Of a stretch of 41,685 bases of DNA, positions 1 through 41,685 are shown in pieces. The stretch lies in the IMG/VR virus record IMGVR_UViG_2541047729_000013; one strand, given 5' to 3'. Origin of the DNA: a virus (Duplodnaviria; Heunggongvirae; Uroviricota; Caudoviricetes). The notes below the pieces were generated by a model that did not search any database, had not been told where the DNA came from, and was given only the letters and a program-made list of their open reading frames with translations. Numbering within the stretch: position 1 is the first letter of the stretch; the number at the start of each line of letters is the position of its first letter. The position numbers and the translations under genes are program-made.

Positions 1-516
1 ATGAAATTTAAAAAATGTCTTCTGCCTGTGGCAATGTTAGCGTCATTCACTCTGGCAGGATGCCAGTCAAATGCTGATGATCATGCCGCCGATGTTTATC
101 AAACCGATCAACTGAATACCAAACAAGAAACTAAAACCGTTAATATTATTTCCATTCTTCCCGCAAAAGTTGCCGTAGACAACGCCCAAAATAAACGGAA
201 CGCACAAGCCTTCGGCGCGCTTATTGGCGCTGTCGCTGGCGGTGTTATCGGCCACAACGTCGGGTCTGGCAGCAATTCCGGAACGACGGCAGGTGCAGTT
301 GGCGGCGGAGCTGTAGGCGCGGCAGCGGGTTCTATGGTGAATGATAAAACCTTAGTGGAAGGTGTTTCTTTAACATATAAGGAAGGCACCAAAGTGTATA
401 CCTCCACCCAGGTGGGTAAAGAGTGCCAGTTTACGACAGGTTTAGCCGTTGTTATTACCACGACGTATAACGAAACGCGTATTCAGCCAAATACCAAATG
501 TCCTGAAAAGAGCTAA
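1..516 (+). CDS. Putative lipoprotein with glycine-zipper region (probable host flank)
   Basis: Signal peptide ending in lipobox LAGC; Gly/Ala-rich stretch GALIGAVAGGVIGHNVGSG typical of glycine-zipper membrane-anchored proteins; upstream of the bidirectional terminator that precedes the phage lysis genes. Confidence 0.6.
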   Translation: MKFKKCLLPVAMLASFTLAGCQSNADDHAADVYQTDQLNTKQETKTVNIISILPAKVAVDNAQNKRNAQAFGALIGAVAGGVIGHNVGSGSNSGTTAGAVGGGAVGAAAGSMVNDKTLVEGVSLTYKEGTKVYTSTQVGKECQFTTGLAVVITTTYNETRIQPNTKCPEKS

Positions 517-531
517 TAATCAGGAGGAGTC

Positions 532-1071
532 ATGAAGAAAGTTTTTCTTTGCGCCATCTTAGCCTCCTTAAGCTATCCGGCTATCGCCTCATCATTGCAG
601 GATCAACTCTCGGCTGTCGCAGAAGCGGAACAGCAAGGTAAAAATGAAGAGCAAAGGCAGCATGACGAATGGGTCGCGGAGCGCAACAGGGAAATCCAGC
701 AAGAGAAGCAACGTCGCGCAAACGCCCAGGCCGCGGCTAATAAAAGAGCGGCAACGGCAGCAGCGAATAAGAAAGCTCGTCAGGATAAACTGGACGCCGA
801 AGCCACTGCGGACAAAAAACGCGATCAAAGTTATGAAGATGAGCTACGTAGCTTAGAGATTCAGAAACAAAAACTGGCGCTGGCGAAAGAAGAAGCCCGC
901 GTCAAGCGCGAAAACGAATTTATCGATCAGGAACTGAAGCACAAAGCTGCGCAAACCGATGTGGTGCAATCTGAAGCTGACGCAAACAGAAATATGACTG
1001 AAGGCGGTCGCGATCTGATGAAAAGCGTGGGTAAAGCAGAAGAGAATAAATCAGATAGCTGGTTTAACTAA
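532..1071 (+). CDS. Secreted coiled-coil protein, Lys/Ala/Gln/Glu-rich (probable host flank)
   Basis: RBS AGGAGG 6 nt upstream of ATG; N-terminal signal peptide (LSYPAIASS); remainder highly charged and low-complexity. Confidence 0.55.
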   Translation: MKKVFLCAILASLSYPAIASSLQDQLSAVAEAEQQGKNEEQRQHDEWVAERNREIQQEKQRRANAQAAANKRAATAAANKKARQDKLDAEATADKKRDQSYEDELRSLEIQKQKLALAKEEARVKRENEFIDQELKHKAAQTDVVQSEADANRNMTEGGRDLMKSVGKAEENKSDSWFN

Positions 1072-1110
1072 ACGATGTTAGTAACTTCAAACCTATAATT
1101 CTTTAGGATA

Positions 1111-1141
1111 AAAAAACCCTCTGTAGTAACAGAGGGTTTTG
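1111..1141. terminator. Bidirectional rho-independent terminator between convergent genes
   Basis: A-run, stem CCCTCTG / CAGAGGG with loop TAGTAA, then T-run; lies between the + gene ending at 1071 and the - spanin gene ending at 1290. Confidence 0.6.
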
Positions 1142-1289
1142 TTCATTCATAGTGCAGGGTCAAATCATTCCCACTCAATTATTTACGACAACCATAACCA
1201 ATTGAGTGATAACATTTTTCCAAATCTCAATTTTTCCCGTACCGTTTTATATACCGTCACCGGAAATCAGTACCATGAAAAATGCCATG

Positions 1290-1772
1290 CTATCTGGTCA
1301 AAGTGTCGTACTGTTTTTCGCAGACTCTTCCGGCTTCGGCTGCCCGGTCAGCATACTCTGCCAGTTGTCTGTTTCTCTCGAGAGATTTGCTGAGCACGTC
1401 GGCAAGCAAAACTCCGGTGTCTGCGGCTGACGACCCAGCGCCGACAATGGCGTTATACTGCCTGAGCTGCTCACGGATGGCAAAGAGTTGTTGCTGCAAC
1501 CGGCCAGCGCTAGCGGCAGCATCAAGAGCATCATTGCGCGCCTGGTCGATCCTCTGCTGAGCTTCACGTTCATTGGTCACTTTCTCCTGTTCGTAGTACT
1601 GACGAACTTTGTCTTCTTCGGCTTTGCTGTCTTCTTCCGCCTGAGCATACCCGGCATCGTACTGGCGACTGCCGTGTATATTCCAGGCAACCACTCCTGA
1701 TATGACCAGAACAGCAAGCACTGCCACGATAAGAAACTGTTTCCAGTATGCTTTTACGAATGCCCAGATCAT
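1290..1772 (-). CDS. Rz-like inner-membrane spanin
   Basis: N-terminal transmembrane segment followed by charged coiled-coil region; start overlaps endolysin stop (ATGA); last gene of the lysis cassette. Confidence 0.7.
1298..1573 (-). CDS. Rz1-like outer-membrane lipoprotein spanin embedded in the Rz frame
   Basis: ORF in alternative frame wholly inside the Rz gene; lipoprotein signal (RR, hydrophobic core, lipobox LAGC); Pro/Ser-rich mature part. This is the classic embedded Rz/Rz1 architecture. Confidence 0.5.
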   Translation of the reverse strand: MNVKLSRGSTRRAMMLLMLPLALAGCSNNSLPSVSSSGSITPLSALGRQPQTPEFCLPTCSANLSRETDNWQSMLTGQPKPEESAKNSTTL

Positions 1773-2398
1773 ACCGCCAGCACCTTACTGGCAGTGATGT
1801 ACCGCGCTCGCCGGTCGTCGATGCCGTTCCGGCCACCATTGATAATCAGAGTTACACGTGCAATATCGCCGGTATACTTCATGCATCCTTTGCTGGCGAA
1901 GAACCACGCCGCGCTACGAGCCGCATATTCGTCCTGCGCCAGCAGTTCAGGGCTCTCCAGCAGGTCAACCTTCAGACCGTTTCCGCAATCACGATAGTTA
2001 TTCAAACCGGTAATCTGGATAAGTCCGCGCCCTCGGTAATTCCAGCCATCACCAGGGGCATTGTTCCCCATGCGTTTGCTGTATACCAGATTTGCGATCG
2101 CGCGCTGGCGCTCAAGTGGCAATGGTGGTTCACCAGCACGGCGCCCCAGTGCATTAGCCTGCCCCTGAGTGAGACGCCCAGCCCGAACGAAGTTAGCCAG
2201 TCCGCTGACACTGTAGTTGAAATTCTCCTGCAACCTGGTGAAGCCCCCAGACTCATGCCCGACTTGAGCAATAAACATTGCCTGATCTTCTGCTTTGCTG
2301 ATACCAAACTCTTTCATCGCAGAAGTTATATGCGAGAACCAGCGTGCGGCCAGTGCCTCGCTGATACCAGCAGCTCGCTGGAATTGTTTAATCTCCAT
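1769..2398 (-). CDS. Endolysin, glycoside hydrolase family 19-like
   Basis: Start set at internal ATG ([13 protein letters not shown]...) rather than track start 2563; motifs [22 protein letters not shown] and AAWFF resemble GH19 phage lysins; sits between holin candidates and spanins. Confidence 0.8.
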
Positions 2399-2696
2399 GT
2401 TTAGACCTCGATACTTTAAAAATTTGAACGACGTTACCGCGCGTTTTAATAACCGCAGCCAGCATGACAGCGTTGATAATGACCTCAGATAAATCCACAG
2501 CCATTGGCGTACGTAACCAGATTGCATAGGCGACTCGAACAGGAATACTGGCCGCAGCAACAATCAGGAAATAAGCAAGCCATCCTCCCCACCTTCGATG
2601 TTGAGAGCCGTTACGCCGGAATGTGACAACGCGAATTGCTATGCCAGTGCAAATAACTGCATTAGTGATAAGCAAAAAAAACTCATGCGTTACCAT
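2388..2696 (-). CDS. Holin/antiholin-like small membrane protein
   Basis: About 100 aa with hydrophobic segments; overlaps the upstream membrane-protein gene and the endolysin start; position consistent with a lysis cassette. Confidence 0.45.
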
Positions 2697-3087
2697 CGTC
2701 TTTTCTCCCCGGAATTAACTCGCGTGGATTATCGGAACGGTGATAGAGCCATATACCAATACGCACAGCGACAATTGCTGACACGAATGCGCCTGCAGAG
2801 AAAACAATCCCTTTTTCAAAAGAGTCCTGCGTGATGGTAGGGATCAGGCTGGCTATGCCGATAAGAATTGATGCTGCTGGTTTGTAAAAGAGAAGGCCGC
2901 AAAGAAAGCTGAGCATCGACAGGAGCACCCGGCGACGGATGGGGTACTCTACTGCAGAGGTAACAAAAATTACCGCCCCAGCCAAAGCCCCTAAAGCAAC
3001 CTCCGGAGGGACACCTGCAATAACTGCAGCAAGAGAACCAAAACTAAGCAACTGATTTAATTGCTCACTTGTTACTTGAGCAGACAT
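2683..3087 (-). CDS. Holin-like multi-pass membrane protein
   Basis: 134 aa with several hydrophobic helices and a charged C-terminus; first gene of the lysis cassette after an AT-rich 300-bp intergenic region. Confidence 0.5.
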   Translation of the reverse strand: MSAQVTSEQLNQLLSFGSLAAVIAGVPPEVALGALAGAVIFVTSAVEYPIRRRVLLSMLSFLCGLLFYKPAASILIGIASLIPTITQDSFEKGIVFSAGAFVSAIVAVRIGIWLYHRSDNPRELIPGRKDDGNA

Positions 3088-3393
3088 ACTTTCTCCTGTT
3101 TACTATCTATAAGCCAGTCAATTATTGATGACTAAACCCGCATAGTAAACCATATATGAATCATTATTGTTCCATATCATATATCTCAATAAAAGTACTA
3201 ATGATTTTACAGAACGAGCCAGCAGAGTGGGGGCAGTTGTACAGGAACCATAGACTTAATTTTGTATTTAATAATGCTATGGTGTAATAAACCTGAACAT
3301 GTATTTAAAATACGTACTGATTCATGATAGAATTCAAAGATAACTTTTCACCAACTCCGTTTTTGATACCCGCAATATTTTGCGGGCTTTTTT

Positions 3394-6300
3394 TTAACGT
3401 TCTTCCAGAGACTGAACCCGCTCTTTTATCTTATCCATTTCTCTGCGCTGCCATGCTGCCTCGATATAGAATAAGAGATCAGGTCTGACCCCCCATCTAG
3501 ATCCTGCTGGCGTTATTTCAACGCGCTCAATGATGTCTTCTATTACCATCACTGGATTATCATCCTCATCAACAATGATGCTCCCGTCATTATCAGTCAG
3601 CGGCATTTCCCTTTGGCCAGTAATGACGTCATCATATACTGCGGGATAATCGTCATAGCAAAGAAAGGCATAGCGGCATGTTGTGCTTTCTTCTTCCATG
3701 AGTCCGTGAGAAATAAGAACATCACGAAGTTGCTGCGCGATTACACCATGATGTATCCTCGCCCCTTCTTCCCCCTTTATAGCGACAGCGTTCAGCCATT
3801 TATAAGCGATATACCTGACGTCACCCCAGGCATCCAGCAATGCTTCGTCAGGAGAGACCGGCTCTGTCTTTAATGTTCCGTCACTGGTAACCACAGGATT
3901 GGAGCCAAGATAAACTGTCGAGAACCTGTTTCCCGGACCACCAAGAGCATTTACATTATCAAGATAAGGTTTAACATCTCCGTTCTCAAAAAGATGTTCG
4001 AGTGCGTTATATACCGCGCGACGTGGAGTACTGCTTCCGGAACCATGCAACGTTATCATTGCACCATCTGCTGAAGACGTTGTTTCACCGCCGCTAACGA
4101 TTAATCTCTGAGCGGTAACATCATCAGACGGTACTTTCTTCGCAATAATGGCGTAATTACCCTCAAGTTTGACTTCCGCGCGAACTTGTCCTGATGTACC
4201 TGCATGGACAGTCAGTGACTGGACGGCAACATCATCTGTGAAATCAACGGGTACAGGAACCGTCCTCACGCCTGACGTCGACATAAAAGTAGGAAGCGTT
4301 CTGTTAGGAGTGGCTCCGTAGACAAAATCCCTTGAAACAAATTCTTCCTGTTTAATTTTCACCCTGAAACAATACAAATCAGCCGGGTGACCATCGTGAA
4401 AATAAGGATATTTTCTGTTGTTATCCCCTATGCTCCATGGGTTTAGAAAGTCTTCCCCACCGAAAATGTAGTACAGCCAGTTGTCTTTGATACAAACTGA
4501 ACCAACACCAACCGCAGAGTTAACTATTCCGCCCTGATAAATCTGATCAGTAACATTAACCCACTCTACATTATCCAGACTCCACTCATTGACGTTAACT
4601 CTGGTCATAAATGTTCTTGGATAATTTCCTGCATAACGGTTATCAGGTTCTCCTCCTTCCCACTCACCAAATGCGCGCTCACTGCCAAAAATAATCAGCT
4701 CATCGCCAACTTTGGCAAAAGGAAGGTTTGAGTGATGAACATTATTTGGGAAGCGAAGAGAATTCCATGATGTACCTAAATCAGAGCTTCTGTGCAATGA
4801 ACTACCGGGTTGAGTACTTAATGTCCCCCTGGTCGTCAGATACAGAATGCCATCATAATATTTTACACATGGCTCAGATGCATTCGCCTCATATTCTGCA
4901 GGTATGCGTCTGCGAACAAAGCTACCAGGAGAACCGAAAGCATCAGAGAAATAGAGTATCCCAAGCTCGCGTGGACCAATATCACCATTATGGTAGCCAA
5001 CAGCAAAACTGTTATCGCTAATCGTCGCAAAACTGTGAATCTCAGTAACAGGAGTGCTTCCGTCAACAAAAGAAGGAATAGTTCCAAGACTGGTTTTTCT
5101 CCATGGTGACGAGTGAAATGATGTACCAAAACTCCAGTATCTACCCTCGTTATTCTGATCCACATCCTGGGTATTTTGCGTCGTAACTGTAAAAGTATTT
5201 TTATCAATAACAGTAGTCACCGTCATATTCCCGGTAACACCTGTAACACCAGAGTTTGAGAAGTTGACAAAATCACCAGCAAATAATCCGTGATCAGTAA
5301 TGCGAATATAAGCGACTTGCTGATTTGCTGCTTTCGTTATACCACCATAAACGCGAAGGCTGCGACTCATTGGGCGATCCCACAACTCTGCAACCTGCAG
5401 TTTATTTCCGCTCACGGTCCGCGTCTCAATTACAGCAAAAAGGCGATTTCTGACAACCCCCATACTCATGCAGTGATAGTTAACTGTGGGATAGTTTTCA
5501 TGTAAATCTGTAAGCCATTCCGGCGTTGTCCAGGTCTTCCCGTCATCTCCTGAGCGAACCCATGCAACATGGAGGTTATTTACACCATGGCGGTCTCCAG
5601 CCATAAAAGGCGCATAGATGACATTGTCATATACAAACGTTTTATCCTGCGTCCAGGCGTTGTACCACGGTGTATCTGTAATTTTAAATAACTCTCCCTG
5701 GATAAAATCTTCAGAAGCATAAAAAAGAGGCTGGCCCGGTATTCTCTCAAATAAAAAACGAGCATTTTTAAATCGACTGACATCCGGAAGAGTTGATACT
5801 TTAAAAGTAAGCCCTAATCCGTCAATTTTATAACCTGGAGATGAGGCTTCAAGGCACGCGCTTATTGCAGTGGAATCGTCATTTATACCATCACCAACAG
5901 CTCCAAAATCTTTGGGGCTAATAGCATCACGCATTTTATCCTGGAACGTTCGGTACACAGCCCCAGAACCATACTGAATAAACCAACCAAAACCACCAAC
6001 AACCCCGGAGATTGCAGCATCGACATAATTACGCATTGAGCGATTATTTACAGCGTCCTGCTCAAATGATGGATCTGCAAGGTTAGAAATTTTGTTTTGC
6101 TTTGCATCGTAATATTTTGCAAGCAAAGATGGTTTCATCAATGCACGTCTGAACCACCCAAAACATTGCTGGATCAGCATCGTCAGGTAGTCAAAGGCAT
6201 CTTCATGCACTTCGGGGAAAAATTTTCCCTGATTGCGAAGGTCTGTCTCCTGCACTACATCAAGCACACGATCTATCGTAATTCGCCATCCAGTAGCAAG

Positions 6301-6513
6301 CGGAGACGGAAGAACCACAGAACCGCCACTATAAGTGCCCGCCCCAGTTACCGTATAACCGGTATCCAGAACCAATTCTGTTACGTTTCCGTTCAGGTCA
6401 GACACCTGAACAACCAGGTCTGATTTTCTGAAAACTCGAAAAGTATACGGAAACGATGTCGTAACGCCGTTACCGGTGTATTCGTTGTGGTCAACTTCGG
6501 TTGAGACCGTCAT
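3394..6513 (-). CDS. Tailspike / tail fibre with sialidase-like beta-propeller and C-terminal intramolecular chaperone domain
   Basis: 1039 aa; N-terminus MTVSTEVDHNEYTGNGVTTSFPYTF typical of enterobacterial phage fibre adaptor domains; two Asp-box motifs (SGDDGKTW, SSDLGTSW); C-terminal segment ending ...REMDKIKERVQSLEER resembles the autoproteolytic chaperone of endosialidase-type tailspikes; RBS GGAGAT upstream. Confidence 0.8.
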   Translation of the reverse strand: MTVSTEVDHNEYTGNGVTTSFPYTFRVFRKSDLVVQVSDLNGNVTELVLDTGYTVTGAGTYSGGSVVLPSPLATGWRITIDRVLDVVQETDLRNQGKFFPEVHEDAFDYLTMLIQQCFGWFRRALMKPSLLAKYYDAKQNKISNLADPSFEQDAVNNRSMRNYVDAAISGVVGGFGWFIQYGSGAVYRTFQDKMRDAISPKDFGAVGDGINDDSTAISACLEASSPGYKIDGLGLTFKVSTLPDVSRFKNARFLFERIPGQPLFYASEDFIQGELFKITDTPWYNAWTQDKTFVYDNVIYAPFMAGDRHGVNNLHVAWVRSGDDGKTWTTPEWLTDLHENYPTVNYHCMSMGVVRNRLFAVIETRTVSGNKLQVAELWDRPMSRSLRVYGGITKAANQQVAYIRITDHGLFAGDFVNFSNSGVTGVTGNMTVTTVIDKNTFTVTTQNTQDVDQNNEGRYWSFGTSFHSSPWRKTSLGTIPSFVDGSTPVTEIHSFATISDNSFAVGYHNGDIGPRELGILYFSDAFGSPGSFVRRRIPAEYEANASEPCVKYYDGILYLTTRGTLSTQPGSSLHRSSDLGTSWNSLRFPNNVHHSNLPFAKVGDELIIFGSERAFGEWEGGEPDNRYAGNYPRTFMTRVNVNEWSLDNVEWVNVTDQIYQGGIVNSAVGVGSVCIKDNWLYYIFGGEDFLNPWSIGDNNRKYPYFHDGHPADLYCFRVKIKQEEFVSRDFVYGATPNRTLPTFMSTSGVRTVPVPVDFTDDVAVQSLTVHAGTSGQVRAEVKLEGNYAIIAKKVPSDDVTAQRLIVSGGETTSSADGAMITLHGSGSSTPRRAVYNALEHLFENGDVKPYLDNVNALGGPGNRFSTVYLGSNPVVTSDGTLKTEPVSPDEALLDAWGDVRYIAYKWLNAVAIKGEEGARIHHGVIAQQLRDVLISHGLMEEESTTCRYAFLCYDDYPAVYDDVITGQREMPLTDNDGSIIVDEDDNPVMVIEDIIERVEITPAGSRWGVRPDLLFYIEAAWQRREMDKIKERVQSLEER

Positions 6514-6669
6514 GTTAAATCTCCAGATAGTCGCAGCACCCGTTGCGCCGCATATCTGGTTATTCTATTACCTGGAAAACCACATATGGATAGAAAGGCT
6601 GTAAATACGAATAGATATTACCTTTCAGGTAATTTGCAAAACGTGCTGGATAGCAAACAAATTATTTGC

Positions 6670-6689
6670 TACTGTATAAATATACAGTT
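6670..6689 (+). promoter_or_regulatory. LexA (SOS) box overlapping a -10-like element
   Basis: TACTGTATAAATATACAGTT matches CTGT-N8-ACAG with AT-rich spacer, a near-consensus LexA operator, about 20 nt upstream of the RBS GGAGAA of the 6709 gene. Confidence 0.7.
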
Positions 6690-6708
6690 ATTGCATGGAG
6701 AAGATAAG

Positions 6709-6966
6709 ATGCAGCAGTATCACTATCCACTGGAAGACGGATTTACCGAAAGGATTCACACGCCGGGAGGCGTCAGGTCACTGGTGGAGGGATCGCACTT
6801 GATGAAATTACTCCGGGATCTCGATAAGGATGGATTTAATGTCGATGGCCCACTTGCCGAACTGACTGCACTGATTAACTACGTCACCAGCTCACAGATG
6901 TCTATGCAGGATCTGCAAACACATCTCGACTATTGTGCCGAACAATTACGAAAACAAACCCGGTAA
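6709..6966 (+). CDS. SOS-regulated small protein, paralogous to the C-terminal domain of the Bro-N protein at 8352-9047 (candidate antirepressor)
   Basis: 85 aa from internal ATG with RBS; about 45 percent identity by eye between IHTPGGVRSLVEGSHLMKLLRDLDKDGFNVDGPLAELT...QTH and Bro C-terminus IHSPSGVLGLTENSLLMNLLNQLQEDGHDVSGAAAELT...QTH; LexA box immediately upstream. Confidence 0.6.
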   Translation: MQQYHYPLEDGFTERIHTPGGVRSLVEGSHLMKLLRDLDKDGFNVDGPLAELTALINYVTSSQMSMQDLQTHLDYCAEQLRKQTR

Positions 6967-6990
6967 ATTTAAAGGCCGCAAGAGCGGCCA

Positions 6991-7497
6991 TTAACAGTCG
7001 TAAAATTCCGGGTCCCACAAACTTGCATCGCGCGGCATGGATTCTAAATTTTTCAGCCGCAAAATTCTGTCACACTCGACAAGAAGTTTTTGTTTTTGTT
7101 CGTCAATTTCTACTTTTTTGTGTGCTGGCTCATCCCAGTAATCCAGAAGAAACGCATGTCGCTCAGACGTTACAAGATAAATCACATACACATCACTGGT
7201 TGGTATTTTTTTATGCTTGTTGGTGGTCTTGTCTTTCTTCCCGGATGCCCAGTTTTTCCAGCATTGTTCCGTACCGCTCTCACCAAACTTGTCAGTATAG
7301 TTTCCGATGTTTACGTGAACGTGGCGTATGTGATATTCCAGCATCTCTTTCGGTGGATCCCGAAACAGAGTGTCCTTTCCGAAATCCTTATGATGACCGT
7401 AGCGCCAGTGATCTATGAACGCGTTTTTGATAGGTATTAGCTCAGGGTCCTTCCCAAAAATTCCAGGGTGAACCAACCCCTGGAATTTATTCAGCAT
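6991..7497 (-). CDS. YafO-like putative toxin (ribosome-dependent mRNA interferase family)
   Basis: Start set at internal ATG (MLNKFQ...), overlapping the upstream gene by about 11 nt; segments PGIFGKD, HIRHVHV and VYVIYLVTSERHAFLL resemble recalled YafO segments PDIFGRD, HIHLANEN and HLVYCQGAFDEQAWLL. Assignment is from memory and needs an HMM search. Confidence 0.4.
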   Translation of the reverse strand: MLNKFQGLVHPGIFGKDPELIPIKNAFIDHWRYGHHKDFGKDTLFRDPPKEMLEYHIRHVHVNIGNYTDKFGESGTEQCWKNWASGKKDKTTNKHKKIPTSDVYVIYLVTSERHAFLLDYWDEPAHKKVEIDEQKQKLLVECDRILRLKNLESMPRDASLWDPEFYDC

Positions 7498-7942
7498 CGT
7501 CGTAGAGCTCCTGAGCCATATCTTCGGCAGTGCGTGCAAACATCCTGCGCGAGATTGCATGAGATTTCTCGACGGACATCTTTGGGACCTCATGCATAAC
7601 ATTTTTGGGAGTTGTGTAATAGCCTATTACAATTTTCACACCTGACTTATGATTAATATCAGCATAATATACTTCTTGTTCAGACGTTTCACGACGAACA
7701 TAATCTGCCAGTTTTCCACATTTAAATTCCCCTCCCTGATGTTTTAAAATCTCCTCAACTGCACTATTTTCAGTGAAATACCGAATAAGAAATTTCTGTC
7801 CAGACTCTTCAGCATGAGGTATAACAGTATTATTGGAAGCCCGAACAATGGCCTTACTCAATATTTCATGGTCTTTATTTTTTTCTGATTTCCTCAAATG
7901 CTGCATTACTGTAGCTCTCTTCGTGTTCACGGGCACCCCCAA
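7487..7942 (-). CDS. Uncharacterised protein overlapping and upstream of the YafO-like gene (candidate antitoxin or partner)
   Basis: 139-151 aa depending on start (track TTG at 7942 or ATG near 7906); acidic C-terminus AQELYDDAE; no recognisable HTH. My reading of the printed sequence near 7858-7862 gave one extra nucleotide relative to the track frame; track coordinates are used. Confidence 0.45.
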   Translation of the reverse strand: MGVPVNTKRATVMQHLRKSEKNKDHEILSKAIVRASNNTVIPHAEESGQKFLIRYFTENSAVEEILKHQGGEFKCGKLADYVRRETSEQEVYYADINHKSGVKIVIGYYTTPKNVMHEVPKMSVEKSHAISRRMFARTAEDMAQELYDDAE

Positions 7943-8038
7943 CTACCTCTAGGGTAAACATTCTATCGAAAGTATACGCATACTGGCAAAAAAATAGGCA
8001 GGTATTTTCTGAAATGGGATCAATCAAACCACATAGGG

Positions 8039-8083
8039 TTGAAATAACGTGAGTTATGCATTTATTATTACCTTTGCGGTAAA
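8039..8083 (+). promoter_or_regulatory. Candidate promoter (TTGAAA-N17-TTATTA) with overlapping ATTACC-N5-GGTAAA operator
   Basis: -35/-10-like hexamers with 17-nt spacing; operator palindrome at 8067-8083 abuts the -10; CCACATAGGG box at 8029-8038 is shared with the modules at 6580 and 26358. Confidence 0.45.
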
Positions 8084-8108
8084 TTTACATCGCACTCCTC
8101 TTGTGCCA

Positions 8109-8195
8109 TAGTAATCGGGCATTGGAAAAATCCAGTGCCGGGATTGGCGTCCCGGATTACTAAAAGGCGCATTCACCGCGCAAGCGGTTTTTTTA
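8109..8195 (+). ncRNA. Candidate small structured RNA / leader riboregulator ending in an intrinsic terminator
   Basis: Closing stem TAGTAATC (8109-8116) / GATTACTA (8155-8162) encloses two hairpins (GGCATTGGA-AAAA-TCCAGTGCC and GGGA-TTGGCG-TCCC); followed by ACCGC-GCAA-GCGGT plus T7 run (8175-8195). No ORF; 150 nt upstream of the Bro-N start. Confidence 0.3.
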
Positions 8196-8351
8196 TGCGT
8201 ATAGCACGGCCACATTCGTATTATGGTGGGCTGTGTGGGGGCACCGAAAGGTGCGCCGGGTCCTTTTAGCCGGTTACGCCAACCCTGCACAGTTCACCAC
8301 CAACCGATTGGCGTCGGTAGTGGTGATTAACCAGACTAAAAGGTAACCACT

Positions 8352-9047
8352 ATGACAGCTACAAAAAGCACGTCCATTTTTTCTTTCGAATCCCAAGCCG
8401 ATATACGGGTAATCGTCATTAATGGTGAGCCATGGTTTATCGCTTCAGATGTTTGTCGGGCTATAGGCATAGCAAATCATCGAGATGCTGTTCGAAAACT
8501 TGATGATGATGAGAAGGGCGTCGCTTCAACCGACACCCCTGGCGGTGAGCAAGAATCGATCATCATCTCCGAGTCAGGCCTCTACACACTGATCCTCCGC
8601 TGCCGCGACGCAGTGACACCAGGCACTATCCCCTACCGCTTTCGTAAATGGGTTACAGGTGAGGTTCTTCCTCAGATCCGCCGCACCGGAAGTTACATTA
8701 AAAACTCGCTCCCGCAGGAAGAACGCATAAAGATGGTTGCCGACCAGGTAGCCAACGCCACAGCATCAGCAGTGATGCAGGCAATGAAGATAGAGAACAA
8801 AACCTACAGTGCCCCACTGAAGCCCGGCTACCGCAGCCTGATTCATTCGCCGTCTGGTGTTCTCGGCCTGACGGAGAACTCACTGCTGATGAATCTGCTG
8901 AACCAGTTACAGGAAGACGGGCACGACGTATCGGGCGCGGCGGCGGAGCTGACCACCATGTTCTGCTACATCGTCGGTGTGAGCAAGTGCCTGCGTGATA
9001 TCCAGACGCACGCGGAGTACATCAACGACAAGGCTGGGTTCTTCTGA
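8352..9047 (+). CDS. Bro-N domain antirepressor-like protein
   Basis: N-terminal hallmark IRVIVINGEPWFIASDVCRAIGIANHRDAVRKLDDDEKGV; C-terminal about 65 aa paralogous to the 6709-6966 protein; RBS AAGGT upstream. Confidence 0.75.
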   Translation: MTATKSTSIFSFESQADIRVIVINGEPWFIASDVCRAIGIANHRDAVRKLDDDEKGVASTDTPGGEQESIIISESGLYTLILRCRDAVTPGTIPYRFRKWVTGEVLPQIRRTGSYIKNSLPQEERIKMVADQVANATASAVMQAMKIENKTYSAPLKPGYRSLIHSPSGVLGLTENSLLMNLLNQLQEDGHDVSGAAAELTTMFCYIVGVSKCLRDIQTHAEYINDKAGFF

Positions 9048-9112
9048 CGGGCGGCGGCACATGGATGTGCCTTTAAAATAATCATTGGCGATGTGATGTA
9101 GATTCGCGTAAT

Positions 9113-9129
9113 ATTACCTTACGGGTAAG
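9113..9129 (+). promoter_or_regulatory. ATTACC-N5-GGTAAG operator-like palindrome upstream of the 9188 gene
   Basis: ATTACCTTACGGGTAAG, same family as the immunity-region sites; about 60 nt upstream of the ATG at 9188. Confidence 0.45.
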
Positions 9130-9187
9130 AAAGCGTTTTTAATCTTCCCTTCAAAACGCGTCCTGTAGCCAAACATGGGAGGACGAA

Positions 9188-9820
9188 ATGAAAACAAATA
9201 CAACAAGAAAAGCGATGCCATACATTATCCCAGAAGCAGATTTCGACAGAAAACTGAACATGTCTGAGAAGAACACTAGTCACACCGAAAGCTACTTAGC
9301 GAAAGGTGTGGTTGATTTCGTTCTTCCGGGATTCACAACACCTTATGGTTATCGCCTTGTAAAATCTTGTAATGGCGATCATTACAGAATGATTACTACC
9401 AGCGATACTCCAGAAACGGTGTATGCGGTTAAGTTAATCTTTCGGGAAGATATCGTCGAAGCTAAAAGAACATGTACGCAGATCATGGTATGGCGTACGC
9501 CTAATGTTATTCATGACCGTGCTGTTCATGGTTTGCCTCAGATTTTTTTTCAGTTCTTCCTAGAGCAATATGCGATCGTTGTATCTGATGAGCAACAAAC
9601 AATCGATGGGAGAAGATTCTGGGAAAGAATGATTTCTTGGGCTATAAACACCCCGGGATATAATGTATACGTTTCAGATGGCTCTGAAGAAGATAGACCT
9701 CTTAGCTTCATGACATCATGGGATGATTTCTATAGCCAGTGGGCTGATTTCTGTTGGGGCAGTGATAAAGATGTGCATACCCACAGACTACTGGTTATAA
9801 GCAAAGATAAACTGCATTAA
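9188..9820 (+). CDS. Hypothetical protein (210 aa), accessory/moron gene
   Basis: Strong RBS GGAGG; followed by a clean intrinsic terminator; AT-rich codon usage unlike the structural genes; no motif I can assign. Confidence 0.6.
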   Translation: MKTNTTRKAMPYIIPEADFDRKLNMSEKNTSHTESYLAKGVVDFVLPGFTTPYGYRLVKSCNGDHYRMITTSDTPETVYAVKLIFREDIVEAKRTCTQIMVWRTPNVIHDRAVHGLPQIFFQFFLEQYAIVVSDEQQTIDGRRFWERMISWAINTPGYNVYVSDGSEEDRPLSFMTSWDDFYSQWADFCWGSDKDVHTHRLLVISKDKLH

Positions 9821-9822
9821 TA

Positions 9823-9846
9823 GAAGCCCGCAGCGCGGGCTTTTTT
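9823..9846 (+). terminator. Rho-independent terminator after the 9188-9820 gene
   Basis: GC stem GCCCGC / GCGGGC with short loop followed by TTTTTT. Confidence 0.75.
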
Positions 9847-9918
9847 GTGGACGAAACAAAAGTCAGTGCTACACTCATTGACGCCACATTGAGGTGGCTT
9901 ATAGATGGAAATTTCACA

Positions 9919-10080
9919 ATGAAAAAAGCATTTGCTGCACTGTTCGTTTTGTTGTCTCTGGTAGCTTCAACTCAGGCCTTTGCCGGTCGTTGTCAGCACG
10001 ACAGCGATACTGCTGCTGACGGCTCCCGCTGCGGTGGGCGTTCTGCGGATTCCCGCCCGGGTGGCGGTGGCATTCGTTAA
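9919..10080 (+). CDS. Small secreted peptide (53 aa precursor)
   Basis: Internal ATG of track ORF 9847-10080; canonical signal peptide MKKAFAALFVLLSLVASTQAFA followed by a Gly/Arg/Asp-rich 30-aa part with two Cys; followed by a bidirectional terminator. Confidence 0.4.
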   Translation: MKKAFAALFVLLSLVASTQAFAGRCQHDSDTAADGSRCGGRSADSRPGGGGIR

Positions 10081-10085
10081 AAACA

Positions 10086-10107
10086 AGGCCGCGAAAGCGG
10101 CCTGTTT
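10086..10107. terminator. Bidirectional terminator between convergent accessory genes
   Basis: AGGCCGC-GAAA-GCGGCCT hairpin flanked by A-run and T-run; separates the + peptide gene and the - secreted-protein gene ending at 10110. Confidence 0.6.
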
Positions 10108-10109
10108 GA

Positions 10110-10961
10110 TCACTGTGCAGTTTTCGCTGATCGATTTTCAGCTCTAAATTCAAGAACCGTTTCAATATTTCTTTCCTTCAGCATATCAATAACATTTTTA
10201 TTCATTTGACTATCACTGGTTAATAACTGGTAAACGTTGCTTCTCTCTTTATCAGAGTTTTCTTTAACAGCTGCTTTGCATGCCAAATGCTTATTGAAAT
10301 TTTCTACATCGCTAGTACAGGAATTTACGGCTGCTGATGAAATATCAGACGCTGAAGAAACACCATCATCCAAACGTTTTATAGCATTTTCTATACATGA
10401 GTTAAGGGAATAAACGACAACTGAGCGATACCCTTCAGACGCACACCATTCTAAATTTCTTGAAGGATCGAGTGGTTTTACTTCGCTGGATTGAATTAAC
10501 TTGTCAAAAACTGACTTATATTCAATCTGTTTTTTATCTATAGCCCATACTTCAGTAGCTGATTTATAATTCCCCGTATGCCTATTAACATCAAATCCAT
10601 GTTTTATAAGCAAATCTGCCCATGAAAGATTTATTGATTCATTGTTATGAGGCCATTTTCCTGTCAGAACCGCCCCCATAGACCCCATATATCCGCCATA
10701 TGATGGTATAGCACCATGGCTCAGTAACTTCTCAGCAACCACAGGGCAATTAATTACATAAGAGGCGTAAAGCCCATTCCATAAAGCCCCTCTATAGTAA
10801 TCGCCACGATTAGGTTCTTTTAAGTCGATAGCCTTTGATAATTGTTCACACGTTTTGCATGCATCAAAGTTATCCTTATTGCATTGCAATGAACTGGCAG
10901 CTGTAGGATTTACAGAGACTATTGAAAGCACTATGCCAAAAAACAAATTTATTTTTTTCAT
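10110..10961 (-). CDS. Secreted Cys-rich protein with ankyrin-like repeats (accessory gene)
   Basis: Signal peptide MKKINLFFGIVLSIVSVNPTAAS; at least 8 Cys; segments ADLLIKHGFDVNRHTG and VAEKLLSHGAIPSYGG resemble ankyrin-repeat consensus; AT-rich; directly downstream (2-nt gap) of the 1129-aa virion protein gene. Confidence 0.55.
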   Translation of the reverse strand: MKKINLFFGIVLSIVSVNPTAASSLQCNKDNFDACKTCEQLSKAIDLKEPNRGDYYRGALWNGLYASYVINCPVVAEKLLSHGAIPSYGGYMGSMGAVLTGKWPHNNESINLSWADLLIKHGFDVNRHTGNYKSATEVWAIDKKQIEYKSVFDKLIQSSEVKPLDPSRNLEWCASEGYRSVVVYSLNSCIENAIKRLDDGVSSASDISSAAVNSCTSDVENFNKHLACKAAVKENSDKERSNVYQLLTSDSQMNKNVIDMLKERNIETVLEFRAENRSAKTAQ

Positions 10962-10962
10962 C

Positions 10963-13900
10963 CTATTTCATCTGCTCTTCAACTTTATTTAGTAACGGTG
11001 ATATTGCCCACAGGTTCTGAAAAGGTAGCATTTTACGGACCGCGTGGGTTTGCTGGCTGTCAAATTCTCCGTTAAGTACACCATTCGCAACCGTCGCGGC
11101 ATCACCGCCAAGATCAAAGGTAGGACCAAGTAAAGCACCAATAGCATTACGACTCTGAAACCTTGATACCGGAGGCGCACCAAACATCGCGCCAAGACCA
11201 AACCTACCGCCGCTTATGTTCTCAACGGTATTCAGCGGCTCAGAGAGCCAGCCAAGCATTCCGCCCCGGTCGATCCCCTCTTTCACAAGGTTATTCCAGC
11301 TGTAGTCAATATCGCGACCGCTTAACTTCTGTTTCATCATATAGACCATTGAGCCAAGCGCAATCGTGCCAAGCGCACCAAGATAGAATGCAGCATCGCC
11401 CTGCTGGATACCAGATACCAGCACCCTGTTATGCTGTGCGAAGATAAACGTTTTGAACTGCGTGATCATCTTCCAGCCTTCTTTACTAAAAAACAGCGGT
11501 GTATCACCTACGCCAGGCGTTACAATCACTGAGTCTACATCTTTCAGCACTGCAGACTGGAAAATCTCTCTAGCGAAACGGTCATCCCACAGATGACTAT
11601 GCCCGGTTAACAGCCCGTCCATATCCTCTCCGTGCTTCCCGAATTGCTCCCCGATTCGGCGCAGAACATCTTCATTGATGCCGACCTGTGCCATCTTCCG
11701 CATTTCACTTTTGGAGAGCGTGCCACCAGCAGAAACTTGGCGAGCCGCGTCAAGTATCCTCGACTGCACTATCATCCCGGACCATGATTTAAGTGCGCTG
11801 TTCCACTGATTCATCAGCGTCCAGTTACCGAATTTCTGCGTCATCCAGTTCAGGCCTCGCTCAGCGGCGCTTCTCCGGCTATATGGGTCAGTAAGATCCG
11901 CTATAGCCTTTGTACGCGTAGACAGGACATAATCAAGCCCAACGGCCATTTCTCGCAAATCCCTGGTTGCAATTTTCACTGAGTCCATATTTTTAAGCAT
12001 GCTTACCATTGGTCCGAGAGATTTTCTCAGGCCATGCTGCATCATCGGTCGCATCAGATCAGTTGCAGCGGAGACAGTCATTCCACCAAGCAAACGGAGG
12101 AAGTTAATATTCCTAGCAACTCGCCCGGCACGAACAAAGAAACTGCGTGGATCTTGAGGTGCACCGTAAGTACCAAGCAGTCGATCACGCATAGCCGTAA
12201 TATCCCTAATATCAGCCTCCCGTTGCTTCTCAAGAACTGCACGTCGTTTAGGCGTTTTAGCCTCTTTTATTAGCCGGGTATATTCCTCACTAACCTGACG
12301 GATTTGCTCCCCCATATCTTTACGGCCAAACTGCGCAGTCAGCTCAATTTCTGGTGCCACCTGCCGGAGATAACTTTCCATGATGTAGTTAACATCTGAT
12401 TCAAGAAAATCTTCTATACGCTCATCAGGAATAAGCAGCGTTCTGCTTTTAGTGAAACCAGCCCGACCAACGAGTCTCTCTGGGATAATATCGGCTGGTA
12501 CAAGCCCGGAAGGTGCACCTATTATTTTATTCACGATCTCGTCAGCAGCGTCCTCTGCTTCCTCTCGGGATAGAGGCTCCATCTGCTTCAGTGCTCGTTC
12601 GCGGCTTGCATTCAGCCTTGTGGTTGAATTTGCCCGTTTTTGCAGTCGGCGAAGCTCAGAACGATATTTCCGTGGATTATCCAGCAACTCCATATGGCGC
12701 TGATAGACAGGAAGCTCACTCTTTGCCTGCGCTATATCATCAAGGCGTGTTTTAAGGTCAGAGCTTTCTTTCATCATTCTTGCCTGAAGTTTTTCTGATG
12801 AAGTCTCGGCCAACTCTTTTTCTATTCTTGTAAGACGCGCCTGTGTGTCAGTCTCCTGAGATATAAGCTTATTTCGTTTATCCAGTTCTTCCATGAGTAG
12901 AATTTTTTTACCAGACCATTTCTCCGCTTCAGCGATTTCACTAGCGAGAGCATCAGCGCGCGGTGCCGATTCCTCTGCAGTTTTTAGCAATGAATTTATC
13001 CTTTCAATTCGCTGACCTGCCTTGTCAGCACCTTTGGCACTAATCCCTTGTATCCAGTTGGCAATTCGCCCTCTGAATTCAGTGCGGTCGGAAAGTATCT
13101 TATCGAACTTATAAATGCGGGGAAGATAACTTTTCGCCGTCACGACATCGATATCCTCAGGAAGGATCCCCAGTTCCTGCATACGGGCTTTTGTGGTCTC
13201 GAAAATGGGGCGGATTCTGGCAGCTGCTTGTGAAACCTCAGGAATATCACTCTGATCACCACGGCGCATAGCCATGCCAACAGCTTCATTGAAATCAATA
13301 AAGTTCATCCTCTTCACGCCGCGGGCGCTAACAGATTTGCTGTACTGCTGGTAAGCATCACGAGTGGCTTCCATCTGCTTATAAAGCATGGCGTCGTATT
13401 GCTTAATCTTAGTCTCGACTGCCGTAAACGTAGCCAACCCCTCATCATTTTTGGCGAAGAAATAGTTATTTTCGGCAAGCTGCTGGTTAATCTGACGGGA
13501 GACAAGAGATGGTGATTGCGCCAAGCGGCCAGCAGGAGTGACACTCAACGTTTTGTTAGCAAGTCCAAGTCCAGCGAGCTGTTCCTGATCGAGTGTGGTA
13601 TTGAAAACCTGAGCTGCACCAATGCTTTGAGGAGAATCCATACCTCGCAAATGATTACCTACTGAGTTAACCACTGCCTCGCGCGCGCCAGGTCCAGCAA
13701 GTAGCTGTGCACCAGCACCAAGGATCCCACCAACGAGAGCATCAACAACAACGTTCGATACGCTCTCCATCGGTGAGCGAGCTTCCTGAGTGGCCTGTAA
13801 TGCGGCCTCTGAAGCAACACTGCCAGCAGCATTCGCCAGGGCAAAACGCCCGGCTGTTTCTGCAATACGACCGCCACGAACGACAGCGCCGAACGGAATA

Positions 13901-14352
13901 AACATAGAAATCGCATTGAATGGATCTGCTAATCTCATTGCTACAGAAGAGACTGTACCAGCAAATCCCAAGCCTGAATTGTATTCCATGTCAGCTCTCT
14001 GCTGATCGATTCGATGTTTAATTGCCATTGTTTCTTCAGGCGAACCGGAGTTGATAAACGAATCTGCAAAATCTTCATAGCCTTTAATATCTGCTGCATC
14101 GTTATCAAATGGGTTATATCCTTCAACCCTGTCAAACTGACTGAAAGGAGCACTGGCAATAAAGCTACCCAGCGTGTTATCTATACGAAATGCTGCTTGT
14201 CTAGACCTTTGAACGCGTTGATCACTGGTAAATGGGTTCACAGCAGAAAGCAAAGAAGGTGTTTCCATATAGAAATTACTGTCATCAGGTGCTGCTATTT
14301 GCTGAATATCCTCGCCAAGCAACTCTTTAGGATCCTGTTCATATATCGGCAT
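10963..14352 (-). CDS. Large internal virion / ejection protein (T7 gp16-like position)
   Basis: 1129 aa; translationally coupled to upstream 915-aa gene (shared ATGA); position after the gp15-like gene and before the fibre region. Assignment by size and synteny only. Confidence 0.55.
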   Translation of the reverse strand: MPIYEQDPKELLGEDIQQIAAPDDSNFYMETPSLLSAVNPFTSDQRVQRSRQAAFRIDNTLGSFIASAPFSQFDRVEGYNPFDNDAADIKGYEDFADSFINSGSPEETMAIKHRIDQQRADMEYNSGLGFAGTVSSVAMRLADPFNAISMFIPFGAVVRGGRIAETAGRFALANAAGSVASEAALQATQEARSPMESVSNVVVDALVGGILGAGAQLLAGPGAREAVVNSVGNHLRGMDSPQSIGAAQVFNTTLDQEQLAGLGLANKTLSVTPAGRLAQSPSLVSRQINQQLAENNYFFAKNDEGLATFTAVETKIKQYDAMLYKQMEATRDAYQQYSKSVSARGVKRMNFIDFNEAVGMAMRRGDQSDIPEVSQAAARIRPIFETTKARMQELGILPEDIDVVTAKSYLPRIYKFDKILSDRTEFRGRIANWIQGISAKGADKAGQRIERINSLLKTAEESAPRADALASEIAEAEKWSGKKILLMEELDKRNKLISQETDTQARLTRIEKELAETSSEKLQARMMKESSDLKTRLDDIAQAKSELPVYQRHMELLDNPRKYRSELRRLQKRANSTTRLNASRERALKQMEPLSREEAEDAADEIVNKIIGAPSGLVPADIIPERLVGRAGFTKSRTLLIPDERIEDFLESDVNYIMESYLRQVAPEIELTAQFGRKDMGEQIRQVSEEYTRLIKEAKTPKRRAVLEKQREADIRDITAMRDRLLGTYGAPQDPRSFFVRAGRVARNINFLRLLGGMTVSAATDLMRPMMQHGLRKSLGPMVSMLKNMDSVKIATRDLREMAVGLDYVLSTRTKAIADLTDPYSRRSAAERGLNWMTQKFGNWTLMNQWNSALKSWSGMIVQSRILDAARQVSAGGTLSKSEMRKMAQVGINEDVLRRIGEQFGKHGEDMDGLLTGHSHLWDDRFAREIFQSAVLKDVDSVIVTPGVGDTPLFFSKEGWKMITQFKTFIFAQHNRVLVSGIQQGDAAFYLGALGTIALGSMVYMMKQKLSGRDIDYSWNNLVKEGIDRGGMLGWLSEPLNTVENISGGRFGLGAMFGAPPVSRFQSRNAIGALLGPTFDLGGDAATVANGVLNGEFDSQQTHAVRKMLPFQNLWAISPLLNKVEEQMK

Positions 14353-17099
14353 TATTTGCCCCCTGCGTATATATTGCTCGGAAGGTAATTGGCTGAACCA
14401 TAACCGAATGGTTTGGTCAGATCTGGAGGAGTATATCCATCTTTATTGCTGAACTGCGGCAGCGGATTGCCTTCTCTCCGCACTCTAGCCTCATCAACAC
14501 GCTGTTGCTGGAACTGAATGGTTTGCCTGTACATTGGAGATGTCAGCTGATCCGGCTTGAAACGAACAGGGAGACCATTTTCTCCAATATAATTTCTCGG
14601 TTCTATCGCTCCGTTTGCGTCAGGCTGTAAAACCATAACAGCATAACTCCTATCCCTTGCCGTAAGGCCATCAGAAACAAGTATTAAGTCCGTATCACTG
14701 CGAGGACCGCCAAAGGATTTTGATTTAAGCTCGCGTTTTTCCTGCTCCCACTGCCCCTGTATCCAGTTACCAGCACCATTATTTACTCCGTACAATGCCT
14801 CAGGTGCATACTTCATAACCTCTGCTTTGCCATTAACTGTAGAAACTCCCCAGGTGGTTCTGATCATGGCATTGGTCATTTTCTCAGCCTGTTCTGCATC
14901 GCCACCTGTCTGTACAAAGTTAGCATCGTAAATTGTCTGGTAATCTCGCTGATAGGCCGCATTTGATTTTCCTGGATCGGTAATATCCGGAGACCACGAA
15001 CCAAAGGAAGTCAGACTGCTGGCGTTATTTTGTGCAGCAGTTGCCCTCGCCGCGACATATTTTTTGTCTCGCATGGCAGTGGAAAGCATCTGTTTCATTC
15101 GGTCATCCTGTTGGAACACCTGGCTGTAAGCCATATCAACAGCCTTATCCTCCGGCACGCCAGCGCGGGAATAATCGTAAACCTTGCCGTAAAATGCCAT
15201 CGTACTTTTATCAAGTGTTGCCGCTGCCGCCGGATTATTATCAAATAACTGACCGTAGAATTTTGCCATCGGGACAACCAGCGCAGGATCTCTTGATGTT
15301 GCTCCACTGTTAAGCATTGTTTTAACCTGAGTTGGTATCATGCCGCTTTTAGTTGTGACGGTGACCAGTGTATTGATGCTCTGCGGATCAGATATGGAAA
15401 ACGAAGGCGCGATATCCTGCGCGAAATAACGGTCTACCGCTGCCTGATTGTTTTTGTCGTTCGGGTCCAGCGGGAAGTTATTTTGCATTGAAGACACGAA
15501 CCTGTTTCTTCCCTGCTGAATCTCCCACTCCCTATCCATCTCTTTAAATTTGGCCTGCATTTTCTCCCAGCGTTGCTGGTTAGCTGCAAATCCAGGAGCG
15601 TTTGGATCCTGTGGACGTAAACGTTCAAGAATGTCTTGTCGTCCTTCTGGAGTGAGGTCTTTAGCGGCACCAATGACACCTCCATATTGTATCTGCGCCT
15701 GCATATCCTTCCACTTCATAGCGCCAATGCGCGGACCATTGGCCCGGATAAAATCGTCCTCAGAAGGTAACTTCTCAGGTTTCAATCCTTCATCAAGGGC
15801 TGAATATGCATCTTTAACTACGGTGCTAAGCTGGTCCGCATACTGCTGGCGGTACTGATTTCTCAGCTCATTAGCCTGCCTCAATGCCTGTATTTGCATT
15901 TGAGGGCTCATAGCGTCAAATGCCGCATTGCCCGTATAACGCTTAGGTGAATCAAGGTTAGTTAGACCAAGGGATGCCGAGATACCAGTTTCAAGCTGTT
16001 CGGTGCTATAAGGCATACTGCCATTTTCGTGTTTAATAATCCCAGCACATAAAGCAGCTAGTGTCTTTGGGTTAGAGATATCAAGCTGATCATTCTCCCC
16101 AACACCAAGCTCACTACACAATGCCCTAATATAAGCATCAGTATTATTACCATCACTAGCCGGAGCATAGCGATTAACAATCTCGCTAACGGTGTCATAG
16201 CCTTGACGCTGGTAAGACAACATATTTTTACCCAACGCGCGGATTCCATGCTCAGGGGTAGCAAACGTTGCAAAACGTCCATCGCTACCGATCTGACCTT
16301 CCCACGGGTTAGATTTGCTCGCTTCAATATTACCAGGGTTATTATTACGTAAACCACGAGCATCCAATGAATTACCATGTGATATTGCACGACTCACACC
16401 ATCAAGATCCCCTGGCTCTCCATTAACCTGAAGAAACTCGTTGTATTTTTGAGCGATATTTCCTATCCATGCTTGCTGCCCCATTTGTTCCTTGAGCTGA
16501 GTTTTCTGCTGAACACGCCACCCATCAGGAAGCCCATGTGCATCAGCGTATTGATCAATAGATTCAAATCGCTGCTTGGCTAAATCGACAAATGCTTGGT
16601 TATCGCTATATAGCCCCGCAGACTGAGTGACAGCCAATGCATTTCCTGACAAATACGTTTGATCTTGGAATTGCTGAAACTGCCCAACTTCATATCGACG
16701 TGCCTGATTGTAATAAGACTGCATAGACTGCTGGAGTTGAAAGGATAATTTATTCCTTTCCTCACTTTCAGGAATTGAGCCTAATAATGCCTGAGCCCTT
16801 TCCTGCATATTTTTCATAACAGCGTCACTCTGACCAAGAGCGTTTTTACCCTGTTTAGAAATCAGCCCATTTTCAGGGTTGTTAATCTGGTCATCTGCAA
16901 ATTGGTTAAATTGCAGTAACGCCTCCTGAGCCATAGCAACATTCGCTTTCTGCCTGGCTTCACCATATGCCACCGCATACTGATCTGCGACATTCGCCAG
17001 CACCTGACCTGCTTGAGGAACATCGAAGGTCTGAAAACCACCGGTTTGCACACCACGACTTTGCACCTGGCGTCCGGATGTAGTAGGAACAACTGGCAT
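14352..17099 (-). CDS. Large internal virion protein (gp15-like position), possible cell-wall hydrolase motif
   Basis: 915 aa; start coupled to upstream gene; segment GLRNNNPGNIEASKSNPWEGQ resembles motifs seen in virion-associated murein hydrolases (from memory, unverified). Confidence 0.55.
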   Translation of the reverse strand: MPVVPTTSGRQVQSRGVQTGGFQTFDVPQAGQVLANVADQYAVAYGEARQKANVAMAQEALLQFNQFADDQINNPENGLISKQGKNALGQSDAVMKNMQERAQALLGSIPESEERNKLSFQLQQSMQSYYNQARRYEVGQFQQFQDQTYLSGNALAVTQSAGLYSDNQAFVDLAKQRFESIDQYADAHGLPDGWRVQQKTQLKEQMGQQAWIGNIAQKYNEFLQVNGEPGDLDGVSRAISHGNSLDARGLRNNNPGNIEASKSNPWEGQIGSDGRFATFATPEHGIRALGKNMLSYQRQGYDTVSEIVNRYAPASDGNNTDAYIRALCSELGVGENDQLDISNPKTLAALCAGIIKHENGSMPYSTEQLETGISASLGLTNLDSPKRYTGNAAFDAMSPQMQIQALRQANELRNQYRQQYADQLSTVVKDAYSALDEGLKPEKLPSEDDFIRANGPRIGAMKWKDMQAQIQYGGVIGAAKDLTPEGRQDILERLRPQDPNAPGFAANQQRWEKMQAKFKEMDREWEIQQGRNRFVSSMQNNFPLDPNDKNNQAAVDRYFAQDIAPSFSISDPQSINTLVTVTTKSGMIPTQVKTMLNSGATSRDPALVVPMAKFYGQLFDNNPAAAATLDKSTMAFYGKVYDYSRAGVPEDKAVDMAYSQVFQQDDRMKQMLSTAMRDKKYVAARATAAQNNASSLTSFGSWSPDITDPGKSNAAYQRDYQTIYDANFVQTGGDAEQAEKMTNAMIRTTWGVSTVNGKAEVMKYAPEALYGVNNGAGNWIQGQWEQEKRELKSKSFGGPRSDTDLILVSDGLTARDRSYAVMVLQPDANGAIEPRNYIGENGLPVRFKPDQLTSPMYRQTIQFQQQRVDEARVRREGNPLPQFSNKDGYTPPDLTKPFGYGSANYLPSNIYAGGK

Positions 17100-17677
17100 C
17101 AGTAACCTCCTATTTTGAATCGGGAGTCAGAATTCATAAAACCTGAGTTAGATAACATTGGCGTCCCACCACTAGATGTACTTCCTTTAGAGAACGGACT
17201 CCACGTTCCGCCGCCCAACTTATATGCACCGTATGCTTTTAGTGGTGCTGTTAACAAAGTGCTGGTCATCGATGATTTAGCAGCCGACTGAGCAGCAGCC
17301 CCCTGTGCCTGAGCATTCATTCCCTGAACCTGATACCCATATGCCTCACGCTGAGCATTATTCACTGTCGTTAACGCATCAAGAGTGCCGAACTGAGCAT
17401 TATCCGCAAAAACGTCAAGAGCTGTTCCGCTACTTAATTCCGCACCGGTAGCCCCCATAGTGGCCGCCGCAGTGCCTGAGCGTTGACGCATTTCACGACG
17501 ACGCTGATCTGCTTCAATATTCCCACGATTGATTGAATCCTGTGCCTGAGCTTCAGCAATTTCAGCATTCCGATCAGCTATGGCTGACTGGTATTTTGCC
17601 TGCTTGCTCTGGCTGTACATTGACGCGGCTGTGGATGCCACTGTGACGGCAACCAAAGCGATGGCTGGGTTACACAT
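17099..17677 (-). CDS. Internal virion protein (gp14-like position)
   Basis: 192 aa; N-terminal hydrophobic segment, Ala/Gln-rich; overlapping start/stop with neighbours. Confidence 0.5.
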   Translation of the reverse strand: MCNPAIALVAVTVASTAASMYSQSKQAKYQSAIADRNAEIAEAQAQDSINRGNIEADQRRREMRQRSGTAAATMGATGAELSSGTALDVFADNAQFGTLDALTTVNNAQREAYGYQVQGMNAQAQGAAAQSAAKSSMTSTLLTAPLKAYGAYKLGGGTWSPFSKGSTSSGGTPMLSNSGFMNSDSRFKIGGY

Positions 17678-18141
17678 TATTTTCTCTCCATGTGAAATCT
17701 GTGGAAATTAAGACCAATAGCACCATAAGGCGCGGCTTCTTCAAGCCTGAATCCAAGCCAGTGCAGCCATGCTTTGGCAACATGGTTTCGCTCGTCGACG
17801 TAGTTTTCCAGGCGCGGATAAACTGCCAGCATCTGCTGCAATACAGGGCGGCAGTGGCGCAGAAATGTCTTCTGATATTTTTCAATACGGCTGGTCCCGA
17901 CCAGCCAGGGCGTACCATTGCCACCGATCATTGACGCCGGAGATACGCCAAACATGGTTACCAGTTCTCCGTTCGCGAACCCTGACCAGGCCATAGTCGC
18001 AGTACGCAGACCAACACGCAGCGCATCTTCGGTAGTCATCAGTGATACCGCATACAGTTCGTCAATATCAGCCTGACGAACATCCGGCAAAATCATCTGA
18101 AGATGCTCTTCGGTTGCGGGAATAATTTGAACATCGATCAT
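17677..18141 (-). CDS. Hypothetical virion-module protein
   Basis: 154 aa ORF translationally coupled on both sides within the structural operon. Confidence 0.5.
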   Translation of the reverse strand: MIDVQIIPATEEHLQMILPDVRQADIDELYAVSLMTTEDALRVGLRTATMAWSGFANGELVTMFGVSPASMIGGNGTPWLVGTSRIEKYQKTFLRHCRPVLQQMLAVYPRLENYVDERNHVAKAWLHWLGFRLEEAAPYGAIGLNFHRFHMERK

Positions 18142-20612
18142 CAGAATCCCCCAACAGTAAGGCGAGGAATAACGGCAAGAACAGACAGCGGCAACGGATC
18201 AAGCTGACGGATTTTTACACGTCCGTTTTTGCCCCAGTTACTGTCCAGTTTCACTTCTACTTTTCCGGTAGCATCATCAACAGGATCATCGTAGAACTCG
18301 AATTCACGCTGTGGATATTCGTACCATTTACCGCCGGGCGTAGTCGCCCAGATGCCGCGACTGGCATTCACAACCAGAGTAACGGAGGGGATCACCTGTT
18401 TTTTGTCCAGCAGCGTTTCCTGTCCGTTAATGTTGATATCCAGTGTTTCGAATTCAGCAGTTATTGGCAGGCCGATGTGCACTACAGCCCCCGGAGATTC
18501 CAGCGTGACGGCACCTCCGGAAACCACTTTCTGTGGTTCCACGTTCGCATCAGAGAGAATGTTTACGGTCTGGCCTTCAAGATGAGACAGGCCTCCAAAT
18601 GTCCGGCGCGCCATCTGCCAGTTCGTGGTGGCCACATTCCTGAGGGATGGCGGGACGTTCCTGTTAGCACGAACCACTACAGCGGTATTGCTGGTTACAG
18701 AAATAATGTCGCAACGTAATTCTTTTGACACTTCATCGCCAGTATCAGGATCAGTTCCGGTATAAGGGAACTGTAGTTGCGCGCCGACATCACTACTGGT
18801 GAAGTACGCACCACCAGAAACACTGATTGTATATTCCGCACGGTAATCCCATTCACCAGAACCACCAGTGATGGTCATCGTTCTGTCAGACGTATTTCTT
18901 CCATCATAGCTAAGGCCAGAATCAACAAAGAAAGCATCTTCATCGCTGGTAAATAAACGGCTGGACAGTCGCTCGATGTATCTCACTGTTTGCCCGTTAA
19001 CGGTTCGGTTAATGACGAAATACACCGCATCTTCATTGCCTTCGCTGATACTGCATGTGCTTTCATATTTTCCGGTACTGGACTGTGGTGCCCATGCAAA
19101 AACCTGTTGATCACGCAAATAGGTCATCACCAGTAATTTACCGTCATCACGAATGCAGAAGGCGCTGGAGTAAGGGACAATAGAGAAGCACCAGTCAACA
19201 ATGCTGTGCTTCTGAAAAAGATGATTGGCAAGGATAGTAAGGTCGTTCCCCTGATAGCCGTCAACATCGAATGAGTAGGCCAGATCACGGACAACACTGC
19301 CTTTCTCCTGGACGAACAGAGCAATATTCGCCACGGCAATTGGTGGGACATTGCTCGAACCATTTGATCCCTGAGAGCTGAATGCAAATGATGATGGAGT
19401 TAATACTTTGTTCTGGTCGCCGGTGATGACGTACTCACCTCCGGAAGTCAGTGCCACCAGCGAACCGACATCAATCAGGTGGCGGATCTCATTAACCTGA
19501 CGCCCGGCATAGGTGTAGATAATTCTGTCGTCATCCTGCGTAGGATTGCTTTTGCCAAAATCCTTATAATCCCCAGTACGGCTGGCCCAGATAGTCTGAG
19601 GGAACGCTGTCGATGCGGCGAAGTAAAGACGTTGTTGATAATAAACAACCGTGCCAGGATAACCGTTAACACTGTTCCAGGCATATTTAGCCCATTTATA
19701 GCTGGCATTATCCTCGCCAACGACCTGCGAAGGGATATAGGAAATCACCTCAGCAGTTGCAGTAGTGCCATTTACAGCAGTTATACGGGCAATGCCAAAA
19801 CCACTGTGCAGATACTCCCACTCAATGCCAGTATCATCATCACCGGATCCGCCCCAGCCATCCCATGATGTGCCTTCTGTATGCGAAGGGCGCAAAGTGC
19901 CTGTTTTGCCTGCTGTAACGGCGCGATAGTAGTTACTGTCTGCACGGCGAATATCGCCAATCGACGTACTCTTACTGGTTTCCCATACCGGCACAGAATC
20001 CACTGCAGGCTGTTCCAGATAGAACAATTTGCCTACCTGCTCCGCGCCAAAAATAGAGGCGCTTGCCGTTAACGTAATTGTCCCGGTGCTGGCGCTGGCA
20101 TAAACCGTCACTGACTCATCAATATTGATATCTTCAAATGGCCCGTTCTTCGTTACCACATCAACCAGTTGCCAGTTGTCATGCGCATAGCGGCGCAGCT
20201 CTTTCGGCGGGTATGCCGGGTGAACCAGCGTAAGCACGTCGGCGCTTTGCGTGAATTTAATTCGGAACAGATCGGCTTCAGTATATGGCGTGGCAATTTC
20301 ATAAATAACATTGCTGCTGTTCAGCACCAACGCACCATCTTTGATAACGCGCATGTACTGGTGTCCGAACTCCAGAGCATAAGTCTGAACCGTCGAGAAT
20401 TGGAACGGGATCAGGCGGCATTTCCGATTTGGGTATTTGGCGGCACCGACAAAACGCGTACCAGGTCGATTCTCAACGCCGCCATACTGCCGCACGATAA
20501 AGTTATCGCACTTGCGCAATGCTACCTGGTACTTCGCCATGTCAATACGCCCGTACAACGACGGTCCAATCTCACCACCGGCAAAGCTGGGCTGGATCCA
20601 ACTGATAGCCAT
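18141..20612 (-). CDS. Tail tubular protein B-like (gp12-like position)
   Basis: 823 aa, immediately after the about 200-aa tubular-A-like gene; size and order as in T7-like tail modules. Confidence 0.5.
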   Translation of the reverse strand: MAISWIQPSFAGGEIGPSLYGRIDMAKYQVALRKCDNFIVRQYGGVENRPGTRFVGAAKYPNRKCRLIPFQFSTVQTYALEFGHQYMRVIKDGALVLNSSNVIYEIATPYTEADLFRIKFTQSADVLTLVHPAYPPKELRRYAHDNWQLVDVVTKNGPFEDINIDESVTVYASASTGTITLTASASIFGAEQVGKLFYLEQPAVDSVPVWETSKSTSIGDIRRADSNYYRAVTAGKTGTLRPSHTEGTSWDGWGGSGDDDTGIEWEYLHSGFGIARITAVNGTTATAEVISYIPSQVVGEDNASYKWAKYAWNSVNGYPGTVVYYQQRLYFAASTAFPQTIWASRTGDYKDFGKSNPTQDDDRIIYTYAGRQVNEIRHLIDVGSLVALTSGGEYVITGDQNKVLTPSSFAFSSQGSNGSSNVPPIAVANIALFVQEKGSVVRDLAYSFDVDGYQGNDLTILANHLFQKHSIVDWCFSIVPYSSAFCIRDDGKLLVMTYLRDQQVFAWAPQSSTGKYESTCSISEGNEDAVYFVINRTVNGQTVRYIERLSSRLFTSDEDAFFVDSGLSYDGRNTSDRTMTITGGSGEWDYRAEYTISVSGGAYFTSSDVGAQLQFPYTGTDPDTGDEVSKELRCDIISVTSNTAVVVRANRNVPPSLRNVATTNWQMARRTFGGLSHLEGQTVNILSDANVEPQKVVSGGAVTLESPGAVVHIGLPITAEFETLDININGQETLLDKKQVIPSVTLVVNASRGIWATTPGGKWYEYPQREFEFYDDPVDDATGKVEVKLDSNWGKNGRVKIRQLDPLPLSVLAVIPRLTVGGF

Positions 20613-21220
20613 CAGGACAACCTCGCAATGGTAAACTCATCAACCGGTGGCTGTGGTTCCTGTGATTCATTCTGGCTATGCGAGCCAGCACTAAGAATCA
20701 CGCGATTGTACATATTGAGGGCAAACGTACCGAGGTCTGCATTCCCAGTCAGCGCCATGTTAATAGCTGCCGCAAGACGCCAGGCCAACGCCTCCATAAA
20801 AATGGCATCAAACATGTTCACATCTGTAACGCGAGAGACATACTTGAGCCATGCCTGAGGCTGGTCTGTGTAGATCAACTTTCCTGTTCCGTTGGTGTCT
20901 GCACCAACTTCGTACTGAACGCGCATTGCTGCTGTTGGATTGCGTACACCAGGAAGCATAATTTCAGTAATGCGCAGACAATCTGACGGGTACTGGTACG
21001 CATATTCCCAGTCAGGCGGTGGATTGCTCGTATCTGCAAGCGCCACGCGTTTGGTAGCAAAGTTCCAGTCAAAATCAGAAAGCACAGCATCACGACAGGC
21101 CTCAAAGTGCAGCGAACATTCCCCCGCTTCCTTGCTGGCTTCCGTCAGGCTGTTAATGCTGCGGCTGTTGCCAATATTGGACAGCGCACGATTACAGATC
21201 TCTACTACAGAGGCCATCAC
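20612..21220 (-). CDS. Tail tubular protein A-like (gp11-like position)
   Basis: 202 aa; order and size match a podovirus gp11 analogue; coupled start. Confidence 0.45.
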   Translation of the reverse strand: MMASVVEICNRALSNIGNSRSINSLTEASKEAGECSLHFEACRDAVLSDFDWNFATKRVALADTSNPPPDWEYAYQYPSDCLRITEIMLPGVRNPTAAMRVQYEVGADTNGTGKLIYTDQPQAWLKYVSRVTDVNMFDAIFMEALAWRLAAAINMALTGNADLGTFALNMYNRVILSAGSHSQNESQEPQPPVDEFTIARLS

Positions 21221-21546
21221 TCACCTCCGTTACCGTACAGAGTTTCAGCCGCTGATTTTTCTACATCCCCGGAAACAGGAGCGATCGCCATATCAGTGAT
21301 CTGCAGATCGGCGCTGCGATTAACGCCATCGTTAGTTTCTCTGGCAGACAGGCCTCGAATAACAGCCTTTGCAGTTATCATCACTTCCGTTCCGACGCCC
21401 TTAGGTTGCGCCTTCAGCTTATTCAATGTGTCGTTATTAAGAGTGATGCACAGCCCCCACGGGTATTCATCGCGAGTTCTGGTTTCTCCGCTCTCATCCT
21501 GGTAGCTGTCAGTGCCGGTTTTGAGGTTTACGAGTTCCATATACAC
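21217..21546 (-). CDS. Hypothetical head/tail connector-region protein
   Basis: 109-aa ORF in the structural operon; overlapping stop/start with the downstream gene. Confidence 0.5.
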   Translation of the reverse strand: MYMELVNLKTGTDSYQDESGETRTRDEYPWGLCITLNNDTLNKLKAQPKGVGTEVMITAKAVIRGLSARETNDGVNRSADLQITDMAIAPVSGDVEKSAAETLYGNGGE

Positions 21547-21551
21547 TCCTG

Positions 21552-21572
21552 CAATAAAGGGGCCGAAGCCCC
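21552..21572 (-). terminator. Intra-operon hairpin / partial terminator in the late operon
   Basis: GGGGC-TTCG-GCCCC hairpin followed on the minus strand by TTTATT; between genes ending at 21591 and starting at 21546. Confidence 0.45.
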
Positions 21573-21590
21573 TTGTCTGATCCGCGAGGC

Positions 21591-21935
21591 TTACACGCCC
21601 AGTTCTTTACGCTTATCTGCGATCTTCTCGCGGAGCGTTTCGGCTTTGGCGTTATGGTGTGGCTTCTCGTTAAAGAGCAATTCGTACTCTTCACGGAGCT
21701 TATCCAGTTCACCATCATCTGACACATCGTTGATGATTTTGGTGCTGGTTGCTGCCATAGACACCTTTCCTGCTACCTTTGCTTTTGCCTGTCTGGCTGC
21801 ATCGTTAACAGGTTCCAGTGCGCTACCAGGCTCACCTTCGTATTCGATTTCTGCCCCCTCCGGCCACAGAGTGTTATGGATATGAGAGAGGCGCAGAACG
21901 CGGTATCTTGGTTTCTCACCTGACATCGATATCAC
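21591..21935 (-). CDS. Hypothetical structural-module protein
   Basis: 114-aa charged protein between the capsid-associated genes and the hairpin. Confidence 0.5.
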   Translation of the reverse strand: MISMSGEKPRYRVLRLSHIHNTLWPEGAEIEYEGEPGSALEPVNDAARQAKAKVAGKVSMAATSTKIINDVSDDGELDKLREEYELLFNEKPHHNAKAETLREKIADKRKELGV

Positions 21936-21936
21936 C

Positions 21937-22374
21937 TTAACCAGTTACTTTTGAGAGGATCGGATACGGCGTATTGGCATCAACATCAAGACTGATACCA
22001 GCAGTGAATTCGCCAGCCGTTAGTGGGCCAGTTGCGACGGAGTAGTTAACACGCAGATATCGCTGAACACCGGCAGGCACCTTTGCAGAAACAACTCGTT
22101 TACCTGCTGTCAGGGCGGTCTTTGCCAGTGCGCCACTATCATAAATAGTGGTCCATGAGCTGTTATTCTCACTCGTCTGCAACTGGATGTTTACAGTTGC
22201 ATCACCGCTTGCCGCGGCGGCTGTGTTAACCAGCGCCCAAAACTCAAGCGGGTAACCCACGCCGATATCACGACGTTTTCCGTCAATTGGACCGAGATCG
22301 ATTACGTCAGTAGAAGCCGCGGTATTCGTAACCGCCTGAGCTTCGGAGAACATCAACAGTTTGTCGGTGATCAT
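21937..22374 (-). CDS. Hypothetical capsid-associated protein (possible decoration protein)
   Basis: 145 aa, Ala/Thr/Gly-rich, directly downstream of the major capsid gene. Confidence 0.5.
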   Translation of the reverse strand: MITDKLLMFSEAQAVTNTAASTDVIDLGPIDGKRRDIGVGYPLEFWALVNTAAAASGDATVNIQLQTSENNSSWTTIYDSGALAKTALTAGKRVVSAKVPAGVQRYLRVNYSVATGPLTAGEFTAGISLDVDANTPYPILSKVTG

Positions 22375-22425
22375 CTTCTTTCTCCATTAGTGGGTCTGTT
22401 ACGACCCACAGGTTAATAACAGGCG

Positions 22426-23418
22426 TTACACCACGCGGGCTTCTGTTTCCAGAAGCGCATCAGTTTCACGGATTGGTACACCACGGAATGAAGTCCACCA
22501 CTCGCCTTCTGTCTCTTTTACGCTGATCGCCAGAGATGTTTTCTCCAGAGATTGCAGATCAAGAGCCTGGCCTACAGTGCGGTTCATGTAGAACACCGGG
22601 CGACCCATGCCACGATTTGGAATGCGATGCAGTGCTTTAACCATCAACTTCGCAATATTTGCGGCAGAGGAAGGTTCTGAAAGATTGCTGACATCGATGT
22701 TTGCAATGCGAACAACATAACGCCAGTCACGCAGAGCAAGTCCGTTGTCCCATTTGTAATGGGTACGGTAGCCTTCGTACTTGCCGCCATTAGCATCTTC
22801 CAGTGTCACCTGGCCTTTATCTTCCATCTGAATGCCAGCCTTCTGCCCTTTCGGGAAGATGCCATGCACTGTGTTTTCGCCCCACACCACTAACCAGATT
22901 GAGGTGTTATCTGTACCCGTGCCACCAGCATCAATGATGTTCTGAGCATTACCTGCAGACAGGCTGGAATAGCGGGAGGACAGTCCCATAAACTGCTGAG
23001 GGTTAACGCTGGAATCACCATAAAACAGCGTCTGCGCCATCTGCTGATTCATCGCTTCAATAAATGCGCGGTCTTCAGACAGGCGGAATTCGGCGGTATT
23101 ACCGTTCAGATCAGCCAGTGACTTATCGACTTCAGCATAGGTTTCCAGCATTCCAACGGAATCGGTGACCTGCACTGTGGTTGATTTGCTTGGCTGTACG
23201 CCATAGTTCAGCAAACGCCAGGTGGCTGAAGGTAAACCAGAACGAATGGTGGTTCGGTGTCCGGTAGGAAGGTTCCCTTCGACAAAAGGCATATCCTGAA
23301 GGATCGGGTTAGTTTGACCGAGAAGCTCGATAATCTTATCGACTTTCCCGTTTTTATCGACGCGCTTACCCCAGTCAGCCAGCGTTAGCGCAGTTAAGCC
23401 TTTAACAGCCATTGTCAT
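22426..23418 (-). CDS. Major capsid protein
   Basis: 330 aa; follows the scaffold-like gene and portal in the canonical order; a stem-loop (GTGGGTC...GACCCAC) sits just after its stop. Confidence 0.7.
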   Translation of the reverse strand: MTMAVKGLTALTLADWGKRVDKNGKVDKIIELLGQTNPILQDMPFVEGNLPTGHRTTIRSGLPSATWRLLNYGVQPSKSTTVQVTDSVGMLETYAEVDKSLADLNGNTAEFRLSEDRAFIEAMNQQMAQTLFYGDSSVNPQQFMGLSSRYSSLSAGNAQNIIDAGGTGTDNTSIWLVVWGENTVHGIFPKGQKAGIQMEDKGQVTLEDANGGKYEGYRTHYKWDNGLALRDWRYVVRIANIDVSNLSEPSSAANIAKLMVKALHRIPNRGMGRPVFYMNRTVGQALDLQSLEKTSLAISVKETEGEWWTSFRGVPIRETDALLETEARVV

Positions 23419-23426
23419 TTCCTCTC

Positions 23427-24128
23427 TTATTTGCCATAGAGCACTTCGGCCGCACTACGCTGGCCTTCATTACCACCGGTGACCATGCCATCTTCAGACA
23501 TCGCCTTTCCGATTTTCACGAACGTTTTGACCAGATCAGGGTGATTACCCAGCCCGGTGGTGTTCAGATATTCTTTGAGTTCAGGTGTCCCGAACTGGTC
23601 AAGCGCACGCTGTGCGGCGCTAAGGTTAGAAATCAACTTGTCGCCACCGATTTCTTTGTCAGCTTTTACATCCGCAGCCCACTGCTCGGTTGTTTTCTGC
23701 CAGGCTTCTGCCTGGCGCTGCTGAACACCTGCCAGAATCTTCGGATAAGCATCAACCAGCTTTTGCGCTTGCTCGTTGGTCAGGTTAAGTTCTCGCGCCA
23801 CCGGCTCGAATTCCTTCAACGCTTCTGTATCCAGCTCTACGCCTTCGGCAGCCTGAAACTCGTACTTCTCAGGCGCACCCTCTGGTTTATCGCCGTCCTT
23901 TTTTTCATCCTGCTTATCGTTTTCAGGCTTTTTGTCATCAGCAGGTTTATCGCCATCAGCAACAGGTTGTGGCTTATCACCTTCCTGTTGTGATGGATCA
24001 CCAACTGGAGCAGGGTTATCACCTGCAGGCGCTGACGGTTCTGACGCAGCCGGAGCTGCTCCACCATCGACTGGTTGCTCATTGCAAAGACGGCTATACA
24101 GCAAACGCTCAAATAAATTCATGATCAC
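23427..24128 (-). CDS. Scaffolding protein
   Basis: 233 aa; acidic Pro/Asp/Lys-rich N-terminal half and helical C-terminal half; located between portal and capsid genes. Confidence 0.6.
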   Translation of the reverse strand: MIMNLFERLLYSRLCNEQPVDGGAAPAASEPSAPAGDNPAPVGDPSQQEGDKPQPVADGDKPADDKKPENDKQDEKKDGDKPEGAPEKYEFQAAEGVELDTEALKEFEPVARELNLTNEQAQKLVDAYPKILAGVQQRQAEAWQKTTEQWAADVKADKEIGGDKLISNLSAAQRALDQFGTPELKEYLNTTGLGNHPDLVKTFVKIGKAMSEDGMVTGGNEGQRSAAEVLYGK

Positions 24129-24421
24129 TCCTGTTCACTGGCCTCTTTGGCCATCTTCAAATACTGTTCAGGACAATGCGCCATAACGCGCTGAAACAGT
24201 TCCAGCGCCAGATTGCGTTGCCCCTCATTAAATGCCATTGCCATAGCGTCCATCGGTGAGATAGCGGAAAACACACGGCCTTTCTCCAGCACCGACCAGA
24301 CAACGCGACGCCCCTGTTCACTGCTCATGACAAAGCGAATGTCATCAATTTCACGCTGTGCCATGTCACGTTGCTTACGGGCGTTTTCTTCTTTCAGTTG
24401 ATCGTCTTCGTAATCTGTCAT
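24125..24421 (-). CDS. Hypothetical protein between portal and scaffold genes
   Basis: 98-aa acidic ORF, translationally coupled on both sides. Confidence 0.5.
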   Translation of the reverse strand: MTDYEDDQLKEENARKQRDMAQREIDDIRFVMSSEQGRRVVWSVLEKGRVFSAISPMDAMAMAFNEGQRNLALELFQRVMAHCPEQYLKMAKEASEQE

Positions 24422-26097
24422 TGTGATTGCCCACCCTGACCACTAACTGCATTCGCCATAGCTGACAAAACACTCGGATCCGAAGTTTTAGCTTCGCTTA
24501 GCGTCTTGGCACCCTGTGCCGCCGCCATCCCCATCGCCATCATTTGTTGCTGCTGTTGCTGCTGTGCCCGTTGCTGGCGAGCCTGCTCAACCTGTTCCTG
24601 CGGAACAATGACGGTTGGAGACACTCCGGACATATCAGCGAATGCATCGATCGCCTGATCAACGTTGAGTTTGTCGAGAGCTTCTGGTTTCGCTTGCGCA
24701 AGTTGACCAATGAAGTTAACCGTGGACGCCAGACTGGACAGGCCGATAGACTTCTGCGCCTGAGCCATGACGGAAATGTATTCGACCTTCAGGGGCATAC
24801 CTTCCATCACGTCTGGCGGTGGCGGCAGCATGTTTTTACGCACCATCATCGAGAAAGAGCGGTCAATGAGAGGATTAAGACATTCGTCGTTCAGACGCTC
24901 CAGAACCGGCCCCAACATCAGAAGTTTTTCTTCTTTCATTTCGATCACCGCTTCAACAGGCATCGAGCGGGTATTGATGTTCTGCAACATCATGAACAGA
25001 TCGACAAAGTAGGCGCTGTTAATGATTTGACGAGTGTCCTGAATGTCTGCCACCAAATCTGCTGTACTGGGGTTAACCAGATAAGCAGGCCTGAAACCAT
25101 CCTGACCAGTAATCTGATCGATATACGTGATGTCGCCAGGAAGAAGGGAGGCACGCTGATTCTTGAGGGAAGTCGGAGCAACCATCGGCGGATTGGTGGC
25201 TTTATCAATCAACTGCGACTTGCGCTTCTGAAGAAGCTGCAATGCCTTAACAGATCCAAGCGCCAGCATACCCGGGCATGATGATCCATAAACATCTTCG
25301 CCGTTAACTTCCCAGCGCGGAGCCATAATTGGAAACTCATCGAATCCGGACTCACGCAACAACTTGTCGTTATCGCCACCAACCTCGTAATAAACCGATT
25401 TGAATGGCTTGTTCTTGCTATCCAGCTTCGATGTATCGCGGTCAATGTTCGGGTAAACCGAATGCATCACTTCAATCCACTTCTCGTAGGTGCCGCTTTC
25501 CCACATGCTTTTTACGGATTCGCTGACGTTATTTAGTCCGAACTCCTGAACAAGCTGACGAACAGTCATAGAGAACTTGCGAAAACAGGTGTCCACACTG
25601 CCACGAGGTGAGTTAGCCAGGTAGTAACTGCCTATCGGGAATGGCATTGTGCGAATGATGTCCTCGTCATCCTCCAGCACTGCCATTGCACCAGTGCTGT
25701 ATGTGCCGAGGCTTCCGTATAACTGCGGCAGCGACTGATAGAGATTCGACTTATTGAACATATCGTTCATGCGGTTCTGCACCGCCTCAAGCCACAACTT
25801 AACAGGGCCATAATCCATCATTTCAGGATCTGGCGTAGCCAGGCGAAACCACGGACGCGCGGGGCTTGTGATGCCTGACATCATGCCGCTGGCGAGAGTG
25901 CGCGCCGCCATAGTCCCGGTCGAATCAATAATGCGTGTATTGCGTCGATCGTTACGGTTAACCTCAGAAGTCAGAAAGCGGGAACCACGCGGGTTGATGT
26001 AATCACTCAACTCGCGCCAGTGCGGCTCGAACGACTGACGCTCGCTTTCAAGTTGTGCGAACTGTTTGTTCAATCGCTCTTTAGTTGTTTCCGCCAT
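24418..26097 (-). CDS. Portal protein
   Basis: 559 aa; first large gene after the terminase genes; Gln/Ala-rich C-terminal tail; size and position typical of a podovirus portal. Confidence 0.75.
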   Translation of the reverse strand: MAETTKERLNKQFAQLESERQSFEPHWRELSDYINPRGSRFLTSEVNRNDRRNTRIIDSTGTMAARTLASGMMSGITSPARPWFRLATPDPEMMDYGPVKLWLEAVQNRMNDMFNKSNLYQSLPQLYGSLGTYSTGAMAVLEDDEDIIRTMPFPIGSYYLANSPRGSVDTCFRKFSMTVRQLVQEFGLNNVSESVKSMWESGTYEKWIEVMHSVYPNIDRDTSKLDSKNKPFKSVYYEVGGDNDKLLRESGFDEFPIMAPRWEVNGEDVYGSSCPGMLALGSVKALQLLQKRKSQLIDKATNPPMVAPTSLKNQRASLLPGDITYIDQITGQDGFRPAYLVNPSTADLVADIQDTRQIINSAYFVDLFMMLQNINTRSMPVEAVIEMKEEKLLMLGPVLERLNDECLNPLIDRSFSMMVRKNMLPPPPDVMEGMPLKVEYISVMAQAQKSIGLSSLASTVNFIGQLAQAKPEALDKLNVDQAIDAFADMSGVSPTVIVPQEQVEQARQQRAQQQQQQQMMAMGMAAAQGAKTLSEAKTSDPSVLSAMANAVSGQGGQSQ

Positions 26098-26344
26098 TTC
26101 AATGACTCCGGTTACTGACCAAGCAGCGTTTTACCGCTGGTATTAGCGGTTGATGTGTCGCCCTGAGAACCGGTAAGCAGCGTAGAACTACGACCAGCAG
26201 CAACGCGACGGCGACGTGTTTCTTCGTCGCGGGCATCAACAACGGCGGCATCCTGCTCCTGTGGTGCTGCCTGAACTTCTGGTGTTGCAGGCACTGATGG
26301 TGAGCTACCCATGCACATATCAATGACTCCGTACGCAATTAAAT

Positions 26345-26424
26345 TATTACCAATTTAACCACATATGATTTATTTATCGTAGATAGTTGACATTTAACGC
26401 ACAAATTATTACCTTTCAGGTAAC
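26345..26424 (+). promoter_or_regulatory. Repeated promoter/operator module (ATTACC-N7-CCACATATG ... TTGACA ... ATTACCTTTCAGGTAAC)
   Basis: Near-identical copy of the module at 6567-6633 (operator core ATTACCTTTCAGGTAA identical); faces the tRNA-Arg gene 320 nt downstream. Confidence 0.5.
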
Positions 26425-26745
26425 CAAAGAGTTCATTCCGGTTACTAACCTGACTGGCTTGTCGTTAAATTGAACAGGTGGAGTGAGCTTTTATTTTGAG
26501 CAGTACGGCGTATGGCACATGCGCCGATAGCGGTCTGGATACGTTTAAGGGGCACCCTCCCTTGCTCGGGCAAACGAACCAGGTAGCCGGAATGTGCAAG
26601 TCGAGCGGTTTTATTCCGCGCACGGGGATTCACCATCCCGGCGATTCGGTGTGACGCCTCGGAAGAGACGAGGGTACAACGATGAGAGCATTTATGGAGC
26701 CGCGACAAAGTGTGGCGCCTTAACAGGCTAAGTGCTCTCAGCGTT

Positions 26746-26822
26746 GTGGCATTAGCTCAGTTGGACAGAGCAACCGCCTTCTAAGCGGTTGGTCGCAGGT
26801 TCGAATCCTGCATGCCACGCCA
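26746..26822 (+). tRNA. tRNA-Arg (anticodon UCU), phage-encoded
   Basis: Hand-folded cloverleaf: acceptor GTGGCAT/ATGCCAC, D-stem GCTC/GAGC, anticodon stem ACCGC/GCGGT with loop CTTCTAA (anticodon TCT), T-arm GCAGG-TTCGAAT-CCTGC, discriminator G, encoded CCA. Confidence 0.85.
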
Positions 26823-26866
26823 GAATCACGCCTAAGGACCGTGATGCCAGAAGTTCCAGGTGCTTG

Positions 26867-26907
26867 GCGGTGATGGTTTCCCTTGAAGGACTATCACCGC
26901 CCTTTTT
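26867..26907 (+). terminator. Hairpin plus T-run downstream of the tRNA
   Basis: GGCGGTGAT ... ATCACCGCC (long loop) followed by CTTTTT. Confidence 0.4.
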
Positions 26908-27016
26908 ACAGCAGGACGCCATTGCGATGACTTCATGCTGTAAACCAGTACAGCCACGGAAGGCATAACTCATTGCTTCCGGTTCGCCGGGCATTTTTTT
27001 AAGGTGAGATTAGACT

Positions 27017-27388
27017 ATGAGTGACAAAGACATTGAATCTGAAATTCAGGCTAAAGGTTTAGCCGCGCCGCGCGTTACGCCAGACCATATCGAGAGCATT
27101 ATTGCTCAGGAGGCATATTTCACAGCAGAAGATGGTGCCTTTGGCGTAGCCATAAAAGCGAAACATACTGGCGGAGAGGTAAACTACCAGCCGCACGAAT
27201 CACTTTCTCTGCTGACGTTCTGCGTCCTGGTGCTGCGCAACGGCTTCACCGTCACCGGAGAGAGCGCCTGTGCAAGCCCGGAAAACTTTGATGCGGAAAT
27301 TGGTCGGAAGATTGCCCGGCAGAATGCTGTAAACAAAATCTGGATGCTTGAAGGTTACTTGCTGAAGCAGAAGTTAAGCGAGCAATAA
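27017..27388 (+). CDS. Hypothetical moron protein (123 aa) co-oriented with the tRNA
   Basis: RBS GGTGAG; opposite strand to the surrounding structural operon; followed by an intrinsic terminator; no function assigned. Confidence 0.6.
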   Translation: MSDKDIESEIQAKGLAAPRVTPDHIESIIAQEAYFTAEDGAFGVAIKAKHTGGEVNYQPHESLSLLTFCVLVLRNGFTVTGESACASPENFDAEIGRKIARQNAVNKIWMLEGYLLKQKLSEQ

Positions 27389-27408
27389 CACCGTGACATG
27401 TCACAAAC

Positions 27409-27435
27409 AGCCAGCCGATGAGCTGGCTTTGTTTT
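27409..27435 (+). terminator. Rho-independent terminator after the 27017-27388 gene
   Basis: AGCCAGC-CGATGA-GCTGGCT followed by TTGTTTT. Confidence 0.65.
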
Positions 27436-27478
27436 ATCCTCACCAGAGGATATCTCCGTCATTATCCCCGCTAACGGA

Positions 27479-28954
27479 TTAAGCATAGGGATCATAATCT
27501 GTAATGGCCTTGCCTTGCTGGTTCTGCTGCCCGGGAATTCGCAGACGCTTAGACACAGGGAACGCAAACGTCAGCAGTAGCGCATCGCCTTTACCCGGCG
27601 AACGCCCAAGCCGCTCCTTGATATCTTCCTTCGGTTCGATAACGATTTTACCGTCCACACGAACTTTGTACTCTGCCGCCGACAGGTCGTCTGCAGTTTC
27701 CTGGTCATCCAGCATGCCGCCGAGCCTCAGCCATGTCTTGCATGAGTTGAACATCTCCCCACGCTTGTTGAGCATCTGCGGGTCAGTAGACGCGCCACCG
27801 AACGGAACAAGTTGCCATGTACGTCCCCAGCCATCACCGATTGACTTCAAACCGGTTCCGTAACCGAAGTCGATGAACACCGCGTCAGCCTGATACTGGT
27901 CTTCAAAGTCAGCGATACGCTTCGCCATAATCAGATCGTCGGTAGTCTTGTTGCCAGTCCACAGCACCTTACTGTGTAGCCCCTGCCGCAGGTATATCAC
28001 CGCGTCATCAACGCCTGAATATGCCGGGTCAACACCGATTATCACCGGAGCATGTGCAACCTGCGCAGCGGTAACCACCCGCTTCATGGCCTCGTCTGTA
28101 AGGCCTGTTGGGATAAACTGGAGTTCTGACGCGTCAGGGAAGATCCCCCGCACGCGGACCTTCACGAAGTCGCTGTCTTCGCCGTAGTCGTCAACCCATT
28201 TCTGCAGCTGCTGCTTGTTTGTGCCTTCCACGGTGCGGCTGTCAATCTGCGCGCACTTCCAGCGGTGCTTGTACTTGCGGAAGCATTCGCGGAAGCGCCC
28301 GGTGTTACGCGTCGGGTTCCCAAACGCCACCCAGATAATTTCCGTGTCTTCGTCCGTAAGCGCACCCTCAGCAACTTCCCACACCAGATCCGCAATGTTC
28401 GACGCTTCATCGAATACCACGATGATGCGTTTGCGCTCGTTGTGTAGTCCGGCGAATGCCTCGGTGTTGTGCTCAGACCAGGGTATTGCGTCAGCCCGCC
28501 ACCGCTTGTCGTGCCCTAGGTCATTGCTGTACATCGCGGTAGCGGTACAGGTAAACCAGTCTTTCGTGATAGCAAGGTTCGACCACTTGATAATTTCCGG
28601 CCAGGTCTTCGTTCGTAGCTGGTTGTCGGTGTTGGCGGTCACCACGACCTTACAATCCTCGCAAGTGGACATGCCCCAGTTGATCAGCATTGAGATGAAT
28701 GCGGATTTACCAATACCGTGACCAGAAGCGCGTGCCAGCATAAGCGGCTGATAGCGCGTCTCTGGATTCTGCAGGTGATCACGTATCTCTCGGAACGCAT
28801 CAGCCTGCCACTGACGTGGGCCGGTGGCATGTGCCAGTTCAGTCCCCTCTTCCCCCCACGGGAACGCATAGAGGGCATAGCCAAGCGGATCGTGAGTGAA
28901 CCCTGCAATATCCTCGATTAACTGCTCTTCAGGAGATAACGCTGTATCTGTCAC
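27479..28954 (-). CDS. Terminase large subunit
   Basis: 491 aa; Walker A-like RASGHGIGKS near the N-terminus and acidic nuclease-region motifs; overlaps TerS stop. Confidence 0.85.
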   Translation of the reverse strand: MTDTALSPEEQLIEDIAGFTHDPLGYALYAFPWGEEGTELAHATGPRQWQADAFREIRDHLQNPETRYQPLMLARASGHGIGKSAFISMLINWGMSTCEDCKVVVTANTDNQLRTKTWPEIIKWSNLAITKDWFTCTATAMYSNDLGHDKRWRADAIPWSEHNTEAFAGLHNERKRIIVVFDEASNIADLVWEVAEGALTDEDTEIIWVAFGNPTRNTGRFRECFRKYKHRWKCAQIDSRTVEGTNKQQLQKWVDDYGEDSDFVKVRVRGIFPDASELQFIPTGLTDEAMKRVVTAAQVAHAPVIIGVDPAYSGVDDAVIYLRQGLHSKVLWTGNKTTDDLIMAKRIADFEDQYQADAVFIDFGYGTGLKSIGDGWGRTWQLVPFGGASTDPQMLNKRGEMFNSCKTWLRLGGMLDDQETADDLSAAEYKVRVDGKIVIEPKEDIKERLGRSPGKGDALLLTFAFPVSKRLRIPGQQNQQGKAITDYDPYA

Positions 28955-29625
28955 TGATTGCCATCCTGACGTTCTTTCAGTCTCTTCCTGGCTGCCGCTA
29001 TGCGATCAGCAATTGTCACATTCACATTAACATCCAGGCGTTCTTTGAATGCGTTGACGTCGACGTGCTTACCAATCAGTTCGAGGTTCTTCACCTTGTC
29101 AGGCCATTTAATTTTTTTGAGGATTGTCTCTATCGAATCCTCGTTCATGTTCATGATGGTCGATGACAGATCAAAGCCACTAAGCGTAGTGCGCCAGATT
29201 TTCGGCCACTCGCGGATTGGCTTAAGGCTCCCATCGTCGTTGAGGATGTCGATCACGTCCATCTGGTCGATCTCCACCAGGCGCATGAGAACGTAATCAG
29301 CACTGACGCGCATTCGTTTGTTGCGCTCCTCCATCAACTCGGCAATCCGTTTTTGAATGCGTTCATCGCGCATCATGACACTGGCTTTAACTGCCGCTGT
29401 ATTTGGGGAGAATCCTGCGTTAATCGCTGCCTGAGTCTGGTTTTCAGGCGTTTTGATGTATGACTGGCAATAAGCCTCCTGCATTGCTGTTAGTGGCTTA
29501 AATTGCGTTGATTTGCGTTTATAGGCTTTAGGTTCAGCAGGCATCATAACCACCGTGGTAATAGTTACCGTTGTGGTAATAGTACCATGCAAAATAAAGC
29601 CGCCATAGTTGGCGGCAGTATTCAA
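28951..29625 (-). CDS. Terminase small subunit
   Basis: Basic DNA-binding-like protein immediately upstream of TerL with 4-nt overlap; true start may be the internal Met pair near 29547. Confidence 0.65.
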   Translation of the reverse strand: MNTAANYGGFILHGTITTTVTITTVVMMPAEPKAYKRKSTQFKPLTAMQEAYCQSYIKTPENQTQAAINAGFSPNTAAVKASVMMRDERIQKRIAELMEERNKRMRVSADYVLMRLVEIDQMDVIDILNDDGSLKPIREWPKIWRTTLSGFDLSSTIMNMNEDSIETILKKIKWPDKVKNLELIGKHVDVNAFKERLDVNVNVTIADRIAAARKRLKERQDGNQ

Positions 29626-29665
29626 ACCCCATCAAATTCATCATGCATAATCTACTCGTGACATG

Positions 29666-30007
29666 TCACACTATTAATTTCGTTTCATGCCAGCCTTTAG
29701 TCACCCAGCATTGCGAGTCACCATCACACGGGCATGAATTCACAGGAACTCTCTCGCCGCACTTACCGCAACGTTTTCTGCTGATCGATTTTATACGCCC
29801 GTGCACGCGTGCATCATCCTGGCGGATCAGTAACGCTATATACTCACCAAATTCGTAAGGCGCACGCCCGGGGCGACGCGTGGCACAGTTACGCTCCAGC
29901 ATTTCAATTTCCTGAGCATCAAGCACAATTTCCAGCTTACGCACACCAGATGCAGCTTGTCTGGCTCTCTGAGCGGCTTTGCGCTCTGCTGCTGATTTAG
30001 CCATCAA
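29666..30007 (-). CDS. Small basic protein with C-terminal Cys-rich zinc-ribbon-like motif (possible late-gene regulator)
   Basis: Arg/Lys-rich N-terminus; CGKCG...CPCDGDSQC near the C-terminus; last gene before the terminase operon. Confidence 0.45.
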   Translation of the reverse strand: MMAKSAAERKAAQRARQAASGVRKLEIVLDAQEIEMLERNCATRRPGRAPYEFGEYIALLIRQDDARVHGRIKSISRKRCGKCGERVPVNSCPCDGDSQCWVTKGWHETKLIV

Positions 30008-30278
30008 TATTCACCTTTATCGCGAACACCTTTACCGGTTTATCGCCGAAGTGGGGATGTGTGATTGTCTTGATTTCATATCCGTCATACGGAATATCAA
30101 TTCTGCGGCTGGAATCGTCGCGCTTCGGATATCCCTTTGTGATAATCAGGCGGTCATACTCGCGGAACATAATTCGCTTATTCCAGTAGTCATTACACAG
30201 GCGATACTCTTCCGTTTTCTCTCCGCGAATCATGGCATCGAAGTATTCACCTTTAACGGCAAGTTGCAGGTTAGCCAC
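29997..30278 (-). CDS. ASCH/PUA-like small protein
   Basis: 93 aa; MANLQLAVKGEYFDAMIRGEKTEEYR resembles ASCH-domain N-termini (from memory). Confidence 0.45.
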   Translation of the reverse strand: MANLQLAVKGEYFDAMIRGEKTEEYRLCNDYWNKRIMFREYDRLIITKGYPKRDDSSRRIDIPYDGYEIKTITHPHFGDKPVKVFAIKVNIDG

Positions 30279-30555
30279 GACCTTCCTCCTTTGGCTTGTG
30301 AATTTGTATCGTCATGCCGCTTTGAGTGGTGACTACAACGACAGAACCAGGCTGAAGACTGTTAAGATTGAATGCTTCGTAAAACGAAGCCAAGGCCAGC
30401 GCTTTTTTTATTCTTTCGGTTCCACCAACGCCATCCATTGCTACAGGCTACACTGACAATCCACTGTCCACTCCTGTAAGCCATATAAAACCAGATGAGC
30501 AAAACCTGAATGAATGCTATCCAGTCAATAATCGTATATTTCGCGAAGGAGACCA

Positions 30556-31209
30556 TCAATTAACCTCCTGCGGCGGTTCCGGTAGAGGCATCCAGTACAA
30601 GGCGTTCCCTAACCACGATAAAGTGCCGTCGCTCAACTCCACGTATTCCCCTTGTACCTGTCCTGCCATATACTCGCCGTGCTTTGAATAAATTAAAATC
30701 CAATCATCTTGAGCGGGCATTCGCTCACTACAGCTTATCCAACCATCCGGAGTTACCGGATAGTTGCCCGACAGCTCGTTCAACTTGTAAGTTTGGCTTA
30801 CAGGTTCGGCTTCCAGTTCTGCAATGCGCTTCTCTGCAGCTTCCAGCTCAACGCGCAGCTTCCCTACCGTTAGCGCAATTTCCTCGTTCTCCTGGTCGCG
30901 GCGTTTGATGTATTGCTGGTTTCTTTCCCGTTCATCCAGCAGCGCCAGCACGGTTTCTGGTCCGGTCAGAAATTTGAAGGCGTTGAGCGCATCAATATCC
31001 ACACCGTAATCCTTAAGTTCCTGTTCACTTAACAAATCATCATCAACTGGCAACATTAACAGGCGTTCCATTGCCGGAATTGCACGTTCTGCCGCCTCAC
31101 GCAGTGCCTGATAGTCAATCTTGTTCACTGGTTGTCTCCCTTGCAGGGCTTTCGAATGTATCAAACTCAAACAACTTAACCACGTCATCAAACAGGACAT
31201 AATCGCCAT
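30556..31209 (-). CDS. Ead/Ea22-like protein with DUF551-like C-terminus
   Basis: C-terminal YWMPLPEPP motif; coiled-coil middle; start uncertain because of overlap with the upstream gene. Confidence 0.5.
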   Translation of the reverse strand: MAIMSCLMTWLSCLSLIHSKALQGRQPVNKIDYQALREAAERAIPAMERLLMLPVDDDLLSEQELKDYGVDIDALNAFKFLTGPETVLALLDERERNQQYIKRRDQENEEIALTVGKLRVELEAAEKRIAELEAEPVSQTYKLNELSGNYPVTPDGWISCSERMPAQDDWILIYSKHGEYMAGQVQGEYVELSDGTLSWLGNALYWMPLPEPPQEVN

Positions 31210-31420
31210 CAGGATCTTCAGTCATGTCAGCGCCACACTCCTGACCGAACGAGTCACAACCATCCATATCAAGCTCGTATCGCTTCAGGTTTGCGATATT
31301 TGATAAATTCAGCGCCAGTACAGCTAGGGCATAAACCTCTTCGGCGGTATACCCTGCGCCATGCCCATACATTTCAATGCGGGATATGATTTCTTCTACC
31401 CGTTGTTTTGTGATCGTCAT
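31115..31420 (-). CDS. Hypothetical acidic early protein
   Basis: 101-aa ORF in the early-right operon, overlapping stop/start with neighbours. Confidence 0.5.
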   Translation of the reverse strand: MTITKQRVEEIISRIEMYGHGAGYTAEEVYALAVLALNLSNIANLKRYELDMDGCDSFGQECGADMTEDPDGDYVLFDDVVKLFEFDTFESPARETTSEQD

Positions 31421-31896
31421 TTTTGCTCACCTCCATGTTCTTCCAGAAAAATACGCATAGCCTCAAGCATCTCTTCGGTGTCATACGGAGACAGCTTGTC
31501 ACGCAGGATGTGTTCAATGCTGTTAATGAACTTTCGGATTGCTTTGCGTTCAATTTCAGTCAGGAAAGCATCGGTGGCTGGGGTGTCTGATTGCAGAGAC
31601 TTTGCGCGATAGTCATTCCACCCTCTTGCATACATGGGATTAACTCGCACTCCATCTTTTACGCAATATGCCTGCCCTCCACGGTTGATAACCTTGATTT
31701 CGTCCATAGCGCCAGACTTCAGCCCCGCATTCTCTGCCGCCAGCGCATTAGCACGCACCAGTTGCACTTCCAGTTGCGTTGCCAAATCGCTGATCAGCTT
31801 TGCCACACTGCGCATATCAACGGCACCACATTCTGCTTTCAGTTCCGAAGCCATCTCATGCCCGGCGGCAACTAACCCTTTGATATTACTTTCCAT
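31417..31896 (-). CDS. Hypothetical early protein
   Basis: 159-aa ORF in the nin/ead-like region downstream of the replication genes. Confidence 0.5.
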   Translation of the reverse strand: MESNIKGLVAAGHEMASELKAECGAVDMRSVAKLISDLATQLEVQLVRANALAAENAGLKSGAMDEIKVINRGGQAYCVKDGVRVNPMYARGWNDYRAKSLQSDTPATDAFLTEIERKAIRKFINSIEHILRDKLSPYDTEEMLEAMRIFLEEHGGEQK

Positions 31897-31957
31897 CTTT
31901 ACCCTCGCTTATCCACATAACTTATTGATTACATTGATAACTAAAAAGATCGTCGAT

Positions 31958-32302
31958 TCAGAACTCTTCGATGTTCCAGCCACCACCTGCTTTCTTTGGT
32001 TTAACCGTTACCCCGATGATTCGGAACGGATACTGATCTGCGGCGACTTTGGTTTTCACCCTGGCGTCGTCGGTCCAGAAACCTTTCACTTCGTGCAGTT
32101 CCATCTCTCCGGTGGCGAGCATCACAGCGAAATCTGGCGTATAGAACGTGTTGTCAGCTAACCGCAGCTTGATACCCTCGAATCGATACTAGGCGATTTC
32201 CCCTGCACGTTTACGCAGCTCAAGGTGCTGGCAATACGCAGATTCAGTTTTGTTCATCTGGCCTGTTTTGAGTCGACCAAGAGCCTGTATCTGTTTTCTC
32301 AT
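31958..32302 (-). pseudogene. DUF1064-like phage gene interrupted by an in-frame amber codon
   Basis: Minus-strand ATG at 32302 reads 37 codons, then TAG at 32191-32189, then continues in the same frame for 76 codons (YRFEGIKLRLADNTFYTPDF...HEVKGFW...) to TGA at 31958; absent from the ORF track because of the internal stop. Confidence 0.5.
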
Positions 32303-32304
32303 GA

Positions 32305-32383
32305 TTTACCTCTGAGGTAATTAAAAACCACATAAGACATGAAATCAATAGAGTTTATAATATTTTGTTACCTAACAGGTAAT
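32305..32383 (-). promoter_or_regulatory. Two operator-like palindromes flanking a candidate internal promoter
   Basis: TTTACCTCTGAGGTAAT (32305-32321) and GTTACCTAACAGGTAAT (32367-32383) between the P-like gene stop and the DUF1064-like start; TATAAT-like element between them. Confidence 0.4.
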
Positions 32384-32419
32384 TATCGAGGCGTAAAAAA
32401 ATGCGCTATCGCGCTGGTA

Positions 32420-33196
32420 TTACTTGATAAATCCTGCCGCCTTTCCCCGCCTGTATTCCTCCATCAGCCACTGCGCCGGTGTTATTCCCCCAAGGGTGGC
32501 GGCGTTAGGCATGCACCCGAAACTTCGCCCTGGTGGATGGTAAACGTCTCTCCCTGTGTCCGGAGGTGTACTCATGGGCTCTGGCTTTGCCTGTATGCTG
32601 ATCACCGGATCGGGTATCTGCTGTCCGGAAGCCACCTTTTTCGCCCAATCATCGAGCAGCCTGCGCGCGTGTTTCTCAACCTCACTCTCGCTAAGCTGGC
32701 GCTGATACATTGCACGACGGGTATCACATACGACCCAGTACATAACCGGATGCCGCCACGGGAATCTTTCGGGACCACCAGGATATAAACTTTTTTCCTT
32801 GCTGTACCGGTGAAACTCCGCCATCACATCGTCAATGGTGACGCCAAGAACCATCTTGCTGTCTTTGCACCACTTGATGAATTGCCCTGGCGACGGCCAG
32901 AACGGAGATTCACTGGCGCGGGCGTGGCGCATACCAGCGTTAACCTGTTCCATTGTAGTGATCCCATTCTCCAGAAACGCAAGCATCCATTGCTTACGGA
33001 ATTCATTAAGTTTGTTCTGCTCCCTTATGGTCGAAACGCTTGCAGGAAATGCAGCCTGTAACTGGACAAATAGTTCATTGAAAATTCTAGCAACCTGCTC
33101 CTTTTTGCCATTGCTGTCACGCCGCTCTTCATGCACAGCAACACCATGCTCACGTAAGCGATCGTACTCATTGAGAAGTTCTGGAGTTGATTTCAT
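32420..33196 (-). CDS. Replication protein P-like (DnaB helicase loader)
   Basis: FPASVSTIREQNKLNEFRKQWMLAFLENGITTMEQVNAGMR closely parallels the recalled lambda P segment FPASLANRDQNEVNEIRRQWVLAFRENGITTMEQVNAGMR. Confidence 0.8.
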   Translation of the reverse strand: MKSTPELLNEYDRLREHGVAVHEERRDSNGKKEQVARIFNELFVQLQAAFPASVSTIREQNKLNEFRKQWMLAFLENGITTMEQVNAGMRHARASESPFWPSPGQFIKWCKDSKMVLGVTIDDVMAEFHRYSKEKSLYPGGPERFPWRHPVMYWVVCDTRRAMYQRQLSESEVEKHARRLLDDWAKKVASGQQIPDPVISIQAKPEPMSTPPDTGRDVYHPPGRSFGCMPNAATLGGITPAQWLMEEYRRGKAAGFIK

Positions 33197-34016
33197 CCCA
33201 CACCCCTTCTATCCAGTCAGTGTTATTCCAGTCAAGCTCATCGCTTTTCCCGGCATTTTTTGATTTTCCCCTGATATGATTTACGTGCCTGGCGAATTTT
33301 TGTTCCCACTGAACCTGCGTGAACACTTTGCCCTCAGCCATCCAGTAATCCCGGAATGCAGCAAGTTCAGCAGGTGTAAATTCCGGTTCCGGCAGGGCCG
33401 TTCCCCACAGCGCAGCACGCCGCCGAAAATCTGGCGACGGTAGCCAGCCATCTGTCATCGGAAATTTCCCGATGGGTTCACTCAGGCCATCCAGAAATTC
33501 AGGTTCTGCCACCTGCAACGGCGTACTGTTCGCTTCACTGGTCGGAGCACCCTCGCACACGTGCGCTATGTGTGGGGTTTTATATATATCTTCCTCTTCC
33601 TCTTCCTCTGGTAACTCCTTTTGTAACGCTGTTGGCGTTACTTTTTGCGTTACTCGTTTTCGATGCTCTGCCACTCTTCTATTCGTAAGTGCACGTTTTT
33701 TCGATGATTCTCCATTATGTCGCTCAAAGTTTGGAAGAATTAGTTTGCCGTCATGATAAGCAAGCCATCCGACGCTAATGAGGGCGTCAGCAAATCCTGT
33801 AATAAAAGCGAGTCTATCAAGTACTCCTTTTGTAACGCTGCCAGCGTTACCGTCTATTGTTTGCTGGTCAGCCCATGCCCATATACGAACCAGCTTTCCA
33901 AGAACAGCATCTGGATCAATACCCAGAATTTCTGCTATCTGAAAAATTTCAGGTTTATCAGGAGTGATAACTTCAACCTTAATCCAGCTGCTTGCCATAG
34001 GTTTCCCCTCTTGCAC
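33168..34016 (-). CDS. Replication initiator / replisome organiser (O-like)
   Basis: N-terminal organiser-like segment (IWAWADQQTIDGN...), acidic linker (EEEEEED), DnaT-like C-terminal part; immediately upstream of and overlapping the P-like gene. Confidence 0.65.
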   Translation of the reverse strand: MQEGKPMASSWIKVEVITPDKPEIFQIAEILGIDPDAVLGKLVRIWAWADQQTIDGNAGSVTKGVLDRLAFITGFADALISVGWLAYHDGKLILPNFERHNGESSKKRALTNRRVAEHRKRVTQKVTPTALQKELPEEEEEEDIYKTPHIAHVCEGAPTSEANSTPLQVAEPEFLDGLSEPIGKFPMTDGWLPSPDFRRRAALWGTALPEPEFTPAELAAFRDYWMAEGKVFTQVQWEQKFARHVNHIRGKSKNAGKSDELDWNNTDWIEGVWDEINSRTSQ

Positions 34017-34191
34017 TCTTTAGTGCACAAGCAAATTCATTACGATGGCGGTTGGCGCTATTCATTGCACATTCAACACATGTTCCGTTCAGAACATACC
34101 TTTCAGAGAGATGGCCGTGACGGCACCGCTTTCCTGTGAAATAGCGATTTAACCCGGCTTTTGCGGCCTCCATTCTGGTTACTATCTTCAA
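33979..34191 (-). CDS. Small Cys-rich ORF between cro-like and O-like genes (uncertain)
   Basis: 70 aa from a TTG start; CRHGH...CVEC motif; occupies the cII-like position but with no similarity to lambda CII that I can see. Confidence 0.3.
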   Translation of the reverse strand: MKIVTRMEAAKAGLNRYFTGKRCRHGHLSERYVLNGTCVECAMNSANRHRNEFACALKSARGETYGKQLD

Positions 34192-34267
34192 TTTTTCCGC
34201 CCCTTTTTGTTATTGATATTGGCTATTTTGCACAATTGGAAAATTTGATCAACCAGATTTGGTTTTT

Positions 34268-34317
34268 TATTACCTTTGAGGTACGAATAGATATGAAAAG
34301 ACCGCCGGGTGGCGGTC
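34268..34317 (-). promoter_or_regulatory. tR1-like hairpin plus operator half-site downstream of the cro-like gene
   Basis: Minus-strand hairpin AGACCGCC-ACCC-GGCGGTCT followed by TTTTCA (34291-34317); adjacent ATTACCTTTGAGGTAC (34268-34284). Confidence 0.4.
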
Positions 34318-34339
34318 TACAGAGGGTTGTAGCTGGATA

Positions 34340-34570
34340 TCATGAGTAGAAGAAGTATGCCAGTTCTGCTTTTGAGCGCAGCCATTGTCTTGTTTTACAG
34401 GCTTTAAAAAGCCCATTCATCAATACCTTACCTGGCATTTTGCGCTTACCTGTTAAGTGAGTCTGGATATAGTGACTCGTCGTTCCGGCTTCCTGTGCGA
34501 AGGCTTCACGCTCATCCGGAGTAAGTGCAAGCCAGTGCTTTTTGAAATCGAAATGTCCGTTATCGCTCAT
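34340..34570 (-). CDS. Cro-like HTH regulator
   Basis: 76 aa, divergent from the repressor gene across the operator region; HTH-like segment REAFAQEAGTTSHYIQTHLTGKR. Confidence 0.55.
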   Translation of the reverse strand: MSDNGHFDFKKHWLALTPDEREAFAQEAGTTSHYIQTHLTGKRKMPGKVLMNGLFKACKTRQWLRSKAELAYFFYS

Positions 34571-34610
34571 AGCTATTGCCTGATATTTATTTCAGATAAT
34601 AAATATTCAC

Positions 34611-34670
34611 CCATAAGGTAACAAAAATCAAGGATAGTTACCTATGGGGTGCATTTACCTGTTGGGTAAT
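34611..34670. promoter_or_regulatory. Immunity-region operator cluster (OR-like), three ATTACC-N5-GGTAAT-type sites
   Basis: TTCACCCATAAGGTAAC, TTACCTATGGGGTGC and TTTACCTGTTGGGTAAT within the 154-bp repressor/cro-like intergenic region. Confidence 0.6.
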
Positions 34671-34724
34671 ATTGCTTTAAATTGAATCATCTACTGATTC
34701 ATATATGAGGCGATTTCCCAGAAA

Positions 34725-35309
34725 ATGAAAAGTATCCAGGACGTCCGCAGGCAAAATCTCAACGACTTGATCGACCGTGAATTCAATGGTGTTCAGACGC
34801 GGATGGCTGAAAAACTTGGAACTCAGGCAAATCTGGTAAACCGCTGGGCTCTTGGCAAGAAGGTTATCGGCGACCAGGTTGCACGAAAAATTGAAGCTGC
34901 CGCCAATAAACCCCGTAACTGGCTTGATATTGATCGCTCGCTTTCTCAGGAGGGTTTTCAGCCTGTCGGCCCGAGCGATATAGGTCAGCTGGCGGCTCAC
35001 AACCTGGAACGCTGGATGAGCGAAAGCCGCGACCTTTCAACGCAGGGAAAACTACACCGCGCATCCGGCGTCGCCCAGGTGACAATCAGCCGCCTGTTAA
35101 ACAATGAGGTCAGCGTTTCCATTTCCACCCTGGAGAATGTTGCATCCGCATTCGGGCGTCACGGCTATGAATTACTGATTCACCCGCACGACCCTGCGAC
35201 CATCAACTATGATCGCTCGCGCTACGCATTGTTACCCGAAACCGAGAAAGCAAAGATCGAAAGTTACATTGAATTTGTCATCAACCAGAACGAAAAAAAC
35301 AAACAATAA
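34725..35309 (+). CDS. CI-like prophage repressor without peptidase S24 domain
   Basis: N-terminal XRE-type HTH (TRMAEKLGTQANLVNRWALGKK) and a second HTH-like segment; no Ser-Lys autocleavage motifs; divergent from the cro-like gene; followed by a terminator. Confidence 0.7.
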   Translation: MKSIQDVRRQNLNDLIDREFNGVQTRMAEKLGTQANLVNRWALGKKVIGDQVARKIEAAANKPRNWLDIDRSLSQEGFQPVGPSDIGQLAAHNLERWMSESRDLSTQGKLHRASGVAQVTISRLLNNEVSVSISTLENVASAFGRHGYELLIHPHDPATINYDRSRYALLPETEKAKIESYIEFVINQNEKNKQ

Positions 35310-35330
35310 AATCATATTTTTCAGTAAGTA

Positions 35331-35354
35331 AGCCGCCTTCTGGCGGCTTTTTTA
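35331..35354 (+). terminator. Rho-independent terminator after the repressor gene
   Basis: AGCCGCC-TTCT-GGCGGCT followed by TTTTTT. Confidence 0.75.
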
Positions 35355-35365
35355 TTGCCTATACG

Positions 35366-35444
35366 ATTACCTAACGGGTAATTTTTTTAACTCATATCTA
35401 TTGACATCAAACCAGATACGCATAATCATTACCTCAACGGTAAC
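35366..35444 (+). promoter_or_regulatory. OL-like operators and early-left promoter
   Basis: ATTACCTAACGGGTAAT (35366-35382), TTGACA at 35401-35406, ATTACCTCAACGGTAAC (35428-35444) and a further GGTAA half-site, upstream of the first early-left ORF. Confidence 0.55.
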
Positions 35445-35462
35445 AGACCGAGGTAACAAGTT

Positions 35463-35624
35463 ATGCAGTGGAAAATCATCAACGGTTGGTACTGCGTTAC
35501 TGCATGCGGATTCATGAGCTGGAAGTTCCGCACCTTACAGGAAGGCATTAAGTGGGCTTTCGTCAGCAAAGAAGCTCGCGATGTGGCAAACGATAACGAG
35601 ATATGGGAGGAGGTTAGCAAATGA
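35463..35624 (+). CDS. Small early protein (53 aa), first gene of the early-left operon
   Basis: ATG preceded by GAGGT; stop overlaps the next gene start (ATGA); translation MQWKIINGWYCVTACGFMSWKFRTLQEGIKWAFVSKEARDVANDNEIWEEVSK; below the track size cutoff. Confidence 0.35.
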   Translation: MQWKIINGWYCVTACGFMSWKFRTLQEGIKWAFVSKEARDVANDNEIWEEVSK

Positions 35625-36655
35625 GTGAATTATCAATCATCGAAATCACACCAGATATGGCACCAAGAATTTACGTTGAAAAAGGACTAGAAAAGTTTCT
35701 CGAGCAGATCCGCGAAGGTGTTAATGAAGTGCCTGACATTAGCACAGACAAAGGAAGAAAGCGCATTGCATCTCTGGCTGCGAAGGTTTCAAGAAGTAAA
35801 ACAGCGGTAGAAAAACCAGGACGTGATTATCTGAAACGCCTGAAAGAACAGCCGAAAGTAGTTGAAGCAGAGTTGCGACGCTTCGTAACCGAATGCGATC
35901 GGCTTCGTGATGAAGTACGCCGCCCACTCACCGAGTGGGAAAATGCTGAGAAATTACGCACTGAAGCACTGCAACAACGCCTGACAAATTTGCGAGCACT
36001 GGCTGACGTGATCGATCTCTCCGGAAACTACTTGCCATCATCTGATATTCAGGAACGAATTCAAGAGGCTAAATCAGTAGCACTTGATGAAAGTTGGCAG
36101 GAGTACGCAGCAGAAGCTGGAGTAGCCAAGGATTCAACCATCCAGAAACTGGAAGAATCACTCGCAGTAGCTCAAAAACGCGAGCATGAAGCCGCTGAGC
36201 TGGAGCGACTTCGCAAAGAAGCGGAGGAAAAAGCGCGCATTGAGCGAGAAGAGAATATCCGCCGGGAAGCTGCTGAACAGGCCAGGCTCGAAGCTGAACA
36301 AAAAGCGAAAGCTGAAATTGATGCTGCGGCACGCCTGGCGGCGGAAGAAAAAGCACGTGCTGAAGTAGCAGAACGTCAGCGAATTGAAGCAGAGCAGCGT
36401 GCACGACGCGAAAAAGAAGAAGCCGTTGCCGAGGAACGCCGACGCCAAGAGGCGGAAGAAAAAGCCCGCCTTGACGAACAGAAGCGTATCGCCGACGAAG
36501 AAGCGCGCCGAGCTGCAGATAAAGAGCATCGCCGTACCGTTAACCGCAGAGTAATCGCAGATCTGATAGCCCAAGGCATTCCCGAAGAATTCGCGCAGAA
36601 AGCAATGTTGGCTATCGCTGGCGGCAAAGTGCAGGACGCGTATATCAAATATTGA
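35621..36655 (+). CDS. Coiled-coil protein with Glu/Ala/Lys/Arg-rich repeats (DUF1351-like position)
   Basis: 344 aa; central AEEKAR/EAEQ-type repeats; precedes the YqaJ/RecT module. Confidence 0.55.
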   Translation: MSELSIIEITPDMAPRIYVEKGLEKFLEQIREGVNEVPDISTDKGRKRIASLAAKVSRSKTAVEKPGRDYLKRLKEQPKVVEAELRRFVTECDRLRDEVRRPLTEWENAEKLRTEALQQRLTNLRALADVIDLSGNYLPSSDIQERIQEAKSVALDESWQEYAAEAGVAKDSTIQKLEESLAVAQKREHEAAELERLRKEAEEKARIEREENIRREAAEQARLEAEQKAKAEIDAAARLAAEEKARAEVAERQRIEAEQRARREKEEAVAEERRRQEAEEKARLDEQKRIADEEARRAADKEHRRTVNRRVIADLIAQGIPEEFAQKAMLAIAGGKVQDAYIKY

Positions 36656-36662
36656 GGTGGGT

Positions 36663-36962
36663 ATGAACGTTAATCAGCAGAAAAATCTTCAAAAAATCAT
36701 GCTGGCATTCGACAAGGACTACCGCCTGTCAGAACAGCTATATGACCGACAAGTTGAACTGATCGATAGCATCCGGCTTCATCAACTGGCCTCAACTTTT
36801 GACGCTGTAACAGGCAAAGGAGTTCGCCAGGAAGTGCTGGAGGCTGCTAAAGACAGCCCTGAGTTCGAAGAACTGACAGATTCCTACCGGCGCGAGGCAA
36901 TGGCAATTATCGCACGCTGGGATCTGGCGGATCGGATTGATGGGCAGAGGGAAGCGGCATGA
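36663..36962 (+). CDS. Hypothetical early protein
   Basis: RBS GAGGTGGG before ATG at 36663 (track begins at GTG 36657); stop overlaps the exonuclease start. Confidence 0.5.
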   Translation: MNVNQQKNLQKIMLAFDKDYRLSEQLYDRQVELIDSIRLHQLASTFDAVTGKGVRQEVLEAAKDSPEFEELTDSYRREAMAIIARWDLADRIDGQREAA

Positions 36963-37858
36963 TGCAGAACGCTGGAATCATGGATAGAACAAAATACATC
37001 GGAGGAAGCGATGTTGCAGGGATTCTTGGAATTAGCCCATGGCGCACCCCGCTTGAGGTTTATCTGGATAAGGTCCAGCCACGTGTCAAACCAGTAGACC
37101 CAAGCAAGCAGAAAGTTTTCACGCGTGGCCAGCGTATGGAGCCATACGTAATAGACCTGCTTTCTGAGGAAACAGGGATGGAAATCGTTCATCGCGGAAA
37201 CCGCTATATCCACCGTGATTACGATTTTATTGCAGCTGAGATCGATGCAGAAGCAGCGTCAGGCGAGAACATTGAGATCAAAACAGTTAGTCCGTTCAAA
37301 GCCAAAGAATGGGGAGAAATCCAGACAGATGCAATTCCTGTGCATTACACGGCCCAGGCCATGCACGGGTTGATGGTTACAAACAAACAGGTATGCGTTT
37401 TCGGTGTGCTTATCGGTGGCGACGACTTCCGAATCTATCGGGTTGAGCGTGATGAAGAAACTATCCAGGCGATCTTAGAAAAAGAAATCGCTTTCTGGGA
37501 CCGAGTGAAAAATCTTAACCCGCCGGAAGCTACCAGCGTAAGCGATGTATCGCTGATGTTTGAGAAAGATGCCGGGACAAGTATCGAGGCTGACGGAAAG
37601 GCACTCGCACTATTCAACGATCTACGAGACATGAAGTCACGCAGAAAATCACTGGAAGAAGAAATAGCTATATCAGAAGAGAAGCTGAAGATGTACATGC
37701 AAGAGCACTCAGTCCTGACCCTGGACGGAAAGCCGCTCTGCACATGGAAATCTCAGATCAGCAACAGATTCGACCAGAAGCTATTCCAGTCAGTACACCC
37801 TGAGTTATTCGAAAAATTCAAAACAACAACGACACAACGCGTCTTCAGAATGAAGTAA
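36959..37858 (+). CDS. YqaJ-like recombination exonuclease
   Basis: N-terminal motif IGGSDVAGILGISPWRTPLEVY typical of YqaJ/lambda-Exo-type nucleases; directly upstream of RecT. Confidence 0.8.
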   Translation: MMQNAGIMDRTKYIGGSDVAGILGISPWRTPLEVYLDKVQPRVKPVDPSKQKVFTRGQRMEPYVIDLLSEETGMEIVHRGNRYIHRDYDFIAAEIDAEAASGENIEIKTVSPFKAKEWGEIQTDAIPVHYTAQAMHGLMVTNKQVCVFGVLIGGDDFRIYRVERDEETIQAILEKEIAFWDRVKNLNPPEATSVSDVSLMFEKDAGTSIEADGKALALFNDLRDMKSRRKSLEEEIAISEEKLKMYMQEHSVLTLDGKPLCTWKSQISNRFDQKLFQSVHPELFEKFKTTTTQRVFRMK

Positions 37859-37867
37859 GGAGAAAAA

Positions 37868-38890
37868 ATGTCTATCAATGCACTTAAGGCAGCGGCTACC
37901 GGTAACCAAGTTGCACATCATAATGAGAAACTAACAACTCTGGCCGGACTTCTGGCAGACCCAAAAATTAAAGCTCAGATGGCTTTGGCACTTCCAAAGC
38001 ACATGACAGCAGACCGTCTGGCGCGCATAGCAACCACAGAGATCCGAAAGGTTCCAAAACTTGCATCATGCGACCAAGCCAGCTTCCTGGGGGCAATTAT
38101 GCAATGTGCCCAATTGGGTCTTGAACCAGGCGGAGCTCTTGGACACGCTTACCTGATACCGTTCGACAAACGCCAGAAAGTAAATGGAAGATGGGAAACC
38201 GTATCTACAGAAGCACAGCTGATTATCGGCTATCGCGGAATGATTGACCTTGCCCGCCGCTCTGGGCAGATCCTGAGTATCTCGGCTCGTACCGTACATA
38301 CAAACGACAAATTCAGCTACTCATACGGCCTGGAAGAAACGCTCGAGCATTTACCTTGCGAAACAGGTGACCGCGGAGAATTAACGCACGTTTACGCCGT
38401 TGCACGACTGAAAGATGGCGGAGTCCAATTTGAAGTTATGAGCCGGGCAGACATTGAGAAAGTTCGTGCACTGAGCAAAGCCGGTAGCAGTGGCCCATGG
38501 GTTGATCACTTCGATGAGATGGCTAAAAAAACAGTAATTCGCCGACTATTCAAATATCTTCCTGTTTCTATTGAAATGCAGAAGGCTGTTGTTATGGATG
38601 AGCGCGCTGAAGCTGGACTTAGCCAAGATAACGCAGCTGTTATCACTGGTGAATATTCCGTAGTTGACGATGAGCGTCAACACCTGTCGCCAATTTCAGA
38701 TTCAGAACGAGAAGAAGCTCGAGAATATATCATCGCGATACTTAATAGCCTGGATCCATCTGCTGAAGATGCAAAAACGATGTTCAAGCGCGCTGAAAAT
38801 GAGATTAACACCATGGCTGAAAAGCTCGGTGATGAATATCACCAAAAATTCATGATGACGCTTAACGATATGCGTCCAGAATTCGAGTAA
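37868..38890 (+). CDS. recT: RecT-family single-strand annealing protein
   Basis: 340 aa; segments ASFLGAIMQCAQLGLEPGG and LIIGYRGMIDLARRSGQ resemble RecT family; paired with YqaJ exonuclease. Confidence 0.8.
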   Translation: MSINALKAAATGNQVAHHNEKLTTLAGLLADPKIKAQMALALPKHMTADRLARIATTEIRKVPKLASCDQASFLGAIMQCAQLGLEPGGALGHAYLIPFDKRQKVNGRWETVSTEAQLIIGYRGMIDLARRSGQILSISARTVHTNDKFSYSYGLEETLEHLPCETGDRGELTHVYAVARLKDGGVQFEVMSRADIEKVRALSKAGSSGPWVDHFDEMAKKTVIRRLFKYLPVSIEMQKAVVMDERAEAGLSQDNAAVITGEYSVVDDERQHLSPISDSEREEAREYIIAILNSLDPSAEDAKTMFKRAENEINTMAEKLGDEYHQKFMMTLNDMRPEFE

Positions 38891-38939
38891 CCACCACCGC
38901 GGTGCCACACGCGCCGCACTGCAACCAAGAGAGGTATTT

Positions 38940-39188
38940 ATGAAAGGTGCATTAGGTAAGAAGGAACTCCTGGCGGTGGTGCCACTGTCATGGAGCACTA
39001 TCGACCGTATGGAGCGCGCAGGGGAATTTCCTAAACGCTGGTATATCACTGACAAACGCTGCGCATGGAACCGTGACGAAGTTGAGCGTTGGCTTGATGA
39101 ACGTCAGGCAGCAAGCCCGGCAGAGTTCCAGGGTAAAAAACCTCCTGTTCAGCAACGTGTATATCGTCCTGTGAGCAACGCGGCATGA
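38940..39188 (+). CDS. AlpA-family regulator / excisionase-like protein
   Basis: 82 aa; LSWSTIDRMERAGEFPK HTH typical of AlpA-like prophage regulators; RBS GAGAGG. Confidence 0.65.
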   Translation: MKGALGKKELLAVVPLSWSTIDRMERAGEFPKRWYITDKRCAWNRDEVERWLDERQAASPAEFQGKKPPVQQRVYRPVSNAA

Positions 39189-39301
39189 GTGTGCTGCTAA
39201 GGCACTGGAGCAAATGGTCAGGATGGTACTTATTCCTGGCCTCTGTTTCAGCATGGCTTTATCTGCTGGCATTAATTTTCAGAGAGGGTTGGATTAAGTG
39301 A
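39185..39301 (+). CDS. Small hydrophobic peptide (38 aa), translationally coupled
   Basis: ATG overlaps the AlpA-like stop (ATGA) and its TGA overlaps the next GTG start; MSVLLRHWSKWSGWYLFLASVSAWLYLLALIFREGWIK has one predicted transmembrane helix; below track cutoff. Confidence 0.35.
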   Translation: MSVLLRHWSKWSGWYLFLASVSAWLYLLALIFREGWIK

Positions 39302-39597
39302 GAAAGTTAAGCCGACTTGAAAAATATCACATGAACAAGGTTTCAATGCGCAGCCCTTCAAAGGTTGTTGCCGTTACTCCTGCGGCGATAGAGATCGAAA
39401 AACGCGCGATTGAAAGAGAGAAAAAAGGGCAATTCCGCATTGCCGCTCACCTTTGGCTTCAGTGTATGGATGTTGCTTCTGGTGATGTTGAACGTGCAAG
39501 GATCGCGGTTCGCAGGGACCAATGTATCACAAAAGGTAACGGCCTTCGCCGTGGCGACTATAGCGGCATAGGATGTTGTGGGGTGGTTTATGACTAA
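39298..39597 (+). CDS. Hypothetical protein
   Basis: 99-aa ORF from GTG (or ATG near 39331); overlaps the methyltransferase start. Confidence 0.4.
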   Translation: MRKLSRLEKYHMNKVSMRSPSKVVAVTPAAIEIEKRAIEREKKGQFRIAAHLWLQCMDVASGDVERARIAVRRDQCITKGNGLRRGDYSGIGCCGVVYD

Positions 39598-40240
39598 GAA
39601 ATACACACTAATCTATGCAGATCCACCCTGGGTATACCGGGACAAAGCCGCAGATGGTAATCGCGGTGCCGGTTTTAAATATCCGGTTATGAGTGTGCTG
39701 GATATCTGCCGCCTTCCTGTGTGGGATTTGGCCGATGAAAACTGTCTGTTGGCCATGTGGTGGGTGCCAACACAACCACTCGAAGCACTAAAAGTTGTTG
39801 AAGCCTGGGGATTCCGTCTGATGACCATGAAGGGCTTCACGTGGATAAAATGTGGTAGTCGACAACCAGATAAACTGGTTATGGGTATGGGACACATGAC
39901 TCGCGCCAATAGTGAAGATTGCCTGTTTGCGGTAAAGGGAAAACTACCTACGCGCATTAATGCAGGGATCGTTCAGTCATTTACCGCACCGCGGCTTGAG
40001 CATTCAAGAAAGCCAGATATCGTTCGTGAAAAACTTGTGCAATTATTAGGCGATGTTTCTCGCATTGAACTGTTCGCCCGCCAGACGTCTCATGGCTTCG
40101 ATGTTTGGGGTAATCAGTGCGAAGACCCGGCAGTGCAACTACACCCTGGATACGCGTTGGATATTGGCGGATTAACAAATGCATTCAGCAATGCTCCGCT
40201 GTCACCAACAGACAACCAGGGGCGGGAGCGTGCTGCATGA
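39590..40240 (+). CDS. MT-A70-family N6-adenine DNA methyltransferase (orphan)
   Basis: Start at MTKKYTLIYADPPWVY; DPPW catalytic motif; no adjacent restriction-endonuclease-sized gene. Confidence 0.8.
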   Translation: MTKKYTLIYADPPWVYRDKAADGNRGAGFKYPVMSVLDICRLPVWDLADENCLLAMWWVPTQPLEALKVVEAWGFRLMTMKGFTWIKCGSRQPDKLVMGMGHMTRANSEDCLFAVKGKLPTRINAGIVQSFTAPRLEHSRKPDIVREKLVQLLGDVSRIELFARQTSHGFDVWGNQCEDPAVQLHPGYALDIGGLTNAFSNAPLSPTDNQGRERAA

Positions 40241-40431
40241 ACAGGGCATCACCAGCAGATTTAAGAAAATGCCTTGAAACTGCAAACATGCTTGCACACA
40301 GCGGGATCAGGTTTGTTCCAATTCCCGCTGTCACTGATGCTGAATTTGCAACACTGTCAGCAATATTCGAAAACAAAATTGAATCACTGGCAGCAGAAGC
40401 AGAGATGGAAGAAAATCAGCAGAACTATTAA
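40237..40431 (+). CDS. Small protein (DUF1382-like)
   Basis: 64 aa from an ATG overlapping the MTase stop; MNRASPADLRKCLETANMLAHSGIRFVPIP...; family assignment from memory. Confidence 0.45.
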   Translation: MNRASPADLRKCLETANMLAHSGIRFVPIPAVTDAEFATLSAIFENKIESLAAEAEMEENQQNY

Positions 40432-40434
40432 ACG

Positions 40435-41685
40435 TTATTCCCCCGCCATCCACTTCTCAAACTTCGACGGGGAGAACGGAATCAGATCCGTATGCTCCCC
40501 GTCAATCCATGAATCAATCATATCGGCCCACTGCTGCAACATGTAGGCGCGCTGTCTGGCGTATTCCGCTTTGTTATATACGGCGCGCACACCTTTCTGC
40601 TCATGTGCCAGAGCCTTTTCAATCCAGTCTGAAGGATAACCAGCCTCATGCAACAACGTACTGGCTGTACGGCGCATATCATGTACAGTGAAGTCCTGAA
40701 TATGCTCACCATCTTCATTTATTATTTTCACCGTTCTGTCGATCAGAGAGTTCAGCGCGGCATTAGATAATGGCTTCCGGAAATTGTAACGACCAGGAAC
40801 CAGATATTCACTTCCACCAGCGCACATCTGCAACCCGACCAATATATCCTGTGCCTGTTTAGGCAGGTAAATAACGTGCGCCCGGCTTCCCTTCATGCGG
40901 TCTGGAGGAATTGTCCATGTCCATTTTTTAAAATCTATTTCATCCCACGTTGCATTGGTGAATTCGCCCTTACGAACCATAGTGATAAGCACCAGTTTTA
41001 AAGCCATTTTCATAGTGCCCATAGCACCAATGGCATCCAGCGTGCGGAAGAACAGGCCAATTTCTTCTGGTGTCAGTGTTCGCTCTCGTGGTTTAAATAT
41101 GGCGATAGACGAAGGTTTAATGTCAGCCGCAGGATTAAACAAACCATGACCACGGTCATTGGCGTGACGGTATACGCTACTGATGATCTCCCTGGCCTGC
41201 ACTGCTGTTGCCCGGCCACCGCGTTCGACAATCCGGTCACACAAATCACGAACCATCGATGTGGTAATTTCAGCCATCATTTTATTGCCAAGAACCGGAA
41301 GTATGTCACGGTCGATCACCGCCTGTTTCATTGCGCGGGTACTGTCAGCCAGGATGACGTGTTTCATATAACTGTCGGTATGTACCGCAAACGTCTCGGC
41401 ACCACGAATCTTTTTGATACCGTCACGTTTAGCCGCAGCCGGTGACTGGCCTGCTTTAAGCAGCTTCTTTGCAGCAATCAGTTCTTCTCGCGCTTCTGCC
41501 AGGCTGATACCGTCATGCCCATACTGCCCGATTACCAGTGTTTCGCGGCGACCGTTGATACGGTAGTCATAGCGAAACGAGACCGTGCCTGACGTAAGCA
41601 CAGCTACATACAGCCCGTCACGATCGGAGACCTTGTACAGTTTGTCCTGCGGCTTGAGGTTTTTTAATTTTGTATCGGTAAGCAC
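40435..41685 (-). CDS. int: Tyrosine integrase, P4-like; N-terminus at window edge
   Basis: N-terminus LTDTKLKNLKPQDKLYKVSDRDGLYVAV typical of P4-type integrases; catalytic-region residues (HDMRRTASTLL, ALAH, VRAVYNKAEY); first codon in window is GTG at 41683-41685, so the true start may lie outside. Confidence 0.85.
   Translation of the reverse strand: MLTDTKLKNLKPQDKLYKVSDRDGLYVAVLTSGTVSFRYDYRINGRRETLVIGQYGHDGISLAEAREELIAAKKLLKAGQSPAAAKRDGIKKIRGAETFAVHTDSYMKHVILADSTRAMKQAVIDRDILPVLGNKMMAEITTSMVRDLCDRIVERGGRATAVQAREIISSVYRHANDRGHGLFNPAADIKPSSIAIFKPRERTLTPEEIGLFFRTLDAIGAMGTMKMALKLVLITMVRKGEFTNATWDEIDFKKWTWTIPPDRMKGSRAHVIYLPKQAQDILVGLQMCAGGSEYLVPGRYNFRKPLSNAALNSLIDRTVKIINEDGEHIQDFTVHDMRRTASTLLHEAGYPSDWIEKALAHEQKGVRAVYNKAEYARQRAYMLQQWADMIDSWIDGEHTDLIPFSPSKFEKWMAGE

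Follow-up and report, generated by a model that had tools for sequence, protein, structure and literature searches.

A candidate phage regulatory RNA in the leader of an operator-controlled tRNA-Arg and acb4-family unit of a phiV10-like phage

The untranslated leader of an opposite-strand transcription unit in a phiV10/epsilon15-like phage carries a ~175-nt element, here called module A, which very probably belongs to a genuine conserved family of structured RNAs and makes a strong candidate for a phage regulatory RNA of a new class. Judged by its sequence, the leader is neither spacer nor decayed tRNA, and the protein gene at the other end of the unit encodes a predicted sponge for the cyclic dinucleotides that signal in CBASS immunity.

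Results

Organization of the unit

The window, that is, the whole 41,685-nt stretch of DNA analysed, belongs to a phiV10/epsilon15-like phage, and the locus is a phiV10-like Uetakevirus transcription unit that opposes the structural genes. On the + strand it comprises, in this order, a promoter with its operator, module B', module A, module B, tRNA-Arg(UCU), module E, the terminator-like hairpins T1 and T2, an acb4-family open reading frame (ORF) and a third hairpin, T3 (Table 1). Every feature that a first-pass annotation had described for an opposite-strand unit between the portal and terminase genes was found in place, including terminator-like hairpins 3' of both the tRNA and the protein gene, which amount to three hairpins with U-tracts on the + strand; the existence of an opposite-strand, operator-controlled unit that combines a protein gene with a tRNA-Arg(UCU) of functional appearance is thereby supported.

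Table 1. Features of the locus, with positions counted from the first letter of the window
Feature	Position	Strand	Remarks
Portal gene	24418-26097	-	
gp3-like ORF	26112-26318	-	68 aa
Sigma-70-like promoter	26387-26415	+	TTGACA 26387-26392, 17-nt spacer, TACCTT 26410-26415; read from the sequence
Repressor operator palindrome ATTACCTTTCAGGTAAC	26408-26424		overlaps promoter
Module B', leader 5' hairpin	26427-26492	+	MFE -22.9 kcal/mol, z = -2.1
Module A, conserved ~175-nt pseudoknotted RNA	26503-26676	+	from covariation; four covarying helices, two proposed pseudoknots
Module A, P1	26506-26510/26522-26526	+	
Module A, PK1 (proposed)	26515-26520/26592-26597	+	
Module A, P2	26533-26538/26579-26584	+	possible extension 26530-26531/26586-26587
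Module A, P3	~26605-26619	+	variable hairpin
Module A, P5	26625-26628/26636-26639	+	
Module A, PK2 (proposed)	26631-26634/26648-26651	+	
Module A, P4	26657-26661/26669-26673	+	loop GAAGAGA
Module B, long hairpin	26675-26748	+	ACAAC-GAUGAGAGCA...UGCUCUCAGC-GUUGU
tRNA-Arg, anticodon UCU	26746-26822	+	ARAGORN; Rfam RF00005 73.3 bits (gathering 29); 3' CCA encoded
Module E, small hairpin	26825-26845	+	AUCACG-CCUAAGGAC-CGUGAU; seen by reading the sequence, without statistics
T1, terminator-like hairpin	26866-26908 (hairpin 26866-26901)	+	14-bp stem and U-tract
T2, terminator-like hairpin	26978-26999 (hairpin 26978-26991)	+	U7; abuts the ribosome-binding site of the ORF
123-aa ORF, Acb4 family (PF13876, Phage_gp49_66)	27017-27388	+	predicted cyclic-dinucleotide (CBASS signal) sponge
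T3, terminator-like hairpin	27409-27436 (hairpin 27409-27428)	+	between the ORF and convergent terL
TerL gene	27479-28954	-	convergent with the unit

The shared operator proposed for the unit is borne out by a palindrome that overlaps its promoter and whose general form, ATTACC-N5-GGTAAT, is present in 11 copies across the window when one mismatch is allowed, compared to an expectation of 0.04; in the GenBank record of epsilon15, the homologous palindrome is annotated as a repressor binding site. This operator puts the unit under prophage-repressor control and so probably into early expression during lytic growth; its previous description as a moron inside the late operon is fair as to position. 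The leader promoter, which is conserved among related IMG/VR contigs and scores 9.5/12 in a looser promoter scan, was omitted by a stricter consensus scan because its weak -10 (TACCTT), overlapping the operator, matches the consensus at just 3/6 bases. Between this -10 and the tRNA, the leader extends over ~325 untranslated nucleotides and holds three conserved RNA modules, B', A and B, with a G+C content of 0.53 (module A, 0.60; window, 0.48). A degenerate second tRNA, which had been suspected here, was not recovered: both ARAGORN and the Rfam tRNA model are blank over the leader, and its fold is unlike a cloverleaf. The alternative suggestion of a processed small RNA pointed in the right direction and understated the case, the leader being a composite of conserved structured modules.

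The tRNA-Arg itself, reported by ARAGORN as the one tRNA in the window and scoring well above the Rfam gathering value (Table 1), is annotated likewise in KP869107 and other records. Among the 35 ORFs of the window, AGA and AGG are used 8.7 and 5.0 times per 1000 codons, respectively, versus roughly 2 and 1 in E. coli; these codons are concentrated in the tail and early genes and absent from the capsid, portal and terminase genes. Such a bias is compatible with the idea, raised at the outset, that the tRNA supplies the phage with a reader of rare AGA codons.

Module A is a covarying RNA

The structure of module A was derived from covariation, evaluated on sets of 37 and 92 sequences. Across the 92 distinct sequences its 30 proposed pairs are paired in 96.9% of cells, as compared to 29-46% with slid partners, and 12 pairs change on both sides (259 cells); moreover, its covariation score of 0.274 is reached in none of 500 shuffles, where the score is 0.117. 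Frequent G.U and U.G pairs indicate that the functional strand is the + strand. Support for PK1 consists of invariance and one wobble change, and an alternative nested pairing fits the 5' domain equally well, the two mutually exclusive pairings both being ~99% compatible with the 92 sequences; the alternative helices display one-sided changes only. In one subgroup, P4 is swapped for a different hairpin. A covariance model of the family matches positions 26503-26682 with 161.5 bits, the window being part of its training set.

No conserved ORF was found in module A, whose lengths of 150-178 nt are spread over all mod-3 classes, and the annotated ORFs phiV10p04 and mEp460_037, which lie on the strand opposite to it, look spurious. 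When positions 26100-27500 were compared with the Rfam 15 covariance models, at the gathering threshold as well as at E <= 10, the tRNA was the one match apart from obvious noise; a scan of two lambdoid leaders returned no match, and no description of module A was found in the literature by sequence string or by topic.

Module A is widespread in temperate enterobacterial phages

Homologues of module A are present in 1840 of 5426 complete E. coli genomes (about a third), where, among the matches listed, no annotated feature other than tRNA-Arg lies beneath them. They are also carried by 591 plasmids, 549 of which are non-mobilizable and most of which, among those listed, measure ~75-110 kb, the size of P1; by 88 phage records, including phiV10, Stx2c and Stx2a phages, cdtI, mEp460, P1, P7, D6 and SJ46; and by at least 120 IMG/VR contigs. 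None of these databases annotates the element as an RNA. Scanning of genome contigs with a 16-base gapped pattern yielded chance matches almost exclusively; among the matches listed, the real ones were in Kosakonia, Phytobacter, E. whittamii and an Enterobacter MAG, and two phage records are attributed to Stenotrophomonas by their host labels. At the level of sequence, these occurrences show the family to move as a module among temperate enterobacterial phages.

In addition to its sequence, the setting of module A is recurrent, usually a short way behind a sigma-70-like promoter. Promoters scoring at least 9/12 are located within 150 nt on its 5' side in 55% of 95 distinct upstream regions, versus 6% of controls, with a -10-to-module A distance of mostly 7-115 nt; in 54 of 84 cases the upstream ORF encodes a CI-type repressor (HTH and Peptidase_S24) that is on the same strand and ends ~100-120 nt upstream. 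By gene order, this slot downstream of cI is the pL/nutL position of lambda. In cdtI, for example, the terminator of cI is followed by an 11/12 promoter and then by a ~600-nt untranslated leader. No tRNA lies between -1.5 and +2 kb in 76 of the 113 distinct contexts, so that module A is not a tRNA leader as such; in P1, it is found ~15 nt after tRNA-Ile and before ban, with the annotated operon promoter Pban ~2.3 kb upstream. Two thirds of module A are gone from epsilon15, which has kept both T2 and the ORF. What lies 3' of the module differs by lineage and may be hairpin B, an ORF (starting after ~25 nt in one context, L071), a nut-like site or another module, and in a few contigs an rrn-type boxA (GCUCUUUAACAA) follows directly.

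Accompanying hairpins

Module B, whose final two paired bases are bases 1-2 of the tRNA, has an MFE of -37.4 kcal/mol (z = -5.7) that is equalled in none of 200 shuffles, and its 24 sequence variants include compensatory stems such as GAGAGC/GCUCUC, AAGAGC/GCUCUU, AGAGCGCAC/GUGCGCUC and AAAAGGCG/CGCCGUUU. A reading of module B as a boxA/nut site was rejected, the boxA-like string being variable and covarying as a helix. Relatives of module B' have the form ACAAC-AUG-AAAGCGCAC...UUUGUCGUUAAAU...GGAGUGCGCUU-CCA-GUUGU, of which the window copy retains a degenerate 5' strand; homologous hairpins occur 5' or 3' of module A in Klebsiella, Stenotrophomonas and E. whittamii loci, and the epsilon15 record annotates B' as an RNase III site. 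The motif of module E recurs after a further module, C, in lambdoid leaders (L125, L103 and L016). As for the terminator-like hairpins, the epsilon15 homologue of T2 is annotated as a rho-independent terminator 13 nt 5' of the ORF, and the phiV10 counterpart of T3 as a putative one.

The 123-aa protein belongs to the Acb4 family

The 123-aa protein noted in the first-pass annotation is present and is not anonymous: it matches PF13876 over profile positions 1-82 of 82 with E = 2.4e-35 and 121.3 bits, the curated cut-off being 27, and so falls into the Acb4 family of anti-CBASS sponges, whose hallmark is a tetramer that binds 3'3'-cGAMP or a related CBASS signal. Chang et al. equated PF13876 with Acb4 and found 3'3'-cGAMP binding for 8 of 8 tested homologues (PMC11722364). 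Compared to the 97-aa Acb4 of SPO1, the Uetakevirus protein has an N-terminal extension; its core can be aligned with the chain of the solved Acb4 structure, albeit in a direct match to PDB 9e4w that is weak (E = 0.007, residues 67-108, 42 residues). In all likelihood, the ORF thus encodes an Acb4-type sponge, with ligand binding being predicted from family membership. The "hypothetical protein" of this neighbouring gene can accordingly be re-labelled as a probable anti-CBASS sponge, upon which the unit as a whole would read as an early cassette for counter-defence and translation support.

Discussion

The reading that we prefer, at a probability of roughly 0.35, is that module A functions in cis antitermination or as an anti-Rho element. 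It would fold co-transcriptionally and act in cis on its own RNA polymerase or transcript, with the result that early transcription would withstand termination, whether intrinsic, Rho-dependent or both, throughout the long stretch of untranslated leader and at the terminators lying ahead of the first protein genes (T1 and T2 ahead of acb4 in this case). The logic would be that of HK022 put, implemented by an unrelated and larger fold; the tRNA would supply decoding for AGA-rich phage genes, Acb4 would blunt CBASS immunity, and the whole unit would constitute an early host-takeover and anti-defence cassette. There is a precedent in putL of HK022, which lies directly downstream of PL and acts without any protein (PMC9378689). 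The cis reading is favoured by the promoter-proximal position of module A, often in the pL/nutL slot, by the location of T1 and T2 between tRNA and acb4 and by several lambdoid contigs in which a strong terminator (GGCGGUCGG...CCGACCGCC, then U4) separates the leader from the first early genes. Against it, module A occurs once per phage and is not adjacent to the annotated operon promoter in P1, epsilon15 keeps T2 and the ORF despite its truncated module A, and in the window a polymerase made resistant to termination would not stop at T3 but continue into terL in antisense direction. Moreover, no enrichment of downstream terminators was found, sites within 1.2 kb being present in 51 of 97 module A contexts and no commoner than on the antisense strand, and in cdtI no strong intrinsic terminator was found between module A and the first ORF.

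Nearly as likely as a cis-acting leader is a stable non-coding RNA acting in trans: module A, possibly joined by B and B', would be cut from the early transcript along with the tRNA, through the action of RNase P, E or III, and bind a host factor or defence sensor, for instance as a sponge or decoy, in an arrangement likened to the co-transcribed stable RNAs of unknown function of the T4 tRNA region. The modular build of the leader, with each unit closed by a stem of its own (ACAAC/GUUGU, GUGG/CCAC) as in polycistronic RNA precursors, is consistent with this, as are the exact coincidence of the end of module B with the tRNA's RNase P site, the start of module A ~15 nt past the tRNA of P1 and the RNase III processing predicted at B' by the epsilon15 annotators. 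A terminator 300-600 nt downstream in about half of the contexts suggests a discrete RNA, the long stretches that are both single-stranded and invariant point to a specific partner for binding, and the adjoining gene, acb4, is a probable anti-defence gene. Many contexts, however, have neither a terminator nor an obvious processing site right after module A (as in L071, with its nearby ORF), and strict promoter proximity is not needed by an RNA that acts in trans. Cleavage could also be the function itself, module A being a self-cleaving or processing ribozyme that sets RNA ends by trimming the 3' trailer of an upstream tRNA or by leaving a 5'-OH end that stabilizes the early transcript. Small ribozymes are common in phage genomes, and the HDV-like "theta" ribozymes of phages adjoin tRNAs and act as end-defining elements; in line with these are the compact double-pseudoknot core, the invariant junction nucleotides and the tRNAs immediately adjacent in two unrelated phage lineages. 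We nevertheless regard a ribozyme as unlikely, given that no Rfam ribozyme model matched even at E <= 10, the majority of contexts (76/113) have no nearby tRNA, ~175 nt exceeds most self-cleaving classes, and no candidate cleavage site was found.

A riboswitch-like sensor, in which a metabolite, ion or protein would toggle between the P1 hairpin and an alternative long helix and thereby gate early transcription, could account for a 5' domain with two pairings that exclude each other, for conserved unpaired junctions of the kind typical of aptamers and for the attenuator-like placement of T2 against the acb4 ribosome-binding site. The odds for it are poor: with downstream sequences and genes varying by lineage there is neither a conserved expression platform nor a consistently regulated gene, and the alternative helices lack two-sided changes. 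That the conservation reflects a site in DNA, for instance one bound by a protein or marking the border of a recombination module, is very improbable. Although nearly all copies share a 19-nt block, GGTAGCCGGAATGTGCAAG, without change and, in our own reading, the epsilon15 deletion apparently arose when similar GAUGGKUUCCCUUGA stretches, one in P2 and one in T1, recombined, duplex DNA offers no explanation for compensatory changes and strand-specific G.U pairs, and module A keeps a constant orientation relative to upstream promoters. Hardly credible, finally, is a functionless leader, be it a passive tRNA 5' leader or a second-tRNA remnant, as its place directly upstream of the co-oriented tRNA might suggest; comparative data contradict it, with strong covariation, no tRNA-like signal and ~70-83% identity to sequences of unrelated phages that have no tRNA there.

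If the preferred cis reading is extended to the whole family, module A might, tentatively, stand for a class of processive antiterminators or anti-Rho elements that is new, made of RNA alone and structurally unrelated to put, and that licenses early transcription in many temperate enterobacterial phages (lambdoid prophages, Stx phages, P1-like phage-plasmids and Uetakeviruses). Even more speculatively, it might be an RNA anti-defence decoy co-expressed with Acb4. A complex pseudoknotted RNA left unannotated in P1, Stx-converting phages and about a third of complete E. coli genomes is notable in that these are among the best-studied genomes. Lambdoid phages that lack N (cdtI, mEp460 and Stx2c phages) would gain a candidate for the expression of their early-left operon. 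Should module A modify RNA polymerase, it would be only the second example of RNA-only antitermination in phages and, because it would work with the E. coli enzyme, a tractable one; should it act in trans, it would be a new early phage effector.

Comparison with known systems

Several known elements were considered and set aside. The RfaH ops element is a 12-nt sequence, GGCGGTAGnnTG, in the non-template strand of leaders; module A has GCGGGTAGCCGG or CCAGGTAGCCGG, with mismatches, by eye, at the critical T11 and at upstream positions. Assignment to a riboswitch class was rejected as well, the aptamer-like core being conserved yet followed by different sequences and genes in different lineages. 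ROOL and GOLLD, which are large RNAs associated with prophages, and the stable RNAs encoded in the tRNA cluster of T4 are carried by phages or prophages, have a high degree of structure, often lie by tRNA genes and have no known function. Module A is likewise phage-borne and structured, but much smaller (~175 nt versus roughly 500-800 nt); it has no Rfam match to these families and is enterobacterial and promoter-proximal. With lambda nut it shares the nutL position downstream of cI and pL, and the P4 loop GAAGAGA recalls GAAGA, the boxB loop of nutL. A lambda-type nut site was nonetheless rejected: the boxA-like string covaries as a stem, no N-like gene is annotated or follows in cdtI or mEp460, and for the first ORF downstream neither a Pfam match nor, on inspection of its sequence, an arginine-rich N-terminus was found.

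The closest parallel is HK022 put, which mediates protein-independent antitermination through the zinc-binding domain of the RNAP beta' subunit. Like put, module A is transcribed first from a repressor-controlled early promoter, in lambdoid phages that have no N gene there, and consists of adjacent stems with no dedicated protein alongside. When putL and putR were read directly from NC_002166, putL and module A were seen to share ACGGCG...GCGUCG followed by AGCG, a superficial likeness in letters that are not conserved between putL and putR, whereas the stem II motif that we read from both put sites, GGUYCARGGAUGA...CAAUGSUGC, is absent from module A. Homology to put was rejected, as nhmmer gave only a chance hit inside nun and the best HK022 match of the covariance model (6.7 bits, E = 0.41) lies off put. 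The two also differ in architecture, put being ~70 nt long with two stems and module A ~175 nt with pseudoknots, and in number, HK022 having two put copies and each phage a single module A, with no putR-like second copy found apart from a tandem pair in one context, L027. Finally, unlike put, module A extends beyond lambdoid phages to P1 and podoviruses.

Layout of the tRNA/123-aa ORF unit

Between 26100 and 27500 the DNA shares 98.6% identity with Escherichia phage phiV10 and O157 typing phages 9 and 10, members of the genus Uetakevirus and relatives of epsilon15. As the first-pass annotation had it, this region carries a tRNA and a 123-aa ORF on the + strand, opposite to the surrounding portal and terL genes; the gp3-like gene too is on the - strand. 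ARAGORN, Rfam and gene calls agree on this arrangement, and terminator-like hairpins are located behind both the tRNA (T1, T2) and the ORF (T3). The operator that it described as shared is also genuine: ATTACC-N5-GGTAAT occurs at 11 window sites at ≤1 mismatch (0.04 expected), one of them covering the promoter of the unit, and the epsilon15 record labels a homologous palindrome as a repressor site. The tRNA itself is already known, being annotated in several GenBank records; AGA and AGG account for 8.7 and 5.0 per 1000 phage codons, mainly in tail and early genes. It is the only tRNA called by ARAGORN in the whole window, which argues against the suggestion that the leader holds a degenerate second one. 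The 68-aa gp3-like ORF matches phrog_831 (E = 6e-36), of unknown function, and no Pfam family.

Features of the window, with positions and strands
Feature	Position	Strand	Remarks
isrK	8119-8194		passes Rfam gathering score
C4 antisense RNA	8219-8304		passes Rfam gathering score
Portal gene	24418-26097	-	flanks unit
68-aa ORF, epsilon15 gp3-like	26112-26318	-	between portal gene and promoter
Operator copy	26408-26424		over -10 of promoter TTGACA-17-TACCTT
Hairpin B'	26427-26492	+	weaker copy of a module found before or after module A elsewhere
Module A	26503-26676	+	central RNA of leader
Hairpin B	26675-26748	+	very stable, z = -5.7
tRNA-Arg(TCT)	26746-26822	+	ARAGORN; Rfam 73.3 bits
T1	26866-26901	+	terminator-like, after tRNA
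T2	26978-26991	+	terminator-like, after tRNA
123-aa ORF (acb4)	27017-27388	+
T3	27409-27428	+	terminator-like, after 123-aa ORF
terL	27479-28954	-	flanks unit

The 123-aa ORF matches Pfam PF13876 (Phage_gp49_66; E = 2.4e-35), and its sole PDB relative is 9e4w, "anti-CBASS 4 (Acb4)" (E = 0.007). Chang et al. (PMC11722364) equated the Acb4 family with PF13876, described SPO1 Acb4 as a tetrameric sponge of 3'3'-cGAMP and related CBASS signals, and found 3'3'-cGAMP bound by 8/8 homologues assayed. Because of this family membership, the ORF is best read as encoding a predicted anti-CBASS sponge; the family was characterized recently.

Elsewhere in the window, another operator copy (8067) lies by the isrK/C4 region, which resembles a secondary immunity module, immI (c4-icd-ant), of the P1/P7 type. 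A further motif, AACCACATA(T/G/A)G, occurs within ~15-55 nt of several operators, upstream at ~6580, ~8030 and 26357 and downstream at ~32330, and may be a site of another regulator or IHF.

A widespread leader RNA

The leader between promoter and tRNA is no spacer; it is conserved as an RNA. Leader-only blastn gave matches in 88 phage records, Uetakeviruses among them; beyond that genus, 26505-26745 is ~82% identical to unannotated DNA of lambdoid phages (mEp460, cdtI, 2H10, Stx2c and Stx2a phages), 26505-26667 is ~80% identical to P1, P7, D6, SJ46 and RCS47, with weaker similarity to Klebsiella, Enterobacter and "Stenotrophomonas" phages. Among 5426 complete E. coli genomes, 1840 also carry the element, with tRNA-Arg the only feature annotated at it among the matches listed; so do 591 PLSDB plasmids, nearly all of them non-mobilizable and, among the matches listed, mostly of P1 size (~75-110 kb), and at least 120 IMG/VR contigs. 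The leader is unmatched in Rfam 15 even at E ≤ 10, and literature searches by sequence string and by topic, of incomplete coverage, returned no description of it. With no Rfam family, no RNA annotation in the matching public records listed and no description in the literature covered, the leader RNA seems not to have been described before.

Structure of module A and its neighbors

Aligning module A copies in two sets (37 and 92 distinct sequences) yielded a fold of four helices (P1; P2 around a variable insert; P5; P4) and two proposed pseudoknots, PK1 joining the P1 loop GCACAU to an invariant AUGUGC and PK2 joining the P5 loop CACC to a GGUG further downstream. In the 92 sequences, from which the structure was itself derived, 96.9% of cells are paired versus 29-46% with partners slid, two-sided changes occur in 12 pairs (259 cells), and the covariation score is 0.274 versus 0.117 shuffled, a value reached by 0/500 shuffles; the 37-sequence set is similar. 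Because the copies were gathered by an exact 15-mer, that block is to some extent bound to look invariant. Of the helices, P5 stands out most clearly (GGGA/UCCC, ACGU/GCGU, GCGA/UCGU, UUGA/UCAA, ACGC/GCGU), PK2 covaries from CACC/GGUG to AACC/GGUU, and in P1, pair 5 alternates between G-C (64 sequences) and A-U (27). Since G·U and U·G pairs are abundant, the + strand is the RNA strand. PK1, being essentially invariant, is an unproven proposal, and for the 5' domain RNAalifold gives another, nested pairing, which excludes P1, fits the sequences equally and has one-sided changes only. Divergent or decaying copies in an Enterobacter MAG (L177, 7372-7532) and Phytobacter (L180, 540-721) have a PK1 strand (AAUGUAC and AAUUUGC) altered without compensation and are useful test cases for the reality of PK1. 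Module A has no conserved reading frame, its lengths (150-178 nt) spanning all mod-3 classes. A covariance model trained on the alignment gives 161.5 bits for the window copy, itself part of the training set, and 38.8 bits for what is left of module A in epsilon15; it detects no further copy in the window.

Hairpin B occurs in 24 sequence variants with compensatory stems, and the first two tRNA bases fall within its last two pairs; the epsilon15 annotators marked an RNase III site at hairpin B'. In lambdoid leaders a GUGGUG...CACCAC-closed module replaces the tRNA-Arg and further recurrent modules follow, none of the recurrent modules matching Rfam. This module C, closed by GUGGUG...CACCAC(AAC), lies directly 3' of hairpin B in L016, L006, L125 and other collected loci, the tRNA-Arg slot of Uetakeviruses; its L016 copy has a tRNA-like anticodon arm (GCGGA-CUUUUAA-UCCGU), and ARAGORN calls no tRNA in it. 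Directly 3' of module A, five loci (L036, L037, L076, L099, L133) have a conserved RNA-like module, AUCAGCCAUUCACG...GGGACUGGAAGAGUUACCACUUGGAGACGGUCC, which stands in for hairpin B in some lineages. The motif GCUGUGUGUAGUCUUGG recurs 300-450 nt past module A, followed by a strong intrinsic terminator, in phage and IMG/VR loci L016, L103, L009, L078 and L119; this pair, within the same early leaders, has the appearance of an Hfq-type sRNA 3' end. In epsilon15 (L003, 2302-2393) the promoter/operator is retained together with hairpin B' and the initial ~60 nt of module A; the remainder of module A is missing, as are hairpin B, the tRNA-Arg and half of T1. The junction points to a deletion between two similar stretches (GAUGGKUUCCCUUGA), one at the P2 apex and one in the T1 loop.

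Genomic context

Module A tends to follow a promoter closely. Of 95 distinct sequences preceding it, 55% have a promoter (≥9/12) in the last 150 nt, versus 6% of controls, and the gap from -10 to module A is mostly 7-115 nt. In 54/84 cases the ORF upstream of it on the same strand encodes a CI-type repressor (HTH + Peptidase_S24) and ends ~100-120 nt away. In cdtI, whose annotation has no N gene, the order is cI, terminator, 11/12 promoter, module A, ~600 nt of untranslated RNA and early-left genes to xis; this position downstream of cI is that of pL/nutL. In P1 the element lies ~15 nt past tRNA-Ile and ahead of ban, within the C1-controlled ban operon, and in phage SopranoGao it follows a terminator and promoter near a genome end. 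An adjacent tRNA is confined to two lineages (24 Uetakevirus-type and 13 P1-type, out of 113 contexts). Each locus has one copy, except L027 with two (3990-4160 and 4781-4965; same strand, ~800 nt apart). What these contexts share is that module A comes first among the structured RNAs of an early transcript that host RNAP makes under repressor control, regardless of what comes after.

Possible function

Module A might act in cis, as a leader conferring antitermination or anti-Rho on the early transcript, a reading that we favor at a probability of roughly 0.35. It is favored because the RNA is promoter-proximal and early, because HK022 putL, just downstream of PL, makes RNAP termination-resistant without a protein (PMC9378689), and because read-through is needed: in the window, polymerase would have to pass T1 and T2 to reach acb4, whose ribosome-binding site T2 abuts, and some lambdoid contigs have a strong terminator between leader and first genes. 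The estimate stays this low because terminators are not enriched downstream of module A, cdtI has none between module A and the first ORF, there is no second copy, in P1 ~2.3 kb separate the element from Pban, the annotated promoter, epsilon15 still has T2 and the ORF without most of module A, and a resistant polymerase in the window would continue antisense into terL. The main rival, in our judgment almost as probable, is that the RNA is stable, acts in trans and is released by processing along with the tRNA, perhaps as an anti-defense or host-factor decoy, for which Acb4 is a suggestive neighbor; improbable in comparison, and to the same degree, are a ribozyme and a riboswitch-like switch.

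Among phage early-leader RNAs, module A is a robust, widespread and structurally complex member found in model phages. Regarding cis-acting antitermination, put homology was considered by reading the put sequences directly and rejected, profile and covariance model searches with module A also missing put; HK022 putL and module A have letters in common, yet these are not conserved in putR.

Follow-up and report, generated by a model that had tools for sequence, protein, structure and literature searches.

A conserved palindrome, very probably the operator of an SPC32H-type repressor, is dispersed among the promoter regions of a phiV10-like prophage

A palindrome, ATTACC-N5-GGTAAT, lies beside the CI-like repressor gene of a prophage and recurs at distant promoter regions, raising the questions of which protein it serves, how far its distribution extends beyond the immunity region, and whether its outlying copies wire accessory cargo genes directly into the lysis-lysogeny switch, as an initial reading made without database searches (the sequence-only reading) had proposed. 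The whole stretch of DNA analysed here (the window; 41,685 nucleotides) is a Uetakevirus prophage of the epsilon15/phiV10-like kind.

A genome-wide scan with a position weight matrix and a background estimate, the check proposed along with that reading, placed the palindrome far above expectation. Exact copies number two (6617-6633 and 35366-35382) against 0.00 expected; matches with at most one mismatch number 11 against 0.07, and those with at most two number 15 against 1.10, a count reached in none of 100 shuffles. The exact core TTACC-N5-GGTAA is present in 10 copies against 0.017 expected, and in a ranking of all 5-nt half-sites at gaps of 0-10 the combination of TTACC with a gap of 5 came first with these 10 copies, the maximum over 30 shuffles being 2-3. 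The weight matrix, trained on 32 sites from four other genomes and then applied to the window, identified 10 sites scoring 18.7-25.8, where the top score over 40 shuffles was 15.7, and four further sites at 12.1-15.4. All 14 sites with scores of at least 12 are non-coding, although by a curated CDS map only 9.6% of the window is; likewise, 11 of the 11 sites with at most one mismatch, together with those at 7942 and 34269, lie wholly outside CDSs. Matches with two mismatches at 2728 and 14373 were set aside as chance, being intragenic, scoring 8 or less, and corresponding to the approximately one such match expected. The operators occupy at least nine regions over ~29 kb and are not confined to OR and OL. 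The dispersed positions listed earlier all proved correct, with 34268-34284 better given as 34269-34285, but that list was incomplete, lacking a tandem pair upstream of terS (29546-29562 and 29564-29580) and the site at 7942-7958.

The genes and regulatory elements of the predicted switch are as follows.

34725-35309, plus strand: rep, the CI-like repressor gene, encoding an HTH DNA-binding domain at the N-terminus and, after it, domains for dimerisation and tetramerisation, without an S24 peptidase domain
34340-34570, minus strand: cro-like gene, divergent from rep, matching phrog_35 "transcriptional repressor" (E = 5.6e-13) and syntenic with epsilon15 gp39 and phiV10 p41
6670-6689, plus strand: LexA box ahead of ant, with one mismatch, the sole match in the window
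6709-6966, plus strand: ant, encoding a small antirepressor that matches PDB 5D50_E (E = 4.1e-47)
8119-9047, plus strand: second antirepressor module, comprising an isrK RNA (8119-8194), a C4-type antisense RNA (8219-8304) and a Bro-N protein (8352-9047) with an Ant-like C-terminal domain

By protein comparison, Rep of the window is 100% identical to that of phiV10 and 42-43% identical to those of epsilon15 (gp38) and SPC32H. It matches the SPC32H Rep structure (PDB 5D50_A, E = 4e-42) over residues 1-190, its full length, its C-terminal half aligning with the dimerisation/tetramerisation region; a PDB search with Rep yielded no match other than SPC32H Rep (5D50/5D4Z). The S24 peptidase domain of the lambda CI/LexA type is absent, and the Pfam families recorded for Rep homologues are of HTH type only. 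Even Reps sharing just 42% identity agree in every residue of NLVNRW, a segment of the N-terminal DNA-binding domain, which fits an invariant operator half-site. The isrK and C4 RNAs are Rfam matches (74.5 and 77.7 bits); the Bro-N protein contains the Bro-N domain, and its C-terminal stretch 150-226 matches both PDB 5D50_E (E = 1e-13) and phrog_450. The cro-like protein has no match in Pfam or NCBIfam. Phage ZX5 is reported to have a Rep of the same sequence as phiV10 Rep, and hence as that of the window; its overexpression abolished free phage and lowered holin and endolysin transcripts by 99.97-99.99%, and overexpression of the ZX5 counterpart of the Bro-N/Ant-like protein led to less lysogeny (PMC9782041). 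SPC32H Rep is described in PMC9638917 as a tetramer on palindromic sites that is disassembled by Ant; PMC9986798 describes a p53-like tetramerisation fold in its C-terminal domain, a fold linked to DNA looping in another repressor, Rco of plasmid pLS20, and states that its mode of repression is not yet detailed.

Around rep the palindrome is arranged in two clusters, with one more site past the cro terminator.

34654-34670: OR rep-proximal operator, TTTACCTGTTGGGTAAT; one mismatch, score 22.1; kept in six genomes
34637-34653: middle position of OR, reduced to the left half-site, GTTACC; four mismatches, score 8.2, equal to background
34606-34622: OR cro-proximal operator, TTCACCCATAAGGTAAC; three mismatches, score 15.4; overlaps the -35 and spacer of the predicted cro promoter
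34624-34596, minus strand: predicted cro promoter, TTGTTA-17-TATTAT, a promoter-like match
35366-35382: OL distal operator, a perfect palindrome, score 22.2; ~20 bp upstream of the -35 and 62 bp from the proximal site
35401-35429, plus strand: predicted early-left promoter, TTGACA-17-AATCAT, matching the consensus at 10 of 12 positions
35428-35444: OL proximal operator, score 18.7; its first two bases are those that end the -10, and it runs on over the predicted transcription start
34318-34299: cro terminator
34269-34285: operator past the cro terminator, upstream of the gp40-like and replication genes; two mismatches, score 14.0

Three palindromes had been claimed between the repressor and cro-like genes; three positions are indeed there, but in the window only one of them is a good site, another being weak and the third a half-site. 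By position the three-part OR layout is nevertheless real, since epsilon15 and SPC32H have full sites there at the same spacings of 17 and 30 bp. The position at 34269 is also occupied in phiV10, Tyrion, epsilon15 and SPC32H. The proposal that the palindrome marks OR and OL beside the repressor gene, and dispersed promoters as well, is borne out: Rep is a full-length homologue of SPC32H Rep, and the same sites are annotated in epsilon15. The GenBank record of epsilon15 (AY150271.2) carries seven features labelled "protein_bind: repressor", possibly bioinformatic predictions, that read ATTACC-N5-GGTAAT and lie upstream of terS, upstream of gp3, in the gp19/tailspike gap, beside the repressor gene (three) and in the replication/RuvC gap. 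That record is without annotation of its own OR sites, the second members of the terS and replication pairs, and the site upstream of lysis. On the strength of the homology and of this annotation, the palindrome is very probably the binding site of Rep.

Outside the immunity region, the sites fall mostly at conserved junctions of core lytic units and at two antirepressor modules. The core lytic junctions are those at terS, gp3/portal and ant/tailspike, at the point where the replication operon restarts, and at the DUF1064 operon.

32367-32383: distal operator of the promoter after the replication genes, score 22.6; member of a conserved 62-bp pair
32305-32321: proximal operator of the same promoter, score 22.8; overlaps the -10 (TTTAAT running into TACC), the transcription start and the RBS of a truncated DUF1064-like ORF
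29616-29599: terminator upstream of the terS pair
29546-29580: terS tandem operator pair, 18 bp apart; one mismatch each, scores 12.1 and 21.0; flanked by the terminator and the start codon of terS
26408-26424: operator separating gp3/portal on the minus strand from tRNA-Arg on the plus strand, score 19.6; a conserved TTGACA promoter toward the tRNA overlaps it with its -10 region
26746-26822, plus strand: tRNA-Arg
6617-6633: exact copy of the palindrome in the control region from which ant and the tailspike gene diverge; top-scoring operator of the window (25.8)

The probable DUF1064 promoter, as read from the alignment, is TTGATT-17-TTTAAT; a plus-strand TATAAT promoter between the sites at 32305 and 32367 was rejected as not conserved in relatives. 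The terS pair is present in seven of eight genomes, and the epsilon15 record annotates its first site. The TTGAC of the promoter at 26408 is kept in six genomes, as is the operator at 6617; the corresponding epsilon15 annotations are at 2931-2947 and 19895-19911, respectively. An operator at the lysis cassette is absent from the window and from TL-2011b and present in epsilon15, phiV10, Tyrion and SPC32H; Rep control is therefore not obligatory for every late unit.

The remaining sites bear on the proposal concerning cargo genes.

7942-7958: operator downstream of a minus-strand promoter into two ORFs; two mismatches, score 13.2
7989-7960, minus strand: promoter TTGCCA-18-TAGAAT, directed toward these two ORFs of unknown function
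8067-8083: operator at the promoters of the isrK-C4-antirepressor module, score 21.6
9113-9129: operator upstream of a 210-aa ORF (9188-9820), score 19.8; begins within a TAATAT -10-like hexamer

The operator at 8067 overlaps the -10 of TTGAAA-18-TATTAT (8039-8068) and abuts the -35 of TTTACA-17-CATAGT (8084-8112). The accessory ORFs beside 7942 and 9113 have no matches in Pfam, PADLOC or NCBIfam, and in PHROGs match families of unknown function only, the 210-aa ORF falling in phrog_1349. Accessory targets number only three: the ORFs at 7487-7933 and 6991-7602, the 210-aa ORF and tRNA-Arg. To this extent cargo genes do appear to be connected to the switch, but most sites belong to core lytic junctions and to the two antirepressor modules. 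Two loci that had been counted among the accessory targets change character. The "SOS small gene" does have the operator at 6617-6633 upstream and a LexA box at 6670-6689, but it encodes the Ant antirepressor (PDB 5D50_E, E = 4e-47) and is not cargo; the "structured RNA/Bro-N locus", likewise correctly credited with an operator at 8067-8083, is the isrK-C4-antirepressor module, whose protein has an Ant-like C-terminal domain. With an operator on the -10, accessory genes would be off in the lysogen, the opposite of a classical moron.

The distribution was compared among eight genomes: the window, phiV10, TL-2011b, Tyrion, epsilon15, SPC32H and two prophages with Reps 54-59% identical. The same junctions recur in these genomes (OR and OL, past the cro terminator, replication/DUF1064, terS, gp3/portal, ant-tailspike and the accessory region), and in alignments the half-sites are invariant while spacers and flanks have diverged. 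A spacing of 62 bp was seen 14 times and one of 18 bp seven times; the 62-bp spacing at OL is kept in seven of the eight genomes, the 62-bp pairs enclose a promoter, and the tandem pairs are spaced by 17-18 bp. In the two divergent prophages the top palindrome was again TTACC-N5-GGTAA. These comparisons show that the palindrome is deeply conserved. Among Rep homologues found by protein search down to 52% identity the recognition segment reads NLVNRW, NLVSRW, NLINRW or NLISRW, with one NVISRW, and a scan of IMG/VR for Rep loci returned only loci with an identical Rep. Because recognition segment and operator are both invariant, or nearly so, in the relatives examined, no co-variation ties Rep to the palindrome.

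We consider it likely, with good confidence, that the palindrome is a Rep operator at nearly every promoter, acting by direct silencing that is released through Ant. Rep would be of the SPC32H type, tetrameric and not cleaved by RecA, and inactivated on binding by the LexA-controlled Ant. In place of a lambda-like cascade from a single immunity region, the genome would comprise units that each start with their own promoter and one or two operators, usually just after a terminator. Such predicted units include PR/PRM at OR, OL, the replication restart, the DUF1064/nin-like unit, terS-terL and gp3-portal/tRNA, and further ant/tailspike, the isrK-C4-Bro-N module and two accessory promoters. A consensus scan placed promoter-like sites overlapping operators at OL, at PR, and at 7989-7960 and 8039-8068. 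At OL, the DUF1064 promoter, 9113 and 8067 the operator begins with the two closing bases of the -10 and extends over the predicted transcription start, so that bound Rep would exclude RNA polymerase. The OL and DUF1064 promoters each have a further operator exactly 62 bp upstream of the first, approximately six helical turns away, and therefore both sites could be held by a single tetramer or by two, with the promoter in a small loop. A loop of 62 bp is very tight. In the lysogen, all lytic units and both antirepressor genes would be directly silenced; upon DNA damage LexA would release ant, Ant would strip Rep from the DNA, and all units, the antirepressor genes included, would be derepressed together, giving positive feedback.

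Two other readings of the sites deserve weight. One, which we regard as possible though doubtful, is that the cro-like protein occupies the palindrome, either as its principal binder or as an additional one, and would use the dispersed sites to dampen rep and the early promoters in lytic growth. Cro proteins of the lambda type bind the same operators as CI. The divergent small gene does match a "transcriptional repressor" family, and the three OR positions are of unequal quality, as they would be if each of two proteins had its own ranking of the sites. Against this, the protein has no Pfam or NCBIfam match, the annotators of epsilon15 credit the sites to the repressor, and the lytic repressors of several other phages, PY54 Cro for example, use separate sites of their own. 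Binding by the cro-like protein would be compatible with binding by Rep at the same sites.

The other reading concerns the late junctions (tailspike, portal and terS), where the sites might be auxiliary anchors or activator-type sites working with a second palindrome, so that a phage activator drives the late promoters and Rep plays a minor part; this too we hold to be rather unlikely. The second palindrome (AACCATATATGGTT-like; CATAT-NN-GGTT) is unannotated and adjoins several operators. At tailspike and portal the operators lie 45-57 bp upstream of this motif, which is followed by an invariant GGTAATA(G/A)AAT block resembling a -10; their distance from the likely start is ~60-90 bp on its upstream side, which would also allow for activation, or for no direct effect at all. 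A consensus scan found no sigma-70 promoter overlapping the operator at the tailspike, portal or terS junctions, where a consensus -35 is lacking, and promoters read by hand at the late junctions, such as TTGCAT-17-GGTAAC for terS, were weak. The lysis promoter of the window has kept the second motif and lost the Rep operator, and candidate regulators are encoded, among them a PerC-like protein (39298-39597) and a phrog_536 protein (29666-30004) whose gene lies just upstream of terS. On the other side, the terS pair, with a terminator at one end and the start codon at the other, must overlap whichever promoter serves terS; moreover, overexpression of ZX5 Rep cut holin and endolysin transcripts by >99.9%, though possibly indirectly. 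Compared by eye with known sites, the second motif did not fit a DnaA box, an IHF site, a sigma-54 promoter or a CRP site.

It is highly improbable that the dispersed copies are passive remnants of a duplicated promoter cassette, or a homology patch for module exchange, without a regulatory role outside the immunity region: although they do stand at junctions whose downstream genes differ between relatives (DUF1064 versus RuvC, post-9113-type accessory genes, swapped tailspike modules) and the OL and DUF1064 promoters are alike in cassette layout, exact spacings are kept, the motif is absent from the coding 90% of the genome, and a comparison of phiV10-type with epsilon15-type genomes shows unchanged half-sites amid diverged 5-nt spacers and flanks, which argues for selection on protein contacts and not for recent copying.

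Beyond Rep silencing as outlined above, we raise a more speculative and decidedly tentative extension, that of a one-tier genome-wide switch in which a p53-like tetrameric Rep would form 62-bp promoter micro-loops and occupy tandem late sites, the AACCATATATGGTT-type palindrome would mark late and middle promoters for a separate factor, and immunity specificity would reside not at the DNA but possibly at Rep-Ant or Rep-Rep interfaces. The ground for this view of specificity is that Reps with only 42-59% identity share one operator.

Several features of this arrangement have counterparts in known systems. Epsilon15 has the same palindrome and a homologous repressor, with sites at the same positions (terS, gp3/portal, ant/tailspike, beside rep, and between replication and the next operon); the window differs in its extra sites at 7942, 8067 and 9113, in an accessory/antirepressor region that epsilon15 is without, and in lacking the site upstream of lysis. 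The Rep-Ant switch of SPC32H (PDB 5D50, 5D4Z) shares a full-length Rep homologue, a near-identical Ant, a LexA box before ant and the same operator motif and layout, whereas the second, Bro-N-fused antirepressor with an Ant domain, under isrK/C4, has no annotated equivalent in SPC32H. Judged from its sequence, then, the window belongs to a Uetakevirus Rep-operator regulon, with a homologous repressor, the operator palindrome, sites at the corresponding junctions and a predicted LexA-controlled Ant.

Among less related phages, P1 likewise places one repressor at many scattered promoters, one of which drives a C4-type RNA and then an antirepressor: its C1 protein has many dispersed, asymmetric 17-bp operators, one of them controlling c4-icd-ant (immI). 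The operator in the window is instead palindromic and also stands at late operons, while P1 late promoters are not known to be controlled by C1 and use the Lpa activator; Rep is unrelated to C1 by sequence, and the likeness is functional only. With lambda CI the window shares three operator positions flanked by divergent rep and cro-like genes, a second cluster at the early-left promoter, and 17-bp palindromes. In contrast to lambda, the window has no S24 autocleavage domain, would be induced through antirepressors, has OL directly downstream of rep on the same strand, and carries operators beyond the immunity region. Lac repressor, a tetramer that mediates short loops with an auxiliary operator, likewise combines paired palindromes, one over the start and one whole helical turns upstream (62 bp here); the proteins are unrelated, and looping by Rep is a proposal only. 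The asymmetric, oriented stoperators of mycobacteriophage L5 lie inside transcribed regions, and the sites of the window differ in being palindromic and restricted to intergenic promoter regions.

The feature is thus solid but largely known, operators having already been annotated in epsilon15; a full-text literature search with the motif and phage terms found no relevant paper. What is provided here is a complete predicted operator map for the phiV10 lineage (phiV10, ZX5, TL-2011b and many E. coli prophages with identical Rep), in which the operators are unannotated in the phiV10 GenBank record and the ZX5 paper. The map also corrects the notion of a special wiring of accessory genes, as structural, packaging and both antirepressor promoters carry the site too. 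With a repressor site at nearly every promoter, the phage would therefore be a set of terminator-bounded, directly Rep-controlled units. The conserved spacings of 62 bp and 18 bp provide a testable link to the tetrameric structure of SPC32H Rep. There is a practical side as well, since phiV10-type phages serve as reporters for E. coli O157:H7, an application in which Rep-controlled promoters matter.

We confirm that the palindrome ATTACC-N5-GGTAAT (17 bp), described as recurrent in the sequence-only reading, is enriched in the window far beyond chance. Two exact copies occur against 0.00 expected, 11 matches with at most one mismatch against 0.07, and 15 with at most two against 1.10, a number reached by none of 100 shuffles; the exact core TTACC-N5-GGTAA is present ten times (0.017 expected). 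A motif-free search over all 5-nt half-sites and gaps of 0-10 ranked TTACC with gap 5 first (10 copies; shuffles, three or fewer). The weight-matrix scan that the earlier reading had proposed, run with a matrix trained on 32 sites from four other genomes and with the window left out, returned ten sites scoring 18.7-25.8 bits, above the best of 40 shuffles (15.7), and four more at 12.1-15.4, followed by scores of 8.2 or less. All 11 matches with at most one mismatch, together with those at 7942 and 34269, are wholly non-coding, in a window that is 9.6% non-coding by the curated gene map; the other two 2-mismatch matches sit within genes, a number that fits chance expectation. To the sites listed previously we add one at 7942-7958 and a tandem pair immediately before terS.

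From its sequence relationships the window is a prophage of the epsilon15-like temperate podophages (genus Uetakevirus). Its immunity region is 97-99% identical to Escherichia phages phiv142-3, ZX5, TL-2011b and phiV10 and ~77% identical to Enterobacter phage Tyrion, and the remainder is a mosaic of the same phage group; with a methyltransferase gene at one end and the integrase start codon at the other (41685), it has the appearance of a prophage that was cut at int. The CI-like repressor gene rep encodes a 194-aa product that does not differ from phiV10 Rep; its identity to Tyrion Rep is 78%, and to the epsilon15 and SPC32H Reps 42-43%. It aligns over its full length with the SPC32H repressor of known crystal structure (PDB 5D50 chain A, E = 4e-42) and, by this structure-database match and the families of its homologues, has no S24 peptidase domain. 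Gene 6709-6966 encodes the small antirepressor Ant (PDB 5D50 chain E, E = 4e-47) and is preceded by the sole LexA box of the window (6670-6689).

For epsilon15, the type phage of the genus, both the motif and its scattered placement have been recorded before: the GenBank entry lists seven features labelled "protein_bind: repressor, lysogeny", every one of which reads ATTACC-N5-GGTAAT. Three of the seven adjoin the repressor gene; of the rest, one precedes terS, one precedes gp3/portal, one falls between gp19 (the ant homologue) and the tailspike gene, and one separates the replication genes from RuvC. That entry leaves other good matches unannotated (24703-24719, 33340-33356, 33357-33373, 33387-33403, 35968-35984 and 29-45), among them all of the OR cluster (the operators separating rep from the cro-like gene), the site preceding the lysis genes, and the second site of each of the terS and replication pairs. 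SPC32H Rep is described as a tetramer on palindromic DNA that is dismantled by tetrameric Ant (PMC9638917); its C-terminal domain is said to adopt a p53-like tetramerisation fold, which accounts for DNA looping in Rco, the pLS20 plasmid repressor, and the repression mechanism of SPC32H Rep, in the words of the same source, "has not been extensively characterized" (PMC9986798). ZX5 Rep, reported to be the same as phiV10 Rep in sequence, abolished free phage on overexpression and lowered holin and endolysin transcripts by 99.97-99.99% (PMC9782041). We consider it likely that Rep binds the sites in the window, as operators of an epsilon15/SPC32H-type switch set over nearly all promoters; looping by Rep at paired sites is held with less confidence.

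Operators occupy the same junctions in all eight genomes scanned, namely the window, epsilon15, TL-2011b, phiV10, Tyrion, SPC32H and two prophages whose Reps are 54% (Serratia) and 59% (E. coli) identical.

Operator positions across the eight genomes
Upstream of terS: tandem pair, conserved
About 90 bp upstream of gp3/portal: single site, conserved
Divergent region between ant and tailspike: single site, conserved
Early-left promoter (OL): pair 62 bp apart, conserved
OR: cluster, conserved
After the cro terminator: single site, conserved
After the replication genes: pair 62 bp apart, conserved
Accessory region: variable sites
Just upstream of int, attP region, a position beyond the window: 2-mismatch site ATTACCTTAAAGGTATA (phiV10 26869-26885; epsilon15 26881-26897)

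Across these genomes the 62-bp spacing recurs 14 times and the 18-bp spacing 7 times. A site upstream of the lysis cassette is present in epsilon15, phiV10, Tyrion and SPC32H and missing from the window and TL-2011b. The corresponding region of the window, 3088-3393, directly adjoins the tailspike gene, with no O-antigen acetylase gene between; TL-2011b has a different gene arrangement upstream of its lysis cassette. Alignments of the junctions show no variation in the half-sites, but the phiV10 and epsilon15 lineages differ in their flanks and 5-nt spacers. NLVNRW, a segment of the Rep N-terminal DNA-binding domain, is likewise constant across the lineages compared, which is consistent with the invariant half-site; with both constant, there is no co-variation to prove which protein reads the site. 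Since Reps only 42-59% identical (window 34725-35309; epsilon15 32690-33286; a further relative, 33739-34335) keep the half-site and an NLVNRW-type segment, operator specificity seems common to the whole genus, and how immunity specificity is determined becomes a separate question. Conservation is much higher in Ant than in Rep: 70 of 83 aligned residues are the same in SPC32H Ant.

Three operators had been claimed between rep and the cro-like gene. The three-part layout stands by position, but only one of its members is a good site.

OR in the window
34654-34670: good site
34637-34653: half-site position, four mismatches, score at background
34606-34622: weak cro-proximal site, three mismatches

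We regard the layout as real because full sites stand at the equivalent positions in epsilon15 and SPC32H, likewise spaced by 17 and 30 bp. In the window, the -35/spacer of a predicted promoter (TTGTTA-17-TATTAT) overlaps the cro-proximal site. At OL, where the promoter scan placed TTGACA-17-AATCAT at 35401-35429, the proximal operator starts in the final two -10 bases and spans the start site, and the distal one lies 62 bp upstream of it. Alignment reveals an OL-like layout at the promoter after the replication genes (TTGATT-17-TTTAAT/TACC, the slash marking the end of the -10 element), whose proximal operator also spans the ribosome-binding site of a truncated DUF1064-like ORF. A -10 ending in AT and then TACC recurs at 9113 (TAATAT/TACC) and 8067 (TATTAT/TACC; predicted promoter 8039..8068); the 7942 operator follows the -10 of predicted promoter TTGCCA-18-TAGAAT, the terS tandem operators (29546-29562 and 29564-29580) fill the 35 bp from terminator to start codon. 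These positions fit simple occlusion of RNA polymerase. The 26408 operator extends over the -10 region of a TTGACA promoter that is conserved and reads towards tRNA-Arg. Only 37 codons (MRKQIQALGRLKTGQMNKTESAYCQHLELRKRAGEIA*) remain of the DUF1064-like ORF (32190-32303, -) that follows the 32305 operator; as the genes beyond it differ from those of phiV10, the site directly after this operator-promoter cassette is a mosaic junction.

The proposal that cargo genes are wired into the switch holds only in part. The 6617 operator adjoins ant, which LexA and Rep thus probably both keep shut. The 8067 operator lies on the promoters of a module with an Rfam-supported RNA pair.

Accessory-region features
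8119-8194, +: isrK RNA (Rfam, 74.5 bits)
8219-8304, +: C4-type antisense RNA (Rfam, 77.7 bits)
8352-9047, +: Bro-N protein, directly downstream of both RNAs
7487-7933, 6991-7602 and the 210-aa ORF: true accessory targets, function unknown for all three

The C-terminal domain of the Bro-N protein is homologous to Ant (PDB 5D50_E, E = 1e-13), and phrog_450 is common to both proteins. Region 8119-9047 is thus a predicted second, RNA-controlled antirepressor module, resembling Gifsy-1 isrK-anrP and P1 immI; in Gifsy-1 the isrK promoter is described as driving an isrK-orf45-anrP antirepressor operon (PMC4825925). In ZX5, the protein annotated at the equivalent place is likewise 231 aa long, and its overexpression is reported to lessen lysogeny. 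With ant and an Ant-domain antirepressor beside them, the 6617 and 8067 loci are therefore parts of the immunity circuit and not cargo. Relative to ZX5, the window has roughly 1.1 kb (6967-8051) of additional DNA separating ant from the isrK/Bro-N module. It contains two minus-strand ORFs of unknown function (phrog_1651, phrog_9503) with their own predicted promoter, and operators flank that promoter.

A second element distinct from the operator, CATAT-NN-GGTT, occurs in 4-7 exact copies per genome in six complete phage genomes (0.2-0.35 expected), and the epsilon15 GenBank record contains no annotation of it.

Copies of the second motif
Window: 3148-3158 (-), 6578-6588 (-), 6551-6561 (+), 26357-26367 (-), 8027-8037 (-), 32326-32336 (-)
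phiV10: 24736-24749
Tyrion: 26452-26465

At the lysis, tailspike, portal, replication-restart and DUF1064 junctions this element is placed 24-57 bp from the Rep operators, towards the promoter; at tailspike and portal the operator is 45-57 bp upstream of it. In phiV10 and Tyrion the copy before the lysis genes is a full palindrome, AACCATATATGGTT. The element also marks the window's own lysis promoter, from which the Rep operator has been lost. Candidates for the factor that binds it are a late activator, the Cro-like protein and a host factor.

We envisage a genome of terminator-bounded units, each restarted by a promoter under direct Rep control, where Rep on overlapping operators would occlude RNA polymerase. 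The four DNA-binding domains of a tetramer would match two palindromes, so that the 17-18 bp tandem pairs and the 62-bp pairs (~six helical turns) are plausible one-tetramer units, the latter perhaps held through a tight loop. The window adds a phiV10-lineage member, carrying a few extra sites, to a kind that is already known from epsilon15 and annotated there; most worth an experiment are the second palindrome and the conserved spacing within operator pairs. If Rep controls its own antirepressors, induction would feed back positively, and under Rep control at 26408 tRNA-Arg would become a lytic-phase function.

Follow-up and report, generated by a model that had tools for sequence, protein, structure and literature searches.

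The five small genes at positions 38940-40431 of the window (the whole stretch of DNA that was analysed, 41,685 nucleotides) very probably form the promoter-distal end of the early-left operon of a temperate podovirus of the phiV10/epsilon15 type (Uetakevirus), which sits beside guaA. All five lie on the + strand and are real open reading frames. The cluster is ordinary and already catalogued. The RefSeq entries of phiV10 and epsilon15 annotate it gene by gene, hence it is not a novelty, and what is new are annotation refinements only. A preliminary description, made from the letters alone, is partly supported in its interpretation. It had reported a five-gene cluster next to the integrase, which we confirm. 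It let this cluster begin at 39185, which leaves out the AlpA gene that it had itself listed; the AlpA gene begins at 38940. The genes of the cluster and the adjoining integrase gene are:

38940-39188, + strand: AlpA-like gene, 82 aa, with a good Shine-Dalgarno sequence (GAGAGG)
39185-39301, + strand: 38-aa open reading frame, Trp-rich single-pass membrane peptide of the epsilon15 gp32 / phiV10 p35 family
39298-39597, + strand: PerC-family small regulator, 99 aa, GTG start
39590-40240, + strand: predicted MT-A70 N6-adenine methyltransferase, solitary, 216 aa, motif D11-P12-P13-W14
40237-40431, + strand: DUF1382 protein, lambda Orf63 homologue, 64 aa
40435-41685, - strand: P4-type tyrosine integrase, 416 aa, convergent, with the Pfam domains Arm-DNA-bind_3, Phage_int_M and Phage_integrase; corresponds to phiV10 p31

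Collinearity with the 39-kb phiV10 genome extends over the whole window and takes in the genes for terminase, head, tail and lysis. Over positions 38887-41685 the DNA is 98.2% identical to that of phiV10, and phiV10 (NC_007804) annotates all five genes as p36 to p32. The stretch is 100% identical to the chromosome of E. coli SF-468, where it is integrated beside guaA. The module occurs in 559 of 5426 complete E. coli genomes (~10%), and the infectious isolates phiV10, ZX5, phiv142-3 and typing phages 9 and 10 carry it at 98% identity.

The cluster could alternatively belong to a phage satellite (PICI) or a degraded island instead of a functional phage. AlpA-family and PerC genes paired beside an integrase, as in the window, are a hallmark of E. 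coli PICIs (PMC11773190). Against this, the whole window, structural and lysis genes included, is collinear with a complete phage, and infectious phages bear the same module. We thus reject the satellite interpretation as extremely improbable.

The same gene order recurs in phages of Escherichia, Salmonella, Enterobacter and Klebsiella. We compared it in epsilon15, Tyrion, BUCT554, BUCT711, one Klebsiella prophage and Enterobacter kobei prophages. Across these relatives the order exo, recT, AlpA, small peptide, PerC, (DUF1317/wHTH), MT-A70, (small gene) and convergent int is kept. Genes, order, overlaps and the convergent P4-type integrase are shared with both phiV10 p36-p32 and epsilon15 gp33-gp28. 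In epsilon15 the AlpA, peptide and PerC genes are ~78% identical in DNA to those of the window. There are also differences. In phiV10 the exonuclease and RecT are fused, whereas the window has separate YqaJ and RecT genes, as epsilon15 does. Between PerC and the methyltransferase, epsilon15 and its relatives have DUF1317 (lambda orf60a-like), sometimes together with a winged-helix gene, and DUF1382 is missing from them. A scan of IMG/VR loci with the methyltransferase returned only 98-100% identical proviruses, which are uninformative on diversity and were used for population counts.

Because the gene order recurs, the families match and the 38-aa reading frame is under frame-specific purifying selection, the cluster is more than a chance arrangement. 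Curated families are matched above threshold by four of the five proteins; the fifth, the 38-aa peptide, matches phrog_17484 over its full length. The names AlpA, MT-A70 (with DPPW) and DUF1382 given earlier were correct, as Pfam matches above the curated cut-offs show. The 99-aa protein had been left unnamed and belongs to the PerC family, and the link from DUF1382 to lambda Orf63 had been missed. A search of Rfam found no RNA family in the 38940-40431 region.

The five genes overlap at all four junctions, and the tightly overlapping cluster beside the integrase is probably translationally coupled, as had been proposed. The overlaps had all been described as ATGA or GTGA. This holds for three junctions with 4-nt overlaps: ATGA between AlpA and the 38-aa gene, GTGA between the 38-aa and 99-aa genes, and ATGA between the methyltransferase and DUF1382 genes. 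It does not hold for the junction between the 99-aa gene and the methyltransferase gene, which is ATGACTAA, an 8-nt overlap and neither ATGA nor GTGA. The methyltransferase starts at the ATG at 39590 and not at the upstream GTG at 39578; its homologues start MTKKYTLIYADPPW or MPNKYTLIYADPPW at the equivalent position. Where the 99-aa gene has its GTG start, epsilon15, Tyrion and Klebsiella phages have an ATG at the same overlapping position, and PGAP agrees with this start. RefSeq phiV10 instead lets PerC begin at a later ATG, which yields 88 aa compared to 99 aa in the window. On the other side of the cluster, the stop codons of the convergent DUF1382 and integrase genes are 3 nt apart, and the window ends exactly at the integrase start codon.

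The following features upstream of the cluster bear on its transcription:

34725-35309: repressor-like HTH gene (HTH domain match), just upstream of the putative promoter
35330-35349: terminator-like hairpin between the HTH gene and the putative promoter
35401..35429, + strand: putative early-left promoter, TTGACA, 17-nt spacer, AATCAT, from a consensus scan only
36959-37858, + strand: YqaJ-type exonuclease gene (Pfam YqaJ, E 2.8e-23)
37868-38890, + strand: RecT annealing protein gene (Pfam RecT, E 2.6e-57)

The exonuclease and RecT genes lie directly upstream of the five genes, in the same order as in epsilon15. We infer that the site at 35401..35429 is the promoter of the operon. At the equivalent place the epsilon15 annotation has repressor operators. 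Counting against the promoter call, promoter-like sites are fewer in the region than expected by chance (4 found, 9.4 expected). No + strand terminator is predicted from 35401..35429 to 40431, and neither promoters nor terminators are predicted on the + strand within 38.6-40.4 kb. The five genes hence appear to lie at the far end of a repressor-controlled early operon. Once the repressor of the prophage has lost its activity, a single long transcript, probably starting at ~35.4 kb, would pass the exonuclease and RecT genes and then the five genes with their overlapping stop and start codons. Ribosomes could re-initiate from gene to gene and in this way reach the 38-aa gene, which has a weak ribosome-binding site. 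Since the genes seem to sit at the far end of a repressor-controlled operon with no internal promoter, the comparison of a lysogen with a cured strain, which had been suggested for detecting methylation, would probably reveal nothing unless the lysogen is induced. Because only 3 nt and no terminator separate the operon from the convergent integrase gene, its transcripts may also run antisense into int. Such read-through fits awkwardly with an excisionase and an integrase that are made together.

The first gene of the cluster encodes an AlpA-family winged-helix protein. It matches Pfam Phage_AlpA (PF05930) with 24.2 bits (cut-off 21), phrog_66 'excisionase and transcriptional regulator' (E 2e-16) and the AlpA-family protein of PDB entry 8c3t (E 1.8e-11). 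Its counterparts are phiV10 p36 and epsilon15 gp33. The P4-type integrase with its Arm-DNA-bind_3 domain is encoded 1.2 kb downstream. The AlpA protein is probably the excisionase, or directionality factor, for this integrase, a role drawn from family and position only, and it possibly also activates the integrase gene.

The 38-aa open reading frame is a real gene, under purifying selection in its own frame only: dN/dS is 0.12-0.25 in frame and about 0.5-3.5 out of frame. It had been called a small membrane peptide earlier, and it is indeed genuine, conserved and single-pass, with a hydrophobic segment at about residues 14-32. It occurs in 35 phage records (66-100% identity), and in all of them AlpA and PerC flank it. 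An intact product is encoded in at least 71 of 80 close proviruses, with two disrupted variants among those listed; natural truncations to 32-33 aa are tolerated. The match to phrog_17484 (E 4.7e-27) is the only one, as searches of Pfam, NCBIfam and PADLOC returned no family, known small-toxin families included. The peptide family is tiny, with 7 representative clusters among 1.84 billion proteins. PGAP leaves the gene out in SF-468 and likewise in those rows that were sampled from 562 matching E. coli records. The product would be an inner-membrane peptide that is made together with the other early-operon products.

The 99-aa protein matches Pfam PerC (PF06069) with 30.1 bits (cut-off 22.6, E 6e-7), an alignment that covers residues 35-80 only, that is, profile positions 5-50 of 90. 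It matches phrog_868 with E 6.5e-62, and its PGAP name is likewise PerC. A match to the ANR family is sub-threshold, and among solved structures no relative was found. The above-threshold Pfam match is shared with the PerC/Pch activators of the LEE island and with the PerC-like genes of PICIs. Compared to PerC/Pch, the window protein aligns over just 46 of the 90 profile positions and has the sub-threshold ANR match in addition. We would call it a PerC/ANR-like small regulator. PerC-like proteins from mobile elements activate LEE1, leave it unaffected or repress it (PMC11773190). Because these proteins differ in their effect, the function of PerC is not transferable to the window protein.

The methyltransferase is, by its family matches, an MT-A70-family N6-adenine methyltransferase. 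Residues 5-176 align to positions 1-172 of the 172 positions of Pfam MT-A70 (PF05063; 80 bits, cut-off 23.9, E 2.6e-22), and PADLOC MTase_II is matched with E 2.7e-77. Both DPPW (residues 11-14) and the C-terminal block ELFAR...G(W/F)D.WGN are present; P12, W14, E160, F162, G169, W173 and G174 are invariant among 25 relatives. Sequence matches in the PDB are Tetrahymena MTA1 (4e-13) and METTL3 (6e-6). The same two proteins are the best PDB matches of an AlphaFold model (TM ~0.5, probability 1.0), which gives weak fold support only and nothing reliable on loops or a recognition domain, given its low confidence (mean pLDDT 59, shallow alignment). Beyond the 172-position core the enzyme has an unconserved tail and no obvious target-recognition domain.

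The gene is solitary, as claimed before. Its neighbours are PerC, DUF1382 and the integrase; the endonuclease expected of a Type II restriction-modification pair does not lie beside it. Among the unassigned open reading frames of the window, several of which have no known function, we recognised no restriction enzyme. Relatives at 70-78% identity are also solitary. They occur in three contexts (the nin region, behind lysis genes, behind replication genes), in which no nuclease and no constant neighbour accompanies them. M.EcoGII is likewise a solitary adenine methyltransferase that is borne on a prophage and silent in the lysogen. We rejected it as a relative: it is a 349-aa, non-specific beta-class enzyme with a central target-recognition domain and DPPY, whereas the window enzyme is of the MT-A70 family with DPPW.

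Over residues 1-187 the methyltransferase is 83.4% identical to gp5 of the Stx2a phage phiPA8 (M.EcoPA8orf6770P). As judged by this similarity, it is the orthologue of the catalytic subunit of the M.EcoPA8orf6770P-PNB-2 16S rRNA holoenzyme. A published mutagenesis primer matches the equivalent gene in the Stx2a phage 06-3462 (locus L008). Together with PNB-2, M.EcoPA8orf6770P has been reported to methylate 16S rRNA (Gong et al. 2023, PMC10810198). By itself the enzyme is weak and non-specific; it prefers 16S rRNA once PNB-2 is bound, and on DNA, unmethylated GATC DNA included, its activity is weak (PMC10810198). M.EcoGV, a relative of the phiPA8 enzyme, is listed as GATC-specific on DNA and methylated GATC in vivo when over-produced (PMC6602927, PMC10810198). 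The number of GATC sites in the window is uninformative in this respect (163 observed, 163 expected).

In phiPA8, gp6-gp5-gp4 are PNB-2, M.EcoPA8orf6770P and a DUF1382 protein, at the same place as in the window, where the early-left operon ends next to a convergent int. Common to both phages are the DPPW motif and a DUF1382 gene after the methyltransferase gene. The DUF1382 proteins are 51% identical. In contrast, the window, a podovirus of another lineage, has neither PNB-2 nor PNB-1. A tblastn search with PNB-2, a 143-aa winged-helix subunit, against the whole window returned nothing at E <= 1, and homologues of PNB-1 or PNB-2 are found nowhere in it at E <= 1e-5. The slot upstream of the methyltransferase gene holds PerC in the window and PNB-2 in phiPA8. 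A weak local match to PNB-1 (E 7e-4, 38 aa) is treated as chance, and the 76-aa protein upstream of the methyltransferase in phage 06-3462 has chance matches only. The window enzyme also lacks the ~27 C-terminal residues of the Stx type that are proposed to bind PNB-2. The alignment ends at residue 187, and its last ~29 residues are unrelated to those of phiPA8. It is PNB-2 that guides the Stx-phage orthologue to 16S rRNA, and because the window lacks it we favour DNA as the substrate over rRNA. There is about an even chance that the enzyme, whose production would be confined to lytic development, methylates phage DNA as it replicates, like M.EcoGV at GATC.

The preliminary description went further and read the enzyme as a classical orphan DNA methylase with an anti-restriction or epigenetic role, and the 38-aa product as a Kil-like host-killing peptide. 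We regard this combined reading as tenable but rather doubtful. The solitary gene, its DPPW motif and the missing nuclease agree with it, as do the strong match to PADLOC Type II methyltransferase models and the GATC methylation by over-produced M.EcoGV. However, the host E. coli Dam already methylates GATC, hence a GATC-specific phage enzyme would bring no obvious extra protection. The orthologue's weak DNA activity in vitro and its preference for 16S rRNA also speak against a simple DNA-methylase role (PMC10810198). Thus the anti-restriction or epigenetic role remains a candidate and is only one option, given that the orthologue preferred 16S rRNA together with PNB-2. The peptide, for its part, is conserved, spans the membrane once and belongs to an early operon, and PHROGs places phrog_17484 in the category 'moron, auxiliary metabolic gene and host takeover'. 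Yet the parallel to lambda Kil is one of position only; at E <= 0.1 the peptide has no match in Pfam, not even to Kil. Lambda Kil is not known to be a membrane protein. The tiny family offers no functional clue, and tolerated truncations of the peptide also count against a Kil-like killer.

Alternatively, the enzyme may mainly methylate 16S rRNA and promote induction, like phiPA8 gp5-PNB-2, with the Orf63/DUF1382 or the PerC-like protein as its targeting partner. We consider this unlikely, although several observations fit it. The catalytic domain is the one shared at 83.4% identity with an enzyme that is weak and non-specific alone, and MT-A70 enzymes usually require partners (PMC10810198). 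Both METTL3 and MTA1, the closest relatives of solved structure, are obligate hetero-oligomers, and the window enzyme has little beyond the MT-A70 core. DUF1382 adjoins this methyltransferase in three ways. In Stx2a phages it comes after the methyltransferase gene and overlaps it by 41 nt, in the window it comes after it with an overlap of 4 nt, and in E. kobei prophages it comes before it, again overlapping it by 4 nt. By primer mapping, the DUF1382 gene was also present on the construct published for 'PNB-2 + methyltransferase' co-expression, and both Orf63 and the Stx-phage methyltransferase favour lytic development. But the window has no PNB-2 homologue, and the tail thought to bind PNB-2 differs past residue 187. 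Behind the same methyltransferase, 20 of 80 near-identical proviruses have a phosphatase or some other gene in place of DUF1382. Close relatives of the enzyme occur without DUF1382 and without PerC, while lambda and many Stx phages have Orf63 without any MT-A70. Furthermore, the rRNA claim itself rests on SAM-consumption assays, in which the modified base was not identified (PMC10810198).

The last gene of the cluster is, according to its sequence matches, a full-length homologue of lambda Orf63 from the exo-xis region. Its product matches Pfam DUF1382 (PF07131) over positions 1-60 of 60 (105 bits, cut-off 27, E 1.8e-30) and lambda Orf63 in PDB entry 8dsb with E 8.5e-13, ~49% of the aligned residues being identical. 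Our search for DUF1382 homologues yielded 28 proteins only, as the word index limits short queries, and gene contexts were taken from four of these clusters. Lambda Orf63 is an intertwined dimer of solved structure and is pro-lytic (PMC10869804). Like lambda Orf63, the homologue would push development towards lysis. In lambda, Orf63 occupies the equivalent early-left place, between the recombination genes and int. There it lies beside Orf60a (DUF1317) and without MT-A70, whereas in the window its homologue is coupled to the methyltransferase gene and Orf60a is absent. That the two form a functional pair, in which Orf63 with its helix-binding cleft serves as an alternative targeting or regulatory subunit of the methyltransferase, is in our estimate very improbable. 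If it were true, the pro-lytic phenotype of Orf63 would be linked to the induction-promoting effect of the Stx-phage enzyme. Published 'PNB-2 + methyltransferase' preparations might then have held a third component, because the construct included the DUF1382 gene.

The finding is at present of little consequence, for the cluster has been catalogued and belongs to a prophage family that is common in E. coli. The gene of the 38-aa membrane peptide is under selection, yet the NCBI pipeline omits it from E. coli chromosomes, and it could be added to their annotation. In ~10% of complete E. coli genomes there is a methyltransferase that shares 83% identity with the enzyme claimed as the first prophage rRNA methyltransferase, but that stands without the targeting subunit of this enzyme. 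Such prophages without PNB-2 hence offer a natural test of whether the enzyme acts on DNA, on RNA or with another partner. The accessory genes Orf63 and Orf60a are common to the early-left ends of Uetakevirus phages and the lambdoid exo-xis region, so results from lambda and Stx phages may carry over.

The five-gene cluster is a module of a common prophage and was catalogued before now, at the level of annotation. It is 98-99% identical to its counterpart in the isolated E. coli podoviruses phiV10, phiv142-3, ZX5 and O157 typing phages 9 and 10; its first half is ~78% identical to the Salmonella epsilon15 group. The phiV10 genome (39 kb) is collinear with the whole window in reverse orientation, with some mosaic replacements. 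RefSeq annotates all five genes in phiV10 (p36, AlpA; p35, membrane protein; p34, transcriptional activator; p33, DNA methyltransferase; p32, DUF1382), and the epsilon15 equivalents are annotated as gp33-gp28. The stretch occurs in 559 of 5426 complete E. coli genomes; in the SF-468 chromosome it is 100% identical, and the integrase abuts guaA. For two of the five gene families, experimental work exists in related phages. The value left lies in an incompletely annotated 38-aa gene, a naturally occurring form of a debated methyltransferase that lacks its partner PNB-2, and an accessory-gene link between Uetakevirus and the lambdoid exo-xis region.

Genes of the cluster and the integrase (ORF reading for the five genes)
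38940-39188, +, AlpA-like gene, 82 aa
39185-39301, +, 38-aa peptide gene
39298-39597, +, PerC-like gene, 99 aa, GTG start
39590-40240, +, MT-A70 methyltransferase gene, 216 aa
40237-40431, +, DUF1382 gene, 64 aa
40435-41685, convergent with the five genes, integrase, stop 3 nt past the end of the last gene

The observation in the preliminary description is confirmed, and its interpretation is supported in part. There are indeed five consecutive plus-strand ORFs, but not every junction is an ATGA or GTGA as claimed: in order they read ATGA, GTGA, ATGACTAA (an 8-nt overlap) and ATGA. The start then given for the operon, 39185, omits the AlpA gene (38940-39188) that its own title names. A strong Shine-Dalgarno sequence precedes this first gene alone, and the 38-aa gene has almost none, a pattern that re-initiation of translation would fit.

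All five proteins match PHROGs, and Pfam assigns four families: Phage_AlpA (24.2 bits, cut-off 21), PerC (30.1 against 22.6, residues 35-80 of the 99-aa protein, previously left unnamed), MT-A70 (full-length, E 2.6e-22) and DUF1382 (full-length, E 1.8e-30). The integrase is of the P4 type (Pfam). The PerC-like protein also has a sub-threshold match to the ANR family. AlpA and PerC beside an integrase are typical of E. coli PICIs too (PMC11773190). Since PerC-like proteins of mobile elements can activate, repress or have no effect on LEE1 (PMC11773190), the direction of regulation is not transferable, only the description "small regulator". The window stops (41685) precisely with the integrase start codon. 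Many IMG/VR proviruses end likewise, a hint of provirus trimming at gene boundaries.

Upstream features
34725-35309, same strand as the five genes, repressor-like HTH gene
35330-35349, terminator-like hairpin (prediction scan)
35401-35429, promoter-like site (consensus scan only)

In our reading, the five genes make up the promoter-distal part of an early-left operon under repressor control, an analogue of the lambda exo-xis region, whose promoter is assigned by consensus scan only. This reading follows from four observations. The promoter-like site is followed on the same strand by small genes, a 344-aa protein, a YqaJ exonuclease and RecT. No plus-strand terminator is predicted from the promoter-like site to 40431. 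Repressor operators are annotated at the equivalent position in epsilon15. Finally, Tyrion, BUCT554, BUCT711, a Klebsiella prophage and Enterobacter kobei prophages keep the order exo, recT, AlpA, peptide, PerC, an optional DUF1317 or winged-helix gene, MT-A70, an optional small gene and convergent int. The DUF1317 protein found in sister phages is lambda Orf60a.

Because the gap between operon and integrase (40431-40435) is 3 nt and holds no predicted terminator, early-left transcripts may run antisense into int; phiPA8, a Stx2a phage, has a comparable convergent xis/int overlap. At the head of the operon, the 344-aa ORF (35621-36655, +) has no Pfam match and a single PHROGs match, phrog_1376 (unknown function); the segment around it (~35610-36663) does not align to phiV10. 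Neither does 36959-38890, where YqaJ and RecT are separate genes as in epsilon15, whereas phiV10 p37 is annotated as a single fused exonuclease-RecT gene.

Comparison among relatives shows that the 38-aa gene is real. With tblastn we recovered it from 35 phage records, every match full-length (66-100% identity) and flanked by AlpA and PerC. Overlaps are also seen in epsilon15, Tyrion and Klebsiella phages: the AlpA stop and the peptide start share ATGA or GTGA, and the peptide stop overlaps the ATG start of PerC, which supports the GTG start of the window's 99-aa gene. Pairwise dN/dS is 0.12-0.25 in its own frame against ~0.5-3.5 in the two other frames. Counted from the commonest products listed, at least 71 of 80 near-identical proviruses carry intact copies; two disrupted variants are among those listed, one with a stop at codon 34. 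Enterobacter phages, including E. kobei prophages at guaA, have a natural 32-aa form.

The peptide has one hydrophobic segment (~residues 14-32) and five tryptophans. Its PHROGs match is phrog_17484, aligned along the entire peptide (E 4.7e-27). When 1.84 billion representative proteins were searched exhaustively without a profile, only seven clusters matched: six hold small proteins (38-75 aa), and the seventh, a repetitive 281-aa protein, looks like a chance match. Searches of Pfam, NCBIfam and PADLOC returned no family, so no toxin family and no Kil. A membrane-directed role in host takeover or exclusion is our guess. In E. coli chromosomes PGAP skips the gene and leaves 109 nt unannotated between AlpA and PerC (SF-468, 3790-3898 of the stretch compared). 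RefSeq phiV10 places the PerC start at a later ATG (88 aa), while relatives support the overlapping GTG (99 aa).

The methyltransferase consists essentially of an MT-A70 core (residues 5-176) and an unconserved tail of ~40 residues. DPPW and a C-terminal ELFAR...GFDVWGN block are conserved among its relatives. By sequence, Tetrahymena MTA1 and human METTL3 are its closest relatives of solved structure, and a low-confidence model (pLDDT 59) suggests the same folds. There are more than 2500 homologues, mostly ~195-aa Enterobacterales proteins. Relatives at 70-78% identity are found in the nin region of lambdoid phages (flanked by NinB and NinD), downstream of lysis genes or downstream of replication genes; these contexts show no nuclease and share no constant neighbour. 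Nor did the window yield any protein recognisable as nuclease-like, and the earlier term "orphan" holds. PADLOC calls the enzyme a Type II methylase. M.EcoGII, a first candidate relative, was dropped as an unrelated DPPY enzyme.

The informative comparison is M.EcoPA8orf6770P, an MT-A70/DPPW enzyme encoded near the integrase of phiPA8 as gp5 (Gong, Chakraborty, Koudelka, NAR 2023, PMC10810198). The two enzymes are 83.4% identical over residues 1-187, but their tails are unrelated. Alone, the phiPA8 enzyme has weak, non-specific activity; with PNB-2, the upstream gene product, it forms a 1:1 complex that prefers 16S rRNA, and it increased spontaneous induction (PMC10810198). The window enzyme could likewise act on rRNA with another partner, which we consider unlikely: nothing homologous to PNB-2 (143 aa) is encoded anywhere in the window. 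The phiPA8 protein PNB-1 (225 aa) has a weak local match there (E 7e-4), taken as chance. Over-produced M.EcoGV, a close relative of the phiPA8 enzyme, methylated GATC (PMC10810198), and a methylome paper lists it as GATC-specific (PMC6602927). We favour DNA methylation in lytic growth as the role of the window enzyme, at about even odds.

The 64-aa DUF1382 protein, previously treated as uncharacterised, matches lambda Orf63 (PDB 8dsb, E 8.5e-13). Orf63, which the exo-xis region encodes, is an intertwined dimer that brings lysis forward and reduces host survival (PMC10869804). In phiPA8 the gene directly after the methyltransferase, gp4, encodes a DUF1382 protein that shares 51% identity with the one in the window. 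In favour of a functional link between methyltransferase and Orf63/DUF1382, the two genes are adjacent and overlapping in three arrangements, with the methyltransferase first in Stx2a phages and the window, and DUF1382 first in E. kobei prophages (at guaA, the site used by the window's relatives). Moreover, the published primers of the F2 "PNB-2 + methyltransferase" construct fall at 3282-2056 on phiPA8 (KP682374), with gp4 inside. Yet 20 of the 80 near-identical proviruses keep the same methyltransferase with another gene in place of DUF1382 (positions 3648-3842; a Ser/Thr phosphatase in 17, a different gene in three), DUF1382 is absent beside many methyltransferase relatives, and Orf63 occurs without MT-A70 in lambda, 933W and Stx1 phages. 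We regard such a link as very improbable.

Phages HEMP4, PAS61 and BP9 have the phosphatase variant too, as do some E. coli chromosomes. The F1 insert of phiPA8 extends to 1634 and includes gp3 as well; the extra genes are undiscussed in PMC10810198. Some E. kobei prophages have an added cysteine-rich 124-aa gene in the interval between methyltransferase and int.

Features elsewhere in the window
1-516, +, glycine-zipper/TraT-like protein ORF, beyond the lysis genes at the other window end
532-1071, +, DUF5384 protein ORF, beyond the lysis genes at the other window end
8119-8194, +, isrK-like RNA (Rfam)
8219-8304, +, C4 antisense RNA (Rfam)
8352-9047, +, Bro-N antirepressor-like gene, directly downstream of both RNAs
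26746-26822, +, tRNA-Arg gene (anticodon TCT), inside the prophage

The ORFs at 1-516 and 532-1071 have no alignment to phiV10 and may be cargo genes. The two RNAs and the Bro-N gene look like an RNA-controlled antirepressor module of the P1/P7 type.
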